A stretch of 64,000 nt of DNA from an uncultured Methylophaga sp. (lineage in GTDB: Bacteria > Pseudomonadota > Gammaproteobacteria > GCF-002020875), in the NCBI GenBank assembly GCA_937877715.1, contig CALEHW010000046.1, forward strand, positions 18,701-82,700. The letters are read 5' to 3'. The notes below the pieces were generated by a model. That model worked only from the letters and a program-made list of their open reading frames with translations, had not been told where the DNA came from and searched no databases. Made by a program: the position numbers and the translations under genes. Each line of letters begins with the position of its first letter. Position 1 is the stretch's first letter. Positions 1 through 64,000 of the stretch are shown here, in pieces.

Positions 1-481
1 CGAGCGGTACCGGAGTATGTTCAGCAAGATGGCGCACCTGTGGTGCAGAGAGGACACGGGGAATCACCACCCGGCGAATACCGAAAGTACGATGCATGAA
101 ACTGATCGCCTCATAGTTGGTGGCAGAACCCTGTACCGAGAGGTGTAATTTCAGATCCGGCCAGCGGTTTGCTGCATAATCTAGAATGCCAATATCTGCC
201 AGGATTACCGCATCCACACCTGCCTCGGCAGCACTATCTACTGCAGCTGTCCAGCGCTCCCAGCCACTCGGTTGGGGGAAGGTGTTGATGGCGGCAAAGA
301 GACGCGCACCGTGACTATGGGCATACTCAATCCCCTGACCAACATTCTTCTCATTGAAATTCAGGCCAGCAAAATTTCTGGCATTGGTGTCATCCTTGAA
401 TCCCACATAAACTGCATCAGCACCGTTGTCGATCGCTGCTTTCAGTGAGGGGAGATTACCTGCCGGGCATACCAGTTCCAT
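1..481 (-). CDS. ubiU: Peptidase U32 family protein, O2-independent ubiquinone hydroxylase subunit UbiU (YhbU-like). N-terminal ~160 aa only; the gene runs off the window.
   Basis: Not in the ORF track because it touches the window edge. Reverse translation from the ATG at 479-481 gives MELVCPAGNLPSLKAAIDNGADAVYVGFKDDTNARNFAGLNFNEKN...FGIRRVVIPRVLSAPQVRHLAEHTPVPL. This matches the remembered N-terminus of E. coli YhbU/UbiU almost residue for residue. Confidence 0.8.
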   Translation of the reverse strand, partial: MELVCPAGNLPSLKAAIDNGADAVYVGFKDDTNARNFAGLNFNEKNVGQGIEYAHSHGARLFAAINTFPQPSGWERWTAAVDSAAEAGVDAVILADIGILDYAANRWPDLKLHLSVQGSATNYEAISFMHRTFGIRRVVIPRVLSAPQVRHLAEHTPVPL

Positions 482-520
482 TGCACCACTTATATATTAT
501 CATCCAGAATAGAGGCAGGA

Positions 521-550
521 ATTGTAGTGTATCCCTTATTGACAGTCCAA
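521..550 (-). promoter_or_regulatory. Candidate sigma70 promoter for ubiU (TTGGAC-N18-TACAAT)
   Basis: The minus strand reads ttggac tgtcaataagggatacac tacaat, ending 39 nt upstream of the ubiU ATG. Hexamers were read by eye only. Confidence 0.3.
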
Positions 551-654
551 AAAAATAACTATTTTTTTCTCTGCCAACACAGACATCCAAAAAAACTATA
601 AATCACGGCGAATATCTGGATCAGCAAATAAAAGTTACATTTTAGATCGTACCA

Positions 655-798
655 CTACCCAAACAATACGGTATTGGCTGAAGTCATCAGGGTACCAGTT
701 GAAAGTAGTATCCCAACAAGAGGTACAGACACAATTACAGTGGAAATAAGCAGGACTCCGGAAACAGTAGCGGTAATTTTTTCTGATACTTTTTTCAT
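655..798 (-). CDS. Small hydrophobic membrane peptide, 47 aa (MKKVSEKITATVSGVLLISTVIVSVPLVGILLSTGTLMTSANTVLFG)
   Basis: This is the internal ATG of the 85-aa track ORF. It is preceded by GGAG with an 8-nt spacing (ggagatttttcaATG). The peptide has a charged N-terminus followed by one ~25-aa hydrophobic span. It lies downstream of a consensus promoter at 916-943. No homolog recognised. Confidence 0.4.
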   Translation of the reverse strand: MKKVSEKITATVSGVLLISTVIVSVPLVGILLSTGTLMTSANTVLFG

Positions 799-915
799 TG
801 AAAAATCTCCATATAATACATTTGTCTTGAACAGTAATTTAAATATCATGATAATCTGATAAAAACACCAGGTTATTAAGGTTAATTGATAGATATCAAA
901 TATCTGATGCATTCA

Positions 916-943
916 ATTATAGGGAAATTTTAACATTTGTCAA
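916..943 (-). promoter_or_regulatory. Near-perfect sigma70 promoter, TTGACA-N16-TATAAT, with an A/T-rich upstream flank
   Basis: The minus strand reads gaaataaTTGACAaatgttaaaatttcccTATAATtgaat. The -35 is at 938-943 and the -10 at 916-921. It points toward the 47-aa ORF, giving a ~110 nt leader. That leader contains the perfect palindrome agatat-caa-atatct at 891-905. Confidence 0.55.
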
Positions 944-1036
944 TTATTTCTTTGCGAAAAGAGTGCTTTTTTATGATATAAATCAATTATAAACCAATAA
1001 GCATCTTCCTTCTCTTCTAGGCACAATCAACAATAA

Positions 1037-2002
1037 TCAACCTAACTTGCTAATAAATGGTGGTACTTCTGTTGTAGAAGAGTTAACCCTTCTGCTTAAC
1101 TCCCTCTCTATCGCATTCAGGACACTCCATTTCTTTCCACACCATCTCGGCGCAAGAAGAATATCCTCGGATGCGGTGGCAGTCAGACGGTGGTAGATCA
1201 TCTCATCAGGTGCCTGCTCAATCCAGTTGGCGACAATATCGATGTACTGCTCCTGAGTTAGTGGCTCAAACTCCCCGCGGCGCCACTCATTTGCCAGCGC
1301 CGTCCCCTTTACGACATGCAGCGGGTGGAACTTGAACCCATTGGTTCCCAGCTCCAGTACATGCTCCATAGTCTCTCTGTAGTGGCGTTCGCCTTCACCT
1401 GGTAGCCCCGCAATCAGATGGGTGCAGAGTTGAATTCCTCGCAGCTGTGCAGCACGCACTGCCTGACGATATTCGGAAAAGTAGTGGAGCCGGTTGACTC
1501 TATCCAGGGTCTCGTCAAAGGCTGATTGCAGCCCCAGCTCCAGCCAGATCTCATACCCCTCCTCACGATACCCAGCCAGCAGATCGAGCACAGGATCAGG
1601 CACACAATCGGGTCGTGTACCAATTGAGAGCCCAACCACATCCGGTTCCGAGAGCGCCTCACGGTACATCCGATCCAGCTCGCCGGGGTCTGCATAAGTA
1701 TTGGTGTAGGCCTGAAAATAGGCAACATAGAGCTGCGCACCGGTACGCTTGCGAATTACCTGTCGACCCGACTCAATCTGTTCCGCCACAGTTCGTGGAT
1801 TTCTGCCATGCGGACTAAAAGAGATGTTGTTACAGAAGGTGCACCCACCTCGCCCCTTGGAGCCATCGATATTTGGGCAGGTGAAACCGGCATCAATCGA
1901 TACCTTGTGGACCCGCTCGCCAAAACGGGCCTGCATTGCGCTTCCAAAGGTGTGAATATAGTCCGTCAGTACCATGGGGCAAAAGTATATCTGATCCCCC
2001 AT
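1037..2002 (-). CDS. TIGR01212-family radical SAM protein (YhcC-like)
   Basis: FGERVHKVSIDAGFTCPNIDGSKGRGGCTFCNN resembles the E. coli YhcC N-terminal radical-SAM Cys cluster region. The exact start (M1 or M10) is uncertain because neither has a clear SD. Confidence 0.85.
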   Translation of the reverse strand: MGDQIYFCPMVLTDYIHTFGSAMQARFGERVHKVSIDAGFTCPNIDGSKGRGGCTFCNNISFSPHGRNPRTVAEQIESGRQVIRKRTGAQLYVAYFQAYTNTYADPGELDRMYREALSEPDVVGLSIGTRPDCVPDPVLDLLAGYREEGYEIWLELGLQSAFDETLDRVNRLHYFSEYRQAVRAAQLRGIQLCTHLIAGLPGEGERHYRETMEHVLELGTNGFKFHPLHVVKGTALANEWRRGEFEPLTQEQYIDIVANWIEQAPDEMIYHRLTATASEDILLAPRWCGKKWSVLNAIERELSRRVNSSTTEVPPFISKLG

Positions 2003-2047
2003 GGAATCAGTAGAGGACGGATGGAATTTCTTGATAAAAAAGGTTGG

Positions 2048-2545
2048 TTACTGGCGATCCTGGTAAAAACTGATCGCCTTGTTGAAGGCCATCCGCAGCG
2101 GCCCTGGAATAGAGAGCGCCTCGACATCAAGTCCATATATCAGGTTCTTGGTCTCAAGGCCCAGCTCAACATCACCCTCGAGGCGAATCCGACGCTGAAA
2201 AAAGAGTGTATCGGGATCCTCCTTGCCCAGTGAAAGCTGCAGGAAATCATAGAGGTCTCCACTGATAGCAAGATCAATCGGCCCCTCACCAGAGTGGGCA
2301 ACCAACCCCTTCCTCCCCTTGGTAAAGCGGAACTCCACCCCACCATCCAGTAGACGAATTACCGCAGTTCGCGACTCCAGAAAATCGAGATCACCATCAC
2401 GCAGCTGCTGCTTGAAAACGTGGTTCAACACCGCAACCAGAAGTTGCGTATGAACTACGTTCGGCACCATCTTCAACGGTGCCGCCAGAAATGGAGGGAT
2501 CTGTGGATTGCCCCCGGCCTCATTTGTCTTGTAGGTATCCTGCAT
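2048..2545 (-). CDS. ubiT: SCP2 domain protein, ubiquinone anaerobic biosynthesis accessory factor UbiT (YhbT-like)
   Basis: DPDTLFFQRRIRLEGDVELGLETKNLIYGLDVE and LRDGDLDFLE align with the remembered E. coli YhbT sequence (DPDTLFFQRRLVIEGDTELGLYVKNLMD; DDGELEFLEG). Confidence 0.75.
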   Translation of the reverse strand: MQDTYKTNEAGGNPQIPPFLAAPLKMVPNVVHTQLLVAVLNHVFKQQLRDGDLDFLESRTAVIRLLDGGVEFRFTKGRKGLVAHSGEGPIDLAISGDLYDFLQLSLGKEDPDTLFFQRRIRLEGDVELGLETKNLIYGLDVEALSIPGPLRMAFNKAISFYQDRQ

Positions 2546-2596
2546 CCGCCTATTGTACCCTACCTGTCCACAGGCAATCCGCCTGTCGATCTTTAT

Positions 2597-2632
2597 AAAA
2601 AAAACCGGTATCCCGATTGTACAGAATACCGG
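2597..2632 (-). terminator. Rho-independent terminator (CCGGTAT...ATACCGG stem followed by U8)
   Basis: The minus strand reads agCCGGTATtctgtacaatcgggATACCGGtttttttt. It lies ~190 nt downstream of the methyltransferase stop and 52 nt upstream of the ubiT start. Confidence 0.7.
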
Positions 2633-2822
2633 CTACGCCACCTCCCCCTTAATATCTGCTAGGTCAAGACCAAACCACTCTCAGGCTGCTCCTCGCAGAA
2701 GATATTCTTGATCTGGTTTATAAGAGATAGCACCTCTTCAGTCTGGATGGAACAGTACACCTTGTGGGGTATCACGGCCTCGCCTGAGACGACTGATTGC
2801 CCAGTATGATATAGAAGGGTAA

Positions 2823-3440
2823 CTACTCTCTGATCGCCCGGGCCACCGTATAGGCCTTGCCCTGCTTCAGCTTCTTGTAGTTCCCAAACACCTCATTAAA
2901 GTTGCGTTTAATAAAATCACGCAACCCATTGATGGTTACCACCACAATCTCTCCACCCGGCCTCATATGTGAGTGTGCGTCACACAGCATAATTGTCAGC
3001 AACTCCCTCCCCACCTTCGCCGGTATATTGGATACCACGATATCAAAGCGAACCCCTTTTGGTACATCACTCAACCCGTTGGAGAGGTAGGCGTGACAGT
3101 GGTCAAGCCCATTGATTGCGGCATTACGATTGGCATACTCAACTGCCAGATAGTCCTTGTCCACCATATGAATATCTCCGTTCGTGGCCCTGCCCCCCAT
3201 TGCCAACCCCAATGGCCCATACCCACAACCAATATCCAGAATAGTCTCTTCCGGACCAACCTCCAGATAATTCAGTAGAAGCCTGGTCCCATCATCGATA
3301 CCTCTGGGGCTGAAAAGACCCCAGGTAGTATGGAAGGTCAGCTGCTTGTCCAGCAGTTGCTCTGCAAAAACGATATCTCTCCTCAGCTCCTCAACTGCCC
3401 CACAACCTCCGGCCCGACTACTCACTGTTTTTGAGTTCAT
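2823..3440 (-). CDS. Class I SAM-dependent methyltransferase (small MTS domain, RsmC/RlmG-like catalytic domain only)
   Basis: SAM motif I ILDIGCGYGPLGLAM, acidic loop VDKDYLAV, and motif IV variant VVSNIPAKVG. Confidence 0.8.
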   Translation of the reverse strand: MNSKTVSSRAGGCGAVEELRRDIVFAEQLLDKQLTFHTTWGLFSPRGIDDGTRLLLNYLEVGPEETILDIGCGYGPLGLAMGGRATNGDIHMVDKDYLAVEYANRNAAINGLDHCHAYLSNGLSDVPKGVRFDIVVSNIPAKVGRELLTIMLCDAHSHMRPGGEIVVVTINGLRDFIKRNFNEVFGNYKKLKQGKAYTVARAIRE

Positions 3441-3539
3441 CGGCCGATTCTCTCACTCCAGGGATCAGAAATCATCGCTTTTCCGTTATAATCATCCATC
3501 ATGAATATTTGCATAAATACCACTTTCAGGAAACAATAG

Positions 3540-4910
<1,371 letters not shown>

Positions 4911-4913
4911 CAG

Positions 4914-5609
4914 ATGGTAAATCAGTCAAAAATTGTTGTTGCCCTAGACTTTCCCGATGCAACGCAGGCACTGGCTCTGGCGGAGCAGCTGGATCCAGCC
5001 AGCTGCAGAGTAAAAGTTGGCAAGGAGCTGTTTACCCGATCTGGACCGGACATAGTCAGAAAGCTTGTCGCAATGGGGTTTGATGTTTTTCTTGATCTGA
5101 AATATCACGATATCCCCAATACTGTCGCCCGTGCCTGTGAGGCGGCAGCAGATCTTGGGGTCTGGATGGTAAATGTGCACGCCTCTGGCGGCAGACAGAT
5201 GATGGAGGCGGCCAGTGAGGCGTTGACAAAACGGGCAGGTGGGCCACTACTAATTGCAGTCACTGTGCTCACCAGTATGGATCGTGGAGATCTATCGGAG
5301 ATTGGGCTGGATATTGATCCGGCAGATCAGGTGATGCGACTGGCAAGGCTGGCGCAACAGTCCGGCATGGATGGGGTGGTATGCTCCCCAAGAGAGATCA
5401 AACCCATCAGAGATGAACTGGGGTCAGAGTTCCGGCTGGTAACCCCAGGTATTCGTCCTGCATGGAGTGCTGTTGGTGATCAGAAACGCATCATGACCCC
5501 AGCCGATGCAGTCGCTCTTGGTAGTGACTGGCTGGTAATCGGGCGTCCCATTACTGCGGCGGCAGATCCGCTTGTTGCGCTAAACGCCATTAATGCCGAA
5601 CTAGTGTAA
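4914..5609 (+). CDS. pyrF: Orotidine 5'-phosphate decarboxylase
   Basis: VVALDF...VKVGKELF...[13 protein letters not shown]...NVHASGG motifs, 231 aa. Confidence 0.95.
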
Positions 5610-6788
5610 CTACTCTCCAGACACCCCAACAATCGGCTTGATGGTATTCCAGCGGTTGCACCCTGGACACTGCCAGTGTAGATGGTGGGCCTGAAAGCCG
5701 CACTGATTGCACTGGTACTCTGGCTTCTCCTCTCTGAGTTGGCGAGTCAGAATCTGCAAGCCAAATAGCCCCTCCTTGGCTCTCTCATCCTCTGCATGGG
5801 TCAGATTTAGCTCAATCAACCGCTCCAGACCACGAACTGAGGGGCGCCTGGTCAGCTGCTCTACTAAAAACTGTTCAGCATCCGGACCGCCTCTCATCAG
5901 CTGAATCTGCTCAACAGTGGCCAGCAGCACTGTAGTACTGGGGTGGTTATCGAGCAGGTTCATTAAATAGTTGAGGACCTCTTCTGGGGCAGCCTCTGCT
6001 CGATAGAGTTTTAGCAACGGCTTTATGATATTCGGGATATAACTGGCATTCTGCTGCTCTATCCCCTTGTAACTGTCGATGGCCTCTCTGTTATGACCAG
6101 TTGCTGTCAAAATCTCTGCGCGAAGCATGGCAGCACGAACAGACTGCGGATCCTCCATCAGTGCTCGATCAACCAGATCCAGTGCGCCTGCTGAATTATC
6201 ATCAGCTCTGGAAATCTCCGCCTTCTCACAGAGAAACTGGGCAATAACAGGAGAGCCGTTACCACTATTTTCGTGCTGGTTGTGCAACATCTCGATTGCA
6301 CGATCCCACTCCTTCTCCTGCTGATAGATGACCACCAGCCGTTCGTAGGCATCCTGCTGATGGTATCCTAGCTCAATCAGATCCAAAAAAGGCTGCTCTG
6401 CACGATCCAGCAGTCCCGCCTTCATATAGTCTCTACCCAACTCCAGCAGAGCAAGACTGCGCTGCTCATCACTTAGGGTCTCACTACTGATCAGATTGCT
6501 ATGCAAGTGTATCGCCTGTGAGGTATCGCCCTGGCGGCGAAACAGCGTCCCCAGGGCCAGGTGTGTCTCCACCATCTTTGGATCCTCCTCCACCATTCTG
6601 GAGAAGAGATCGATTGCCCGATCCTGCTCCTGATTTATCAGATAGTTAAGGCCCCGGAAATAGTCGGTTGAGAGTGTTGAGTAGCGTTGATCAGTGGTTC
6701 GTGCTCCTCCCCTCCTTGCAATCCACCAGCCGGATGCCGCAGCAATTGGTAGCAGGATAAAACCAAGATATGGAAGTATGAAGTTCAC
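5610..6788 (-). CDS. lapB: Lipopolysaccharide assembly protein LapB (YciM): N-terminal TM, TPR repeats, C-terminal rubredoxin-type zinc site
   Basis: The C-terminus YQCNQCGFQAHHLHWQCPGCNRWNTIKPI matches E. coli LapB (YRCQKCGFTAYTLYWHCPSCRAWSTIKPI). The TPR body and lapA upstream agree. Confidence 0.9.
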   Translation of the reverse strand: MNFILPYLGFILLPIAAASGWWIARRGGARTTDQRYSTLSTDYFRGLNYLINQEQDRAIDLFSRMVEEDPKMVETHLALGTLFRRQGDTSQAIHLHSNLISSETLSDEQRSLALLELGRDYMKAGLLDRAEQPFLDLIELGYHQQDAYERLVVIYQQEKEWDRAIEMLHNQHENSGNGSPVIAQFLCEKAEISRADDNSAGALDLVDRALMEDPQSVRAAMLRAEILTATGHNREAIDSYKGIEQQNASYIPNIIKPLLKLYRAEAAPEEVLNYLMNLLDNHPSTTVLLATVEQIQLMRGGPDAEQFLVEQLTRRPSVRGLERLIELNLTHAEDERAKEGLFGLQILTRQLREEKPEYQCNQCGFQAHHLHWQCPGCNRWNTIKPIVGVSGE

Positions 6789-6801
6789 AGTTGAATTGGA
6801 G

Positions 6802-7044
6802 TTAATTTCGGTCTGTTATCTTTTCCGCCCTGCGAAGACGGATCCTCAGAGAGAAAATAAGTGGCAGCGCAGAGAGAACACCAATCAACACCCCTGATGC
6901 AAGGGCAATAACCAGTAGCAGAGAGAGAGGGATTTCCCCCTGTCCAAGGTAGTAATCAAATGAAACTGGTGCTGCATTCAATACCGCAAACAGGGTACCA
7001 AAACCAGCTACCAGAAGAAAAAGCAGCAGAGTCAGAAAACGCAT
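6802..7044 (-). CDS. lapA: Lipopolysaccharide assembly protein LapA (YciS), small two-TM protein
   Basis: Hydrophobic 80-aa protein immediately upstream of lapB and downstream of ihfB. Start trimmed from the GTG at 7053 to the ATG at 7044 (MRFLTLLLFLL), which follows an SD-like GAGTGG. Confidence 0.75.
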   Translation of the reverse strand: MRFLTLLLFLLVAGFGTLFAVLNAAPVSFDYYLGQGEIPLSLLLVIALASGVLIGVLSALPLIFSLRIRLRRAEKITDRN

Positions 7045-7061
7045 CACATCCACTCAGGATG

Positions 7062-7358
7062 TTACTGCTGCTTCAGCCAGGCCTCGTTGACTCGCTCCCG
7101 CAACTCCTTGCCGGGTTTGAAATGTGGGACAAACTTCTCCTGAAGCTCTACAGGAGCTCCTGTCTTCGGGTTACGCCCCATGCGTGCAGGGCGGTGGTGG
7201 AGAGAGAAACTCCCGAACCCGCGAATCTCGATCCGCTCACCAGACCCCAATGCCTCTGTCATCTTTTCGATTATCGTCTTTACCGCCATCTCAACATCCG
7301 TATAAGCCAGATGCGGAAGCTTCTTGTATAGCGATTCAATCAGTTCCGATTTTGTCAT
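7062..7358 (-). CDS. ihfB: Integration host factor subunit beta
   Basis: MTKSELIE...[46 protein letters not shown] is the canonical HU/IHF beta signature. Confidence 0.95.
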
Positions 7359-7388
7359 GATTATCCCCTTTTATGAGGCTCAAGATTA

Positions 7389-7449
7389 AAGGTTAAAGGT
7401 ACACGGCGCAAGGTGAGCCTCGCACCTTTTATTTTGCACCTTTAACCTT
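7389..7449 (-). promoter_or_regulatory. Nested stem-loop in the rpsA-ihfB intergenic transcript: 12-bp outer stem and 6-bp inner stem, with no U-tract
   Basis: aaggttaaaggt (7389-7400) is the exact reverse complement of acctttaacctt (7438-7449). The inner hairpin is aaggtg (7410-7415) / cacctt (7423-7428). Confidence 0.5.
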
Positions 7450-7462
7450 CTACCTTTTACCC

Positions 7463-9139
<1,677 letters not shown>

Positions 9140-9252
9140 AACAATTTTTTCCTAAATCTTACCCAGAAGATGGTTTAGCTGATTCCATTCAGCATCATCA
9201 ACAGAGCGGTTGGGGTTCAGTCGTCCAGATTTGGAGCTGCTTTGAACCCATT

Positions 9253-9289
9253 AAAAAAACAGAAGGGGTCTCTCTTGATTGACACCTTC
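9253..9289 (-). terminator. Rho-independent terminator after cmk
   Basis: The minus strand reads GAAGGTGTCaatcaagagaGACCCCTTCtgttttttt. The stem pairs 8 of 9 positions and is followed by a U-run, 37 nt past the cmk stop. Confidence 0.55.
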
Positions 9290-9325
9290 CACCATCACAA
9301 CACACTAAACTTGTAATCGAGAGAT

Positions 9326-10024
9326 TTACCGAACCATCAGTCCACGCTCTGTTGCCAGGCCCATGACTGCTGTGATCACGGATTCGATATCCATCTCTGT
9401 TGTATCCAGCATCACTGCATCTTCTGCCGGACGTAACGGAGAGGTGGAGCGTTCAGAATCTCTACGATCACGTTCCTCAATCTCACTTTTAAGGGCGCGA
9501 ATATTAGCATCATCACCTTTCTCGATCAACTGCTTATACCGTCTTTTAGCGCGTTCTTCAGCACTTGCAGTGAGAAAAATCTTTAATGCCGCACCAGGAA
9601 AAACTGTGGTCCCCATATCCCGACCATCTGCCACCACTCCGGGCGGCTGTTCAAAATCACGCTGGCGCTGCAGCAGTGCCGCACGCACGGCTGGCAGAGC
9701 TGCCACTTTGGAGGCTGCGTCCCCTGCAGTTTCGGTGCGAATAGAGGAGGTAACATCCTCTCCATCCAGCAATACCTCCACCCCAAGGCCGGAACGTCCG
9801 GTACCAAATGAGACCCCCAGACTGGCAGCCTCCTCGACCAACAGAAGTTCATTGTCCAGGGCGATCTGTTTGCGTGCCGCCGCAAGCCCCAACACACGAT
9901 AGAGGGCGCCACTATCGAGATAATCCCATCCCAATCTGTTGGCAACAGCCAGCGAGATAGTCCCCTTTCCAGCTCCACCTGGACCATCTATGGTAATTAC
10001 ACCACTGCTGCCATGCTGATTCAT
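9326..10024 (-). CDS. cmk: Cytidylate kinase
   Basis: ITIDGPGGAGKGT P-loop and LDSGALYR motif. Its ATG overlaps the aroA stop (ATGA). Confidence 0.95.
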   Translation of the reverse strand: MNQHGSSGVITIDGPGGAGKGTISLAVANRLGWDYLDSGALYRVLGLAAARKQIALDNELLLVEEAASLGVSFGTGRSGLGVEVLLDGEDVTSSIRTETAGDAASKVAALPAVRAALLQRQRDFEQPPGVVADGRDMGTTVFPGAALKIFLTASAEERAKRRYKQLIEKGDDANIRALKSEIEERDRRDSERSTSPLRPAEDAVMLDTTEMDIESVITAVMGLATERGLMVR

Positions 10025-11340
10025 GACTCCTCTCCAATATTCAAACCTGCCCTAGCCGCCAGAGATGCAAACCCCGGGAAGGATGTATTCACATTGTCAC
10101 ACCCCTCAATCTCGATTAGTGCCGTGGCTCGCAGTCCGGCCATTGCAAATGACATCGAGATACGATGATCATGGTGCGAGTAGACTGCTCCCCCACCAAT
10201 AACTCCACCCTGAATCACGATGCCATCAGGGGTCGGTTTGGCGTCCACCCCGAGAGTAGTCAGCCCATCTGCCATCACCTGGATACGGTCACTCTCCTTG
10301 ACCCGCAATTCCTCTGCCCCGGTAAGAGTTGTCTCCCCATCTGCACAGGCAGCAGCGATAAATAGCACTGGAAACTCATCAATTGCCAGAGGAACCTGAT
10401 CCACCGGGATCTCTATCCCGTGAAGTGGCGCAGATTTAACCCGCAGATCTGCAACCGGCTCACCACCGGAAACTCTCTCATTCAATACCTCAATATCTGC
10501 CCCCATCTCTCTCAGAATATTGATTATCCCGATCCTGGTTGGATTCATCCCGACGTGCTGCAGAGTGAGGTCTGACCCCTCTGATATTGAGGCCCCAACC
10601 AGAAAAAATGCTGCAGAGGAGATATCCGCTGGAACATCAACTCTTGTTGCCTTGAGAGAGCCACCCCCAGTCAAACAGACCCTGCTGCCATCACGTCTTA
10701 CCTCAACCCCAAAGCCGTTGAGCATCCTCTCGGTATGGTCACGGGTGGGGGCAGGCTCGGTAACACAGGTATCACCATTGGCATAGAGACCAGCCAGCAG
10801 AACTGATGATTTGACCTGGGCACTGGCCATTGGCATCTCGTAATCAATCCCTGTTAACTTCGCACCACCTGAAATCCTGAGGGGTGAGGTTCCATCAGGA
10901 TCACTCTTGATCTCCGCCCCCATCTCACCAAGCGGATTGGTGACCCGCCCCATTGGGCGACCGGAGAGGGACTCATCTCCGGTCAGGGTCACATTAAATT
11001 TTTGCCCCGCAAGAAGCCCAGAGAGCAGCCGCATTGAGGTGCCGGAATTTCCAAGATCCAGTGGGGCATCGGGTTCGGTCAGTCCATCCATTCCAACCCC
11101 ATGGATAGTCACCCCTCCATCCGTTGGCCCCTCAATCTCAACACCCATCTGGCGAAAGGCGTTGAGCGTCGCCAGACTGTCCTCACCCTGGAGAAAACCG
11201 CTAATCTCGGTTACCCCCTCCGCCAGCGCACCCAACATTATGGAGCGATGCGAGATAGACTTGTCCCCAGGAACACGAATGGTCCCCTGCAATTTGCCAC
11301 CCGGTTGCACCTTGAATTTCAAACCTGACATCTTGCTCAT
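10021..11340 (-). CDS. aroA: 3-phosphoshikimate 1-carboxyvinyltransferase (EPSP synthase)
   Basis: GTIRVPGDKSISHRSIMLGALAEG and LGNSGTSMRLL motifs, 439 aa. Confidence 0.95.
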   Translation of the reverse strand: MSKMSGLKFKVQPGGKLQGTIRVPGDKSISHRSIMLGALAEGVTEISGFLQGEDSLATLNAFRQMGVEIEGPTDGGVTIHGVGMDGLTEPDAPLDLGNSGTSMRLLSGLLAGQKFNVTLTGDESLSGRPMGRVTNPLGEMGAEIKSDPDGTSPLRISGGAKLTGIDYEMPMASAQVKSSVLLAGLYANGDTCVTEPAPTRDHTERMLNGFGVEVRRDGSRVCLTGGGSLKATRVDVPADISSAAFFLVGASISEGSDLTLQHVGMNPTRIGIINILREMGADIEVLNERVSGGEPVADLRVKSAPLHGIEIPVDQVPLAIDEFPVLFIAAACADGETTLTGAEELRVKESDRIQVMADGLTTLGVDAKPTPDGIVIQGGVIGGGAVYSHHDHRISMSFAMAGLRATALIEIEGCDNVNTSFPGFASLAARAGLNIGEES

Positions 11341-11400
11341 TACCCTGCTATTAATTTGCGCGGATTATACCCACTACTATCCATAATGTGTCGGAGCGCC

Positions 11401-13818
11401 CTATAGAGGAGTACCATACAGATCTGCCTGAAAACTGACAAACATATCTCTTATCGCACCAACACTGCCCAGTTCATTCACTGCATCTCTCATTGAGTGA
11501 TATCTCAGCTCCAGCAGGTCAGGCAACTTGCCGCTATCAAGCTCACCCACCCCCTGAGAAATATAGTGATCCAACACAAAAGAGAGGAACTGCTGCTGTT
11601 TATCTCCATATGGCTCAAAAATAGTCTGCTTATGGTTCTTGACCCGCTCCTCTCTGGTGATCGTCGGCAGGGCGAAGGCAACATAACCCAACACATCAAA
11701 CAGATCGCTCTGCTCTGCACCAATCAGCCGCTTGATCTCTGCCAACTGCTCACGGCCATAACCACGCTCCTCCAGCCCAGCCAGCAGTTTGCTACGGGTA
11801 TCGGGATTGCTCCAGAGTTGACGCAACTCCTCCTCATCTCTGAACAACTCCGGGATCTCACCAAACAGTCGCTCAATAAACTGGGTTGCAGAGATCGGCT
11901 TTCCATCCGGGCTCCAGAAGGTGGTCGCACTCATAGATTGGATAGTGCGCTCCTTGCCATCTGCCAGCTTGATCACAATCTTCTCTTGCCGGTTGCAGGC
12001 ACACGGATCATGACCACATATCGGACAGACTGCTGTGTTACATATACATGGAGAGTGGCCACAAACCGGGCAAGGTTCTGGCTCACATTCACAAGGGGTC
12101 TTCCCGCACACCTTGCAAGATTCAGGTTCACCAGTACCACCACCCGTTGGCTCTGGGTCCCCATCCCACTCCGGATCACTGAAATGCTCGTAGGCCTTCA
12201 CAAAATCGTAGATGGTGAAGTACTCTTTATCATCAAACAGACGGGTGCCCCGTCCAATAATCTGCTTGAACTCAATCATCGAGTTGATCGGGCGCATCAA
12301 TACAATATTGCGGATATTCCTGGCATCCACACCGGTAGAGAGTTTCTGTGAGGTGGTCAGAATAGTGGGGATGGACTTCTCGTTATCCTGAAAAACTCGC
12401 AGCCAGCGCTCCCCCTCCAACCCATCATTGGCAGTCACCCGCATGCAATAGTTGGGATCACTGCTCTGCTTGATCTGGTTAATCAGATCCCGTACAGCCA
12501 ATGCATGCTCCTGGGTAGCACAGAAGACCAGCGTCTTCTGACCCTGATCGATCTGCCCCATAAAGAGCTTAACCCGATAGAACTCACGCTCCTTGATCTC
12601 GATAATCCGGTTAAAATCCTCCTCACTGTAGCGCCTGCCCGTCTCAATCTCCCCCTCCACCACATCATCATCAGAGGTGTAGAGATAATCATCCAGCGTG
12701 GTGGCAATCTGCTGCACCCGAAAGGGGGTGAGAAAGCCGTCATTGATCCCCTCCTTGAGTGAGTAGATATAGACCGGATCCCCAAAGTAGGCGTAGGTAT
12801 CCACATTGCCCTTGCGTTTCGGGGTGGCGGTCAGCCCCAGCTGCACTGCGCTGGAGAAATACTCCATAATCATGCGCCAGTTACTCTCATCATTGGCACC
12901 GCCACGATGACACTCATCAATCACAATAAAATCGAAAAAGTCTGGTGGATAGTCGCCAAAATTGGGGGCGGGATTGCCCTCTGCATCCGTACCAGACATA
13001 AAGGTCTGGAAGATGGTAAAGAAGATACTGCCATTCTTCGGCACCTGCCCCTTCTTGCGAATCTCATCGGGCGAGATCCGCACCAGCGCGTCCTCTGCAA
13101 AGGCACCAAAGGCGTTATAGGCCTGATCAGCCAGAATATTACGATCTGCCAGAAAGAGGATGCGTGGTCTTCTTGTAATCTCTTCTCCACCCCTCCACTC
13201 CTTTAGGTTCCAACGACTATGGAAAAGCTTCCATGCCAGTTGAAAGGCAATAAAGGTCTTTCCCGTTCCAGTGGCCAGGGTCAGCAAAATCCTATCTTTT
13301 CCCGCTGCAATCGCCTCCAGTGCGTTGGTAATTGCATTGTGCTGGTAGTAACGTGCCTCCCAGCTCCCCCCCTTATCCTCAAACGGCACCTCGGCAAAAC
13401 GGTCCCGCCAACCACTGCGCTCCACAAAGGTCTCATCCCACAACTCATCCGGAGTGGGATAGTGCTCAACCAGCCCCTCCTCCCCCGTTTTCATATTGAC
13501 CCGATAGATCTTTCTGCCATTGGTAGAGTAGGCAAATCGGCTCTGCAGTTTTTCTGCATAGCGCTTGGCCTGCGCCAACCCCTCCGTCTCGGAGAGTCCT
13601 ACTCGCTTTGCCTCAATCACCGCAAGCTTCTGTCCCCGATAGACCAGCACATAGTCGGCAATATCCTCTCTGGCCCTCCGGCCACCACCCAGAATTCTGC
13701 CGGGTGCAATCACCTCACGCCGCACCCGACTACCATCCACCCTACCCCAACCAGCCTCGGCCAAGGCTGGATCAATCAACTCGGCACGGGTTTCAGCCTC
13801 GTTGAGATCATTCATCAT
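11401..13818 (-). CDS. hsdR: Type I restriction endonuclease subunit R (EcoAI/EcoEI-like architecture): N-terminal PD-(D/E)xK nuclease, SF2 helicase, Cys-knuckle array, EcoEI-R-type C-terminal domain
   Basis: NEAETRAELIDPALAEAGW and ADYVL...VIEAKR (nuclease). LATGTGKT (motif I), VIDECHRG (motif II), LGLTATPKR (III), QIIGRGTRL (VI). Start trimmed from the track GTG at 13824 to the ATG at 13818, which forms an ATGA overlap with the fic stop. Confidence 0.9.
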   Translation of the reverse strand: MMNDLNEAETRAELIDPALAEAGWGRVDGSRVRREVIAPGRILGGGRRAREDIADYVLVYRGQKLAVIEAKRVGLSETEGLAQAKRYAEKLQSRFAYSTNGRKIYRVNMKTGEEGLVEHYPTPDELWDETFVERSGWRDRFAEVPFEDKGGSWEARYYQHNAITNALEAIAAGKDRILLTLATGTGKTFIAFQLAWKLFHSRWNLKEWRGGEEITRRPRILFLADRNILADQAYNAFGAFAEDALVRISPDEIRKKGQVPKNGSIFFTIFQTFMSGTDAEGNPAPNFGDYPPDFFDFIVIDECHRGGANDESNWRMIMEYFSSAVQLGLTATPKRKGNVDTYAYFGDPVYIYSLKEGINDGFLTPFRVQQIATTLDDYLYTSDDDVVEGEIETGRRYSEEDFNRIIEIKEREFYRVKLFMGQIDQGQKTLVFCATQEHALAVRDLINQIKQSSDPNYCMRVTANDGLEGERWLRVFQDNEKSIPTILTTSQKLSTGVDARNIRNIVLMRPINSMIEFKQIIGRGTRLFDDKEYFTIYDFVKAYEHFSDPEWDGDPEPTGGGTGEPESCKVCGKTPCECEPEPCPVCGHSPCICNTAVCPICGHDPCACNRQEKIVIKLADGKERTIQSMSATTFWSPDGKPISATQFIERLFGEIPELFRDEEELRQLWSNPDTRSKLLAGLEERGYGREQLAEIKRLIGAEQSDLFDVLGYVAFALPTITREERVKNHKQTIFEPYGDKQQQFLSFVLDHYISQGVGELDSGKLPDLLELRYHSMRDAVNELGSVGAIRDMFVSFQADLYGTPL

Positions 13819-14726
13819 TGCCACTTACCTGTCATTTTTTGGTACAACATTGCAGCCTCGTAGAACAGGCGAATCAGTGGCCTGTATCTTCCGTGCCGCA
13901 TCGCATACTCCATTGCCGCATAATAGATTGCCCTGTTTTTGCCGTCCAATAGAGGAGGCATCAACCCCGCATTCAAACATTGAATCATCACCAATGCCCT
14001 GCCAACTCGACCATTTCCATCCCCAAACGGGTGGATCAAGATAAAATAGGCATGCGCTCTGGCAATCTCATCCAAAGTCTCTGAGGCAGCGGCCTTATAG
14101 ACCCAGCGGTTAAGCTCCTCCGGAATATCCTCCGGTGCAGTGGTTTGAACCCCATCCAACCGCCCCATCAGACGATGTTTTCTCGAATAGAGACCCGCAT
14201 CATTGTGAACCCCCCGCATCAAGGATGCATGGAGCGACTTAATCCCCTCCTCTGTCACCGAGATCGATTCGGAGCACCCAACCACTCTCTTCCAGATTTC
14301 TTGATAGGTTACAAACCCATTAAACCCCTCATAAAAAGTCGCTCTATCCATGTTTCTGGGAAGCCGCTTCTCATCCATGATTCTGTCAAAATCCTCCCGC
14401 TTCATCCCAGTCTCAATCTCCACCGTCCCATAACTCAGGTGACGGAGGTATGACAGAAGAAGCTCATCATTATGTGACAACTCATCTGGAAGTAAAACTG
14501 GATCAAACTCTTTCTGGCTCTTATCCCACTCAGGAACGGTGAAAACCTTGCAGTAGAGAACATCCAGATCCAAACGGTGGTCTGGCGAGATGGAATCAGG
14601 GTTGTTTTTCCAATTGAGAATGGATCGCCTTGAAACACCTAACACTTCCGACATCCTGGTCGAGTAGACGAAGTGCTCCAGTAAACTCTCAATCTTGGTT
14701 AATTCACTGATATTTTGATATTCCAT
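13815..14726 (-). CDS. Fic/DOC family protein with an N-terminal HTH-like segment
   Basis: Canonical Fic motif HPFGDGNGRVGR (HxFx[DE]GNGRxxR) at 13998-14033. HTH-like segment TRMSEVLGVSRRSILNWKN near the N-terminus. A degenerate inhibitory-helix-like TVEIET lies ~130 aa upstream of the Fic motif. Start set at the ATG at 14726 (MEYQ) rather than the track TTG at 14732. Confidence 0.9.
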   Translation of the reverse strand: MEYQNISELTKIESLLEHFVYSTRMSEVLGVSRRSILNWKNNPDSISPDHRLDLDVLYCKVFTVPEWDKSQKEFDPVLLPDELSHNDELLLSYLRHLSYGTVEIETGMKREDFDRIMDEKRLPRNMDRATFYEGFNGFVTYQEIWKRVVGCSESISVTEEGIKSLHASLMRGVHNDAGLYSRKHRLMGRLDGVQTTAPEDIPEELNRWVYKAAASETLDEIARAHAYFILIHPFGDGNGRVGRALVMIQCLNAGLMPPLLDGKNRAIYYAAMEYAMRHGRYRPLIRLFYEAAMLYQKMTGKWQ

Positions 14727-14754
14727 AACCAATCAATCCACTATTTACAGTTAC

Positions 14755-14790
14755 AATATAGCATCAGATTATCATAAACAAGTGGGAAGC
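14755..14790 (-). promoter_or_regulatory. Possible internal promoter for fic-hsdR (extended -10, TGcTATATT)
   Basis: The minus strand reads cttgtttatgataatctgaTGcTATATTgtaac in the 154-nt hsdS-fic gap. A 7-bp hairpin, gggaagc...gcttccc (14787-14821), lies just upstream. Confidence 0.3.
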
Positions 14791-14880
14791 GATTAAAAAT
14801 TATTGGTTGCTGCTTCCCGCAAACACTTCCCGTTCACTCCACCCTGTCGGCTACCCTCTTGTTGATAAATGATCATTGAA

Positions 14881-16122
14881 TCAGACATAGCTTTCTCCTG
14901 TTGTTGTCAGCTCACCACGGAATGCCTTTTGGAGAATGGACTGTTTAAGTTCGGTAAGGGCGGTTAGTTTTTGTTGGTAGATGGTTTCCAAACACATTCG
15001 CTGCCCAATCAAAATATCCAACAGATGAGAAATTGACTCTTGCTGCTCTCTGCTCAGAGGGTATGAGATAACATTTGAGAGGATGCGTTTGGGGGCAGTA
15101 TGCTTGACCATTGTCCCTGTTGCGGTTAACTTGATGTTATCAATGTATTTCTTTGTTTGAAGAAAGTAATAGATAAAGTGCTCGTCGATCAATTCTTCTT
15201 TCATCACAACCCTTCCAATTCGTTGATTGTGTAGCACATTGGGCTGTTCAACAAATGCTGGCTTCCCCAGTATCTTCATCTTTGATGACAGGTCAGTCAT
15301 TACAATTGTTAAATCACCATCATCAAACTTATAACCATCTGGCAGTTCCCCGATAAGCCTCTTAGTGTTCTTACCAGTGAAATTGAGAGCAGCTTCCTCA
15401 GTGTAATTACCCGGTGTTAGCACTATCGGCATTGCTTTATCACTACTAACAATAAAGTCCTTACCTTTGAAAGCATACCCATGTGTGATCGCCATTACAT
15501 CCCCCAACCTCTTCTCCCCCCAACCCTCACCCCGCTCGGTGAATACCTTATTGAGGTAGCTCTCAAACAGCTCACGGGCATTGTTGAGGTTTCGCTCGGC
15601 ATTGGCTACCGCTTGGTCGATGGCTGTGAAGGCCTTGTCGAGGATGGCGACGATCTGTTTTTGTTCGGGGAGGGGTGGGAATGGTATTTGCACCCCTTTG
15701 AGCTTACTCGCCGAAAGCTCCTTAAATGTTGCTCCTGTCCCAAGGTCATTCATCAAGCCAACACTTCCAAGCAAGAAGTAATAGAGGTACCTATAGTCCA
15801 GTCCATCATACGGAACCAATCCTCTACACCCCTGATTGAATGCCATTGCCTCTGTATTGATAACAAGGTGTCCGATAGGTGCTCTCGTAGAAAGAATGAT
15901 TGAACTTGGCGGTATAAGATTTGCTGAACTACCTTGTAATCCAGCATCACTCAAAGTTCTTGCAGTCTTTGATACTAAGGGAGTACTCCTCTTTCCCATC
16001 TCCGCCGGAGTGATCCAGCGATGCGGTCCACCCCAATTTTCATCAACCTTTGTTTTTGGCGTGCCACCGTTGACGATCTTACTAACCTCATCAAGCCTCT
16101 TCTCTACCCACTCACTACTCAC
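14881..16122 (-). CDS. hsdS: Type I restriction-modification specificity subunit S (two target-recognition domains)
   Basis: Central conserved helix LPPLPEQKQIVAILDKAFTAIDQAVANAERNLNNARELFESYL, and C-terminal conserved helix REQQESISHLLD...LTELKQSILQKAFRGEL. GTG start with a GTGA overlap on the hsdM stop. Visibly more AT-rich than its neighbours. Confidence 0.9.
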   Translation of the reverse strand: MSSEWVEKRLDEVSKIVNGGTPKTKVDENWGGPHRWITPAEMGKRSTPLVSKTARTLSDAGLQGSSANLIPPSSIILSTRAPIGHLVINTEAMAFNQGCRGLVPYDGLDYRYLYYFLLGSVGLMNDLGTGATFKELSASKLKGVQIPFPPLPEQKQIVAILDKAFTAIDQAVANAERNLNNARELFESYLNKVFTERGEGWGEKRLGDVMAITHGYAFKGKDFIVSSDKAMPIVLTPGNYTEEAALNFTGKNTKRLIGELPDGYKFDDGDLTIVMTDLSSKMKILGKPAFVEQPNVLHNQRIGRVVMKEELIDEHFIYYFLQTKKYIDNIKLTATGTMVKHTAPKRILSNVISYPLSREQQESISHLLDILIGQRMCLETIYQQKLTALTELKQSILQKAFRGELTTTGESYV

Positions 16123-17570
16123 ACCATCCCCCCAATCTCATCCAGCACCTTGGTACTCTCGGCATCCAGTGCAGCTATCTCTGTAAGGATCTCCTGCGGT
16201 TCTCGTAGTGGCAGCTCTTCGGGGGCGTTGGGGTTCTTGACCGAGAGGTCGTGGCTCTCGCTGTTGATTTCCTCTACATCCACACTCCAAGACTTCTCAC
16301 TCTCTGCCTTGGTGGCTTGTAGCTCTACAAACTCCTTGAGGTCGTTATCATTGAGCGGGTTGGTTTTCCCCATGTTTCTACCGGGGTCGAGCTGGTAGTA
16401 CCAGATGTTGCGGGTGGGTGCCCCCTTCTCAAAGAAGAGCACCACGGTCTTCACCCCTGCCCCGAGGAAGGTACCACCGGGACAGTCGAGAACAGTGTGT
16501 AGGTTGCAGCTCTCCAGTAGCTCCTGCCGCAGTGCCTTGGAGGCGTTGTCGGAGTTGGAGAGGAAGGTGTTCTTGATCACCACCGCCGCACGTCCGCCCG
16601 CCTTGAGGTATTTGATGAAGTGTTGCAGAAAAAGGAAGGCGGTCTCTCCGGTCTTGATGGGGAAGTTCTGCTGGATCTCCTTCCGCTCCTTGCCACCAAA
16701 CGGTGGATTGGCAAGGATGATGTCGTAGCGGTCACGCTCCTGAACATCAGCCAGGTTCTCGGCCAGCGTGTTTGTGTGGAGCACATTGGGTGCATCAATG
16801 CCATGCAGGATCAGATTCATGATCGCGATGACATAGGCAAGGCTCTTCTTCTCCTTGCCGTAGAAGGTGGTGGTTTGGAGGGTGTGAAGCTGATGAGTAG
16901 TCAGAGCGGAGGAACGAAGATAGTCATGTGCCTCACAGAGGAAACCGGCCGAGCCACAGGCACCATCGTAGATGGTCTCGCCAATGGTAGGGTTGACCAC
17001 CTGGATCATGGCTCGAATCAGTGGGCGCGGGGTGTAGTACTCGCCCCCATTGCGGCCCGCATTCCCCATATTCTTGATCTTGGTCTCGTAGAGATGGGAG
17101 AGTTCGTGCTTCTCTATCTGGGTTCTGAAATGGAGCTGGTCCACCAGTTCCAGTGCATCCCGCAGGGAGTAGCCACTCTGGAAACGGTTTTTGATCTCGG
17201 AGAAGATCTCCCCAATCTTGTATTCAATGGTGTCCGGTGAGGATGCTCTCTGCTTGAACCCTTTGAGGTAGGGGAAGAGCTCACTATCGACGTAGTCAAT
17301 CAGATCATCACCGGTCAGGGCTGTATCGTGGTCGAAGCTACCATCTTCCCGTTTGGGTGCTGCCCAGCGGGACCAGTGGTGCCTCTCGTCAATAATGAAG
17401 GTGTAGCGTTTGCCAACCAGCCCGGCCTCTATGGCACGCTCCCCTTCGAGATCATCAAGATATTTGAGGAAGAGCATCCACGAGGTCTGCTCGGTGTAGT
17501 CGAGCTCGGAGGAGCAGCCCGCCTCCTTCCAGAGGACGTCGTCTATGTTTTTGAAGGTCTGTTCAAACAT
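16119..17570 (-). CDS. hsdM: Type I restriction-modification N6-adenine DNA methyltransferase subunit M
   Basis: MFEQTFKNIDDVLWKEAGCSSELDYTEQTSWMLFLKYLD (HsdM N-domain), DGACGSAGFL (SAM motif I), ILANPPFGG (catalytic NPPF). Start trimmed from the track GTG at 17579 to the ATG at 17570, which follows GAGGTG. Confidence 0.92.
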   Translation of the reverse strand: MFEQTFKNIDDVLWKEAGCSSELDYTEQTSWMLFLKYLDDLEGERAIEAGLVGKRYTFIIDERHHWSRWAAPKREDGSFDHDTALTGDDLIDYVDSELFPYLKGFKQRASSPDTIEYKIGEIFSEIKNRFQSGYSLRDALELVDQLHFRTQIEKHELSHLYETKIKNMGNAGRNGGEYYTPRPLIRAMIQVVNPTIGETIYDGACGSAGFLCEAHDYLRSSALTTHQLHTLQTTTFYGKEKKSLAYVIAIMNLILHGIDAPNVLHTNTLAENLADVQERDRYDIILANPPFGGKERKEIQQNFPIKTGETAFLFLQHFIKYLKAGGRAAVVIKNTFLSNSDNASKALRQELLESCNLHTVLDCPGGTFLGAGVKTVVLFFEKGAPTRNIWYYQLDPGRNMGKTNPLNDNDLKEFVELQATKAESEKSWSVDVEEINSESHDLSVKNPNAPEELPLREPQEILTEIAALDAESTKVLDEIGGMV

Positions 17571-17605
17571 CCTCGTCACCTCTGCCTATAAATGTAATTG
17601 ACAGG

Positions 17606-18463
17606 TTATTCGTAATGATCATCCCGCGCCTTTTTGGCACGTGAAAATAGCGCCTGCAGTGCATCACCATCCTCTGCCCTCACCATCTCCTCCAGCTGTT
17701 CAAGCTCTCTGCGGAATGAACTGACCGCCTCAAGCAGGGGTTCTCTGTTGGCCATGGCAATATCACGCCACATCTCCGGATCACTGGAGGCGATGCGACT
17801 GAAGTCACGGAACCCTCCTGCAGCAAAGCGGAAAATCTCGCGGTGTGTCTCCCGCCTGGAGAGTGAGTCAACCAGTGCGTAGGCGAGCAGATGGGGAAGG
17901 TGGCTGGTTGCGGCCAGCACCTCGTCATGGTGTTCAATCTCCATCTCTATCACCTCGGCGCCCACACTCTGCCACATTGCGGTTACGCTGCGAACCGCCT
18001 CTGGATCACTCTCCCGGAGCGGGGTGAGGATAACCCTGCGTTCCTGGAACAGGGTTGCGAAGGATGATGCGACCCCGCTATTTTCTGTTCCCGCAATGGG
18101 GTGGCCAGGTACAAAGCGTGCGGGGAGAGCCCCAAAGGCCTTTTTGGCATCCCTGACCACGCTCCCCTTCACACTGCCAACATCGGTAATGACGGCCTCC
18201 GGGGAGAGGTGCCCCACCATCTCCGAAAATATCGGCCGCATGGATCCAAGCGGGGTGGCAATAACAACCATATCTGCATCTGTTACTGCATCAGCAACAC
18301 TATCTGCGATAGCATCAATCACACCCAGCTCAACCGCCTGCTGCAGGTTTTCCTGGCTACGACCATAACCGACAACCTCAACAACACTGTTCTGTTCACG
18401 AAGTGCCCGTACCAGTGATCCACCAATCAATCCAACCCCAATCAGTGCAAGACGCTTGATCAT
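17606..18463 (-). CDS. tyrA: Prephenate (cyclohexadienyl) dehydrogenase
   Basis: Rossmann fold LALIGVGLIGGS, the GHPIAG motif, and the hisC-tyrA operon context. Confidence 0.9.
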   Translation of the reverse strand: MIKRLALIGVGLIGGSLVRALREQNSVVEVVGYGRSQENLQQAVELGVIDAIADSVADAVTDADMVVIATPLGSMRPIFSEMVGHLSPEAVITDVGSVKGSVVRDAKKAFGALPARFVPGHPIAGTENSGVASSFATLFQERRVILTPLRESDPEAVRSVTAMWQSVGAEVIEMEIEHHDEVLAATSHLPHLLAYALVDSLSRRETHREIFRFAAGGFRDFSRIASSDPEMWRDIAMANREPLLEAVSSFRRELEQLEEMVRAEDGDALQALFSRAKKARDDHYE

Positions 18464-19578
18464 TGCTGCTCCCTCAATATTGTAGTCAAAACCTGCAGAC
18501 AGCGGCTATTCTCCTCCGGCAGACCTATGGAGATTCGCAGATGGTTGGGCATCCCGTAGTTACCAACAGGGCGCACAATCACCCCCTGTTTTTGCATGGC
18601 ATCAAACAGGGGCAGGGCCGGCTGCCCCAGGTCGACCGAGATGAAATTGCCCGCTGATGGAATCCACTCCAGCCCCAGATGGTCCAAACCATGCTCCATC
18701 TTTCTCATCTCGTCTCTGTTCAATTCCACCCCCTGTTTAAGATGGTCCTGATCATCAAGGGCAGCTATTGCGGCCACCTGGGCAAGGGTGTTCACATTAA
18801 ATGGCTGACGCACACGATTTAGCAGATCGGCAATGGTCTCGCTGGACAGTGCATAACCGACCCTATATCCAGCTAATCCGTATGCCTTGGAGAAGGTTCT
18901 GGTAACTATCAGGTTGGGAAATTGATCCAGCCAGAGAGAGCTGTCAGGATAGTTGTCGTCGTCCACGAACTCTATATAGGCCTCATCAACCACCGCCACC
19001 ACATCCTGTGGGAGCTGTGACAGAAAACCGTGCAGTGCATCACTATCAATCCAGGTACCTGTTGGGTTGTTGGGATTGGCTATCCACACAACACGGGTAT
19101 CCTCCATGACGGCACTGGCCATCGCATCGAGATTATGCCCCCACTCCATTGCCGGGGCTACAACTAGGGTCGCACCAACAGCCTGTGTAGAGAGTGGATA
19201 TACCGCAAAGGCGTGTTCAGACATAACCGCAGAACGCCGCTCTCCAAGAAATGTTCTGGCAATCAGATCCAGCACATCATTGGACCCATTGCCGATGGTT
19301 ATCTGTGCAGGGCTGCATCCATGGTGCTGCGCCAGTCGCTCCCGCAACTCTACGGCTCCACCATCCGGATAGCGGGCCTGCTCCCCCAGCAGCCTGGAGA
19401 CGGCCTCTGTTGCCCGGGTGGATGGCCCCAGCGGATTCTCGTTTGACGCAAGCTTGATGATTGCTCTCTCATCCATTCCGATCTCACGCGCCAACGCAGA
19501 GATCGGTTTCCCTGGTTGATAGGGGTTAATACCCTGAACCCCGGGCATGGCATATTCATGAAGATCGCAGGCAGACAT
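18460..19578 (-). CDS. hisC: Histidinol-phosphate / aromatic aminotransferase
   Basis: KLASNENPLGPS, NPNNPTG and TFSKAYGLAGYRVGY motifs. ATGA overlap with tyrA. Confidence 0.9.
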   Translation of the reverse strand: MSACDLHEYAMPGVQGINPYQPGKPISALAREIGMDERAIIKLASNENPLGPSTRATEAVSRLLGEQARYPDGGAVELRERLAQHHGCSPAQITIGNGSNDVLDLIARTFLGERRSAVMSEHAFAVYPLSTQAVGATLVVAPAMEWGHNLDAMASAVMEDTRVVWIANPNNPTGTWIDSDALHGFLSQLPQDVVAVVDEAYIEFVDDDNYPDSSLWLDQFPNLIVTRTFSKAYGLAGYRVGYALSSETIADLLNRVRQPFNVNTLAQVAAIAALDDQDHLKQGVELNRDEMRKMEHGLDHLGLEWIPSAGNFISVDLGQPALPLFDAMQKQGVIVRPVGNYGMPNHLRISIGLPEENSRCLQVLTTILREQQ

Positions 19579-19589
19579 TCTCTACTCTT

Positions 19590-20687
19590 TCAGAGAATGG
19601 CCTTGGGATATGACCCCAGAACACGGAACATGCTGGCACTTGACTCCAGTTTTTCCAGTGCATCCTTGACATGCTCATCCTCTGTATGTCCCTCAATATC
19701 GACAAAGAAGAGGTAGTCCCAGTTTCCCCGACGTGATGGACGAGACTCGATACGACTCATTGAGACCCCGTTTTTCGAAAATGGGGAGAGTAGCTCATAG
19801 AGTGCGCCCGGACGATTACTGGTAGATATCAATAGAGATGTCTTGTCGTTGCCGCTAGGGCGTGGAGACTGCTTTCCTATCACCAGAAAACGGGTGGTAT
19901 TATCCGGCTCATCCTCTATATTGTGTGCCAACACATTGAGCTTATAGATCTCTGCAGCCACCTCACCTGCTATCGCAGCAGCCCCCGTCTCTTCTGACGC
20001 AAGTCGTGCGGCCTCTGCATTGCTGGAGATCGGAATTTGTTCAACCCCAGGAAGATGAGCCTCCAGCCAGTCTCGGCATTGTGCCAGAGACTGTTGGTGC
20101 GAATAGATCCGCGCCACGCTCTCCAGACTCTCCGCCTGACTCATTAAATGGTGGTGGATTCTCAGCTCCACCTCTCCATTGATCTGCAGTGGGGAGTTGA
20201 TAAACATATCCAGGGTATGGGAAATCACCCCTTCAGTAGAGTTCTCGACCGGAACCACGCCATAGTTTGCCTCTCCCGACTCTACATCGTGAAAGACATC
20301 GGGAATGGCACCCAATGGCAGTGTGGTTACCGATCGACCAAACTGCTTCAGGGCAGCGGCCTGTGTGAATGTCCCCTCCGGCCCCAGAAAGGCGACACGC
20401 ATCGGCTTCTCCAGCGCCAGGCAGGCGGACATGATCTCACGGAAGAGACGAGCCATCTCCTCATCACCCAACGGCCCCTGGTTACGCTCCATCACCCGGG
20501 AGAGCACCTGAGCCTCACGCTCTGGGCGGTAGAAATCTACCCTCTCCTCGGTTGACTCCTCTGTAGACAACTTTACCTCCGCCACCTCCTGCGCAAGCTC
20601 TGCACGGCGACTGATCATCTGCTGGATCTGTTGGTCCAGTTGATCAATCTCCTGGCGAATCTCTGCGAGTCTCTTCTCTCCGTCCAT
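19590..20687 (-). CDS. pheA: Bifunctional chorismate mutase / prephenate dehydratase
   Basis: LAEIRQEIDQLDQQI (CM domain), VAFLGPEGTFT and VPVENSTEG (PDT domain), and a C-terminal ACT domain with ESRP. Confidence 0.95.
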   Translation of the reverse strand: MDGEKRLAEIRQEIDQLDQQIQQMISRRAELAQEVAEVKLSTEESTEERVDFYRPEREAQVLSRVMERNQGPLGDEEMARLFREIMSACLALEKPMRVAFLGPEGTFTQAAALKQFGRSVTTLPLGAIPDVFHDVESGEANYGVVPVENSTEGVISHTLDMFINSPLQINGEVELRIHHHLMSQAESLESVARIYSHQQSLAQCRDWLEAHLPGVEQIPISSNAEAARLASEETGAAAIAGEVAAEIYKLNVLAHNIEDEPDNTTRFLVIGKQSPRPSGNDKTSLLISTSNRPGALYELLSPFSKNGVSMSRIESRPSRRGNWDYLFFVDIEGHTEDEHVKDALEKLESSASMFRVLGSYPKAIL

Positions 20688-20702
20688 TGTGCCCCCAATC
20701 AG

Positions 20703-21863
20703 TTAAATAATACGAACCGACAATACCCCCTCGATGGCTCTAATCTTCTCCTCAACATCATCCATATCTCCTTCAACATCAAGTAGATTGTATGCGATTT
20801 CATCTCTCGACTTGTTCATCATATCAACAATATTGATTCCAGCATCTGCCAGCAGTGAGGTTATCTGTCCCACCATATTTGGGACATTAGAGTTTGCCAC
20901 TGCAATCCTCGCCGAACCTGCCCGTGGCATCTTCATCTCCGGGAAGTTTACCGAGTTGGTTATATTTCCATTCTCAAGGTAGTCCTTGACCTGATCTGCA
21001 ACCATAATGGCGCAGTTGTCCTCCGCCTCTGCAGTCGATGCTCCCAAATGTGGCAGACATACTACGCGAGGGTGATCCTTGTTCTCATTAGTCGGGAAAT
21101 CATTTATATACGCATAGACCTTACCGGAGTCCAGGGCCTCCAGAACAGCCGTATCATCAACAATACCGCCACGGGCAAAGTTCATGATTACGACGCCATC
21201 TTTCATAATCTTGAGGCGATCTTCGTTAATCATGTTCTTGGTTGCCTCAATGAGCGGAACATGGAAGGTGATGAAATCAGCCTCTGCCAGAAGCTCATCA
21301 ACGCTGTGTGCACGAACCGCCTCGGCGGAGAGATTCCACGCGCTCTGAATTGTTACTGACGGGTCATAACCGATAACCTTCATTCCCAACGAGATCGCTG
21401 CGTTGGCAATCTGCACCCCAATAGCACCGAGACCAATTACTCCGAGAGTACGTCCAGGCAGCTCGAAACCGACATATTTTTTCTTGCCAGCCTCAACATC
21501 CTTGGCAATGGAGGAGTCATCCCCTTCCAGGTTACGCGCATAGTTCCAGGCCTGGGCGATATTACGACTCGCCATCAACATACTGGAGATCACCAACTCC
21601 TTGACTGCATTGGCATTTGCACCAGGGGCATTGAATACTGGAATTCCATGCTCAGTCATCTTCTCGACCGGAATATTATTTACCCCGGCACCGGCACGGC
21701 CTACCGCCTTCAGGGTCTCAGGGATCTCCATATCGTGCATCTTGTAGGAGCGCAGCAGGATCGCATCCGGATGCTGGATCTCGGAGGCAACCTCATAGTT
21801 GTCACGTGGCAGACGGTCCAGTCCAGCCACAGATATATTGTTCAGTGTAAGAATTTTATTCAT
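20703..21863 (-). CDS. serA: D-3-phosphoglycerate dehydrogenase (2-hydroxyacid dehydrogenase with a C-terminal ACT domain)
   Basis: NAD-binding GVIGLGAIG, catalytic FARGGIVD...HLGAST, an ACT-like C-terminus, and serC next door. Confidence 0.85.
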   Translation of the reverse strand: MNKILTLNNISVAGLDRLPRDNYEVASEIQHPDAILLRSYKMHDMEIPETLKAVGRAGAGVNNIPVEKMTEHGIPVFNAPGANANAVKELVISSMLMASRNIAQAWNYARNLEGDDSSIAKDVEAGKKKYVGFELPGRTLGVIGLGAIGVQIANAAISLGMKVIGYDPSVTIQSAWNLSAEAVRAHSVDELLAEADFITFHVPLIEATKNMINEDRLKIMKDGVVIMNFARGGIVDDTAVLEALDSGKVYAYINDFPTNENKDHPRVVCLPHLGASTAEAEDNCAIMVADQVKDYLENGNITNSVNFPEMKMPRAGSARIAVANSNVPNMVGQITSLLADAGINIVDMMNKSRDEIAYNLLDVEGDMDDVEEKIRAIEGVLSVRII

Positions 21864-21866
21864 TGT

Positions 21867-22949
21867 CTATCCCTGCTCTTTCTCGAACTCTTTCATATAT
21901 TCAACCAGTGCATCCACACCTGCCTCTGGCATTGCATTATAGATACTGGCACGCATGCCACCAACAGAACGGTGTCCCTTTAATGTCACCAGGCCGCGCT
22001 CCGCAGCCCCTGTCAAGAAGGTGCCATCCAGCTCTGAATCAGCTAACGTAAACGGAACATTCATCCATGAACGACCATTTTTCTCAACCGGATTACCATA
22101 AAAATCGGAACCATCAATCGTCGCGTAGAGTTTGCCAGCCTTGCGCTCGTTAATCTCACCAATTGCGGTCAACCCACCCTGCTCCTTGATCCACTCAAAT
22201 ACCAGACCAGCCATATACCAGCTGTAGGTTGGCGGGGTGTTATACATGGAGCCCGCCTTTACGTGGGTCGCATAATCAAACATCGCTGGGGTGCCACCCA
22301 GGGTCTCTCCAACCAGATCATCACGCACAATGACAATAGTCAGCCCTGCAGGACCGATATTTTTCTGTGCGCCAGCATAGATAACCCCATACTTTGATAC
22401 ATCCATAGGACGAGAGAGGATGGTGGATGACATATCTGCAACCAGAGGCACATCACCAGTCTCGGGAACATAGTCAAATTCAACACCACCAATGGTCTCA
22501 TTAGGAGTGTAGTGGACATAGGCTGCATCTGCATTCAGATTTAGTGATTCCGCTGCTGGAACTGCAGTGAACCCCCCTTCTAATGTATCAGCAGCCAGAT
22601 TCACACTACAGTAGCGGCCAGCCTCAGCAACAGCCTTCTTTGACCACATTCCGGTATTAAGATAGTCAGCACTCTCCCGTCCACGCAACAGATTCAGTGG
22701 AACCATTGCAAACTGGCTGGATGCCCCACCCTGCAGGAACAGCACCTTGTAGTTTTCGGGGATTGCCATAATCTCACGCAGGTTAGCCTCTGCCCTCTCC
22801 GCAATTGACATGTAATCCTTGCCACGATGGCTCATCTCCATCACTGACATACCAGACTCACCCCACTCCAGCATCTCCTGCTGGGCGCGCTCAATAACTG
22901 CGGTCGGCAGCATTGCCGGGCCTGCACTAAAATTGTAGCTTCTTGCCAT
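21867..22949 (-). CDS. serC: Phosphoserine aminotransferase
   Basis: YNFSAGPAMLP N-terminus, GAQKNIGPAGLT PLP-lysine region, 360 aa. Confidence 0.95.
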   Translation of the reverse strand: MARSYNFSAGPAMLPTAVIERAQQEMLEWGESGMSVMEMSHRGKDYMSIAERAEANLREIMAIPENYKVLFLQGGASSQFAMVPLNLLRGRESADYLNTGMWSKKAVAEAGRYCSVNLAADTLEGGFTAVPAAESLNLNADAAYVHYTPNETIGGVEFDYVPETGDVPLVADMSSTILSRPMDVSKYGVIYAGAQKNIGPAGLTIVIVRDDLVGETLGGTPAMFDYATHVKAGSMYNTPPTYSWYMAGLVFEWIKEQGGLTAIGEINERKAGKLYATIDGSDFYGNPVEKNGRSWMNVPFTLADSELDGTFLTGAAERGLVTLKGHRSVGGMRASIYNAMPEAGVDALVEYMKEFEKEQG

Positions 22950-23003
22950 TATCTATCTTCCTTGCCTATATTATCAATTGTGACCACCCATGGTGGCCGG
23001 TTA

Positions 23004-25568
23004 CTAATCTTCACTACTCTCTTCGGTCTCTTCGCTCTCGTCGGATTCACTCTCCTCAACACGCTCAATTCCAACCAACCTCTCATCCTCTCCCAGACGA
23101 ATAAGGGTTACACCCTGAGTATTGCGCGCCAAAACGGAGACCTCGGATACACGGGTACGAACCAGTACCCCAGCACTGGAGATCATCATGATCTCCTCTT
23201 CCTTATCAACCTGAACCGCGCCCACAACAGTACCGTTTCTTGCGGATGTCTGAATGGAGATTACACCCTTGGTACCACGCCCCTTGCATGGATACTCCTC
23301 CATGGAGGTGCGCTTGCCAAACCCGTGCTCGGTGGCAGTCAGAACATAGCTCTTCTGCGGGACCAGCAGGGAGATGATGCGCTCACCAGCGTCAAGCCGC
23401 ATCCCTTTGACCCCACGAGCTGTCCGTCCCATAGCCCGTACAGTTGATTCCGGGAAACGAACTGCCTTGCCGCCACTGGCAAAGAGCATGATGTCACTAT
23501 TTCCGTCAGTCAGTTCCACCCCAACCAGCTCGTCATCGTCCCGCAGCTCAACTGCAATAATGCCTGCGGTTCTGGGACGAGAGAATGCGGTCAGCGGGGT
23601 CTTTTTCACAATACCGCTTGTAGCTGCCATGAAGATGAACTGATCCTCACTATATTCACGTACTGGCAGGAATGCGGTAATACGCTCCCCCTCCTCCAGC
23701 GGCAGGAGGTTGTTAATCGGTTTTCCACGAGCTGTACGTCCAGCCTGCGGCAACTGATATACCTTGAGCCAGTAGAGTCGTCCTCTGGTCGAGAAGCAGA
23801 GGATGGTGTCATGGGTATTGGCAACAATCAGCTTGTCGACAAAATCCTCGTCCTTGATTGTTGCTGCCGTCTTGCCACGGCCACCTCGGCGCTGCGCTCG
23901 ATAATCCGCAACCGGCTGCGCCTTTACATAACCGCCATGAGAGAGGGTGACAACCACATCCTCCTCGCTGATCAGATCCTCCAATGAGAGGTCCACCTGA
24001 GTCTGTACAATCTCGGTCTTGCGCTCATCACCATACTTATCGCGCATTTCCACCAGCTCTTCACGGATCACCTCCATCAGACGACCTGGATTACGCAGAA
24101 TATGGAGTAGCTCTGCAATTTTCTCCAGCAGTTCACGGTACTCATCAAGAATCTTCTCTTTCTCCAGCCCGGTGAGACGGTGCAGCTTGAGATCAAGAAT
24201 TGCCTGAACCTGTACCGGGGAGATGTGATAGAGATCATCAATCAACCCGTATCCAGCGGCGAGATCCTCGGGACGGGTGTCTGCCGCATCCCCACGATCG
24301 AGCATCTCCACCACAATCCCCGGTGGCCATCCCTGGACCGCCAGCCTCTCTCTCGCCTCGGCAGGGGTCGCAGAAGATTTAATCAATGCAATGATTGGGT
24401 CAATATTTGTAAGTGCAATTGCCAGCCCCTCCAGCACATGGGCTCGCTCACGCGCCTTGCGTAGCTCAAAGATGGTACGGCGGGTCACCACCTCACGACG
24501 GTGACGAATAAATACCTCAAGCGCCTGTTTTAGATTGATCAGGCGGGGCTGGCCATCGACCAGTGCCACCATATTTATGCCGAATACATTCTGCATGGCA
24601 GTCTGTTTGAAGAGGTTATTGCGCACCACATCCGCCACCTCACCACGCTTCAGCTCAATCACCATGCGCATACCGTCCTTGTCAGACTCATCACGCAGGG
24701 CGGAAATTCCTGTCAGCTTCTTCTCGCGCACCAGCTCACCAATACGCTCCAGCAGCCGTGCCTTGTTTACCTGATAGGGGAGTTCATCAACCACCAGGGT
24801 CTGTTTCTTCCCCTCCTCACCCTCTACGTGGGTACGGGCCCGCAGATAGATGCGGCCACGTCCCGTCTTGTAGGCCTCATGAATCCCCTTAACCCCGTTG
24901 ATGATGGCGGCAGTAGGGAAATCAGGTCCCGGAACATACTCCATCAGCCCTGCAATATCCAGCTCTGGATCATCCACCAAGGCGATGGTTGCATTGACCA
25001 CCTCCGTCAGATTGTGGGGTGGAATCTTGGTTGCCATCCCCACTGCAATCCCCTCAGAACCGTTGATCAGCAGATTTGGCAGGCGGGTCGGGAGTATGGA
25101 GGGCTCATGCTCGCTCTCATCATAGTTGGGAGTGAAGTCCACCGTCTCCTTGTCCAGATCTGCCAGCAGATCATGGGCGATTTTGGACATGCGAATCTCG
25201 GTATAACGCATTGCAGCGGCCGAATCACCATCCACTGAACCGAAGTTACCCTGACCATCGACCAGCATGTAACGCAAGGAGAATGGCTGGGCCATACGTA
25301 CAATGGTGTCGTAGACCGCACTGTCCCCATGAGGATGGTATTTACCAATGACATCACCGACGATACGGGCCGACTTTTTGTAGGATTTGTTCCAGTCATT
25401 GCCCAACTCATGCATTGCGTAGAGAACGCGACGATGGACTGGTTTGAGGCCATCTCTGGCATCTGGAAGCGCACGTCCGACAATCACGCTCATAGCGTAG
25501 TCGAGGTACGACTGCCGCATCTCCTCCTCGATATTTACCGGGAGAACTTCCTTTGCAAATTCAGTCAT
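23004..25568 (-). CDS. gyrA: DNA gyrase subunit A
   Basis: [37 protein letters not shown] and AAMRYTE (active-site Tyr). Acidic C-terminal tail. Confidence 0.98.
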
Positions 25569-25650
25569 TTAATGTCAAGCTTTGTGAGTTGTAAATGGTT
25601 GTGAACGGGCAAGAAATCCCGTCTTTTTCAAACCACCAATTGTAACAGAA

Positions 25651-26694
25651 TCAGACGGAAAAGAGTGCCTCAATTTTCTCTCTTGTGGGATTCTCCACCA
25701 CCCCCCTTTCAGTCACAATCACATCCACCAACTCGGCCGGAGTTATATCAAACACAGGGTTCCACCCTGCCGCTTTTTCGGCTGCCATCCGCCCCCCACT
25801 GCAGGAGAAGAGCTCCTCTGCCTCACGTACCTCAATCGGAATATCATCTCCGGAGGCGACCTCCTGATCTATCGTTGAGGTGGGGGCAACCACCATAAAT
25901 TTAATTCCGTGGTAGCGAGCTGCAATAGCAACTGCATAGGTACCAATCTTGTTGGCCACATCCCCATTAGCCGCAATCCGGTCAGAGCCAACCACAACCC
26001 AATCCACTTGGCCCTGCTTCATCAACCAGGAGGAGGCGCCATCTGCCAACAGAGAGACTGGAATGTTATCCTGCAGCAGCTCCCAGGCAGTAAGCCGTGC
26101 CCCCTGCAGCCAGGGGCGAGTCTCATCAGCGAAAACAGCCTGCAGACGATTCTCACGCCAGGCTGAACGGATAACTCCCAGCGCAGTCCCGTAACCTCCA
26201 GTCGCCAGAGCACCTGCGTTACAGTGGGTCAACACTCCACTTCCGGGATTGATATAGGCAGCCCCCAAATCACCCATTTTCTTGCAGGCAGCAATGTCTT
26301 CTTGGTGAATTGCCTCAGCCTCTGCTGCTAATGACTTAACCAGGCTCTCCCTGTCACCATCGAGCAGAGGGCGCATACGCTCTATCGCCCAGTGCAGGTT
26401 GATTGCCGTCGGTCGTGCCTGCGCCAGCCGCTCCAGATCACCATCAAGATCTTCCTGCCAGTGGTCAGAAGAAGCCGCGAGACGATTTTTTGTGGCCAGC
26501 ACCACGCCGTAGGCAGCTGTCACCCCGATCGCAGGGGCCCCACGTACCACCATATCGGTGATTGCAGCTGCAACCGAATCTACATCACGGTAGCTGATGT
26601 ACTCCTCCTGCAACGGCAGAATTCTCTGGTCCAGCAGAATCAACTCCTCACCATCCCACTGAATGGCTGGAGACTCCCTTCGATCCATCATCAT
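25651..26694 (-). CDS. mtnA: S-methyl-5-thioribose-1-phosphate isomerase
   Basis: [26 protein letters not shown] and [11 protein letters not shown] motifs of the eIF-2B/MtnA family. Confidence 0.9.
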
Positions 26695-26753
26695 CTCTAT
26701 ATTTTCCTTGTGCTGAACTTGTGTTTTGAGACAGAGTCCGTAATCTTACCCGG

Positions 26754-28067
26754 ATGCAAGCCATTGATACACTGATTCATGCCGAGTGGGTTCTCCCAGT
26801 AGAGCCTGCCGAGACCGTTCTGGAAAACCATGCGGTTGCCATCCATGACGGGCTGATTGTCGAGCTGCTGCCAAGCAGCCAGGCCAAAGGGAGATACCAG
26901 GCAACACACACATTCAATCTTTCTCACCACGCCATCACCCCGGGATTGATCAACGCACACACTCACACCGCAATGTCACTGCTGAGAGGAGTTGCTGATG
27001 ATCTTCCCCTGATGACCTGGCTCCAGGAACATATCTGGCCCGCCGAACAGAAGTGGGTGAGTGAACATTTTGTCCGTGACGGCAGTGAGCTGGCAATAGC
27101 GGAGATGTTGCGTAGTGGAACAACCTGCTTCAATGACATGTACTTCTTCCCGGAGGTAACCGCACACGCCGCTGCCCAGTGCGGAATCCGGGCAGTCATC
27201 GGGCTGATAATAATAGATTTCCCTACTGCCTGGGGCACAGGTCCAGATGAGTATCTGGAAAAGGGAATTACTCTTCATGATCAGTATCGCAACTCCCCAC
27301 ATATCCATACAGCATTTGCACCACACGCCCCATATACTGTTTCAGACCAGCCGCTGAAGAGAATTCAGGTTCTGGCAGAAGAGCTGGGCCTCCCAATCCA
27401 CATGCATATCCACGAGAGTCTCCATGAGATTGAGGAGGCGGTTGCACAGTCTGGCATGCGGCCACTGCAGCGACTTGATGAACTTGGACTACTGGGGCCA
27501 CAACTGGCTGCAGCTCACATGACACAACTCACGGACAGGGAGATTGAACTGCTTGCAGAACGCAGTGTCAGTGTAGTTCACTGCCCGGAATCCAATCTAA
27601 AGCTGGCCAGTGGTTTCTGCCCGGTTGATAAATTGATCAAGGCTGGAGTCAATGTTGCACTGGGAACCGACAGTGCCGCCAGCAATAATGATCTTGATAT
27701 GCTTGGAGAGATGCGGACTGCGGCCCTGCTCTCCAAGGGGGTCTCCATGGATCCCACATCCCTCTCTGCCCACCAGGTATTGAAGATGGCAACCCTGAGT
27801 GGTGCAGAGGCACTGGGGCTGGACAAAATCACCGGATCCCTGCTCCCTGGAAAAGCAGCTGATCTTATTGCCATTGATCTCAGCGCACTGGAGACCCATC
27901 CTGTATACAATGTGGCCTCCCAGATAATATACGCTGCCAACAGAAATCAGGTGCGTGAGGTCTGGGTTAACGGAGAACACCTGCTCAGGGGTGGGGAGCT
28001 AGTCACCCTGGACCAGGAAAAACTGAAACAGCAAGCCACCGAGTGGCAGGGTAAAATAGACGCATGA
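26754..28067 (+). CDS. mtaD: TRZ/ATZ-family amidohydrolase, probable 5-methylthioadenosine/S-adenosylhomocysteine deaminase
   Basis: Metal motifs [19 protein letters not shown] and [14 protein letters not shown]. It lies upstream of ubiG, as in pseudomonads. Confidence 0.8.
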
Positions 28068-28780
28068 CTACCGTTACGAATAATGTTGATGACGAAGAGA
28101 TTGCCAAATTCGAGGCACTTGCACACCGCTGGTGGGATCGTGACAGTGAGTTCAAACCACTGCATGAGATGAATCCGTTACGCCTCGACTACATTGAACG
28201 CTACACCCCGCTGCAAGGGATGCGTATTGTGGATGTGGGCTGTGGTGGCGGCATCCTCTCCGAGGGTATGGCACGTGCGGGAGCTGTGGTGACCGGAATC
28301 GACATGGGGGAGACTCCGCTCTCTGTGGCACGACTCCATCTACTGGAGTCCGGACTGGATGTCGACTACCAGCAAATTACAGTGGAAGAGTTAGCGGAAA
28401 AAGAGCCGGATAGTTACGACATCGTCACCTGCATGGAGATGCTGGAACATGTTCCTGATCCCGCATCGGTAGTAACCGCCTGCAGCAAGCTGGTAAAAGA
28501 TGGCGGCCACCTCTTCTTCTCCACCATCAACCGCAACCTCAAATCCTACATGATGGCAATCATAGGGGCAGAATATGTTCTTAACCTGCTCCCCAAGGGG
28601 ACTCATGATCATGACAAATTCATCAAGCCGGCAGAGCTGGAGCAGTGGGCACGCAGCGCCAACCTGACGACTGATGATCTGACCGGGATGCACTACAACC
28701 CGTTGACCACGGTCTACTCGCTGGGCTCCAACGTGGACGTCAACTACTTTACCCACGCCCGTCCACTCGGGGACCCATGA
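28064..28780 (+). CDS. ubiG: Bifunctional 3-demethylubiquinone / 2-polyprenyl-6-hydroxyphenol O-methyltransferase
   Basis: [26 protein letters not shown] and [15 protein letters not shown] overlap with mtaD. Confidence 0.92.
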
Positions 28781-29424
28781 TCAAGGCAGTTTTTCTAGAC
28801 CTGGATGGCACCCTGGCGGACACGGCACCAGACCTCGCCTACGCCCTCAACTCAGTACTAACCAGCAGTGGCAACCCCCCTCTTCCACTTGAGAGAGTAC
28901 GGGAGGTTGCATCCAATGGTAGCGCACCCCTGATCCAGCTCGGCTTCGGGGATCAGCTCGAGGAGTCACTGTTCGAGAGCTATCGACAACAGCTGTTGAC
29001 CATCTATAGCGAGAATATCGCCCGGGAGACCACGCTGATGGGCGGAATGGATGAGCTGCTGTCACAGCTGGAGCAGCGAGATATCGCCTGGGGCGTTGTC
29101 ACCAACAAACCAGCCCGCTTCACCGACCCACTGATGGAGCAGCTGGGACTCTCGCAGCGTGCCGCCTGCATAGTCAGTGGCGACACCACGGAGCACTCCA
29201 AACCACACCCCAAACCACTGCTCCACGCCTGTGAACTGTTGCAGCTACAGCCCCACCACTGCATCTATGTGGGTGATGCCAGTCGTGATATTGAGGCTGG
29301 CAACCGCGCAGAGATGACCACCATCGCAGCCAGTTTCGGCTACCTCAACAGCCATGACACCATATCCGAGTGGTGCGCAGATGGTATTATCGACCACCCT
29401 TCCGAACTTCTTGAGTGGATATAG
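28777..29424 (+). CDS. HAD-superfamily phosphatase (phosphoglycolate phosphatase / MupP-like)
   Basis: [11 protein letters not shown] (DxDGT nucleophile motif), VVTNK and [12 protein letters not shown]. Conserved position after ubiG. Confidence 0.8.
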
Positions 29425-29427
29425 CGC

Positions 29428-30732
29428 ATGCCTGAACTTCTGCCACTGCTTCTGCTGGTTGTCACTATCGCTGGCGCCTTCATGTTCTGGCGCAGAGCAG
29501 AGCGTGGTGCTGCGGAAAACAGTCAACTCCGTGCAGAGAATGTCCGACTGGAGGCGACCCTGGAGAGTGAACGCAGCCATCTGGAGGAAAGAATTGCACA
29601 CGCACGCGGCGAGAATCGGGAGCAGCTGAACCAGCTGGTAAATGAACTCTCCAGCAAGGCACTGAAGCACAATAGTGAATCTTTCCTGAAACTGGCCACA
29701 GAGTCTCTAGCCAAACACCACACCCAATCAGAAGGGGATCTAAAACAGCGGCAACAGGCTATTGATGAGCTGCTCAAGCCGATTCGCTCAACCCTGGAGA
29801 AGAGTGATAAACAGCTGCGGGAGATCGAAAAAGAGCGAAAGGAGCAGTATGGTGCCCTCACCCACCACCTTGAGAGTATCACCCTTACTCAACAACAGCT
29901 GCAGCAGGAGACCCGCAATCTGGTCCAGGCACTGCGCCGTCCCGAGGTTCGCGGACAGTGGGGAGAGCTCACCCTGAAACGTCTGGCAGAGCTCTCGGGA
30001 ATGGTGGAACATGCCGACTTTATCGAACAGGAGCAGGTGGATGGAGATGAGGATGGAAAATCTACACTACGCCCAGACATGGTTATCCATCTGCCCGATC
30101 AGCGTGCCATCATTGTTGATGCCAAAACCCCGTTGGACGCCTACATAAATGCAACCGAAGCCTCTACAGATGATGAGCGCAACCATGAACTGGAGCGCCA
30201 TGCACGCAATGTGAGAAAACGGGTCAAGGAGCTGGCGGCAAAGAGTTACTGGTCCCAGTTTGATGAGAGCCCTGACTTTGTGGTGCTCTTCATCCCTGGT
30301 GATCAGTTCCTTAGCAGCGCCCTGGAGAGAGATCACACACTGCTAGAGGATGCCCTTAAGGAGAAGGTAATTCTCGCCACCCCTACCAGCCTGGTCGCCC
30401 TGCTCCGTGCAGTCGCCTTTGGCTGGAAACAGCAGGAGGTTGCAAAAAATGCCGAGACCATTCGAGAGGTTGGGGTACAGCTCTACGACCGTCTGGCCAC
30501 CTTCAGCAACCACCTTGGGCGAGTGGGAAAAAGTCTCGACAGCAGTATCGATGCATTCAACAAGGCAGTCGGCTCACTGGACCGAAATGTATTCTCCAGC
30601 GCACGTCGCTTTATAGAGATGGGGATCCACCCCAAAAAGGAGATCACTGAGCCTGCCCCTGTCGAAAAACTGGCAAGAGAACCGAAAGTTCTGGAAGATG
30701 AGAAAAGCACCCCGGAAGATCAGGTAGAATAG
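29428..30732 (+). CDS. rmuC: DNA recombination protein RmuC
   Basis: N-terminal TM, long coiled coil, and the nuclease-like core RPDMVIHLPDQRAIIVDAKTPL...FVVLFIPGDQF. Confidence 0.9.
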   Translation: MPELLPLLLLVVTIAGAFMFWRRAERGAAENSQLRAENVRLEATLESERSHLEERIAHARGENREQLNQLVNELSSKALKHNSESFLKLATESLAKHHTQSEGDLKQRQQAIDELLKPIRSTLEKSDKQLREIEKERKEQYGALTHHLESITLTQQQLQQETRNLVQALRRPEVRGQWGELTLKRLAELSGMVEHADFIEQEQVDGDEDGKSTLRPDMVIHLPDQRAIIVDAKTPLDAYINATEASTDDERNHELERHARNVRKRVKELAAKSYWSQFDESPDFVVLFIPGDQFLSSALERDHTLLEDALKEKVILATPTSLVALLRAVAFGWKQQEVAKNAETIREVGVQLYDRLATFSNHLGRVGKSLDSSIDAFNKAVGSLDRNVFSSARRFIEMGIHPKKEITEPAPVEKLAREPKVLEDEKSTPEDQVE

Positions 30733-30741
30733 CGCGCCATA

Positions 30742-31491
30742 ATGGATCAGCACTACAGCCCAAGACCAGACCTTCTCGATGGTCGCACTATCCTTGTCAC
30801 CGGCGCCGGAGATGGCCTTGGCCGCGCCGCTGCAGAATCCTTTGCTGCCCATGGGGCAACCACCCTCCTGGTTGGGCGTACCCTGTTCCGGCTGGAGGAT
30901 ACCTATGATGCCATCGTCTCTGCCGGGCACCCGCAACCATATATTTTTCAACTCGATTTTGCCAAGGCTACGGAAGATGATTTCAAGGGACTAACCGGCG
31001 GCATAGCCCAGGAGGTTGGCCACCTGGATGGGTTGCTACACAATGCTGCCCACCTTGGCGATCTCAGCCCAATGGAACACTTCTCGCTCAAGCAGTGGGA
31101 GACCACACTGCAGGTAAATGTAACAGCCCAGTTCCTGTTGACCAAATACTCGATTCCACTACTCAAACAGTCCGATGATGCATCCATGATCTTTACCAGT
31201 TCAGGGGTTGGGAAAACCGGGTGCGCCTACTGGGGGGCATACGCAACCTCAAAGTTTGCCAACGAGGGGATGGCTCAGATTCTTGCCGATGAACTGGAAC
31301 AGGACAGGATCAGGGTGAACACCATTGATCCGGGGGTTGCCCGCACCGTGATGCGTGCCAAAGCATTCCCTGGAGAGAACCCAAACAGTAACCCAAAACC
31401 TGAAAATCTGATGGGTGTCTATCTATATCTTATGGGTCCAGACAGTAGTGGGGTCAGCGGTCAACGACTGGATGCCTGGGTGGACGGATAG
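30742..31491 (+). CDS. yciK: YciK-family short-chain dehydrogenase/reductase
   Basis: ILVTGAGDGLGRA, NAA, and YxxxK (YATSKFANEG). Confidence 0.85.
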   Translation: MDQHYSPRPDLLDGRTILVTGAGDGLGRAAAESFAAHGATTLLVGRTLFRLEDTYDAIVSAGHPQPYIFQLDFAKATEDDFKGLTGGIAQEVGHLDGLLHNAAHLGDLSPMEHFSLKQWETTLQVNVTAQFLLTKYSIPLLKQSDDASMIFTSSGVGKTGCAYWGAYATSKFANEGMAQILADELEQDRIRVNTIDPGVARTVMRAKAFPGENPNSNPKPENLMGVYLYLMGPDSSGVSGQRLDAWVDG

Positions 31492-32132
31492 CCACACCGG
31501 AGAGGGCATCCATCACAGAGTGGCCGTGTGCGGCAGTGTTGTTTTGCATGGGCAACAATCAGCGCATGGAATTCATTGAACTGCTGCACTCTGATCTCTC
31601 CACCCTCTGCGGAGAAAGCCTGCTCCACCCGGGAGCGTATTGGCTCATAGGATTCATCTCCGGACAGTATCCCTGTACGCTGGAAGATTCTTCTGGTGTA
31701 TGCATCAACCACAAAGACCGGGCGTTCAAACGCATAGAGCAGGATATCGTCAGCAGTCTCGGGGCCAACCCCATTAACCCCTAACAATGCCTCTCGGAGT
31801 CTATTTGTGTCCATCTTCCAGAGCTGCTCTTCATGTTCCATATACCAGCTACAATAACCTTGCAGCCGTTTGGATTTGAGATTGAAGTAACCGGATGGAC
31901 GGATCAGTTCTGCGAGTTCTGACTGTGAGACTGATAGGATTCCCTCTACCGACAACAGCTGGTTTACCCGCAGATTCTCAATTGCTGTTTCAACACGTTC
32001 CCACGCTGTATTCTGGGTGAGAATGGCGCCCACCATTACCTCAAACGGGGACTCCGATGGCCACCAGTGCTGAGGGCCGTAATGGTGATGGAGCTGCCTG
32101 AAGAGGTGAATGGGGTTAGCTTCTTCGCCCAT
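31461..32132 (-). CDS. Endonuclease III-related HhH-GPD protein
   Basis: GAILTQNTAWERV, GVGPETADDILLYAF (HhH-GPD) and the C-terminal Cys cluster HCRTRPLCDGCPLRC. Confidence 0.8.
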   Translation of the reverse strand: MGEEANPIHLFRQLHHHYGPQHWWPSESPFEVMVGAILTQNTAWERVETAIENLRVNQLLSVEGILSVSQSELAELIRPSGYFNLKSKRLQGYCSWYMEHEEQLWKMDTNRLREALLGVNGVGPETADDILLYAFERPVFVVDAYTRRIFQRTGILSGDESYEPIRSRVEQAFSAEGGEIRVQQFNEFHALIVAHAKQHCRTRPLCDGCPLRCGYPSTQASSR

Positions 32133-33006
32133 TTCTAACTGATGGCTTTACCCTGATTTTATTGCGGGGAGATGGCGTTGTTCTTGCTCCGGACGTTACG
32201 CCCAGAGGTTTTGCAACCTCAATTCCAGCTACCAGTTGTAGTTCACGAATCTCCTCTGGAGCGAGTTCCCTGCTTTTGCCGACTCTAACTGACTTGCTCA
32301 GGATGACGGGGCCATATCGTACCCGCATCAGACGGCTCACTGTTAACCCAACCGCCTCCCACATCCTCCTGACCTCACGGTTTCTGCCCTCTCGCAGTAC
32401 TACGTGGTACCAGTGGTTAATCCCCTGGCCGCCGGAATCTACAATATCGGAGAAATGGGCCATGCCATCATCCAGCTCTACCCCTTTGAGCAGCTGGTCC
32501 AGCTGCTCATCAGTTGCCTCTCCCATGGTGCGAACTGCATACTCTCGCTCCACCTCAGCAGAGGGGTGCATCAGGCGGTTGGCGAGATCCCCATCCGTGG
32601 TAAAGAGCAACAGTCCCGAAGTGTTGTAATCAAGCCTGCCCACGGAGATCCAGCGAGCGCCTCTTATCTTTGGAAGATGGTTAAAAACCGTATCACGTCC
32701 TTCCGGATCACTGCGAGTAGTCATCTGTCTTGCTGGCTTGTGATAGAGAATGACCCTGCTTTTGTTACGTCCCCCCTCTTTTGGAAAGGGATGGACCTGA
32801 TCTCCATTGAGGCGAATCTCGTCACTGGCAGTCACCCGGATACCAAGTGTGGCCGGTTTGCGGTTGACCTTGATTTTCCCCTCCTGCATCCAGCGCTCGA
32901 TCTGACGACGAGAGCCGAGGCCGGCACGTGCCATCACCTTCTGCAACCGCTCTCCGCTCAAAGGGGCATCACCCCCCTTATCATCTTTTGGTAAATTGTA
33001 ATCCAT
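32116..33006 (-). CDS. rluB: 23S rRNA pseudouridine(2605) synthase
   Basis: S4 domain ERLQKVMARAGLGSRRQIERWMQEGKIKVN, catalytic VGRLDYNTSGLLLFTTDG, and a basic C-terminal tail. Confidence 0.9.
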   Translation of the reverse strand: MDYNLPKDDKGGDAPLSGERLQKVMARAGLGSRRQIERWMQEGKIKVNRKPATLGIRVTASDEIRLNGDQVHPFPKEGGRNKSRVILYHKPARQMTTRSDPEGRDTVFNHLPKIRGARWISVGRLDYNTSGLLLFTTDGDLANRLMHPSAEVEREYAVRTMGEATDEQLDQLLKGVELDDGMAHFSDIVDSGGQGINHWYHVVLREGRNREVRRMWEAVGLTVSRLMRVRYGPVILSKSVRVGKSRELAPEEIRELQLVAGIEVAKPLGVTSGARTTPSPRNKIRVKPSVRNGRRS

Positions 33007-33647
33007 TACTGCTCCGTACCCTCATTCACAACCAGTCGCAACTCTGCTCTTGGAGACTCTCCATTGTCATCTGGAGTACCCTCCTCCTGCTCCAGCTCAA
33101 ACTCAATCTCTTCACCCATGGAGCCCATATTCCTCAGCTCCATCAGAGTTGGCATCTCCTCCAGGCTCTTGAGGCCGAAGTAGTCGAGGAACTTGCGACT
33201 GGTGCCATAGATTGCGGGTCTTCCGGGGACATCTCGATGTCCCAGTAGACGAACCCACTCCCTCTCCTGCAGGGTCTTCATTATATTGGTGCTGACAGCT
33301 ACGCCACGTATCTTCTCTATCTCCCCCCTGGTAATGGGCTGACGATAGGCAATCAGGGCCATGGTCTCCAGCAGTGCGCGTGAGTAACGGGCAGGTTTCT
33401 CTTCCCAGAGACGGCCAATCCAAGTCGAGAATTGCTGTCTCACCTGCATGCGCCAGCCACTGGCAACCTCGATAATCTCATAGCCATGGCCCGCACTCTC
33501 CTCCTGAAGTTGATTCAGCACCTGCAAAATCTCTGTGCGCTCTGGTTGGGCATTCTCTTCAAACAGGGAGCGGATCACCTTCACTGAGAGCGGCTTGCCC
33601 GCAGCCATCAGTGCGGCCTCGATAATATTTTTCAGATTAGTCTCCAC
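33006..33647 (-). CDS. scpB: SMC-Scp complex subunit ScpB
   Basis: IIEAALMAAGKPLS and ALIAYRQPITRGEIEKIRGV. GTG start next to the scpA stop. Confidence 0.9.
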   Translation of the reverse strand: METNLKNIIEAALMAAGKPLSVKVIRSLFEENAQPERTEILQVLNQLQEESAGHGYEIIEVASGWRMQVRQQFSTWIGRLWEEKPARYSRALLETMALIAYRQPITRGEIEKIRGVAVSTNIMKTLQEREWVRLLGHRDVPGRPAIYGTSRKFLDYFGLKSLEEMPTLMELRNMGSMGEEIEFELEQEEGTPDDNGESPRAELRLVVNEGTEQ

Positions 33648-34510
33648 TACAGTGGCTCCTCTTGATGTACCACGGTCTCGGCAGGTGGGCGGATATAGAT
33701 TGGACCGTAGGGTTCATTTTGTACGATGCTTATGAGGGTCTCCTTGATCAGCTCAAGTATGGCCATCAGGGTAATTACCACACCGGCACGCCCCTCTTCA
33801 ACACGAAATAGGGTGGCAAACTCGATGAACGGGACATCATCCTCTGCCGCCTCTTCAAGTCGCGAAAGTACGCTACTCATACGTTCCCTGATGGATAGTG
33901 GCTCACGTTGCACATGATGGCTATTAAATAACTCTGCACGCTGCAGGACATCACTGAATGCGGCCAACAGGGCCTGCATCTCAACCTCAGGCTGAGGTCT
34001 GGAGCCACGTTCAGGGGCCGCAATCTCAATGGCAGTAATGTCCCGTTCCATCCGCGGGAGCTCATTGAGCTCCTCAGCTGCCCTCTTGAACTGTTCATAC
34101 TCCTGGAGTCGACGAATCAGTTCGGCACGTGGATCATCCTCATCCTCAACCTCCTCATGTCGCGGCAGCAACATTCTGGATTTGATCTCTGCCAGCATCG
34201 CCGCCATCACCAGATATTCTGCTGCCATCTCCAGGTCAAGTGCCTTCATCATCTCGACATATTTCATATACTGCCGAGTCACCTCGGCAATCGGAATATT
34301 GAGGATCTCCAGATTCTGTCTGCGGATCAGATAGAGCAGCAGATCGAGCGGCCCCTCAAAGGCATCCAGCACCACCTTGAGTGACTCCGGCGGAATATAG
34401 AGATCCTTAGGCAGCTCCTCTATGGACTCCCCGGAAACCCTGATCTCGCGCAGCAGGCGCTCACCCTCCGGATCAGTTGTCGCACCATCCAACGGTAGTT
34501 CACTATTCAT
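33647..34510 (-). CDS. scpA: Segregation and condensation protein A (kleisin)
   Basis: FEGPLDLLLYLIRRQNLEILNIPIAEVTRQY is the ScpA signature. Confidence 0.9.
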   Translation of the reverse strand: MNSELPLDGATTDPEGERLLREIRVSGESIEELPKDLYIPPESLKVVLDAFEGPLDLLLYLIRRQNLEILNIPIAEVTRQYMKYVEMMKALDLEMAAEYLVMAAMLAEIKSRMLLPRHEEVEDEDDPRAELIRRLQEYEQFKRAAEELNELPRMERDITAIEIAAPERGSRPQPEVEMQALLAAFSDVLQRAELFNSHHVQREPLSIRERMSSVLSRLEEAAEDDVPFIEFATLFRVEEGRAGVVITLMAILELIKETLISIVQNEPYGPIYIRPPAETVVHQEEPL

Positions 34511-34530
34511 CTAACCCCCTTGGTCAGCCA

Positions 34531-35766
34531 CTAATATACCAGACCCATCGCCTGACGAACCTCGACCATAGTCCTCTTTGCCTCCTCCCGGGCCAACTCA
34601 CCACCCTCCTCAATTATGCTTCTAACCAGGATTGGATCCTCGGCAAACTTCTGTGCACGCTCCCGCATTGGAGCCAGCTCTCTGAGCACACCGTCAATCA
34701 CATGCTGTTTACAATCAAGGCAGCCGATTCCGGCACTACGGCACCCCTCGGCAAGCTCACTGCGGGTCCCATCATCCGTATAAACCTTCTGGAACTCCCA
34801 GACTGGGCATTTTGCTGGATCTCCCGGGTCGGTCCTACGCACCCGTGCCGGATCGGTTGGCATGGTCCGGATCTTTCTTTCCACCTCTACTGGATCCTCT
34901 CGCAGAGAGATTGTGTTGTTGTATGACTTGGACATCTTCTGTCCATCAAGGCCAGGCATCTTGGAGGCCGGAGTCAGAAGAGGCTGTGGCTCCGGCAGAA
35001 TAACCTTGCCGCCACCCTCCAGATAACCGAAGAGTCGTTCCCGATCTCCCATGGTGATATTCTGTTGAGACTCCAGCAGGGCTCGTGCAGTTGCCAGGGC
35101 CTCATGATCCCCCTCTTCCTGAAAGCTTCTACGCAGGCGATGGTAGAGCTTGGCATTTTTCTTTCCCATCTTCTTGGCCGCACCCTCTGCCTTCTCCTCA
35201 AAACCGGGCTCTTTTCCATAGAGGTGGTTGAAGCGACGGGCCACCTCACGGGTCAGCTCAACATGTGCCACCTGATCCTCCCCAACCGGCACCTGCCCGG
35301 CACGATAGGCGAGAATATCGGCGCTCTGCAACAGTGGGTATCCAAGGAATCCATAGGTGGAGAGATCCCTCTCCTTCAGTTTCTCCTGCTGATCCTTGTA
35401 GGTTGGGACCCGCTCCAGCCAGCTCAGTGGTGTCATCATCGACAACAGGGTGTGAAGCTCCGCATGCTCCGGCACCTGTGACTGAATAAATATTCTGGCA
35501 GAGCTAGGATTTACCCCGGCTGCCAACCAGTCAATCACCATTTCCCAGACGCTGCTCTCAATCACTGATGGATCTTCGTAATGAGTGGTAAGTGCATGCC
35601 AGTCAGCCACAAAGAAGAAGCACTCATATTCATGCTGCAGACGTACCCAATTCTCCAGCACCCCATGGTAGTGGCCCAGGTGGAGATTGCCGGTTGGGCG
35701 CATGCCCGAAACAACTCGCTGGAACTGAGCGGGAAGCATGGAGTGGCTATCTGTTGTTGTATTCAT
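34531..35766 (-). CDS. trpS: Tryptophan--tRNA ligase (long form, 411 aa)
   Basis: SGMRPTGNLHLGHYHG (HIGH), KMSKS, a ~70-aa insertion before KMSKS, and a C-terminal 4-Cys motif. Confidence 0.93.
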   Translation of the reverse strand: MNTTTDSHSMLPAQFQRVVSGMRPTGNLHLGHYHGVLENWVRLQHEYECFFFVADWHALTTHYEDPSVIESSVWEMVIDWLAAGVNPSSARIFIQSQVPEHAELHTLLSMMTPLSWLERVPTYKDQQEKLKERDLSTYGFLGYPLLQSADILAYRAGQVPVGEDQVAHVELTREVARRFNHLYGKEPGFEEKAEGAAKKMGKKNAKLYHRLRRSFQEEGDHEALATARALLESQQNITMGDRERLFGYLEGGGKVILPEPQPLLTPASKMPGLDGQKMSKSYNNTISLREDPVEVERKIRTMPTDPARVRRTDPGDPAKCPVWEFQKVYTDDGTRSELAEGCRSAGIGCLDCKQHVIDGVLRELAPMRERAQKFAEDPILVRSIIEEGGELAREEAKRTMVEVRQAMGLVY

Positions 35767-35790
35767 ATGAGGTACGATTGGTTCTGAAAA

Positions 35791-36447
35791 TCAAAATCCC
35801 GCCAGGGAGAATAGTAGGCTGCTTATCCCGTTAATCATAGAGCCCATGATCTGCCCGAGGATACCGGTTGCCAACAGTCCAATCAGGATAAAAAAGCCAT
35901 ATGGCTCAATGCGACTGAACTGCCATGAGATTTTGCCAGGCAGCAACCCGGTCACAATACGCCCACCATCAAGCGGCGGCAGTGGCAGCAAATTGAGCAC
36001 CATCAGTACAATATTGATCAACACACCAGCCTGGCCCATATAGATAAGTGGCTCCGCAATCCATGGAAGGGTTGTATGCACGGCAACTCCAACCACAATC
36101 GCCACAAGCCACAACAATGCCATCGCCCCGTTTGAGGCAGGACCTGCCAGCGCCACCCAGACCATATCCCGTTTCGGGTTACGCAGATTCTCCATGGTAA
36201 CCGGGACCGGTCTGGCCCAGCCAAACACAAAGCCTGTCTGCAGCACCACCAGCAGCAGAGGGACGGCAATGGTTCCAATCGGATCAATATGCTTGAGTGG
36301 ATTAAGGGTCAGGCGCCCCAGCATCATTGCCGTCTTGTCGCCCAACTGTTTGGCTACCCAACCGTGGGCGACCTCATGGACGGTAATTGCAAAAAGGACG
36401 GGGAGCGCCCAGATTGCGATGGTCTGAATCATAGAGAACTGGTTCAT
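35791..36447 (-). CDS. Site-2 protease family (M50) membrane metalloprotease
   Basis: HEVAHG zinc motif (HExxH), multiple TM segments, and NLLPLPPLDGG. Confidence 0.85.
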   Translation of the reverse strand: MNQFSMIQTIAIWALPVLFAITVHEVAHGWVAKQLGDKTAMMLGRLTLNPLKHIDPIGTIAVPLLLVVLQTGFVFGWARPVPVTMENLRNPKRDMVWVALAGPASNGAMALLWLVAIVVGVAVHTTLPWIAEPLIYMGQAGVLINIVLMVLNLLPLPPLDGGRIVTGLLPGKISWQFSRIEPYGFFILIGLLATGILGQIMGSMINGISSLLFSLAGF

Positions 36448-36471
36448 TGGTGGGTAATTATACCTGCCTGT

Positions 36472-37092
36472 CTACTCAAATGGAGATGGATCACCACATC
36501 CGGTCCGGACAACCTCTGGAATTCCATCAACCATATTAACTACTGTAGTTGGCTCTACCCCACAGGGGCCTCCATCAATAATAAGATCGAACGCATGCCC
36601 CATCTGCTCCTCGATCTCATATGGATCATTGAGTGGAAAATCTGCTCCCGGCGGAATCAGGGTAGAGCTCATGAGTGGCTCCCCCAGCGCCTCCATCAAT
36701 GCGTGTGCAACCCTATTATCTGGCACTCGTAGGCCGATAGTCTTCCGTTTAGGGTGTTGCAGGCGACGTGGAACCTCGCGGCTTGCCCGTAAAATCAGCG
36801 TATATGGCCCTGGCATTACCCGCTTCATAAGACGAAAAGAGGTATTGTCCACTTTGGCATAGAGACTCAGATCAGAGAGGTTGGGACAGACCAGTGTGAA
36901 GTTGTGGTCACTACCAACCTGACGAATCTTGCGAATTCGCTCCATCGCCTGTTTGTCTCCAATATGGCACCCCAGTGCATAACTCGAGTCTGTAGGGTAG
37001 GCGATAACCCCACCTCGGTGCACCACCTCAACCGCCTGTTGAATCAGACGAGGTTGAGGGTTGAGCGGATGGATCTCCAGAATCTGGGCCAT
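36472..37092 (-). CDS. yciO: L-threonylcarbamoyladenylate synthase-like protein, YciO subfamily (Sua5/YciO/YrdC)
   Basis: VIAYPTDSSYALGC, FTLVC and PGPYTLIL motifs, 206 aa. Confidence 0.85.
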   Translation of the reverse strand: MAQILEIHPLNPQPRLIQQAVEVVHRGGVIAYPTDSSYALGCHIGDKQAMERIRKIRQVGSDHNFTLVCPNLSDLSLYAKVDNTSFRLMKRVMPGPYTLILRASREVPRRLQHPKRKTIGLRVPDNRVAHALMEALGEPLMSSTLIPPGADFPLNDPYEIEEQMGHAFDLIIDGGPCGVEPTTVVNMVDGIPEVVRTGCGDPSPFE

Positions 37093-37968
37093 CTACCCAC
37101 CCACCGATATTTTTGTTGGGGTGGCACTATAACCTCCCAGCTCCACTCTCTCCCAGATTGGCTCACACCCCCGGGGAATGGCTGGTAGCCGCCCCAGTTC
37201 CACCCAGCGATTTCCCGGGTCGTGAAAGTCCGATCCCCGAGATGCGGCAAGCCCCAACTGGATGGCATGTTGTCCCATGGTTCGGATCTCATTGCCATTG
37301 TGGCTACTGGATACAACTTCCAGACCCTCACCTCCATGCTCGATAAACTCACCCAACATTGATCGCAGTTTGGTACGGGTCATTCCATAACGTGCAGGAT
37401 GGGCGACCACAGCCGCCCCACCGGCACTGTGGATCCAACCCACAGCCTCCCCCAGCGTAGCCCAACGGCCACCGACATAACCTGGCCTCCCTCGCAACAG
37501 ATACTTCTTGAAAGCATCCTGCATGGTCTCCACCGCCCCGGAGCCAACCAGAAAACGTCCGTAGTGGGTGCGAGTCAAAAGGTCACCCTTGCGGTATCGG
37601 AGGGCACCCTCGTAGGCACTGACGATCCCTGCCTTCTCTAACCGTCTGCCAATCTCCTCTCCACGCCACTCCCTATATTCACGCAGCTGTGCCAGACCCC
37701 GTAACAGCATGCCGTTCTCGGGATCTATACCCAGCCCCAAAATGTGAACTGTCTGCCTCCCCCAGGTCACCGAGATCTCAACCCCTGCCAACAACTTGAC
37801 ACCAAGCTTTCCCGCTGCATCCAGCGCCCTGGAGTACCCCGCCACCTCGTCATGATCGGTCAGGGCCAGTACCTCGACCCCTTTGCTCCAGGCACGCCTT
37901 ACCAAGGCATCCGGGGACAGAGTCCCGTCAGATACCGTAGAGTGGCTATGGAGATCGTAATTCAGCAT
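37093..37968 (-). CDS. PHP-domain phosphoesterase (TrpH/YciV family)
   Basis: YDLHSHSTVSDG, LALTDHD and VVAHPARY. Confidence 0.85.
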   Translation of the reverse strand: MLNYDLHSHSTVSDGTLSPDALVRRAWSKGVEVLALTDHDEVAGYSRALDAAGKLGVKLLAGVEISVTWGRQTVHILGLGIDPENGMLLRGLAQLREYREWRGEEIGRRLEKAGIVSAYEGALRYRKGDLLTRTHYGRFLVGSGAVETMQDAFKKYLLRGRPGYVGGRWATLGEAVGWIHSAGGAAVVAHPARYGMTRTKLRSMLGEFIEHGGEGLEVVSSSHNGNEIRTMGQHAIQLGLAASRGSDFHDPGNRWVELGRLPAIPRGCEPIWERVELGGYSATPTKISVGG

Positions 37969-38047
37969 ATTGTGGTGTGATATGATTGCGCACTGTTCAA
38001 AGGAACCATTTTACCCCTCATCCAATATTTTTACTCTTCATCGTCCA

Positions 38048-38653
38048 ATGAAATTTCTGTTTGATCTCTTTCCCGTAATCCTCTTCTTCGTCGCCTACAA
38101 GATATCCGGCATCTTTGTTGCGACAGCTGTGGCCATTGCAGCCTCTGCCCTGCAGGTGGCCATTTTCTGGCTTCGGCACCGTCGCTTCGAGAAGATGCAC
38201 CTCATTACCCTGGGGCTAATCGCTATTCTGGGTGGCGCCACCCTTATCTTCCAGGATGCTGTTTTTATCAAGTGGAAGGTGACCGTAGTCAACTGGATAT
38301 TTGGCCTCGCATTCATCGGTAGCAGCTATATCGGGAAGAAATCTCTTGCTGAGCGCATGATGGGAAGCAGTGTCACTCTCGGTAAAGGGATCTGGAACCA
38401 CCTCAACTGGAGTTGGGGCATCTTCTTCATAACGGTTGGATTCATCAACCTCTATGTTGCCTTCTACTACGGGCTGGATCTGGATGAGAAGCTGCGCGAG
38501 GAGATCTGGGTCAATTTCAAGCTATTTGGGGTTATGGGATTAACTTTCACCTTTGTCATCGCCCAAGCCTTCTACATGACCCGACATATCAAGGAGGAGC
38601 CTGCCACCGAGGGCTCGGCAGAAGATACCGTAACCGAACAAGAGGGATCATAG
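38048..38653 (+). CDS. yciB: Inner-membrane septation protein A (YciB/IspZ)
   Basis: MKFLFDLFPVILFFVAYK...FIKWKVTVVNWIF aligns with E. coli YciB (MKQFLDFLPLVVFFAFYK...FIKWKVTVIYALF). The track ORF start at 37970 is over-extended. Confidence 0.88.
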   Translation: MKFLFDLFPVILFFVAYKISGIFVATAVAIAASALQVAIFWLRHRRFEKMHLITLGLIAILGGATLIFQDAVFIKWKVTVVNWIFGLAFIGSSYIGKKSLAERMMGSSVTLGKGIWNHLNWSWGIFFITVGFINLYVAFYYGLDLDEKLREEIWVNFKLFGVMGLTFTFVIAQAFYMTRHIKEEPATEGSAEDTVTEQEGS

Positions 38654-38953
38654 ATGTTATACGCCATCATCAGCCAGGATCGTAAAAATAGCCTAGAGCA
38701 GCGGCTTGCCGCTCGTCCTGACCATCTGCAGCGACTGAAGCAGTTGCGTAGTGAGGGGAGACTGATACTAGCTGGACCACACCCAGCAATTGACAGTAGT
38801 GATCCCGGCCCTGCCGGATTCACCGGCAGTCTTGTTGTTGCTGAATTCTCATCTATTGAGGATGCTCAGCAGTGGGCTGATAGTGATCCATATATTACCG
38901 CAAACGTCTACCAGCAGGTCATGGTCAAACCATTCAAGATGGTATTGCCGTGA
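38654..38953 (+). CDS. yciI: YciI family protein
   Basis: 99 aa. [15 protein letters not shown]...GRLILAGP fits the family, as does the conserved yciB-yciI order. Confidence 0.85.
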
Positions 38954-39219
38954 CTGCTGATGAACGCATCAGGGCAATTCACGCCCTGTTGACAGAGAAG
39001 CTCTCCCCAATATTTCTGCAGATCGAGGACAACTCAGAGGAACATGCAGGGCACAAGAGTGCCGGAGGAGCAGGCCATTTCACCATCCATATTGCAGCAC
39101 CGGAATTTTTCGGCAAGAGTCTGATCCAGCAACACAGGATGGTATATGGTGCTGTTGATCCATTAATGGATGGTGAAATCCACGCTCTCAGTATTCAGAT
39201 AGAGAAAGTTACGGACTGA
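38950..39219 (+). CDS. bolA: BolA family protein
   Basis: [13 protein letters not shown]...[25 protein letters not shown] is the BolA signature. GTG start with a GTGA overlap on yciI. Confidence 0.88.
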
Positions 39220-39435
39220 AATATTCTGAAATAATGGGGAAATAATAGCGAAACATTCGCCCTGTATTGTACCCCACATGAACTGATGTTGGGGAATCAC
39301 CCTCCTCCTCGATTCCTCAACATCAGCTTCTCTAAATTCGACATGTGAGCCTGCTCACAGACCTGTAACCATCGTTATACTCCTCCTTTAATGGTTATGG
39401 TTTAGCACGATCCTTCATGGATCGTGCTTTTTTTA
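39220..39435 (+). ncRNA. Candidate structured sRNA or 3'UTR element downstream of bolA, with two hairpins displaying CCUCC-rich loops and a terminator
   Basis: A 16-bp stem, 39283-39298 / 39311-39326 (one G-U pair), with loop ACCCUCCUCCUC. A 6-bp stem, 39344-39349 / 39354-39359. A 7-bp stem, 39366-39372 / 39391-39397, with loop CGUUAUACUCCUCCUUUA. The terminator follows. No ORF covers the region. Confidence 0.4.
39404..39435 (+). terminator. Rho-independent terminator
   Basis: agcacgatcc-ttcat-ggatcgtgct: a perfect 10-bp stem followed by T7. Confidence 0.8.
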
Positions 39436-39681
39436 TCTCATCAGATATACCTCTATCCCCAGACATCTACCACCACCTCAAACCCCTCTCTGACCTTATC
39501 GGCCAGGGTTCTTGAGTGGAGGTCCTCAATCAACCCCGCACAAACCGCATACATCCATATCTCACCCCCTTTTATGAGAATATGCAAAATTCCATATTTA
39601 GATGGACTAAGAGCCCGTAACAGTTCAATTAAATTGAGTTAAAATCACTCCAACCTGAACAGTGATCTGGGGAGAGACAAG

Positions 39682-39837
39682 ATGGTGCGTATCGTAGTTG
39701 GTGCTGTGCTGATTGTTGCAACAGTGATGGGGATGCTCCCGGCCTGGGGGTGGATCGGTGTTGTTCCACTTGTGACTGGACTGATGTCTTGGTGCCCTGC
39801 CTACAGTATCTTCAGAATCAAAACCTGTAAGGCGTAG
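39682..39837 (+). CDS. DUF2892 (YgaP-like transmembrane domain) small membrane protein, 51 aa
   Basis: Below the ORF-track size cut-off. MVRIVVGAVLIVATVMGMLPAWGWIGVVPLVTGLMSWCPAYSIFRIKTCKA has the family hallmark G...WCP.Y. SD GGAGAG lies 6 nt upstream of the ATG. Confidence 0.7.
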   Translation: MVRIVVGAVLIVATVMGMLPAWGWIGVVPLVTGLMSWCPAYSIFRIKTCKA

Positions 39838-39853
39838 TAACGTTATTGACATC

Positions 39854-39875
39854 CCTTCTCCCAACAGGGAAAAGG
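39854..39875. terminator. Weak hairpin between the convergent DUF2892 gene and ligA
   Basis: ccttctccc-aaca-gggaaaagg pairs 8 of 9 positions. There is no clear U-tract on either strand. Confidence 0.25.
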
Positions 39876-39886
39876 TATGCTATTTA

Positions 39887-42629
<2,743 letters not shown>

Positions 42630-42630
<1 letters not shown>

Positions 42631-45600
42631 CAGCTTGCTACCAGAGTCTGGGCCTCTTCCATATCCACAGCCACCATACGTGATACTCCTGGTTCATGCA
42701 TGGTCACTCCTGAGAGCTGATCAGAAATCTCCATGGTAGCCTTGTTGTGGGTGATGAAGATGAACTGCACCCGCTCTGACATCTGCTTGACCATATTGCA
42801 GAAGCGCCCAACATTCGCCTCATCCAGTGGGGCATCAACCTCATCCAGCATACAGAACGGAGCCGGGTTCAGCTCAAATATGGAGAACACCAGAGCCACT
42901 GCCGTCAGCGCCTTCTCCCCACCAGAGAGCAGGTGAATGGTGCTGTTTCGCTTGCCTGGTGGTTGCGCCATAATGGTTACCCCTGTATCAAGCAGATCCT
43001 CTCCGGTCATCTCCAGGTGAGCCCGGCCACCGCCAAACAGCCGTGGGAAGTTCTCCTTGAGCCCATCGTTGATCTTCTCAAAGGTCTCCTTGAAACGACT
43101 ACGAGTCTCTCGATCAATTTTACCGATAGCGTCCTCAAGAATATTCAACGCCTCAACCAGATCATCGTGCTGTCGGTCAAGATACTCCTTGCGTTCGGTC
43201 TCGGTCTGATACTCATCAATCGCCGCAAGGTTGATCGGCCCCAAACGCTGGATCTTGCCGGCAATCTCCTCTACATCCTGCTGCCACTGCGCTGCAGTTG
43301 CCTCATCTGGCATCTCCTGCAGCAGAGGCTCGCGCTGGTAACCACTCTCCTGTAGCTGCTCATCCAGAGTCTGGCGACGGACACGTGTCTCCTGCCCCTT
43401 CAGCAACAGTTTTTCATGTGCTGACCGTAGATCCTGGACATCTTTTTCTGACTCCATTCTCTGGCCATCCAACTCACGCAACCGGTGCTCTATCTGTTCC
43501 AGTTGACGACGCGCATCGGCCAACTCATTCTCTACCACCAGCTGCCTGGCAAGATGCTCCTCAAGTTCACTCTTCAGCGTCTGCAGAGGAACCTTCATCT
43601 CCTCTCTAGCCTCCGTTAACTCAATTTTTCTCTGCTCACTTGAATCAAGCTGCTCCTCCATCCGGATCAGCCCGTTGCGTGTTGACTCCAGACGGGTTCT
43701 GGCTGACTCCACCTGCACCGTCAACCTGTGTAGCTGCTCCCTCTTCTCTCTCGCTCGATCCCTGGAACGATCCATGGTCTCGCGCAGCACACCCCGCTTC
43801 GACTCCATCTGCTGGCGCTGCAGCTCACTCTCCTCGGTTGCGGCCAAGGCAACTTCAAGACGTGACCTTGAATCACGTATTCCCTCATTTGCCTGCCGTA
43901 TCTCAGTCTCAATCCGTAGCAGTTCCTCTTCTATCTGTTCCCTGCGACTATTCACCTGCTCCTGACGGGCTAGCTTACCGCTCAATTCAGCCTTACGGGA
44001 AGCGAGCTCTGCTGCCTGCTGGTCAAGTGCGAGCTGCTGCTGCTCCTGCTCCTGCTCCTGCTCCTGCTGGCGTTGACGCCCATCTGCCAGAAGATGCTCA
44101 AGTGAAGCCTGCTCTGACTCAAGCTGTTGCTGCTGTTGATTGAGGGTATGGATGGTCTGCTCTCGCTGCAACAGCCCCTCCTCATTATCATCCTCACGCA
44201 CCACCTGTGACCACTCACTGCCAATCCAGATCCCATCCCTGGTAACCAGAGACATGTCCGCCTCAAGCTGTGAACGGAGCTGCATGGCCTGCTGCAGTGA
44301 ATCCACTCCATAGATACCCTTTAGCAGGGCCGCAGTTGGCGCCTCAGAATCCACCAGAGAGTGGAGTGGTGTTGCCCCATTCAACTTCCTAGAATCCAGC
44401 TCTGTATCACGCTCCAGATCAGACCGGGTAGCGATAAAACTGACCTCTCCTCTCTGTAACTGATCCGCACTCTGTAGCAGATTGTGATCACTCTCAACTG
44501 TCACAGCCTCCAAATAGCGCCCCAGAACAGTCTCCACTGCACGCTCCCAGCCATTTACAACATTAAGTCTCTCCGCCAGACGAGGGGCATCAGCCACCCC
44601 GCTCTGCTGTAACCAGGACCGCACTCCACTCTTCTCTCGCCCCAGGGCATCCTGCTGTAGTGCCTCCAGCGAGGTCAACCGTCCTCGAAGACGTTGTAGC
44701 TCTCCGCGTTCTTCATTGAGCTGTCCGGAAATTCTGCGGTTCTCTTCGCGCTGCGCCATTATTGACTGATGCCGCCTACTATTTAGCTCACGTGCCTGCC
44801 GCAAATCTGCCTCTTCACGTTCCAGAATGCTGCTCACCAGCTCCATCTCACTACTCTCGATTACCGGCAGTTGCTGCTGCTCATCAAACAATCTCTGCTG
44901 TTGTCTGTCGCTATTGAACTGCTGGCGCTCCAGCTGCTCAATGCGCGAGCGAGCAATCTCAGCATCCCTTTTGGGGTCATCAGCCAGGCGATTGAAGTGC
45001 TCCAATTTACCCTGCCACTCGTGCCACTCTTGTTCTGCCTGCTCCCAAACCGCAGAGAGGACGCTATCCTCTCTCTGCAGCTCCTTCAGATCCGGTTCAT
45101 CCCGCAACAGGGACTCCTCCAGCTCCAGAATACGCTGCTGGTCTGCCTTCATGACCGCATTGGCCTCATGCCATACACTCTCCGCCTTGCCGAGATCACC
45201 ATCAAGCTGGTCCCGACGCTCCCTCATCCCCTTGAGATTCTGTTCCGCCCTGGCGATCTCTGCCCCAATCGCATAGAAACGCCCCTGCACCTCATTGAAT
45301 GAGTCATTGGCCTCAGTATGGTGCTGACGCTCTTTTTCAATCTCACTCTCCACGGCACGCTGCTGTGCCAGACGCTCCTCTACCGCAAGCTCTGCCTGAG
45401 TGATCTGCCTCTCCTGTTGCACAGCCTTCTGATCATACTCCCGCCAGCGCAGGGCAAGCAGCTGAGCCTGCATCAACCGCTCCTCCTGTTTGAGGTTACG
45501 GTAGCGCTCTGCAACACGAGATTGTCGTTCCAGTCGACGCAGCTGTTTTGCTATCTCCTCGCGCAGATCATTAATACGGTCAAGATTCTCACTGGTATGA

Positions 45601-46154
45601 CGCATCCGCGTCTCCGTCTCCCGGCGACGCTCCTTGTATTTGGAGATGCCTGCTGCCTCCTCAATCAGCACCCGCAGATCATCCGGTTTGGCCTCTACAA
45701 AACGGGAGATCATCCCCTGCTCGATGATAGCGTAGCTGCGCGGCCCAAGCCCTGTCCCCAGAAAGAGATCCATAATATCGCGGCGACGACATTTGGTGCC
45801 ATTCAGGTAGTAGGTGGATTTGCCATCTCTCGACGCCTTGCGCTTGACGGAAATCTCACTAAAACCTGCATATTGCCCCTGGAGAGTTCCTGCCGAATTA
45901 TCGAAGATCAACTCCACCGAGGCGTGGCCAACCGGCTTGCGGGCACTGGAGCCATTGAAAATGACATCGGCCATGGAGTCGCCACGCAACTGCTTGGCCG
46001 AGCTCTCGCCCATAACCCAACGAACGGCATCAATGATATTGGATTTACCACATCCATTAGGGCCAATAACCCCTACCAGATTACTGGGGAATGGGACGGA
46101 TGTTGGATCTACAAAAGATTTGAATCCGGCAAGCTTCAGGGTTTTTAGTCGCAT
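42630..46154 (-). CDS. smc: Chromosome segregation protein SMC
   Basis: MRLKTLKLAGFKSFVDPT...GPNGCGKSN (Walker A), LSGGEKALTAVALVF (signature motif), FCMLDEVDAPLD (Walker B), and long coiled coils. Start trimmed from the track GTG at 46187 to the conserved ATG at 46154. Confidence 0.95.
44040..44063. repeat. Hexanucleotide tandem repeat (CTGCTC)x4, flanked by CTGCTG units, inside smc
   Basis: Read directly from the sequence. It encodes the EQEQEQEQ stretch of the SMC coiled-coil region. Confidence 0.9.
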
Positions 46155-46335
46155 TTCCTCACTATATCCGACAGATAGATGCGGCACTCAGAATCGGGCT
46201 ACAGACGATAGCTAAAATGCCTTTGGATTGTGGCGTATAATAACACCCAGCAAAATAATTAACCATCAATGAAAACGGCTTAGGATTATTATATATCCTA
46301 CTGATTCATATAGTATGCAAGCAAGGAAGATAGAG

Positions 46336-46740
46336 ATGCCCAGCACCCCGAGTAAAGAATTAGAGAGCTTTGAGAACCCAACCCCGGAACGTGACTACAC
46401 CATCCGTATACATACCCCGGAATTCACCTGCCTCTGCCCAAAAACTGGACAGCCCGACTTCGCAACCCTAGAGCTAGAATACGTTCCTGACCAAGTATGT
46501 GTCGAGCTGAAATCGTTCAAGATATATGTCTGGTCATACCGTGACCAAGGGGCTTTCCATGAGGCGGTTACCAATCAGATTCTCTCCGACCTAGTTGCTG
46601 CAACCAGCCCTCGATTCATGCGCCTGACTGCCATCTTCAATGTGCGTGGCGGGGTCTACACCACTGTTGTTGCAGAGCACAAGTCGCCTGACTGGAGCCC
46701 AGCACCAGTTGTCCAGCTTCCCGGGGCTGCACGATGCTGA
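46336..46740 (+). CDS. queF: NADPH-dependent 7-cyano-7-deazaguanine (preQ0) reductase, unimodular type
   Basis: [48 protein letters not shown] is the QueF signature. Start placed at the second ATG (46336), which follows AAGGAAG. Confidence 0.9.
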
Positions 46741-46752
46741 TGATGTTGCGGC

Positions 46753-48051
46753 ATGGCTATCCATATTGGAGTTGACCTCGGCACCTCTGGCTGCCGAGCT
46801 GTCGCAATCGGTGCCGATGGGTCTCTTCTCGGCAGACAACATGAACCACTGCCCGCACCAGAAAAGCACAGTGGAAGGTCGGAGCAGAATCCGGAACATT
46901 GGTGGCAGGCGCTCCAATCTGTTTTACAGAGATTGATCCCTACCCTCCCCACCGGAGGGATTGAGACAATCACGGTAGACGGGACCTCCTCCACCCTGCT
47001 ATTGACAGATCGGCACGGTACCCCTTTAACGCCAGCACTGATGTATGATGACCGTCGTGCCACAATAGAGGCGGAGGTGATATCCAGGATTGCGCCCAGA
47101 GAGAGTGGCGCACACGGGCCATCCTCATCACTGGCAAAACTTCTATGGCTACTGAAACACTCAGTAATTGACAGAGACTCGGGGCTCCTCGCACTCCATC
47201 AGGCTGACTGGGTGAGCAACCGACTCTGTGGAAAATTTGGGCATAGCGACGAAAACAACTCTCTAAAACTGGGCTATGATCCCATACGGCAGTGTTGGCC
47301 CGAGTGGATCAAGAGCCTGGGCCTTCCCCCATCAATCCTGCCAACTGTGGCACCCCCAGGAATCCCATATGCCACCCTTAGAACCGAACTGGCCAGCCGC
47401 TGGGGGGTACCAACAAATCAACGGATTATGATCTGTAGTGGTACAACGGACAGTGTTGCTGCCACAGTTGCAGCCGGCATCCACAGAGAGGGGGATGCTG
47501 TGACCTCACTTGGCACCACCCTGGTGCTCAAACTTCTCTCCTCATCACCCCTGTTTTCACCTGAGGATGGCATCTACAGCCACCGCCTTGGAGATCAGTG
47601 GCTGATTAGTGGCGCCTCCAACACCGGCGCAGGAGTTCTGCTTGACTATTTCTCGCCCCAGGAGATTGAACAGCTAAGCAGCGAGATTGACCCCAACCAC
47701 CTCACCGGACTGAACTACTACCTGCTCCCCTCCAGAGGAGAGCGTTTTCCTGTAGCTGACCCCGACCTCCAGCCCCGTCTCACCCCAAGACCCAGCGATG
47801 ATCGTCTCTTCCTGCAGGGAATTCTGGAGGGGCTGGCCAAGATAGAGGAGCAGGGATATCGCAAGATGAGATCACTGGGTGGACCGGCCCTGCATCAGAT
47901 CATCACATCTGGAGGTGGGGCAGGCAACCTCAAATGGCAGAAAATTCGTGCGAACCAATTCCATCGACAACAGCCCGATCTTCCGATATCCATAGCCAGA
48001 CAGACGGATGCAGCATATGGTGCGGCCCTACTTCCAACTCTGGAGCTATAA
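46753..48051 (+). CDS. FGGY-family carbohydrate kinase
   Basis: IGVDLGTSGCRAVAI (N-terminal ATPase motif) and TSGGGAGN near the C-terminus. Substrate not assignable. Confidence 0.8.
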   Translation: MAIHIGVDLGTSGCRAVAIGADGSLLGRQHEPLPAPEKHSGRSEQNPEHWWQALQSVLQRLIPTLPTGGIETITVDGTSSTLLLTDRHGTPLTPALMYDDRRATIEAEVISRIAPRESGAHGPSSSLAKLLWLLKHSVIDRDSGLLALHQADWVSNRLCGKFGHSDENNSLKLGYDPIRQCWPEWIKSLGLPPSILPTVAPPGIPYATLRTELASRWGVPTNQRIMICSGTTDSVAATVAAGIHREGDAVTSLGTTLVLKLLSSSPLFSPEDGIYSHRLGDQWLISGASNTGAGVLLDYFSPQEIEQLSSEIDPNHLTGLNYYLLPSRGERFPVADPDLQPRLTPRPSDDRLFLQGILEGLAKIEEQGYRKMRSLGGPALHQIITSGGGAGNLKWQKIRANQFHRQQPDLPISIARQTDAAYGAALLPTLEL

Positions 48052-48202
48052 CTTCGTTGATCGAGGTTATAAGCCCATCTTATTTTACAACTTTATTTAA
48101 TGCCTATATACTCTCCACACTATTTTATGGAAAGAGACTCTTATCTCAGCAATCGAACGGGAGACTCAAATCACAAAACCAACAAGTTATAGGGAAAACA
48201 TC

Positions 48203-48538
48203 ATGAAAACAGTTATTGCATCAATCCTTCTTGCAGCCGTTTCAACAAGTGCCTCTGCCTTCTTTAACAGCGACAACAATCAGAATGGTTATGGAAATGG
48301 ATCTGTTGATAGCGCATTTGGCGGAAATGGCCGTGGTGCCGGCAAGGGGCGCGGTGATGCAGAGGGCAACTTCAGCATGAGCATCAACGCAGCCGGCAAG
48401 GGCTCATCTGAGGTCAACTCAGATATGGATATTGCCGAGAACAGCCGCTTTAAGAGCCTCTCTGATCTGAGAAGTGAGAGCCGCAGCGCGGCTCCGTACT
48501 ATGGTATTGCCCCACACTACGCCTCAATTGTAAAATAG
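48203..48538 (+). CDS. Secreted Gly/Asn/Ser-rich low-complexity protein of unknown function (111 aa)
   Basis: Sec signal peptide MKTVIASILLAAVSTSASA|FF. SD-like AGGGAAAA upstream. Followed by a 13-bp hairpin. Confidence 0.6.
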   Translation: MKTVIASILLAAVSTSASAFFNSDNNQNGYGNGSVDSAFGGNGRGAGKGRGDAEGNFSMSINAAGKGSSEVNSDMDIAENSRFKSLSDLRSESRSAAPYYGIAPHYASIVK

Positions 48539-48560
48539 GCAGCCAATAAGCACTCTCACC

Positions 48561-48866
48561 TCAGAGAGCCGGTGGATCAGATTGGTTCACCGGCTCTCTG
48601 CCTTTCAATATCCAGACCATTACACGCAACAGAATAAAGATTGCCGTGTAGTATATTGCCGGCAGAATCAGAAACAGGGGGACACCCAACAGGATGGTCT
48701 GTAGCGCAGGATCACCAGATATCAACACCTGCAGAAACCCTTTCTCAATCAGCACCCACCAGAACCAGTAAAGCACCCCAACAGCCCCGATCACCTGCCC
48801 CACACTCTGCACTAGAGGAGGTAACTGCAAGGCACGAAATTGCTGCAACGTCACCTCCCTTGTCAT
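48561..48866 (-). CDS. Hypothetical small membrane protein (101 aa, ~3 hydrophobic spans)
   Basis: Its ATG shares one nucleotide with the TAA of the upstream aminotransferase (TAATG). Hydrophobic segments VIGAVGVLYWFWWVL and ILLGVPLFLILPAIYYTAIFILL. No family recognised. Confidence 0.5.
   Translation of the reverse strand: MTREVTLQQFRALQLPPLVQSVGQVIGAVGVLYWFWWVLIEKGFLQVLISGDPALQTILLGVPLFLILPAIYYTAIFILLRVMVWILKGREPVNQSDPPAL
48562..48600 (+). terminator. Perfect 13-bp stem-loop downstream of the secreted-protein gene
   Basis: cagagagccggtg (48562-48574) / caccggctctctg (48588-48600), followed by only a weak CCTTTC tract. It overlaps the last codons of the minus-strand ORF 48561-48866. Confidence 0.4.
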
Positions 48867-50047
48867 TATGCCGCCGCCCCCGACTGCTCGGTGAGATAGG
48901 CCCGAATCCTCTCAATCCCGCGCCGCAGCTGCTCTGTTGAGGTTGTATAAGCGAAACGAACCCAGCGATGGGGCTCCTGAATGGCAAAATCCTTTCCCGG
49001 GGTGATCGCCACCCCTGCATACTCCAGCAGATTCATCGCAAAACGGCTGCTATCATCGGTTAATCCACTACAGTCTGCATAGAGATAGAAGGCGCCCTCC
49101 GGCACCCTCTCAATTATGAATCCCAGCTCCAGCAGTGCCAAGTAGAGCATATCCCGCCGTCGCCTGAAGCGCTCACGACGCTGCTGCAGGATCTCCTCTG
49201 TTGCCGCATCGAATGCGGCAAGTGCCGCGTACTGAGCCGGTGTTGAGGGGGCCAGAAAGAGATTCTGCGCCAGCCGATCTACCCCACCAACTGCCTCTTC
49301 CGCGACTACCATCCACCCCAACCGCCAGCCAGTCATTCCATAGTATTTGGAGAAGCTGTTAACCACAAAAGGGGGGCCGGGAAGATTCACAGCCGTGACC
49401 GTGTCATCCCCATAAATGAGGCCCTGGTAGATCTCATCCACTATCAACGTGCCGCCATGCTGCTCCACAAAGGCAGCAATTCGTTCCAGCTCCCCCCTCT
49501 CAATAACCGTTCCAGTGGGGTTGGATGGCGAGGAGATCATCACCACACGACTGTTGGCATTCCAGTACTGCGCAACCAGATCAGCTGTCAGCTGAAAACC
49601 GCTGTCGGCTCCCACAGGAATATGGAGTGTCTTGCCCTCAAACAGCCGGACAAAATGACGATTACATGGATATCCCGGATCTGCCATCAATACCTCATCC
49701 CCTGGATCAACCAGTAACGCTACCAGAAGTTGCAGCGCACCCGATGAGCCTGGGGTGATCACAACCCGCTCGGCAGAGATCCATTCACCGTAACGCTCCA
49801 GATAGTGATCCGCAACCCTGCTGCGTAACTCAGGCAGCCCCAGAGCAGGAGTATAGTGGTGGCGCCCCTCCCTCAACGCCTTCACCCCCGCCTCTACAAT
49901 GGGTTGTGGGGTATCGAAATCCGGCTCCCCAATCTCCATATGGACAATGGAGCGTCCCTCACTCTCCAGTTGACGGGCACGTGCAAGGATTTCCATTACA
50001 TAGAACGGCTCAATCGCAGCCGCTCGCCTAGATTCATGAAAGCTCAC
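48866..50047 (-). CDS. Class I/II pyridoxal-phosphate-dependent aminotransferase (aspartate/aromatic type)
   Basis: GEPDFDTP, SPSNPTG and SFSKYYGMTGWRLGW (PLP-lysine). Start set at the GTG at 50047 (GTGA overlap with the upstream stop); the ATG at 50065 is an alternative. Confidence 0.85.
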   Translation of the reverse strand: MSFHESRRAAAIEPFYVMEILARARQLESEGRSIVHMEIGEPDFDTPQPIVEAGVKALREGRHHYTPALGLPELRSRVADHYLERYGEWISAERVVITPGSSGALQLLVALLVDPGDEVLMADPGYPCNRHFVRLFEGKTLHIPVGADSGFQLTADLVAQYWNANSRVVMISSPSNPTGTVIERGELERIAAFVEQHGGTLIVDEIYQGLIYGDDTVTAVNLPGPPFVVNSFSKYYGMTGWRLGWMVVAEEAVGGVDRLAQNLFLAPSTPAQYAALAAFDAATEEILQQRRERFRRRRDMLYLALLELGFIIERVPEGAFYLYADCSGLTDDSSRFAMNLLEYAGVAITPGKDFAIQEPHRWVRFAYTTSTEQLRRGIERIRAYLTEQSGAAA

Positions 50048-50817
50048 GCCGCAGTACCGCCCCATACAGCCCTAACCCACTCGAGATCCAGCAGAGGTCT
50101 CTTCTGCCCAACCCCGCCCAGTAGTCGGCAGGGATCATCTAGCTCACCCATCTGATCGAGTACCAACGCAGCACCGCTAAAATCCTCATTCTCGGTGTAA
50201 CCATTGACAGTTACAATGGTTTTCAATCCAGCGCCCCGGGCAGAGAGCAGTCCATTATGGGAGTCCTCAAAGGCGATGCACTCCTCACTGGAGAGCCCCA
50301 GCTGCTCTATCACATAATCATAGATATCAGATGCCGGCTTTTTGTTGGGGACAATATCCCCCGCCCCAACCACTTGAAACCACGACTCGGCGCCAGAAAA
50401 CATTGCATGCTCAAGCAGTGCGGTAACATTCTGTGGGGTGGTGGTGGTTGCAACCGCAAGGGTGATACCCGCATTGTGCGCCTCGGTCAGCAGGCGTCGT
50501 ACGCCGCTACGTAGCGGAATCCTGCCCTGCTCCAGAAGGGAGAGAAAGTGCCGGGTCTTAGAGGCGTGAAGATCTGCAATCCACTTATCAAGCACCTCTG
50601 CATCCTGGTCCATATCGACGCCACCACCCCCCTCGCCCTCGATATAGAATCTAATACGCTCCTTGCCACCAGTCACCTCCAACAGCCTTCCATAGCTCTC
50701 CTCATCCCACACCCAGTCAAGGCCAGCCTCGGCAAATGCCATATTGAAGGCAACCCTGTGGCCATCCCGCTCAGTATCTGCCAGAGTGCCGTCCACATCA
50801 AAAATCATCGCTTTCAT
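50044..50817 (-). CDS. cbbY: HAD-superfamily hydrolase, CbbY-like
   Basis: [38 protein letters not shown] is typical of CbbY proteins. [15 protein letters not shown] also fits. The track TTG start at 50850 was trimmed. Confidence 0.8.
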
Positions 50818-50996
50818 TGTTGTACAATTCTCCTCCATTTTTGGAGTCAAGAGATTCGGTCATATCCCGATTCAGTGTTATGATATGTGGCCATTATCTC
50901 ATGGAGAGAGGCGGAGAAAACCATTTCTGGTTGCCAGATCGGAAACAATCTGGTATCAATGCGCTCTTTTATTACACCGTCAGGAGTATCGACAGC

Positions 50997-51428
50997 ATGG
51001 CCACTGCAAAGAAGCAGTCATCATTGATTGGGGGCATTAAGCCTTACAAGCCCAAGAAGGGCGAAGAGTACATGAATGAAAAACAGAAGAAGCACTTTGA
51101 GGAGATTCTTCTGGCCTGGAAGCATCAGCTTATGGAAGAGGTTGATCGCACAGTGCACCACATGCAGGATGATACCGCTAATCTACCCGACCCCAGTGAC
51201 AGAGCCACCCTGGAGGAGGAGTTTTCACTGGAGCTTAGAACCCGTGATCGCGAGCGTAAGCTGATCAAGAAAATCGACAAAACCCTGCACGAACTTGATG
51301 GCGATGAGTATGGTTACTGTGAATCCTGCGGCATAGAGATCGGGATACGCCGACTTGAGGCACGCCCAACAGCTACTCTCTGCATCGACTGCAAAGAGCT
51401 CGAGGAGATCAAGGAGAAGTCAAGCTGA
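50997..51428 (+). CDS. dksA: RNA polymerase-binding transcription factor DksA
   Basis: Coiled coil with the DxxDxA tip region ([12 protein letters not shown]) and the zinc finger [30 protein letters not shown] lies 9 nt upstream. The track ORF start at 50817 is over-extended. Confidence 0.93.
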
Positions 51429-51443
51429 GGGGAGAGCCACCCA

Positions 51444-51752
51444 CTACTCCTGCTCCGAGCACTCCTCACGAATCTTCAGGTTGTTTGCTGTGGCAAACTC
51501 GTGAACAAAAGCATAGGCATCCGGATCCCTTTTACTTAATCGATACTCGATTACCAAGCATTTCTCGCCATTGATGATGCGTGGACGTGCGCAGTCACGA
51601 TAGCCGAGACTCTTGCCCCTGCCATACTGTGCAATCTGTGAAGAGATGCGCTCAATCCAGTCGCTGGGACGAAATTTCTCTCCATCCTTTTTCTGACTCT
51701 CAATTACCGTACGACAATTTCCTCCCTCTTCTTCTTTTTTTTGCATAATCAT
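51444..51752 (-). CDS. DUF3579-like protein (102 aa)
   Basis: GEKFRPSDWIERIS...CLVIEYRL...FVHEFATANNLKI resembles the remembered DUF3579 consensus (FRPSDWAERLC...). Convergent with dksA. Confidence 0.6.
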   Translation of the reverse strand: MIMQKKEEEGGNCRTVIESQKKDGEKFRPSDWIERISSQIAQYGRGKSLGYRDCARPRIINGEKCLVIEYRLSKRDPDAYAFVHEFATANNLKIREECSEQE

Positions 51753-51819
51753 AATATAAACACTCTATAAAATTTTATTAACTAGATATTCAATAATATT
51801 ATCAATAAATCAATAAATC

Positions 51820-52719
51820 TTGCAACCAAAAAACAGCTCCGCCACCCACTATCGAGGGCGTTTTGCCCCCTCACCAACCGGTGATCTCCACCTTGGATCA
51901 CTTGTTGCGGCCGTTGGGGGCTATCTTGAGGCAAAAACAAACCATGGGGAGTGGTTGGTACGGATCGATGATCTGGATCTGCCACGAACTATCTCGGGTG
52001 CTGCAGACTCAATTCTCAAAACCCTGGAAAGGCATCAACTGTTTTGGGATCAGTCCGTGTTGTTCCAGAGCAATCGTAACGACTACTACAGAGCAGCCCT
52101 TGAGAATCTTCGAGAGACTGGACACCTCTTCTACTGCCAATGCTCACGTAACATATTGAGAGGAGAGCAAATCTATCCGGGACATTGCCGCAACAGGAAA
52201 CTGTCACCGGATGGGCACGCCGCCCGTATCACAGTTGGCAACGAGAGCCTCTCCATGGGTGATCTATGGCAAGGAGATCAATCATGGCATCTGCAGAGTG
52301 AGGTTGGCGACTTCATTGTTCGCCGTAGTGACGGGCTATATGCCTACCAGTTGGCTGTGGTGGTAGATGACTTCATGCAGGGTATTACCCACATAATTCG
52401 TGGCAGTGATTTACTGCAGTCAACCCCAAAACAACTCTACCTGCAGAGCCAGTTAAACTATCCCACCCCAAGATATGGCCATCTGCCCATCGTACTGGGC
52501 AGAGATGGAGAAAAATTGAGCAAACAGAACCTAGCACAGCCACTATCACCAGAGACCCCCCTCTCCAACATATTCATGGCACTCGAATTTCTGGGACAGA
52601 ATCCACCCCCAGAACTACTATCCGATAACCTCGATAATATGTGGAAATGGGCCACTAAACAGTGGAATACCGACTTGGTACCACGGCAAAATCGCATTCA
52701 GGTAAAATCCACACAATGA
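51820..52719 (+). CDS. gluQ: tRNA glutamyl-Q(34) synthetase
   Basis: YRGRFAPSPTGDLHLGSL (HIGH-like) and the KLSKQ motif, 299 aa. The apparent start is TTG, since no in-frame ATG lies upstream of the conserved N-terminus. Confidence 0.88.
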   Translation: MQPKNSSATHYRGRFAPSPTGDLHLGSLVAAVGGYLEAKTNHGEWLVRIDDLDLPRTISGAADSILKTLERHQLFWDQSVLFQSNRNDYYRAALENLRETGHLFYCQCSRNILRGEQIYPGHCRNRKLSPDGHAARITVGNESLSMGDLWQGDQSWHLQSEVGDFIVRRSDGLYAYQLAVVVDDFMQGITHIIRGSDLLQSTPKQLYLQSQLNYPTPRYGHLPIVLGRDGEKLSKQNLAQPLSPETPLSNIFMALEFLGQNPPPELLSDNLDNMWKWATKQWNTDLVPRQNRIQVKSTQ

Positions 52720-53156
52720 ATAACAGCCAACAATCCAGCTACCATGAGACTCTCAATGGATCCTTCTCCAGCCTTCTTCAGTGGGATGACCTTGCCAACT
52801 TCTGGGACCATCTGCGAGATGGTGAGCAGGCCGGATGGTATATCTACGCTATAGGCGAGAAACCGCCGACAGCTATTGTATCAGCAGATGAGTTTCTGCA
52901 ATTTATTAACCATATAGATGCCCTGATTCGCAAAGAACACGATGAACGGGTCTGTGGAATAGTCTATACCAACCATCCAAAGACCCCATCCATGGTGAAG
53001 ATATATGACCCAAACAACTTGGGGCTCTCCTGTGGATCGAGTGAGATCCCTCCGCTACCTGGGTGGATTCTCTCAAGAACAGAGCCAGAGGATCTCCGCC
53101 CCGCCCAGGTCCTGCCGGGCAACCGCAGACGGTGGTGGAAAACGCTCTTTTCATGA
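52716..53156 (+). CDS. Hypothetical protein (146 aa), translationally coupled to both gluQ and smrB
   Basis: ATGA overlaps at both ends (52716-52719 and 53153-53156). No family recognised. Confidence 0.6.
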   Translation: MNNSQQSSYHETLNGSFSSLLQWDDLANFWDHLRDGEQAGWYIYAIGEKPPTAIVSADEFLQFINHIDALIRKEHDERVCGIVYTNHPKTPSMVKIYDPNNLGLSCGSSEIPPLPGWILSRTEPEDLRPAQVLPGNRRRWWKTLFS

Positions 53157-53704
53157 ACAGCGACAAGGTTGAGGAAGACGATTCAACCCTGTTCAGTAAG
53201 ATGACTAGAGGGGTTCGTCCTCTCAACAAGACAGATCGCGCTGATCTCTCCACCCAGAGACTACCCCCACACACCAACAACAGAGAAGATGGCGACAACA
53301 ACCTGGCGGGATACGACAGCACCATACCTCTGGAAATTGTGGAGCCTGAGGAGATCCTCTTCTATCTGCGCAATCAGCTGCCACACTCAACCCTACGCAA
53401 ATTCAGAAGAGGTGAGCTCTGCTCCTCCATGGAGCTAGATCTGCACGGCCTGAACAGTGCCGAGGCTGCCACAGAGTTGCAACACTTTATCGATGAAGCA
53501 ATTCGCCACGAGATGCGCTGTTTTCTCCTGATTCACGGCAAGGGTAGAAGCTCCAGCAGCCAGCTCCCGATTCTTAAGAGCAGGGTCAACCAGTGGCTGC
53601 GCCAGCGAGAAGAGATTATTGCGTTCTGTTCTGCCCGCCAACGAGATGGCGGCAGTGGGGCGCTCTATGTCTTGCTGAAACGTAATCGTTCATCCTCTGA
53701 CTGA
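53153..53704 (+). CDS. smrB: Smr-domain endonuclease (SmrB/YfcN-like)
   Basis: ELDLHGLNSAEAATELQHFI...LLIHGKG...RDGGSGALYVLLK is the Smr domain with the DLHG and HGKG motifs. Confidence 0.85.
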   Translation: MNSDKVEEDDSTLFSKMTRGVRPLNKTDRADLSTQRLPPHTNNREDGDNNLAGYDSTIPLEIVEPEEILFYLRNQLPHSTLRKFRRGELCSSMELDLHGLNSAEAATELQHFIDEAIRHEMRCFLLIHGKGRSSSSQLPILKSRVNQWLRQREEIIAFCSARQRDGGSGALYVLLKRNRSSSD

Positions 53705-53733
53705 AATTCTTGTTCGATGTATTGGCAACGCCT

Positions 53734-54780
53734 CTAAGGAGAGAAAGGGGTCACAAACTCCCGCAACAATACCGTGGCATAACTACCCGAGGGGAGCCAA
53801 AAACAGAGCTCCAGATCATCCTGCTGCAGCCACCGCCAGCTCATCTTCTCAGGAATCAGGCGTAGTGCGCGGCGATCCTGTGACAGGCCAGCATACTCCA
53901 GTCCATTACAGAGCTCGCCCAGACCGGAGACTGCAGACTCCTCAAATGTCCTCGCCTCCCCTGTAGAGTCCAGGCGCCCCCTCCCCCACAGTGGCGCACT
54001 TGGATGGATATCATGGTCGGCAATTCTGCGCAGGATCTCCTCACTCACCTCATCCTCATGGAACCAGGCACGGCTTTTTGCCAACGCATATACCTCACCC
54101 ACCAGTGGATGGTTCCAGCTTCCAGCCTCTACCCGTTTTGCACAGACCTGGTTGAAGATCTCGGAGCGAACTGCGGATAGTAGCAGCCCCCGTTCATGCC
54201 TTCCTCGGGGACGATAGTTGCGCTCAAACATCTGTAACGCACGCGCCACATTTGCGCCTCCTCGTCCAAATCGCTGCTCTCCAAAATAGTTTGGCGCTCC
54301 ATCGCACCGAATCTGCTCCAGGCGCTGCTCAAGCAGTTCACGATCGCCCTCTACCTGACGCAAAACCAGTTGGAAATAATTCCCCTTGAGCGCACCCTTG
54401 CGGATCTTTTTTGCATGCTCATGAACCTGCAAAACCCTAAGATGCTCTCCTTCTGCATGCTCACCCCTCTCCAACTCATACCAGTCCACAACCTCCTTGC
54501 CGGCAACATCTACCGAGAACCATTGCCGAGTAATAGCAAAACGGTCTTTCAGCCCAGCCAGCCCCACATCACGCCGCTTAGCCCCAACATGCTTTGCCAA
54601 CAGAGTGGCGACACGGTCACTATTCATATTGCGTTTCTCGATCTCAACCATCCGGTGCTGACCCTCGCCAGAGGGAGCAAACCCCAGATCCTCGATCACC
54701 CGAAAATCCTCGGGGCAACTGCGTATAAATGCAGAGCCAACTGGGGCGCCGTGAGCAAAAGGTAGTAGATGTTGCGACAT
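53734..54780 (-). CDS. truD: tRNA pseudouridine(13) synthase
   Basis: PEDFRVIE, GLAGLKDRFAITRQWFS (catalytic Asp) and NYFGEQRFG. Confidence 0.93.
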   Translation of the reverse strand: MSQHLLPFAHGAPVGSAFIRSCPEDFRVIEDLGFAPSGEGQHRMVEIEKRNMNSDRVATLLAKHVGAKRRDVGLAGLKDRFAITRQWFSVDVAGKEVVDWYELERGEHAEGEHLRVLQVHEHAKKIRKGALKGNYFQLVLRQVEGDRELLEQRLEQIRCDGAPNYFGEQRFGRGGANVARALQMFERNYRPRGRHERGLLLSAVRSEIFNQVCAKRVEAGSWNHPLVGEVYALAKSRAWFHEDEVSEEILRRIADHDIHPSAPLWGRGRLDSTGEARTFEESAVSGLGELCNGLEYAGLSQDRRALRLIPEKMSWRWLQQDDLELCFWLPSGSYATVLLREFVTPFSP

Positions 54781-54798
54781 GAATATTGGATCTGTTAC

Positions 54799-55278
54799 TT
54801 ATGCAACTTTAGGGACAATTAATACTACCGCATGTGCCGCAATACCTTCACTTCGGCCGACAAACCCGAGATGCTCTGTTGTAGTGGCCTTCACGCTCAC
54901 CCGGCCAAGTGAGCTCTCCAAATCCTCTGCCAGCAGCTGTCGCATTGCAACTACATGGTCGGTCAGCTTGGGCTTCTGTGCAATAATAGTGAGATCAACA
55001 TTGCCGATCTTGTACCCCTCTGCATTAACCCTGGAAACCACCTCTCTAAGAAAAATCCTGCTATCCATATCCCGATATTCTGGATCTCTGTCAGGAAATA
55101 GCTGCCCAATATCACCCAGCGCGGTCGCACCCAGCAGAGCATCACAGAGTGCATGAATGGCCACATCACCATCGGAGTGCGCCTTGAATCCCCTGCTGTA
55201 CGGAACCGTTACTCCGCAAAGTACCAGGTGATCGCCATCCTCGAATGCGTGGACATCAAAACCGTGGCCTATCCTCAT
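54799..55278 (-). CDS. ispF: 2-C-methyl-D-erythritol 2,4-cyclodiphosphate synthase
   Basis: [18 protein letters not shown] and ATTTE. Start at the ATG at 55278, which shares one nucleotide with the ispD TGA. Confidence 0.95.
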
Positions 55279-56000
55279 CAACCCTCCCCTCTCTCTCGAC
55301 GCAAGATCTCTTCTGCAAGCAGAATATCCCCAGGATGGGTAATTTTCATATTGCCAGCATCCCCGTGAACCAGCTGCGGCCTCAGCCCAAGGCGCTCAAT
55401 GGCTTGGGAATCATCAGTTACGGCAACCTCATTCGCAACACTCTGCTGCAACGCCTCACGCAATGCTCCAAGACGAAACATCTGCGGGGTTAGTGCCCGC
55501 CACAGGGTCGCACGATCTATAGTCTCCACAATATCCAGGCCAGAATCCGAACGTTTTATGGTGTCCGCCAGGGGAGCGGCAAGAACTCCTCCTACTGGAT
55601 GGTCCCACAACTCATGAACCATCTTTTCAAGAGCATCACCACTCAGGCAGGGGCGTGCCGCGTCATGGACCAGCACCCAATCAGATTCGGAGCCATGTTG
55701 TAGCAACACCTCCAGGCAGTTGAGTACGGAATCGGAGCGCTCCTTACCCCCCTCAACAACCATGATTTTTTCCGCCAAGGGAGTATCACCCCACTCAAGC
55801 TCCGGCCACCAGACATCCCCAGAGGCTACAGCCACTACCAAGCCTTGCAGCTTCTCCAGCGCCAGTAGTCGCCCGATAGCGTATTGAATAACTGTCGAGT
55901 CTGCAAGGGGAAGATACTGTTTAGGGCGCGCTGCACCCATTCGCCTACCGACTCCTGCAGCCGGCACTGCAGCCCAGATCAGCGGTCGCTCTTTTCGCAT
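55278..56000 (-). CDS. ispD: 2-C-methyl-D-erythritol 4-phosphate cytidylyltransferase
   Basis: [21 protein letters not shown] and VLVHDAARP. Confidence 0.93.
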
Positions 56001-56326
56001 CGCCCTATCTCCTCCACCCTGGAACCATCAGCAATTCTGTCATCGTCTCGGTCTGCAATCGAGGAGATGAAGATCTCTCCAGGCTTGATCATTCCAAGAT
56101 CATACCTGGCACGCTCCTCCAGTGCCTCTTTACCGCTCTTCAGATCGACCACCTCTGCCCGCAACTCCTTGTTGCAATCCTGCAGCCGCTCAACCATCTC
56201 TCTCTGCTGCAAAATGGAGGTCTCCATCTCCCAGAACTGTGGGATACCCTTCGGGGAGAGCCAGAGCTTGTACTGCAGCACCCCAAGCAGCAGAATAAGC
56301 CCGATTATAGAGAGTCGAATATTCAT
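55979..56326 (-). CDS. ftsB: Cell division protein FtsB
   Basis: N-terminal TM LSIIGLILLLGVLQYKLW, coiled coil, and GKEALEERARYDLGMIKPGE (E. coli: GQEALEERARNELSMVKPGE). Start at the ATG at 56326. Confidence 0.88.
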   Translation of the reverse strand: MNIRLSIIGLILLLGVLQYKLWLSPKGIPQFWEMETSILQQREMVERLQDCNKELRAEVVDLKSGKEALEERARYDLGMIKPGEIFISSIADRDDDRIADGSRVEEIGRCEKSDR

Positions 56327-56372
56327 GGCCGACAACACTATAGCTTTACGCCAGGCCCTGAATAGTTACCAA

Positions 56373-57689
<1,317 letters not shown>

Positions 57690-57733
57690 TCATTAATTCC
57701 GTTTTCAAACTCAACTCACACTCCTCGGTCTGA

Positions 57734-58567
57734 TTATAACCCCCAATCTACAAACCCCATCTCCTTAACTCTGGAATCTATCGCCTTCAGGGTCTCCAGC
57801 AGAGACTCCATACTGTTTAGTGGCCATGCATTTGGTCCATCACTCAGCGCCCTATCTGGATCCGGATGAGTCTCCATGAATATGCCCGATATTCCGGCCG
57901 CAACTGCAGCCCGTGCAAGCACCGGCACGAACTCACGCTGCCCACCTGAACTCCCGCCCTGCCCACCTGGAAGTTGCACGGAGTGGGTGCCATCAAAAAC
58001 CACTGGGCAACCAGTATCACGCATCACTGCCAGTGAGCGCATATCAGATACCAGGTTGTTGTAGCCGAAACTGGCCCCTCGTTCACAAGCCATGATCTGC
58101 TCATTACCGGTTGCCATAGCCTTCTCGGTTACATTCTTCATATCCCACGGAGAGAGGAACTGACCCTTTTTAATATTGACCGGCAACCCCTGCCTGGCCA
58201 CATTCTGGATAAAATTTGTCTGGCGACAGAGAAAAGCTGGGGTCTGCAATACATCAACAACCGTACAGACCTCATCCAGAGGGGTGTCTTCATGCACATC
58301 GGTCAGAACATGGACCCCAATCTGCTGCTTTACATCAGCAAGAATCTGCAACCCCTCTTCTATTCCGGGACCACGGTAACTGGAGAGTGATGTCCGGTTA
58401 GCCTTATCAAATGATGACTTGTAAATAAATGGTATATCCAGTCTGTCCGTAATCTCTTTCATCCTGCCGGCAGTATCCAGTGCCAGTTGTTTGCTCTCGA
58501 TAACACATGGTCCTGCAATCAGAAAAAGTGGCTGCTCCAGCCCTACCTCAAATCCACATAGCTTCAT
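57734..58567 (-). CDS. kdsA: 3-deoxy-8-phosphooctulonate (KDO8P) synthase
   Basis: [27 protein letters not shown] and [11 protein letters not shown]. Confidence 0.96.
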
Positions 58568-58577
58568 GATCTAGGCA

Positions 58578-60239
<1,662 letters not shown>

Positions 60240-60267
60240 TTATTGTGAGTTGTTCTCATGGCTGATC

Positions 60268-60296
60268 ATTGTACCCTAGCCCCCCCCCTGTTTCAG
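60268..60296 (-). promoter_or_regulatory. Putative pyrG promoter CTGAAA-N17-TACAAT, whose spacer contains a G9 homopolymer (C9 on the plus strand, 60280-60288)
   Basis: The minus strand reads ggagCTGAAAcagggggggggctagggTACAATgatcagc, within the 111-nt tilS-pyrG gap. Confidence 0.35.
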
Positions 60297-60320
60297 CTCC
60301 TCTGGGCGGTGAATTTCACC

Positions 60321-61691
60321 TTATTCTTCCTCCAAAGGGATGTCCTCAATCCACCACCCGCTTTCACCATCCTTTGCCAAAAACGGATCACAGATGAAGT
60401 GTCCTACCACCTGCGCCAACTCGTCATCTATAAAGATGAGAGGGATCATCCCCCTCTTCCAGGGCGGCACCGAGTCCTCCCGCAACAGATTCTTCAGTGT
60501 CCTGCTCTGTTTCGCCCCGGGCAGTCGACAACGCTCACCGCCTCTTCTTGAACGGATAGTAATGGTTCTGCCATCGACAAGCTCCCTATTTATCCCTCTT
60601 CCGGCAACCTCTCTGGCCACCAGTTGCATACCCATGCCTGGGAGCCTCAAGGGACTACACAGATCCCATTCGACGGAGTATGGGGAGTCCATCTTATTGT
60701 CACCCCCTATCTCCAGATAAAGTGATCCCCGGAAACGGCGCACCCTTACCTCATCTCCATCTCGGTTACTCCAGTGCACCAGTGGGGTTGCATCCTCTCT
60801 TCCTCTGACCATCTCATCCACTATCCGCTGCAGATGAACCGTGTCCGGAACTCCCGCACCACTATGCTCCAGCCAGTGGCGGACTCTCATCTTGCTACTC
60901 TCTACAGGCTCCCCTTCCAACAGAGGAAGCGGCTCTCCAGGGGCAATGTCGATAAGCTGCTCTCTGGCCCAGCCATCAAGCAGCGAGGATGCCTCTGCAC
61001 AGTGGCTAGCGCTACGAGACAGAGTTGATGATGCAGCAGGCCAGCGCTCCTTCAAGGCCGGCATGATCTGGTGACGAATATAGTTTCTGTCAGCCGATAG
61101 CTGCCTGTTTGTGGGGTCCTCAACCCATTCCAGCTTCTCTACCCGCGCATACTCAAGCAGTGATCGACGTGAAAATGTAAGCAGCGGGCGCAACAGCCAG
61201 CCCTGGCCCAGCCCCATTACCGGACTCATCGCAGAGAGACCTCTGGGCCCCGCCCCACGCAACGCCTGCAGCAGAAATGTCTCTGCCTGGTCATCCAGAT
61301 GGTGAGCAGTAACCAGTTGATCTCCCTCCATCAACTGGTCCCGAAATGCCCTGTAACGTGCCTCCCTTGCAGACTCCTCAGGACTCCTGCCCGGCTGTGG
61401 GGTTGCATCAACAGAGATCAGGTGGAGAGGAACCCCAAGGTGCGCACAGAACTGTTGGCAATGGATCCCCCACTGCTCCGCCTCCAGCTGCAACCCGTGG
61501 TTGACATGGATTGCCTCCAGAGCTACCGACAACCTGCCATCGTCCCGCAGTCTCGAGAGTGCGTGAAGCAACACTGAGGAGTCGACACCACCACTAAAGG
61601 CAACAGTAACCACCTCTGCTGCCTGGTGTGCATCAAGAAACGGAATTAGCTTATGGGGAGTGAATATAGAATCAGGGGATAAAGTTCCCAT
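60321..61691 (-). CDS. tilS: tRNA(Ile)-lysidine synthase
   Basis: PP-loop [13 protein letters not shown] and [11 protein letters not shown], 456 aa. Confidence 0.9.
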
Positions 61692-62628
61692 AGCTCATCA
61701 AGCGCTGATAACGAGTCTCCAACAACTCTTCTCTATCCATGGATGTGACCTGCTCCAGTTGGGTCAGGAGCTGTTTTTTGAGCTCCGTAGCCGCCTCGGA
61801 TGGCTCACGATGTGCCCCCCCAAGTGGCTCCTGAATGACCGCATCAATCAGGGACAACTCCTTGAGACGAGGCGCAGTCAACCCCATCGCCTCTGCCGCA
61901 TCGGATGCCTTGTCTGCATTCTTCCAGAGAATGGATGCACACCCCTCGGGAGAGATTACCGAATAGGTACTGTAGGCCATCATGTTGATTCGGTCACCAA
62001 CGCCAACAGCCAGTGCTCCACCTGATCCACCCTCGCCAATTACCGTGCAGATAATCGGAGTACGCAGACGAGCCATCACAAAGAGGTTTCTTGCAATCGC
62101 CTCACTCTGGCCACGCTCCTCGGCACCCATGCCGGGATATGCCCCAGGGGTATCAATAAAGGTGAGGATGGGAAGTCCAAAACGCTCAGCCAGACGCATG
62201 ACCCGCAACGCCTTGCGGTACCCCTCTGGACGTGGCATCCCGAAGTTGCGTCGCACCTTCTCTTTGGTATCTCTCCCTTTCTGATGCCCAATAATCACCA
62301 CGGGTTTACCATCCAGTCGAGCCATACCACAAACCAATGCCGCATCATCGGCATAAGCACGATCACCATGCAGCTCCTGAAAATCGGTGAAGATAGCCTC
62401 AATATAGTCGAGTGTGTATGGACGCTGTGGATGCCGCGACAGCTGGGAGATCTGCCATGAGCTCAGCGATGAGAAGATGGAGCGGGTCAACTCCTTGCTC
62501 TTCTCCTCCAGCTTGATTATCTCGTCACTTATATTTATCTCGCTATCGTCCCCCACGTAACGTAGCTCATCAATTTTTGCCTCCAGCTCCGCAATGGGCT
62601 GTTCAAATTCCAGAAAGTTAAGGTTCAT
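61672..62628 (-). CDS. accA: Acetyl-CoA carboxylase carboxyltransferase subunit alpha
   Basis: [33 protein letters not shown] and [10 protein letters not shown]. Confidence 0.96.
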
Positions 62629-62699
62629 AATTCAGGTAGCTCTCGTCCACTGCTCGGATTCCATATCATCCCTCCCACTATACCGTAAAAAACCGCTGT

Positions 62700-64000
62700 T
62701 TAGGAGTCCGTTGCAAGGGTGGAACCACTACCATAATCCGGAGATATAGCCCCATTTCCCAGACGTTCCCTGAGCCTGCGGAACAGTGACTCGCTGGGCT
62801 GCACATTCCACTCCACCCCCAGATCAACTCTGGCAACTGCCTGTGGTTGCCGATAGTGAATCTGTACCGGACAGCTGCCCTCACAGAACGGTCTCAGCAG
62901 CTCCATCAACTCCTCAACCGGATTACCGTCAAGCTGGTGGCTATCAAGATGGATGATCAACCGTCTCATGTAGCTGGCCCTAGCACCATCCAGGCTCCAT
63001 AACTCCTCAATATTCATCTTCAGACCACCACTATAATCATCCTCGGTAACAGTCCCCCTGACAACGAGAATGGCGTCCTTCTCCAGCAGATGGCGATATT
63101 TCTCGTAAGCTTCTGCAAACAGTGTCATCTCGATTCTTCCGGTTCTGTCATCCAGAACCAGAATCGCCAATGGCTTACCAGTCCTGGTCTTGACTACACG
63201 TATTGAGACCATCAGCCCCGCAAGGGTTACCGCCTTGTCGTGATCAGAAACCAGGCTGCTCATGCGTTGGGTGATCATGTTGCCAAGCTCTTCCTCATAC
63301 TGATCTATGGGGTGCCCTGTAAGGTATAGTCCAAGAGTATCTCTTTCACCAACTAGGCGCTCATCCTCACCCCATGGATCAGACGTCTGGTAACTGACAT
63401 CTACCACGCTCTCATTCTCATCCCCCCCACCAAAAAGGTCCCACTGCCCCCTTTCCCGATCACGCAGATGCTGCTCTGCCGCCCTCATTGCATCCGGCAG
63501 GGTCTCCATCAGGGTAGAGCGCCCATCCCACAGTTTTCCACCAGAGGTGGCAACCATAATCTCATCCAGCGCACCCGCGCAAATCAGTGACTCCAGTACA
63601 CGCTTGTTGGCCTTGCGCAGATCGACTCGACGACAGAAATTAAAGATGTCACTGTAGTCACCTCCACTCTGACGCTCCTCGATAATCCCCTCAATTGCAG
63701 CTTCTCCGACCCCCTTGATGGCCCCCAAACCGTAGGCCACATCCTGGTTATTGTAGACAGTAAAACGGAATTGGCTGCGATTTATATCAGGCGGATGGAT
63801 CTCCAGCTCCATCACCCTGCACTCCTCGATCAGGGTCACAATCTTGTCGGTATTGTCCATATCGGCAGAGAGGACGGCGGCCATAAAGGGTGCCGGATAG
63901 TGCGCCTTCAGCCAGGCCGTCTGGTAGGAGACCAGAGCATAGGCTGCGGAGTGTGACTTGTTAAATCCGTAACCTGCAAACTTCTCAACCAGATCAAAAA
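62700..64000 (-). CDS. dnaE: DNA polymerase III subunit alpha, C-terminal ~433 aa (the gene continues beyond the window)
   Basis: The reading frame stays open upstream of the track start. 63885-63998 translates as FDLVEKFAGYGFNKSHSAAYALVSYQTAWLKAHYPAPFMAAVLS, the canonical DnaE motif, followed by the OB-fold/tau-binding C-terminus. Confidence 0.95.
   Translation of the reverse strand, partial: FDLVEKFAGYGFNKSHSAAYALVSYQTAWLKAHYPAPFMAAVLSADMDNTDKIVTLIEECRVMELEIHPPDINRSQFRFTVYNNQDVAYGLGAIKGVGEAAIEGIIEERQSGGDYSDIFNFCRRVDLRKANKRVLESLICAGALDEIMVATSGGKLWDGRSTLMETLPDAMRAAEQHLRDRERGQWDLFGGGDENESVVDVSYQTSDPWGEDERLVGERDTLGLYLTGHPIDQYEEELGNMITQRMSSLVSDHDKAVTLAGLMVSIRVVKTRTGKPLAILVLDDRTGRIEMTLFAEAYEKYRHLLEKDAILVVRGTVTEDDYSGGLKMNIEELWSLDGARASYMRRLIIHLDSHQLDGNPVEELMELLRPFCEGSCPVQIHYRQPQAVARVDLGVEWNVQPSESLFRRLRERLGNGAISPDYGSGSTLATDS

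Follow-up and report, generated by a model that had tools for sequence, protein, structure and literature searches.

We identified a gene for a helix-turn-helix (HTH)-Fic protein inside a type I restriction-modification (R-M) operon of an uncultured Methylophaga sp., and we put at about 0.6 the probability that this gene, fic, belongs to a self-contained cassette (promoter, palindromic operator and HTH-Fic gene) that is carried as exchangeable cargo in a slot of a type IB R-M system and acts autonomously. We take its product for a probable AMPylating toxin, acting autonomously, or a defence candidate. This reading builds on what we observed of the domain make-up of the protein, its motifs, a conserved operator sequence, polymorphism of the slot and the mostly solitary occurrence of family members. 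Coordinates refer to the window, that is, the whole 64,000-nucleotide stretch analysed, and all features described lie on its minus strand.

The genes are arranged in the order hsdM-hsdS-fic-hsdR, as a sequence-only reading of this DNA had proposed and as the open reading frames (ORFs) and Pfam matches bear out. The methyltransferase subunit HsdM (17579-16119; 486 aa) matches Pfam N6_Mtase (E = 6.3e-64) and HsdM_N, and PADLOC MTase_I (5e-163). The start of hsdS (16122-14881; 413 aa) shares 4 nt with the end of hsdM, and the specificity subunit that it encodes matches Methylase_S over two stretches (9e-39). A gap of 154 nt separates hsdS from fic (14726-13815; 303 aa from its ATG), a gene with 490 homologues, which is followed by hsdR (13818-11401). 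HsdR scores 807 bits against the NCBIfam equivalog for EcoAI/type IB restriction subunits (NF046051; cut-off 550) and contains the Pfam domains ResIII, EcoEI_R_C and HSDR_N. Thus, the host operon is a type IB (EcoAI-family) R-M system with both HsdM and HsdS present. Within hsdR there are also three CxxCGxxPCxC repeats (11992-12117).

The only domain that Pfam finds in the fic product is Fic itself (residues 157-247; E = 2e-15; 57.8 bits, cut-off 24), with no match to Fic_N. The protein fits the HxFx(D/E)GNGRxxR consensus of the Fic/Fido superfamily (PF02661) with the motif HPFGDGNGRVGR (H232-PFGDGNGRVG-R243; 13998-14033), which is invariant across 29 family sequences save for one G-to-S change at position 235. 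The catalytic motif had been called intact from the sequence, and it is; the catalytic histidine, given there as His234, is residue 232 of the 303-aa protein and becomes 234 only when residues are counted from a TTG at 14732. An AlphaFold model (pLDDT 85, pTM 0.85) has an all-helical Fic fold, which Foldseek matched with probability 1.00 to FICD, CdFic, BT_2513 and SoFic; the best folds in the PDB are the class II enzymes FICD and CdFic, with TM scores of up to 0.78 on the target. The motif of Doc is HxFx(D/N)(A/G)NKR. We rejected a Doc-type kinase, since the window motif carries GNGR rather than NKR. The predicted activity of the window protein is AMP transfer to a target protein.

N-terminal to the Fic core is the inhibitory-helix motif T101-V-E-I-E105-T106 (14409-14426), previously noted as a degenerate form of the class II consensus [S/T]xxxE[G/N]. 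It is indeed present, with T in place of the final G/N, and is invariant in the family, whose profile (yGtieiet) aligns with the corresponding stretch of FICD (YHTVAIEGN) such that E105 lies opposite FICD E234. The spacing of 127 residues from this glutamate to the catalytic histidine equals that in FICD and CdFic; how the motif behaves with T at its end is uncertain. In FICD the equivalent glutamate also gives deAMPylation as the default activity, and the same has been reported for SoFic (bioRxiv 10.64898/2026.07.09.737422). With the inhibitory motif internal and no separate antitoxin gene seen, the class I toxin-antitoxin pairs VbhT/VbhA and FicT/FicA were discarded as models. There is no space for an antitoxin gene downstream, because the fic stop overlaps hsdR, and the sole ORF in the 154-nt gap upstream encodes 31 aa and starts inside the end of hsdS. 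This ORF showed no similarity to a RhuM remnant carried by a sister strain (see below), in a comparison that did not extend to FicA/VbhA-type antitoxins.

The N-terminal domain probably binds DNA. Residues 22-41 (14604-14663) form a predicted helix-turn-helix, with helices at 22-29 and 33-41 in a model of the domain that has a three-helix fold, and the recognition helix includes four residues (R33, R34, N38 and W39) that are invariant in the family alignment. Foldseek matched this domain to Aca11, HigA2, the N-terminal domain of AcrIIA15, HipB and C.Esp1396I, all of them autorepressor (Cro/cI-type) HTH domains, with probabilities of at most 0.94 and weak E-values (0.29-1.4). Pfam HTH matches are sub-threshold (E ≥ 0.003). 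The HTH-like segment described earlier is therefore backed by the predicted fold, the weak structural matches and a conserved palindrome upstream of the gene. This predicted operator (14784-14818) is a perfect inverted repeat, GGGAAGC-N21-GCTTCCC, and no other intergenic site in the window matches it exactly. In 17 close homologues from unrelated contexts, a 7-nt inverted repeat lies about as far from the ATG; its arms are complementary in 104 of 126 cells, whereas shifting the right arm by 1-3 nt leaves 26-48 of 126, and arm positions 2, 6 and 7 covary. The repeat brackets the position of the -35 element of the family, which is degenerate in the window (TTTTTA) and may leave the cassette with a weak promoter. 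By its position, TATGAT (14771-14776) is a putative -10-like hexamer, which lies 7 nt past the right arm where the family has TACCNT; a generic promoter scan made no call there. We also read a distal direct half-site, GGGAAGT (14825-14831), 13 nt upstream of the left arm, and at least 10 homologues have a comparable extra half-site at the corresponding upstream position. RNA from the gap shows no more folding than its shuffled counterpart (z = -0.01), which favours a DNA site over an RNA structure. The HTH most likely binds the inverted repeat.

Comparison with relatives shows different contents in the slot. In a sister strain, HsdR is 94% identical and the operon occupies the identical chromosomal site, between tyrA and aroA; the limits of homology to the window fall precisely on the hsdS stop and the hsdR ATG, and between these points the sister strain carries a RhuM remnant, an AlbA_2-HATPase gene and a DUF6364/PIN pair. 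The sister-strain HsdR occurs in 71 blocks of our contig collection, with AlbA/PIN-type cargo in all 24 contigs read, and the window Fic allele is rare (2 contigs). Three relatives have no cargo between hsdS and hsdR, and there the hsdS stop sits at the hsdR start. Judged from these alignments, the hsdS-hsdR interval is a real cargo position with exchangeable content. The same comparison bears on the ATGA overlap (13815-13818) by which fic had been described as coupled to hsdR. The overlap exists, within ATGATG (13813-13818), where the fic TGA occupies 13817-13815 and ATG codons lie at 13818-13816 and 13815-13813; the hsdR start kept in relatives is the second of these, which overlaps the fic stop by 1 nt. 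All five loci compared (the window and four relatives) have an hsdR start of the form ATG-AAy, and the TGA of whichever gene lies upstream overlaps the hsdR ATG, be it hsdS in two cargo-free relatives (L183 and L186) or the PIN gene in the sister strain. By this comparison the ATGA overlap is a property of the hsdR start and is not specific to fic.

The family of the window protein comprises 490 clusters, with Methylococcales and other marine or freshwater γ-proteobacteria as the main sources. We surveyed 33 other full-length family loci, or 34 with the window. Most members are solitary, and their neighbours are toxin-antitoxin genes, NERD and PLD genes, and housekeeping genes. Examining the neighbourhoods of homologues had been proposed as a check on a partnership with the R-M system, and the outcome is mixed. 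No type I gene was found in the flanking DNA examined at 30 of the 33 other loci. Nonetheless, the three that have type I genes nearby bring the total near type I R-M to 4 of 34, which is above chance, and two of these Fic genes are directly upstream of hsdR: that of the window and that of L017, an independent hsdS-Fic-Fic-hsdR arrangement in a different type I family and the only one of the three in the hsdS-hsdR slot. A further locus, L099, has a family Fic and a SoFic-type Fic just upstream of hsdM-hsdS. The frequency of 4 in 34 counts against pure autonomy, in that some functional link to type I systems may exist.

Under the cassette reading, the protein would be a class II Fic enzyme whose inhibitory helix, through E105, is expected to keep AMPylation switched off until released. 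The predicted N-terminal Cro/cI-type HTH would most likely repress the gene by binding the inverted repeat that spans the gene's promoter. Relief of autoinhibition by a stress or phage cue would let the enzyme AMPylate an essential host protein and arrest growth, as for SoFic and toxin-like Fic enzymes; our analysis thus points to a protein that may be toxic and may serve in defence. Embedding would ensure co-transfer and co-expression with the R-M system. The R-M proteins would not be required partners, and hsdR would be translated in the wake of fic because it depends on an overlapped upstream ORF for its translation.

The sequence-only reading had likened fic to prrC, which occupies the same slot in EcoprrI, and had proposed that Fic is held inactive by, or monitors, HsdMSR and fires once a phage anti-restriction protein neutralises restriction. 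One part of that proposal stands, namely a catalytically intact Fic in a real hsdS-hsdR cargo slot. The position of the gene, its translational coupling to hsdR, the second independent case at L017, the pairing with a SoFic-type Fic at L099 and the multi-level defence that Anantharaman et al. (2013, PMC3710099) proposed for Doc/Fic toxins near R-M genes all speak for silencing or guarding by the R-M complex. However, with type I genes missing from 30 of 33 loci, control of Fic must work without R-M; the predicted intramolecular inhibition through Glu105, together with the HTH and its own operator, would make an external silencer unnecessary; the closest R-M relative has unrelated cargo in the slot; the overlap that couples the genes is generic to the hsdR start; and PrrC is found almost exclusively within type I R-M systems, unlike the fic family. 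We therefore regard guarding as improbable. We give equally poor odds to a C-protein-like controller of restriction, in which an autoregulated promoter feeding hsdR, or modification of an Hsd subunit, would time or tune restriction in a new host. Such a role would suit a gene directly upstream of and coupled to hsdR with a palindromic operator over its promoter, an N-terminal fold that also matches the R-M controller C.Esp1396I, and a scan that detected no terminator-like site on the minus strand between hsdS and hsdR. Yet some 30 loci have the operator and gene but lack any restriction gene that these could control, hsdR is expressed without fic in the cargo-free relatives and the sister strain, and a purely regulatory role leaves the conservation of the catalytic motif unexplained. 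A long shot, in our estimation, is a Fic functionally wired to type I restriction, which would either AMPylate or deAMPylate an Hsd subunit as a switch for restriction alleviation or activation, or sense the loss of restriction and then stop translation. Were this so, the recurrent adjacency of Fic and hsdR (the window and L017) would mark a genuine two-layer system, in which the shared, autoregulated promoter sets the timing of HsdR production.

Doubtful, but deserving consideration, is a role outside defence: either a selfish module for addiction or stabilisation, or an AMPylase/deAMPylase that modifies a host protein in a stress response, inserted neutrally in a permissive slot. The heterogeneous neighbours of the family, housekeeping genes among them, and the toxin-antitoxin genes that often adjoin its members are consistent with this, as is a class II glutamate that would favour deAMPylation as the default, as in FICD and SoFic. 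Furthermore, a gene of the PDC-S04 candidate family (discussed below) gave no defence in its native host (bioRxiv 10.1101/2024.12.20.629700), and the Fic allele, on 2 contigs, is far outnumbered by the sister-strain HsdR and its AlbA/PIN-type cargo. On the other hand, several loci lie in clear defence islands (NERD, PLD, an SNF2-methylase system and type I R-M), a TOTE primase-helicase adjoins a more distant member (L117), and most genes embedded in type I R-M systems are defence-related rather than housekeeping (Payne 2024).

If the cassette reading is correct, type I R-M operons would be docking sites for interchangeable second-line modules, and two near-identical strains would differ solely in what lies between the hsdS stop and the hsdR start; either cargo terminates with a stop codon overlapping the start of hsdR, an arrangement that would keep hsdR translated. 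Our analysis also delimits a sizeable, hitherto uncharacterised HTH-Fic subfamily, for which a ready operator prediction makes autoregulation, the inhibitory glutamate and toxicity directly testable. The earlier remark that no Fic partnership of this kind has been characterised mechanistically appears to be true, but the genomic association was reported in 2013 (PMC3710099) and treated systematically in 2024. Both "guilt-by-embedding" and the presence of Fic/Doc genes in R-M operons are thus in the literature, and the locus opens no new category. Doc-superfamily toxins and RhuM-like genes were reported inside mobile R-M neighbourhoods, with multi-level defence as the proposed function (Anantharaman et al. 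2013, PMC3710099). The window locus shows the same phenomenon, down to the RhuM remnant in the sister-strain slot; that association is mainly with RloC/PrrC-like genes and comes with no mechanism, whereas the window locus has no HEPN partner. PrrC of EcoprrI is likewise a toxin-type enzyme embedded at the same position of a type I operon (hsdM-hsdS-prrC-hsdR), and is almost exclusively so embedded (Payne et al. 2024), but it is an ABC-ATPase-HEPN anticodon nuclease without homology to Fic, and the fic family is mostly solitary and self-regulated.

Genes located within BREX, DISARM or type I R-M systems are the source of the PADLOC PDC models (Payne et al. 2024). Residues 109-299 of the window protein match PDC-S04 (PDLC04836; 2.8e-25, with a model that has no curated threshold), leaving the N-terminal 100 residues (HTH and linker) uncovered, and five more PDC-S04 models match below 1e-3. 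Like the genes that define PDC models, fic is a single gene embedded, on the same strand, in a type I R-M system; PDC-S04 is an unvalidated Fic-domain candidate for phage defence, for which the one native-host test was negative. The best structural matches, FICD/HYPE and Clostridium difficile CdFic (CdFic_0569), have an inhibitory motif with which the putative one of the window protein aligns (TVEIET with TVAIEG). Sequence identity is 17-24%, and these enzymes act on unrelated targets in unrelated biology; FICD is anchored in the membrane and contains a TPR domain, and an HTH is absent from CdFic. SoFic of Shewanella oneidensis is a defence system in Millman 2022, according to PMC11514479, and has been described as a toxic abortive-infection effector (PMC12249575) that AMPylates EF-Tu and binds its own promoter (bioRxiv 10.64898/2026.07.09.737422). 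The window protein matches the PADLOC SoFic model (1.3e-17), but we rejected assignment to the SoFic defence system, as it scores 27.4 bits against NCBIfam NF046030 (cut-off 550): SoFic consists of Fic_N, Fic and a C-terminal wHTH in ~370 aa, whereas the 303-aa window protein has a predicted N-terminal XRE-like HTH and no Fic_N. The small AS1-like gene downstream of SoFic is absent at the window locus, because the fic stop overlaps hsdR. The window protein probably shares with SoFic a class II Fic domain with an internal inhibitory glutamate and a DNA-binding domain, and the genes of both families usually stand alone.

The order hsdM-hsdS-fic-hsdR on the minus strand, proposed in the sequence-only reading, is borne out by ORF coordinates and Pfam domains: hsdM spans 17579-16119, hsdS 16122-14881, fic 14726-13815 (303 aa counted from the ATG) and hsdR 13818-11401, with a 154-nt gap between hsdS and fic (14880-14727). 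Pfam places a Fic domain at residues 157-247 of the fic product (E = 2e-15) and likewise confirms the three Hsd subunits; HsdR belongs to the EcoAI/type IB family, scoring 807 bits where the NCBIfam cut-off is 550. Since the operon is flanked by tyrA/hisC/pheA on one side and aroA/cmk/rpsA on the other, it forms an island within a housekeeping cluster. This R-M island (11401-17579) lies between tyrA (17606-18463) and aroA (10021-11340), the flanking cluster serC-pheA-hisC-tyrA-aroA-cmk-rpsA being otherwise conserved, and GC content is 0.41-0.48 over hsdS and the 5' half of fic versus 0.52-0.58 in the flanks. HsdR residues 568-609 (window 11992-12117), between the helicase and EcoEI_R_C domains, hold three tandem C-x2-C-G-x2-P-C-x-C repeats with 12 Cys, which are kept in four relatives of 74-94% identity, pointing to a zinc-binding insert.

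The closest HsdR, P0122, is 94% identical and is found at the same tyrA/aroA site in a sister strain; the contig collection has it indexed in 71 blocks, of which we read 24 marine metagenome contigs. There, the hsdS-hsdR slot holds a RhuM-family gene remnant (the first ~79 residues), a gene with AlbA_2 and HATPase_c_4 domains, an ORF of 68 aa and a DUF6364/PIN_3 pair whose PIN stop codon overlaps the start ATG of hsdR. The nucleotide sequences of the window and the sister strain cease to be homologous precisely at two points, the hsdS stop and the hsdR ATG, and three relatives with HsdR 74-77% identical (L183, L184 and L186) carry no cargo. Hence, cargo at this site is polymorphic; the Fic allele is the rare one, occurring in 2 contigs. 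The sister-strain cargo lies on contigs L179-L182 (e.g. L181:2737-5537) and was compared with window 13815-14880; the target-recognition domains of sister-strain hsdS vary between contigs. At L181:2731-2970, directly after hsdS, the truncated RhuM N-terminus (~79 aa) has 51% identity to annotated rhuM genes of Pseudomonas plasmids and looks like a decayed former cargo gene. A 31-aa ORF in the window's hsdS-fic gap (MSDSMIIYQQEGSRQGGVNGKCLREAATNNF; window 14793-14888), which starts within the last hsdS codons and is an annotated gene in the public assembly, was rejected as a comparable remnant, having no similarity to that of the sister strain, and is probably spurious.

The stop codon of fic (13817-13815) and an ATG at 13818-13816 overlap; the hsdR start conserved in relatives is the next ATG, at 13815-13813. 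In cargo-free L183 and L186 it is the hsdS stop that overlaps the hsdR ATG as ATGA; cargo-free L184 has a 24-nt hsdS-hsdR gap. Because the overlap recurs in cargo-free relatives and in the PIN-bearing sister strain, we attribute ATGA to the hsdR start (ATG-AAy) and its translation. Thus, the ATGA coupling described earlier exists, but it is not evidence of a partnership between fic and hsdR.

We examined 33 other distinct full-length loci of the Fic family; many contigs are short, so the counts are minimum values. An initial phmmer screen, seeded by the type IB Hsd proteins of the window alone, missed other type I families, and Pfam scans then uncovered an hsdR gene in L101 and both hsdS and hsdR in L017; a re-screen with added Hsd seeds found no further type I genes among full-length members. 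In L017, a Methylococcaceae MAG, the order is hsdS, a 255-aa Fic gene, the family fic, a 20-nt gap and hsdR. Since its type I family differs from that of the window, this is a separate, independent case of embedding in the hsdS-hsdR slot. L099 has the family fic together with a SoFic-type fic just 5' of hsdM-hsdS, with DUF3644 further out; in L101, an hsdR lies 3.6 kb upstream, and its island also holds ParE-like, NERD-UvrD and PLD genes. With the window included, an association with type I R-M was therefore seen in 4 of 34 loci, which is above random adjacency, but 30 of the 33 others had no type I gene in the contig DNA around fic by the phmmer re-screen. A count of Pfam families over the 102 genes lying at most two places from fic revealed no recurrent partner: the commonest neighbour families were other Fic (4) and AAA_22 (3), then NERD, RelB, HicB and ResIII (2 each), and N6_Mtase occurred once. 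In the L099 region (575-8121), the SoFic-type member of the tandem fic pair encodes 392 aa with Fic_N, Fic and wHTH domains; after the fic pair and hsdM-hsdS come a 365-aa ORF and the DUF3644 gene. A distant member, 27% identical, is found at L117:1094-4207, where it lies 28 nt 5' of an AEP-TOTE primase-ResIII/DEAD helicase fusion that forms part of the TOTE conflict system. A marine gammaproteobacterial contig (L002:6425-10745) carries a run of PLDc_2, family Fic, RNase_T exonuclease and Polbeta nucleotidyltransferase genes with a transposase alongside, a candidate defence island; a variant of this contig has additional NERD genes and a DUF3427 helicase.

The family is tight and fairly large, comprising 490 clusters of proteins ~295 aa long; Methylococcales and other Gammaproteobacteria supply most of them, and the top matches are at 59-68% identity. 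We rejected a phage or plasmid origin of fic: IMG/VR contigs hold no close family members, and PLSDB plasmids gave distant Fic-domain matches only (<34% identity). The catalytic motif HPFGDGNGRVGR is intact, as first noticed, although its His is residue 232 of the 303-aa protein and not 234. Together with S-Y-G-T-[IV]-E-I-E-T, it is essentially invariant in a 29-member alignment. A confident AlphaFold model (pLDDT 85, pTM 0.85) has its best PDB matches in two class II enzymes, FICD/HYPE and C. difficile Fic. The family-profile 'yGtieiet' aligns to FICD 'yhtvaiegn', making Glu105 the counterpart of FICD's inhibitory Glu234; the last position of the inhibitory motif is Thr instead of Gly/Asn.

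In 17 close homologues with unrelated genomic contexts, an inverted repeat with 7-nt arms, GRGAARY-N21-RYTTCYC, lies ~80 nt 5' of the ATG. The spacer contains a -35 element (TTGAYA), a -10 element (TACCNT) follows 8 nt past the right arm, and an extra direct half-site is often present ~13 nt upstream. In the 18 sequences taken together, complementarity holds for 104 of 126 arm cells, versus 26-48 of 126 after shifting the right arm by 1-3 nt, and arm positions 2, 6 and 7 covary. The window copy, on the minus strand at 14818-14784, is a perfect GGGAAGC-N21-GCTTCCC, the sole intergenic exact match in the window; its -10 position reads TATGAT and its -35 is degenerate. By comparison with the family, this degeneracy explains why a generic promoter scan called no minus-strand promoter in the hsdS-fic gap. 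The window has 7 operator-like matches in all, near chance (2.6 ± 1.6 expected); two of them, at 43045 and 62471, fall within long ORFs and were discarded. RNA structure in the gap was also rejected, folding being no better than shuffles (z = -0.01). We conclude that fic moves with its own promoter and predicted operator. Residues 22-55 gave only sub-threshold sequence matches to HTH families. A separate model of residues 1-80 (pLDDT 80) matched Cro/cI-type HTH autorepressors only: Aca11, HigA2, the AcrIIA15 N-terminal domain (a structure bound to palindromic DNA), HipB and the R-M controller C.Esp1396I. These fold matches (probability <=0.94) have E-values of 0.3-1.4 and so are not significant by themselves; the upstream DNA gives stronger support for the HTH. 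Most likely, the HTH autorepresses fic through predicted binding to the operator.

We favour, with a probability of about 0.6, the reading that fic is a class II HTH-Fic cassette, autonomous and autorepressed, which sits in the operon as exchangeable cargo. It would probably act as a toxin-like AMPylase or be a defence candidate, and may gain co-transfer and co-expression from the R-M operon. The sequence-only reading had instead cast fic as a PrrC-like toxin guarded by the R-M complex. A Fic protein is indeed embedded in the hsdS-hsdR slot, but ATGA is generic to hsdR and the family, at 4 of 34 loci, is far from the near-exclusive type I embedding of PrrC (bioRxiv 10.1101/2024.01.29.577857); we consider such a guardian improbable. 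The fold match to C.Esp1396I would suit a C-protein-like controller of hsdR, but the operator accompanies fic in unrelated contexts; this role, too, seems improbable. The Fic core matches PDC-S04, the Fic-domain phage defence candidate models of PADLOC (2.8e-25, with SoFic at 1.3e-17). That fic is a non-defence or selfish module is unlikely; in favour of it, one PDC-S04 gene conferred no defence in its native host (bioRxiv 10.1101/2024.12.20.629700).

SoFic, a toxic protein paired with the small antitoxin AS1, modifies EF-Tu by AMPylation and binds the promoter of its own gene (PMC12249575; bioRxiv 10.64898/2026.07.09.737422); the window protein is not SoFic (27 bits against an NCBIfam cut-off of 550). 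TgvAB of Vibrio cholerae is an experimentally proven system inside a type I R-M operon that defends without the R-M genes, with greater protection from the whole cluster. A Marinomonas type I R-M paper was set aside as a Fic precedent, its main text containing no Fic. Doc/Fic and RhuM-like toxins occur in mobile R-M neighbourhoods, for which multi-level defence was proposed (Anantharaman et al. 2013, PMC3710099). Embedded genes are frequent in type I R-M, BREX and DISARM, 96.7% being co-oriented with the flanking system; the PADLOC PDC models derive from them, and one embedded instance was argued to be enough to justify testing (Payne et al. 2024, bioRxiv 10.1101/2024.01.29.577857). The accessible part of that study's supplement text has no PDC-S04 entry. 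Given these published embedded Fic/Doc and PDC genes, the hsdS-fic-hsdR arrangement belongs to an already catalogued kind; within the scope of the searches made here, the HTH-Fic subfamily and its operator appear undescribed.
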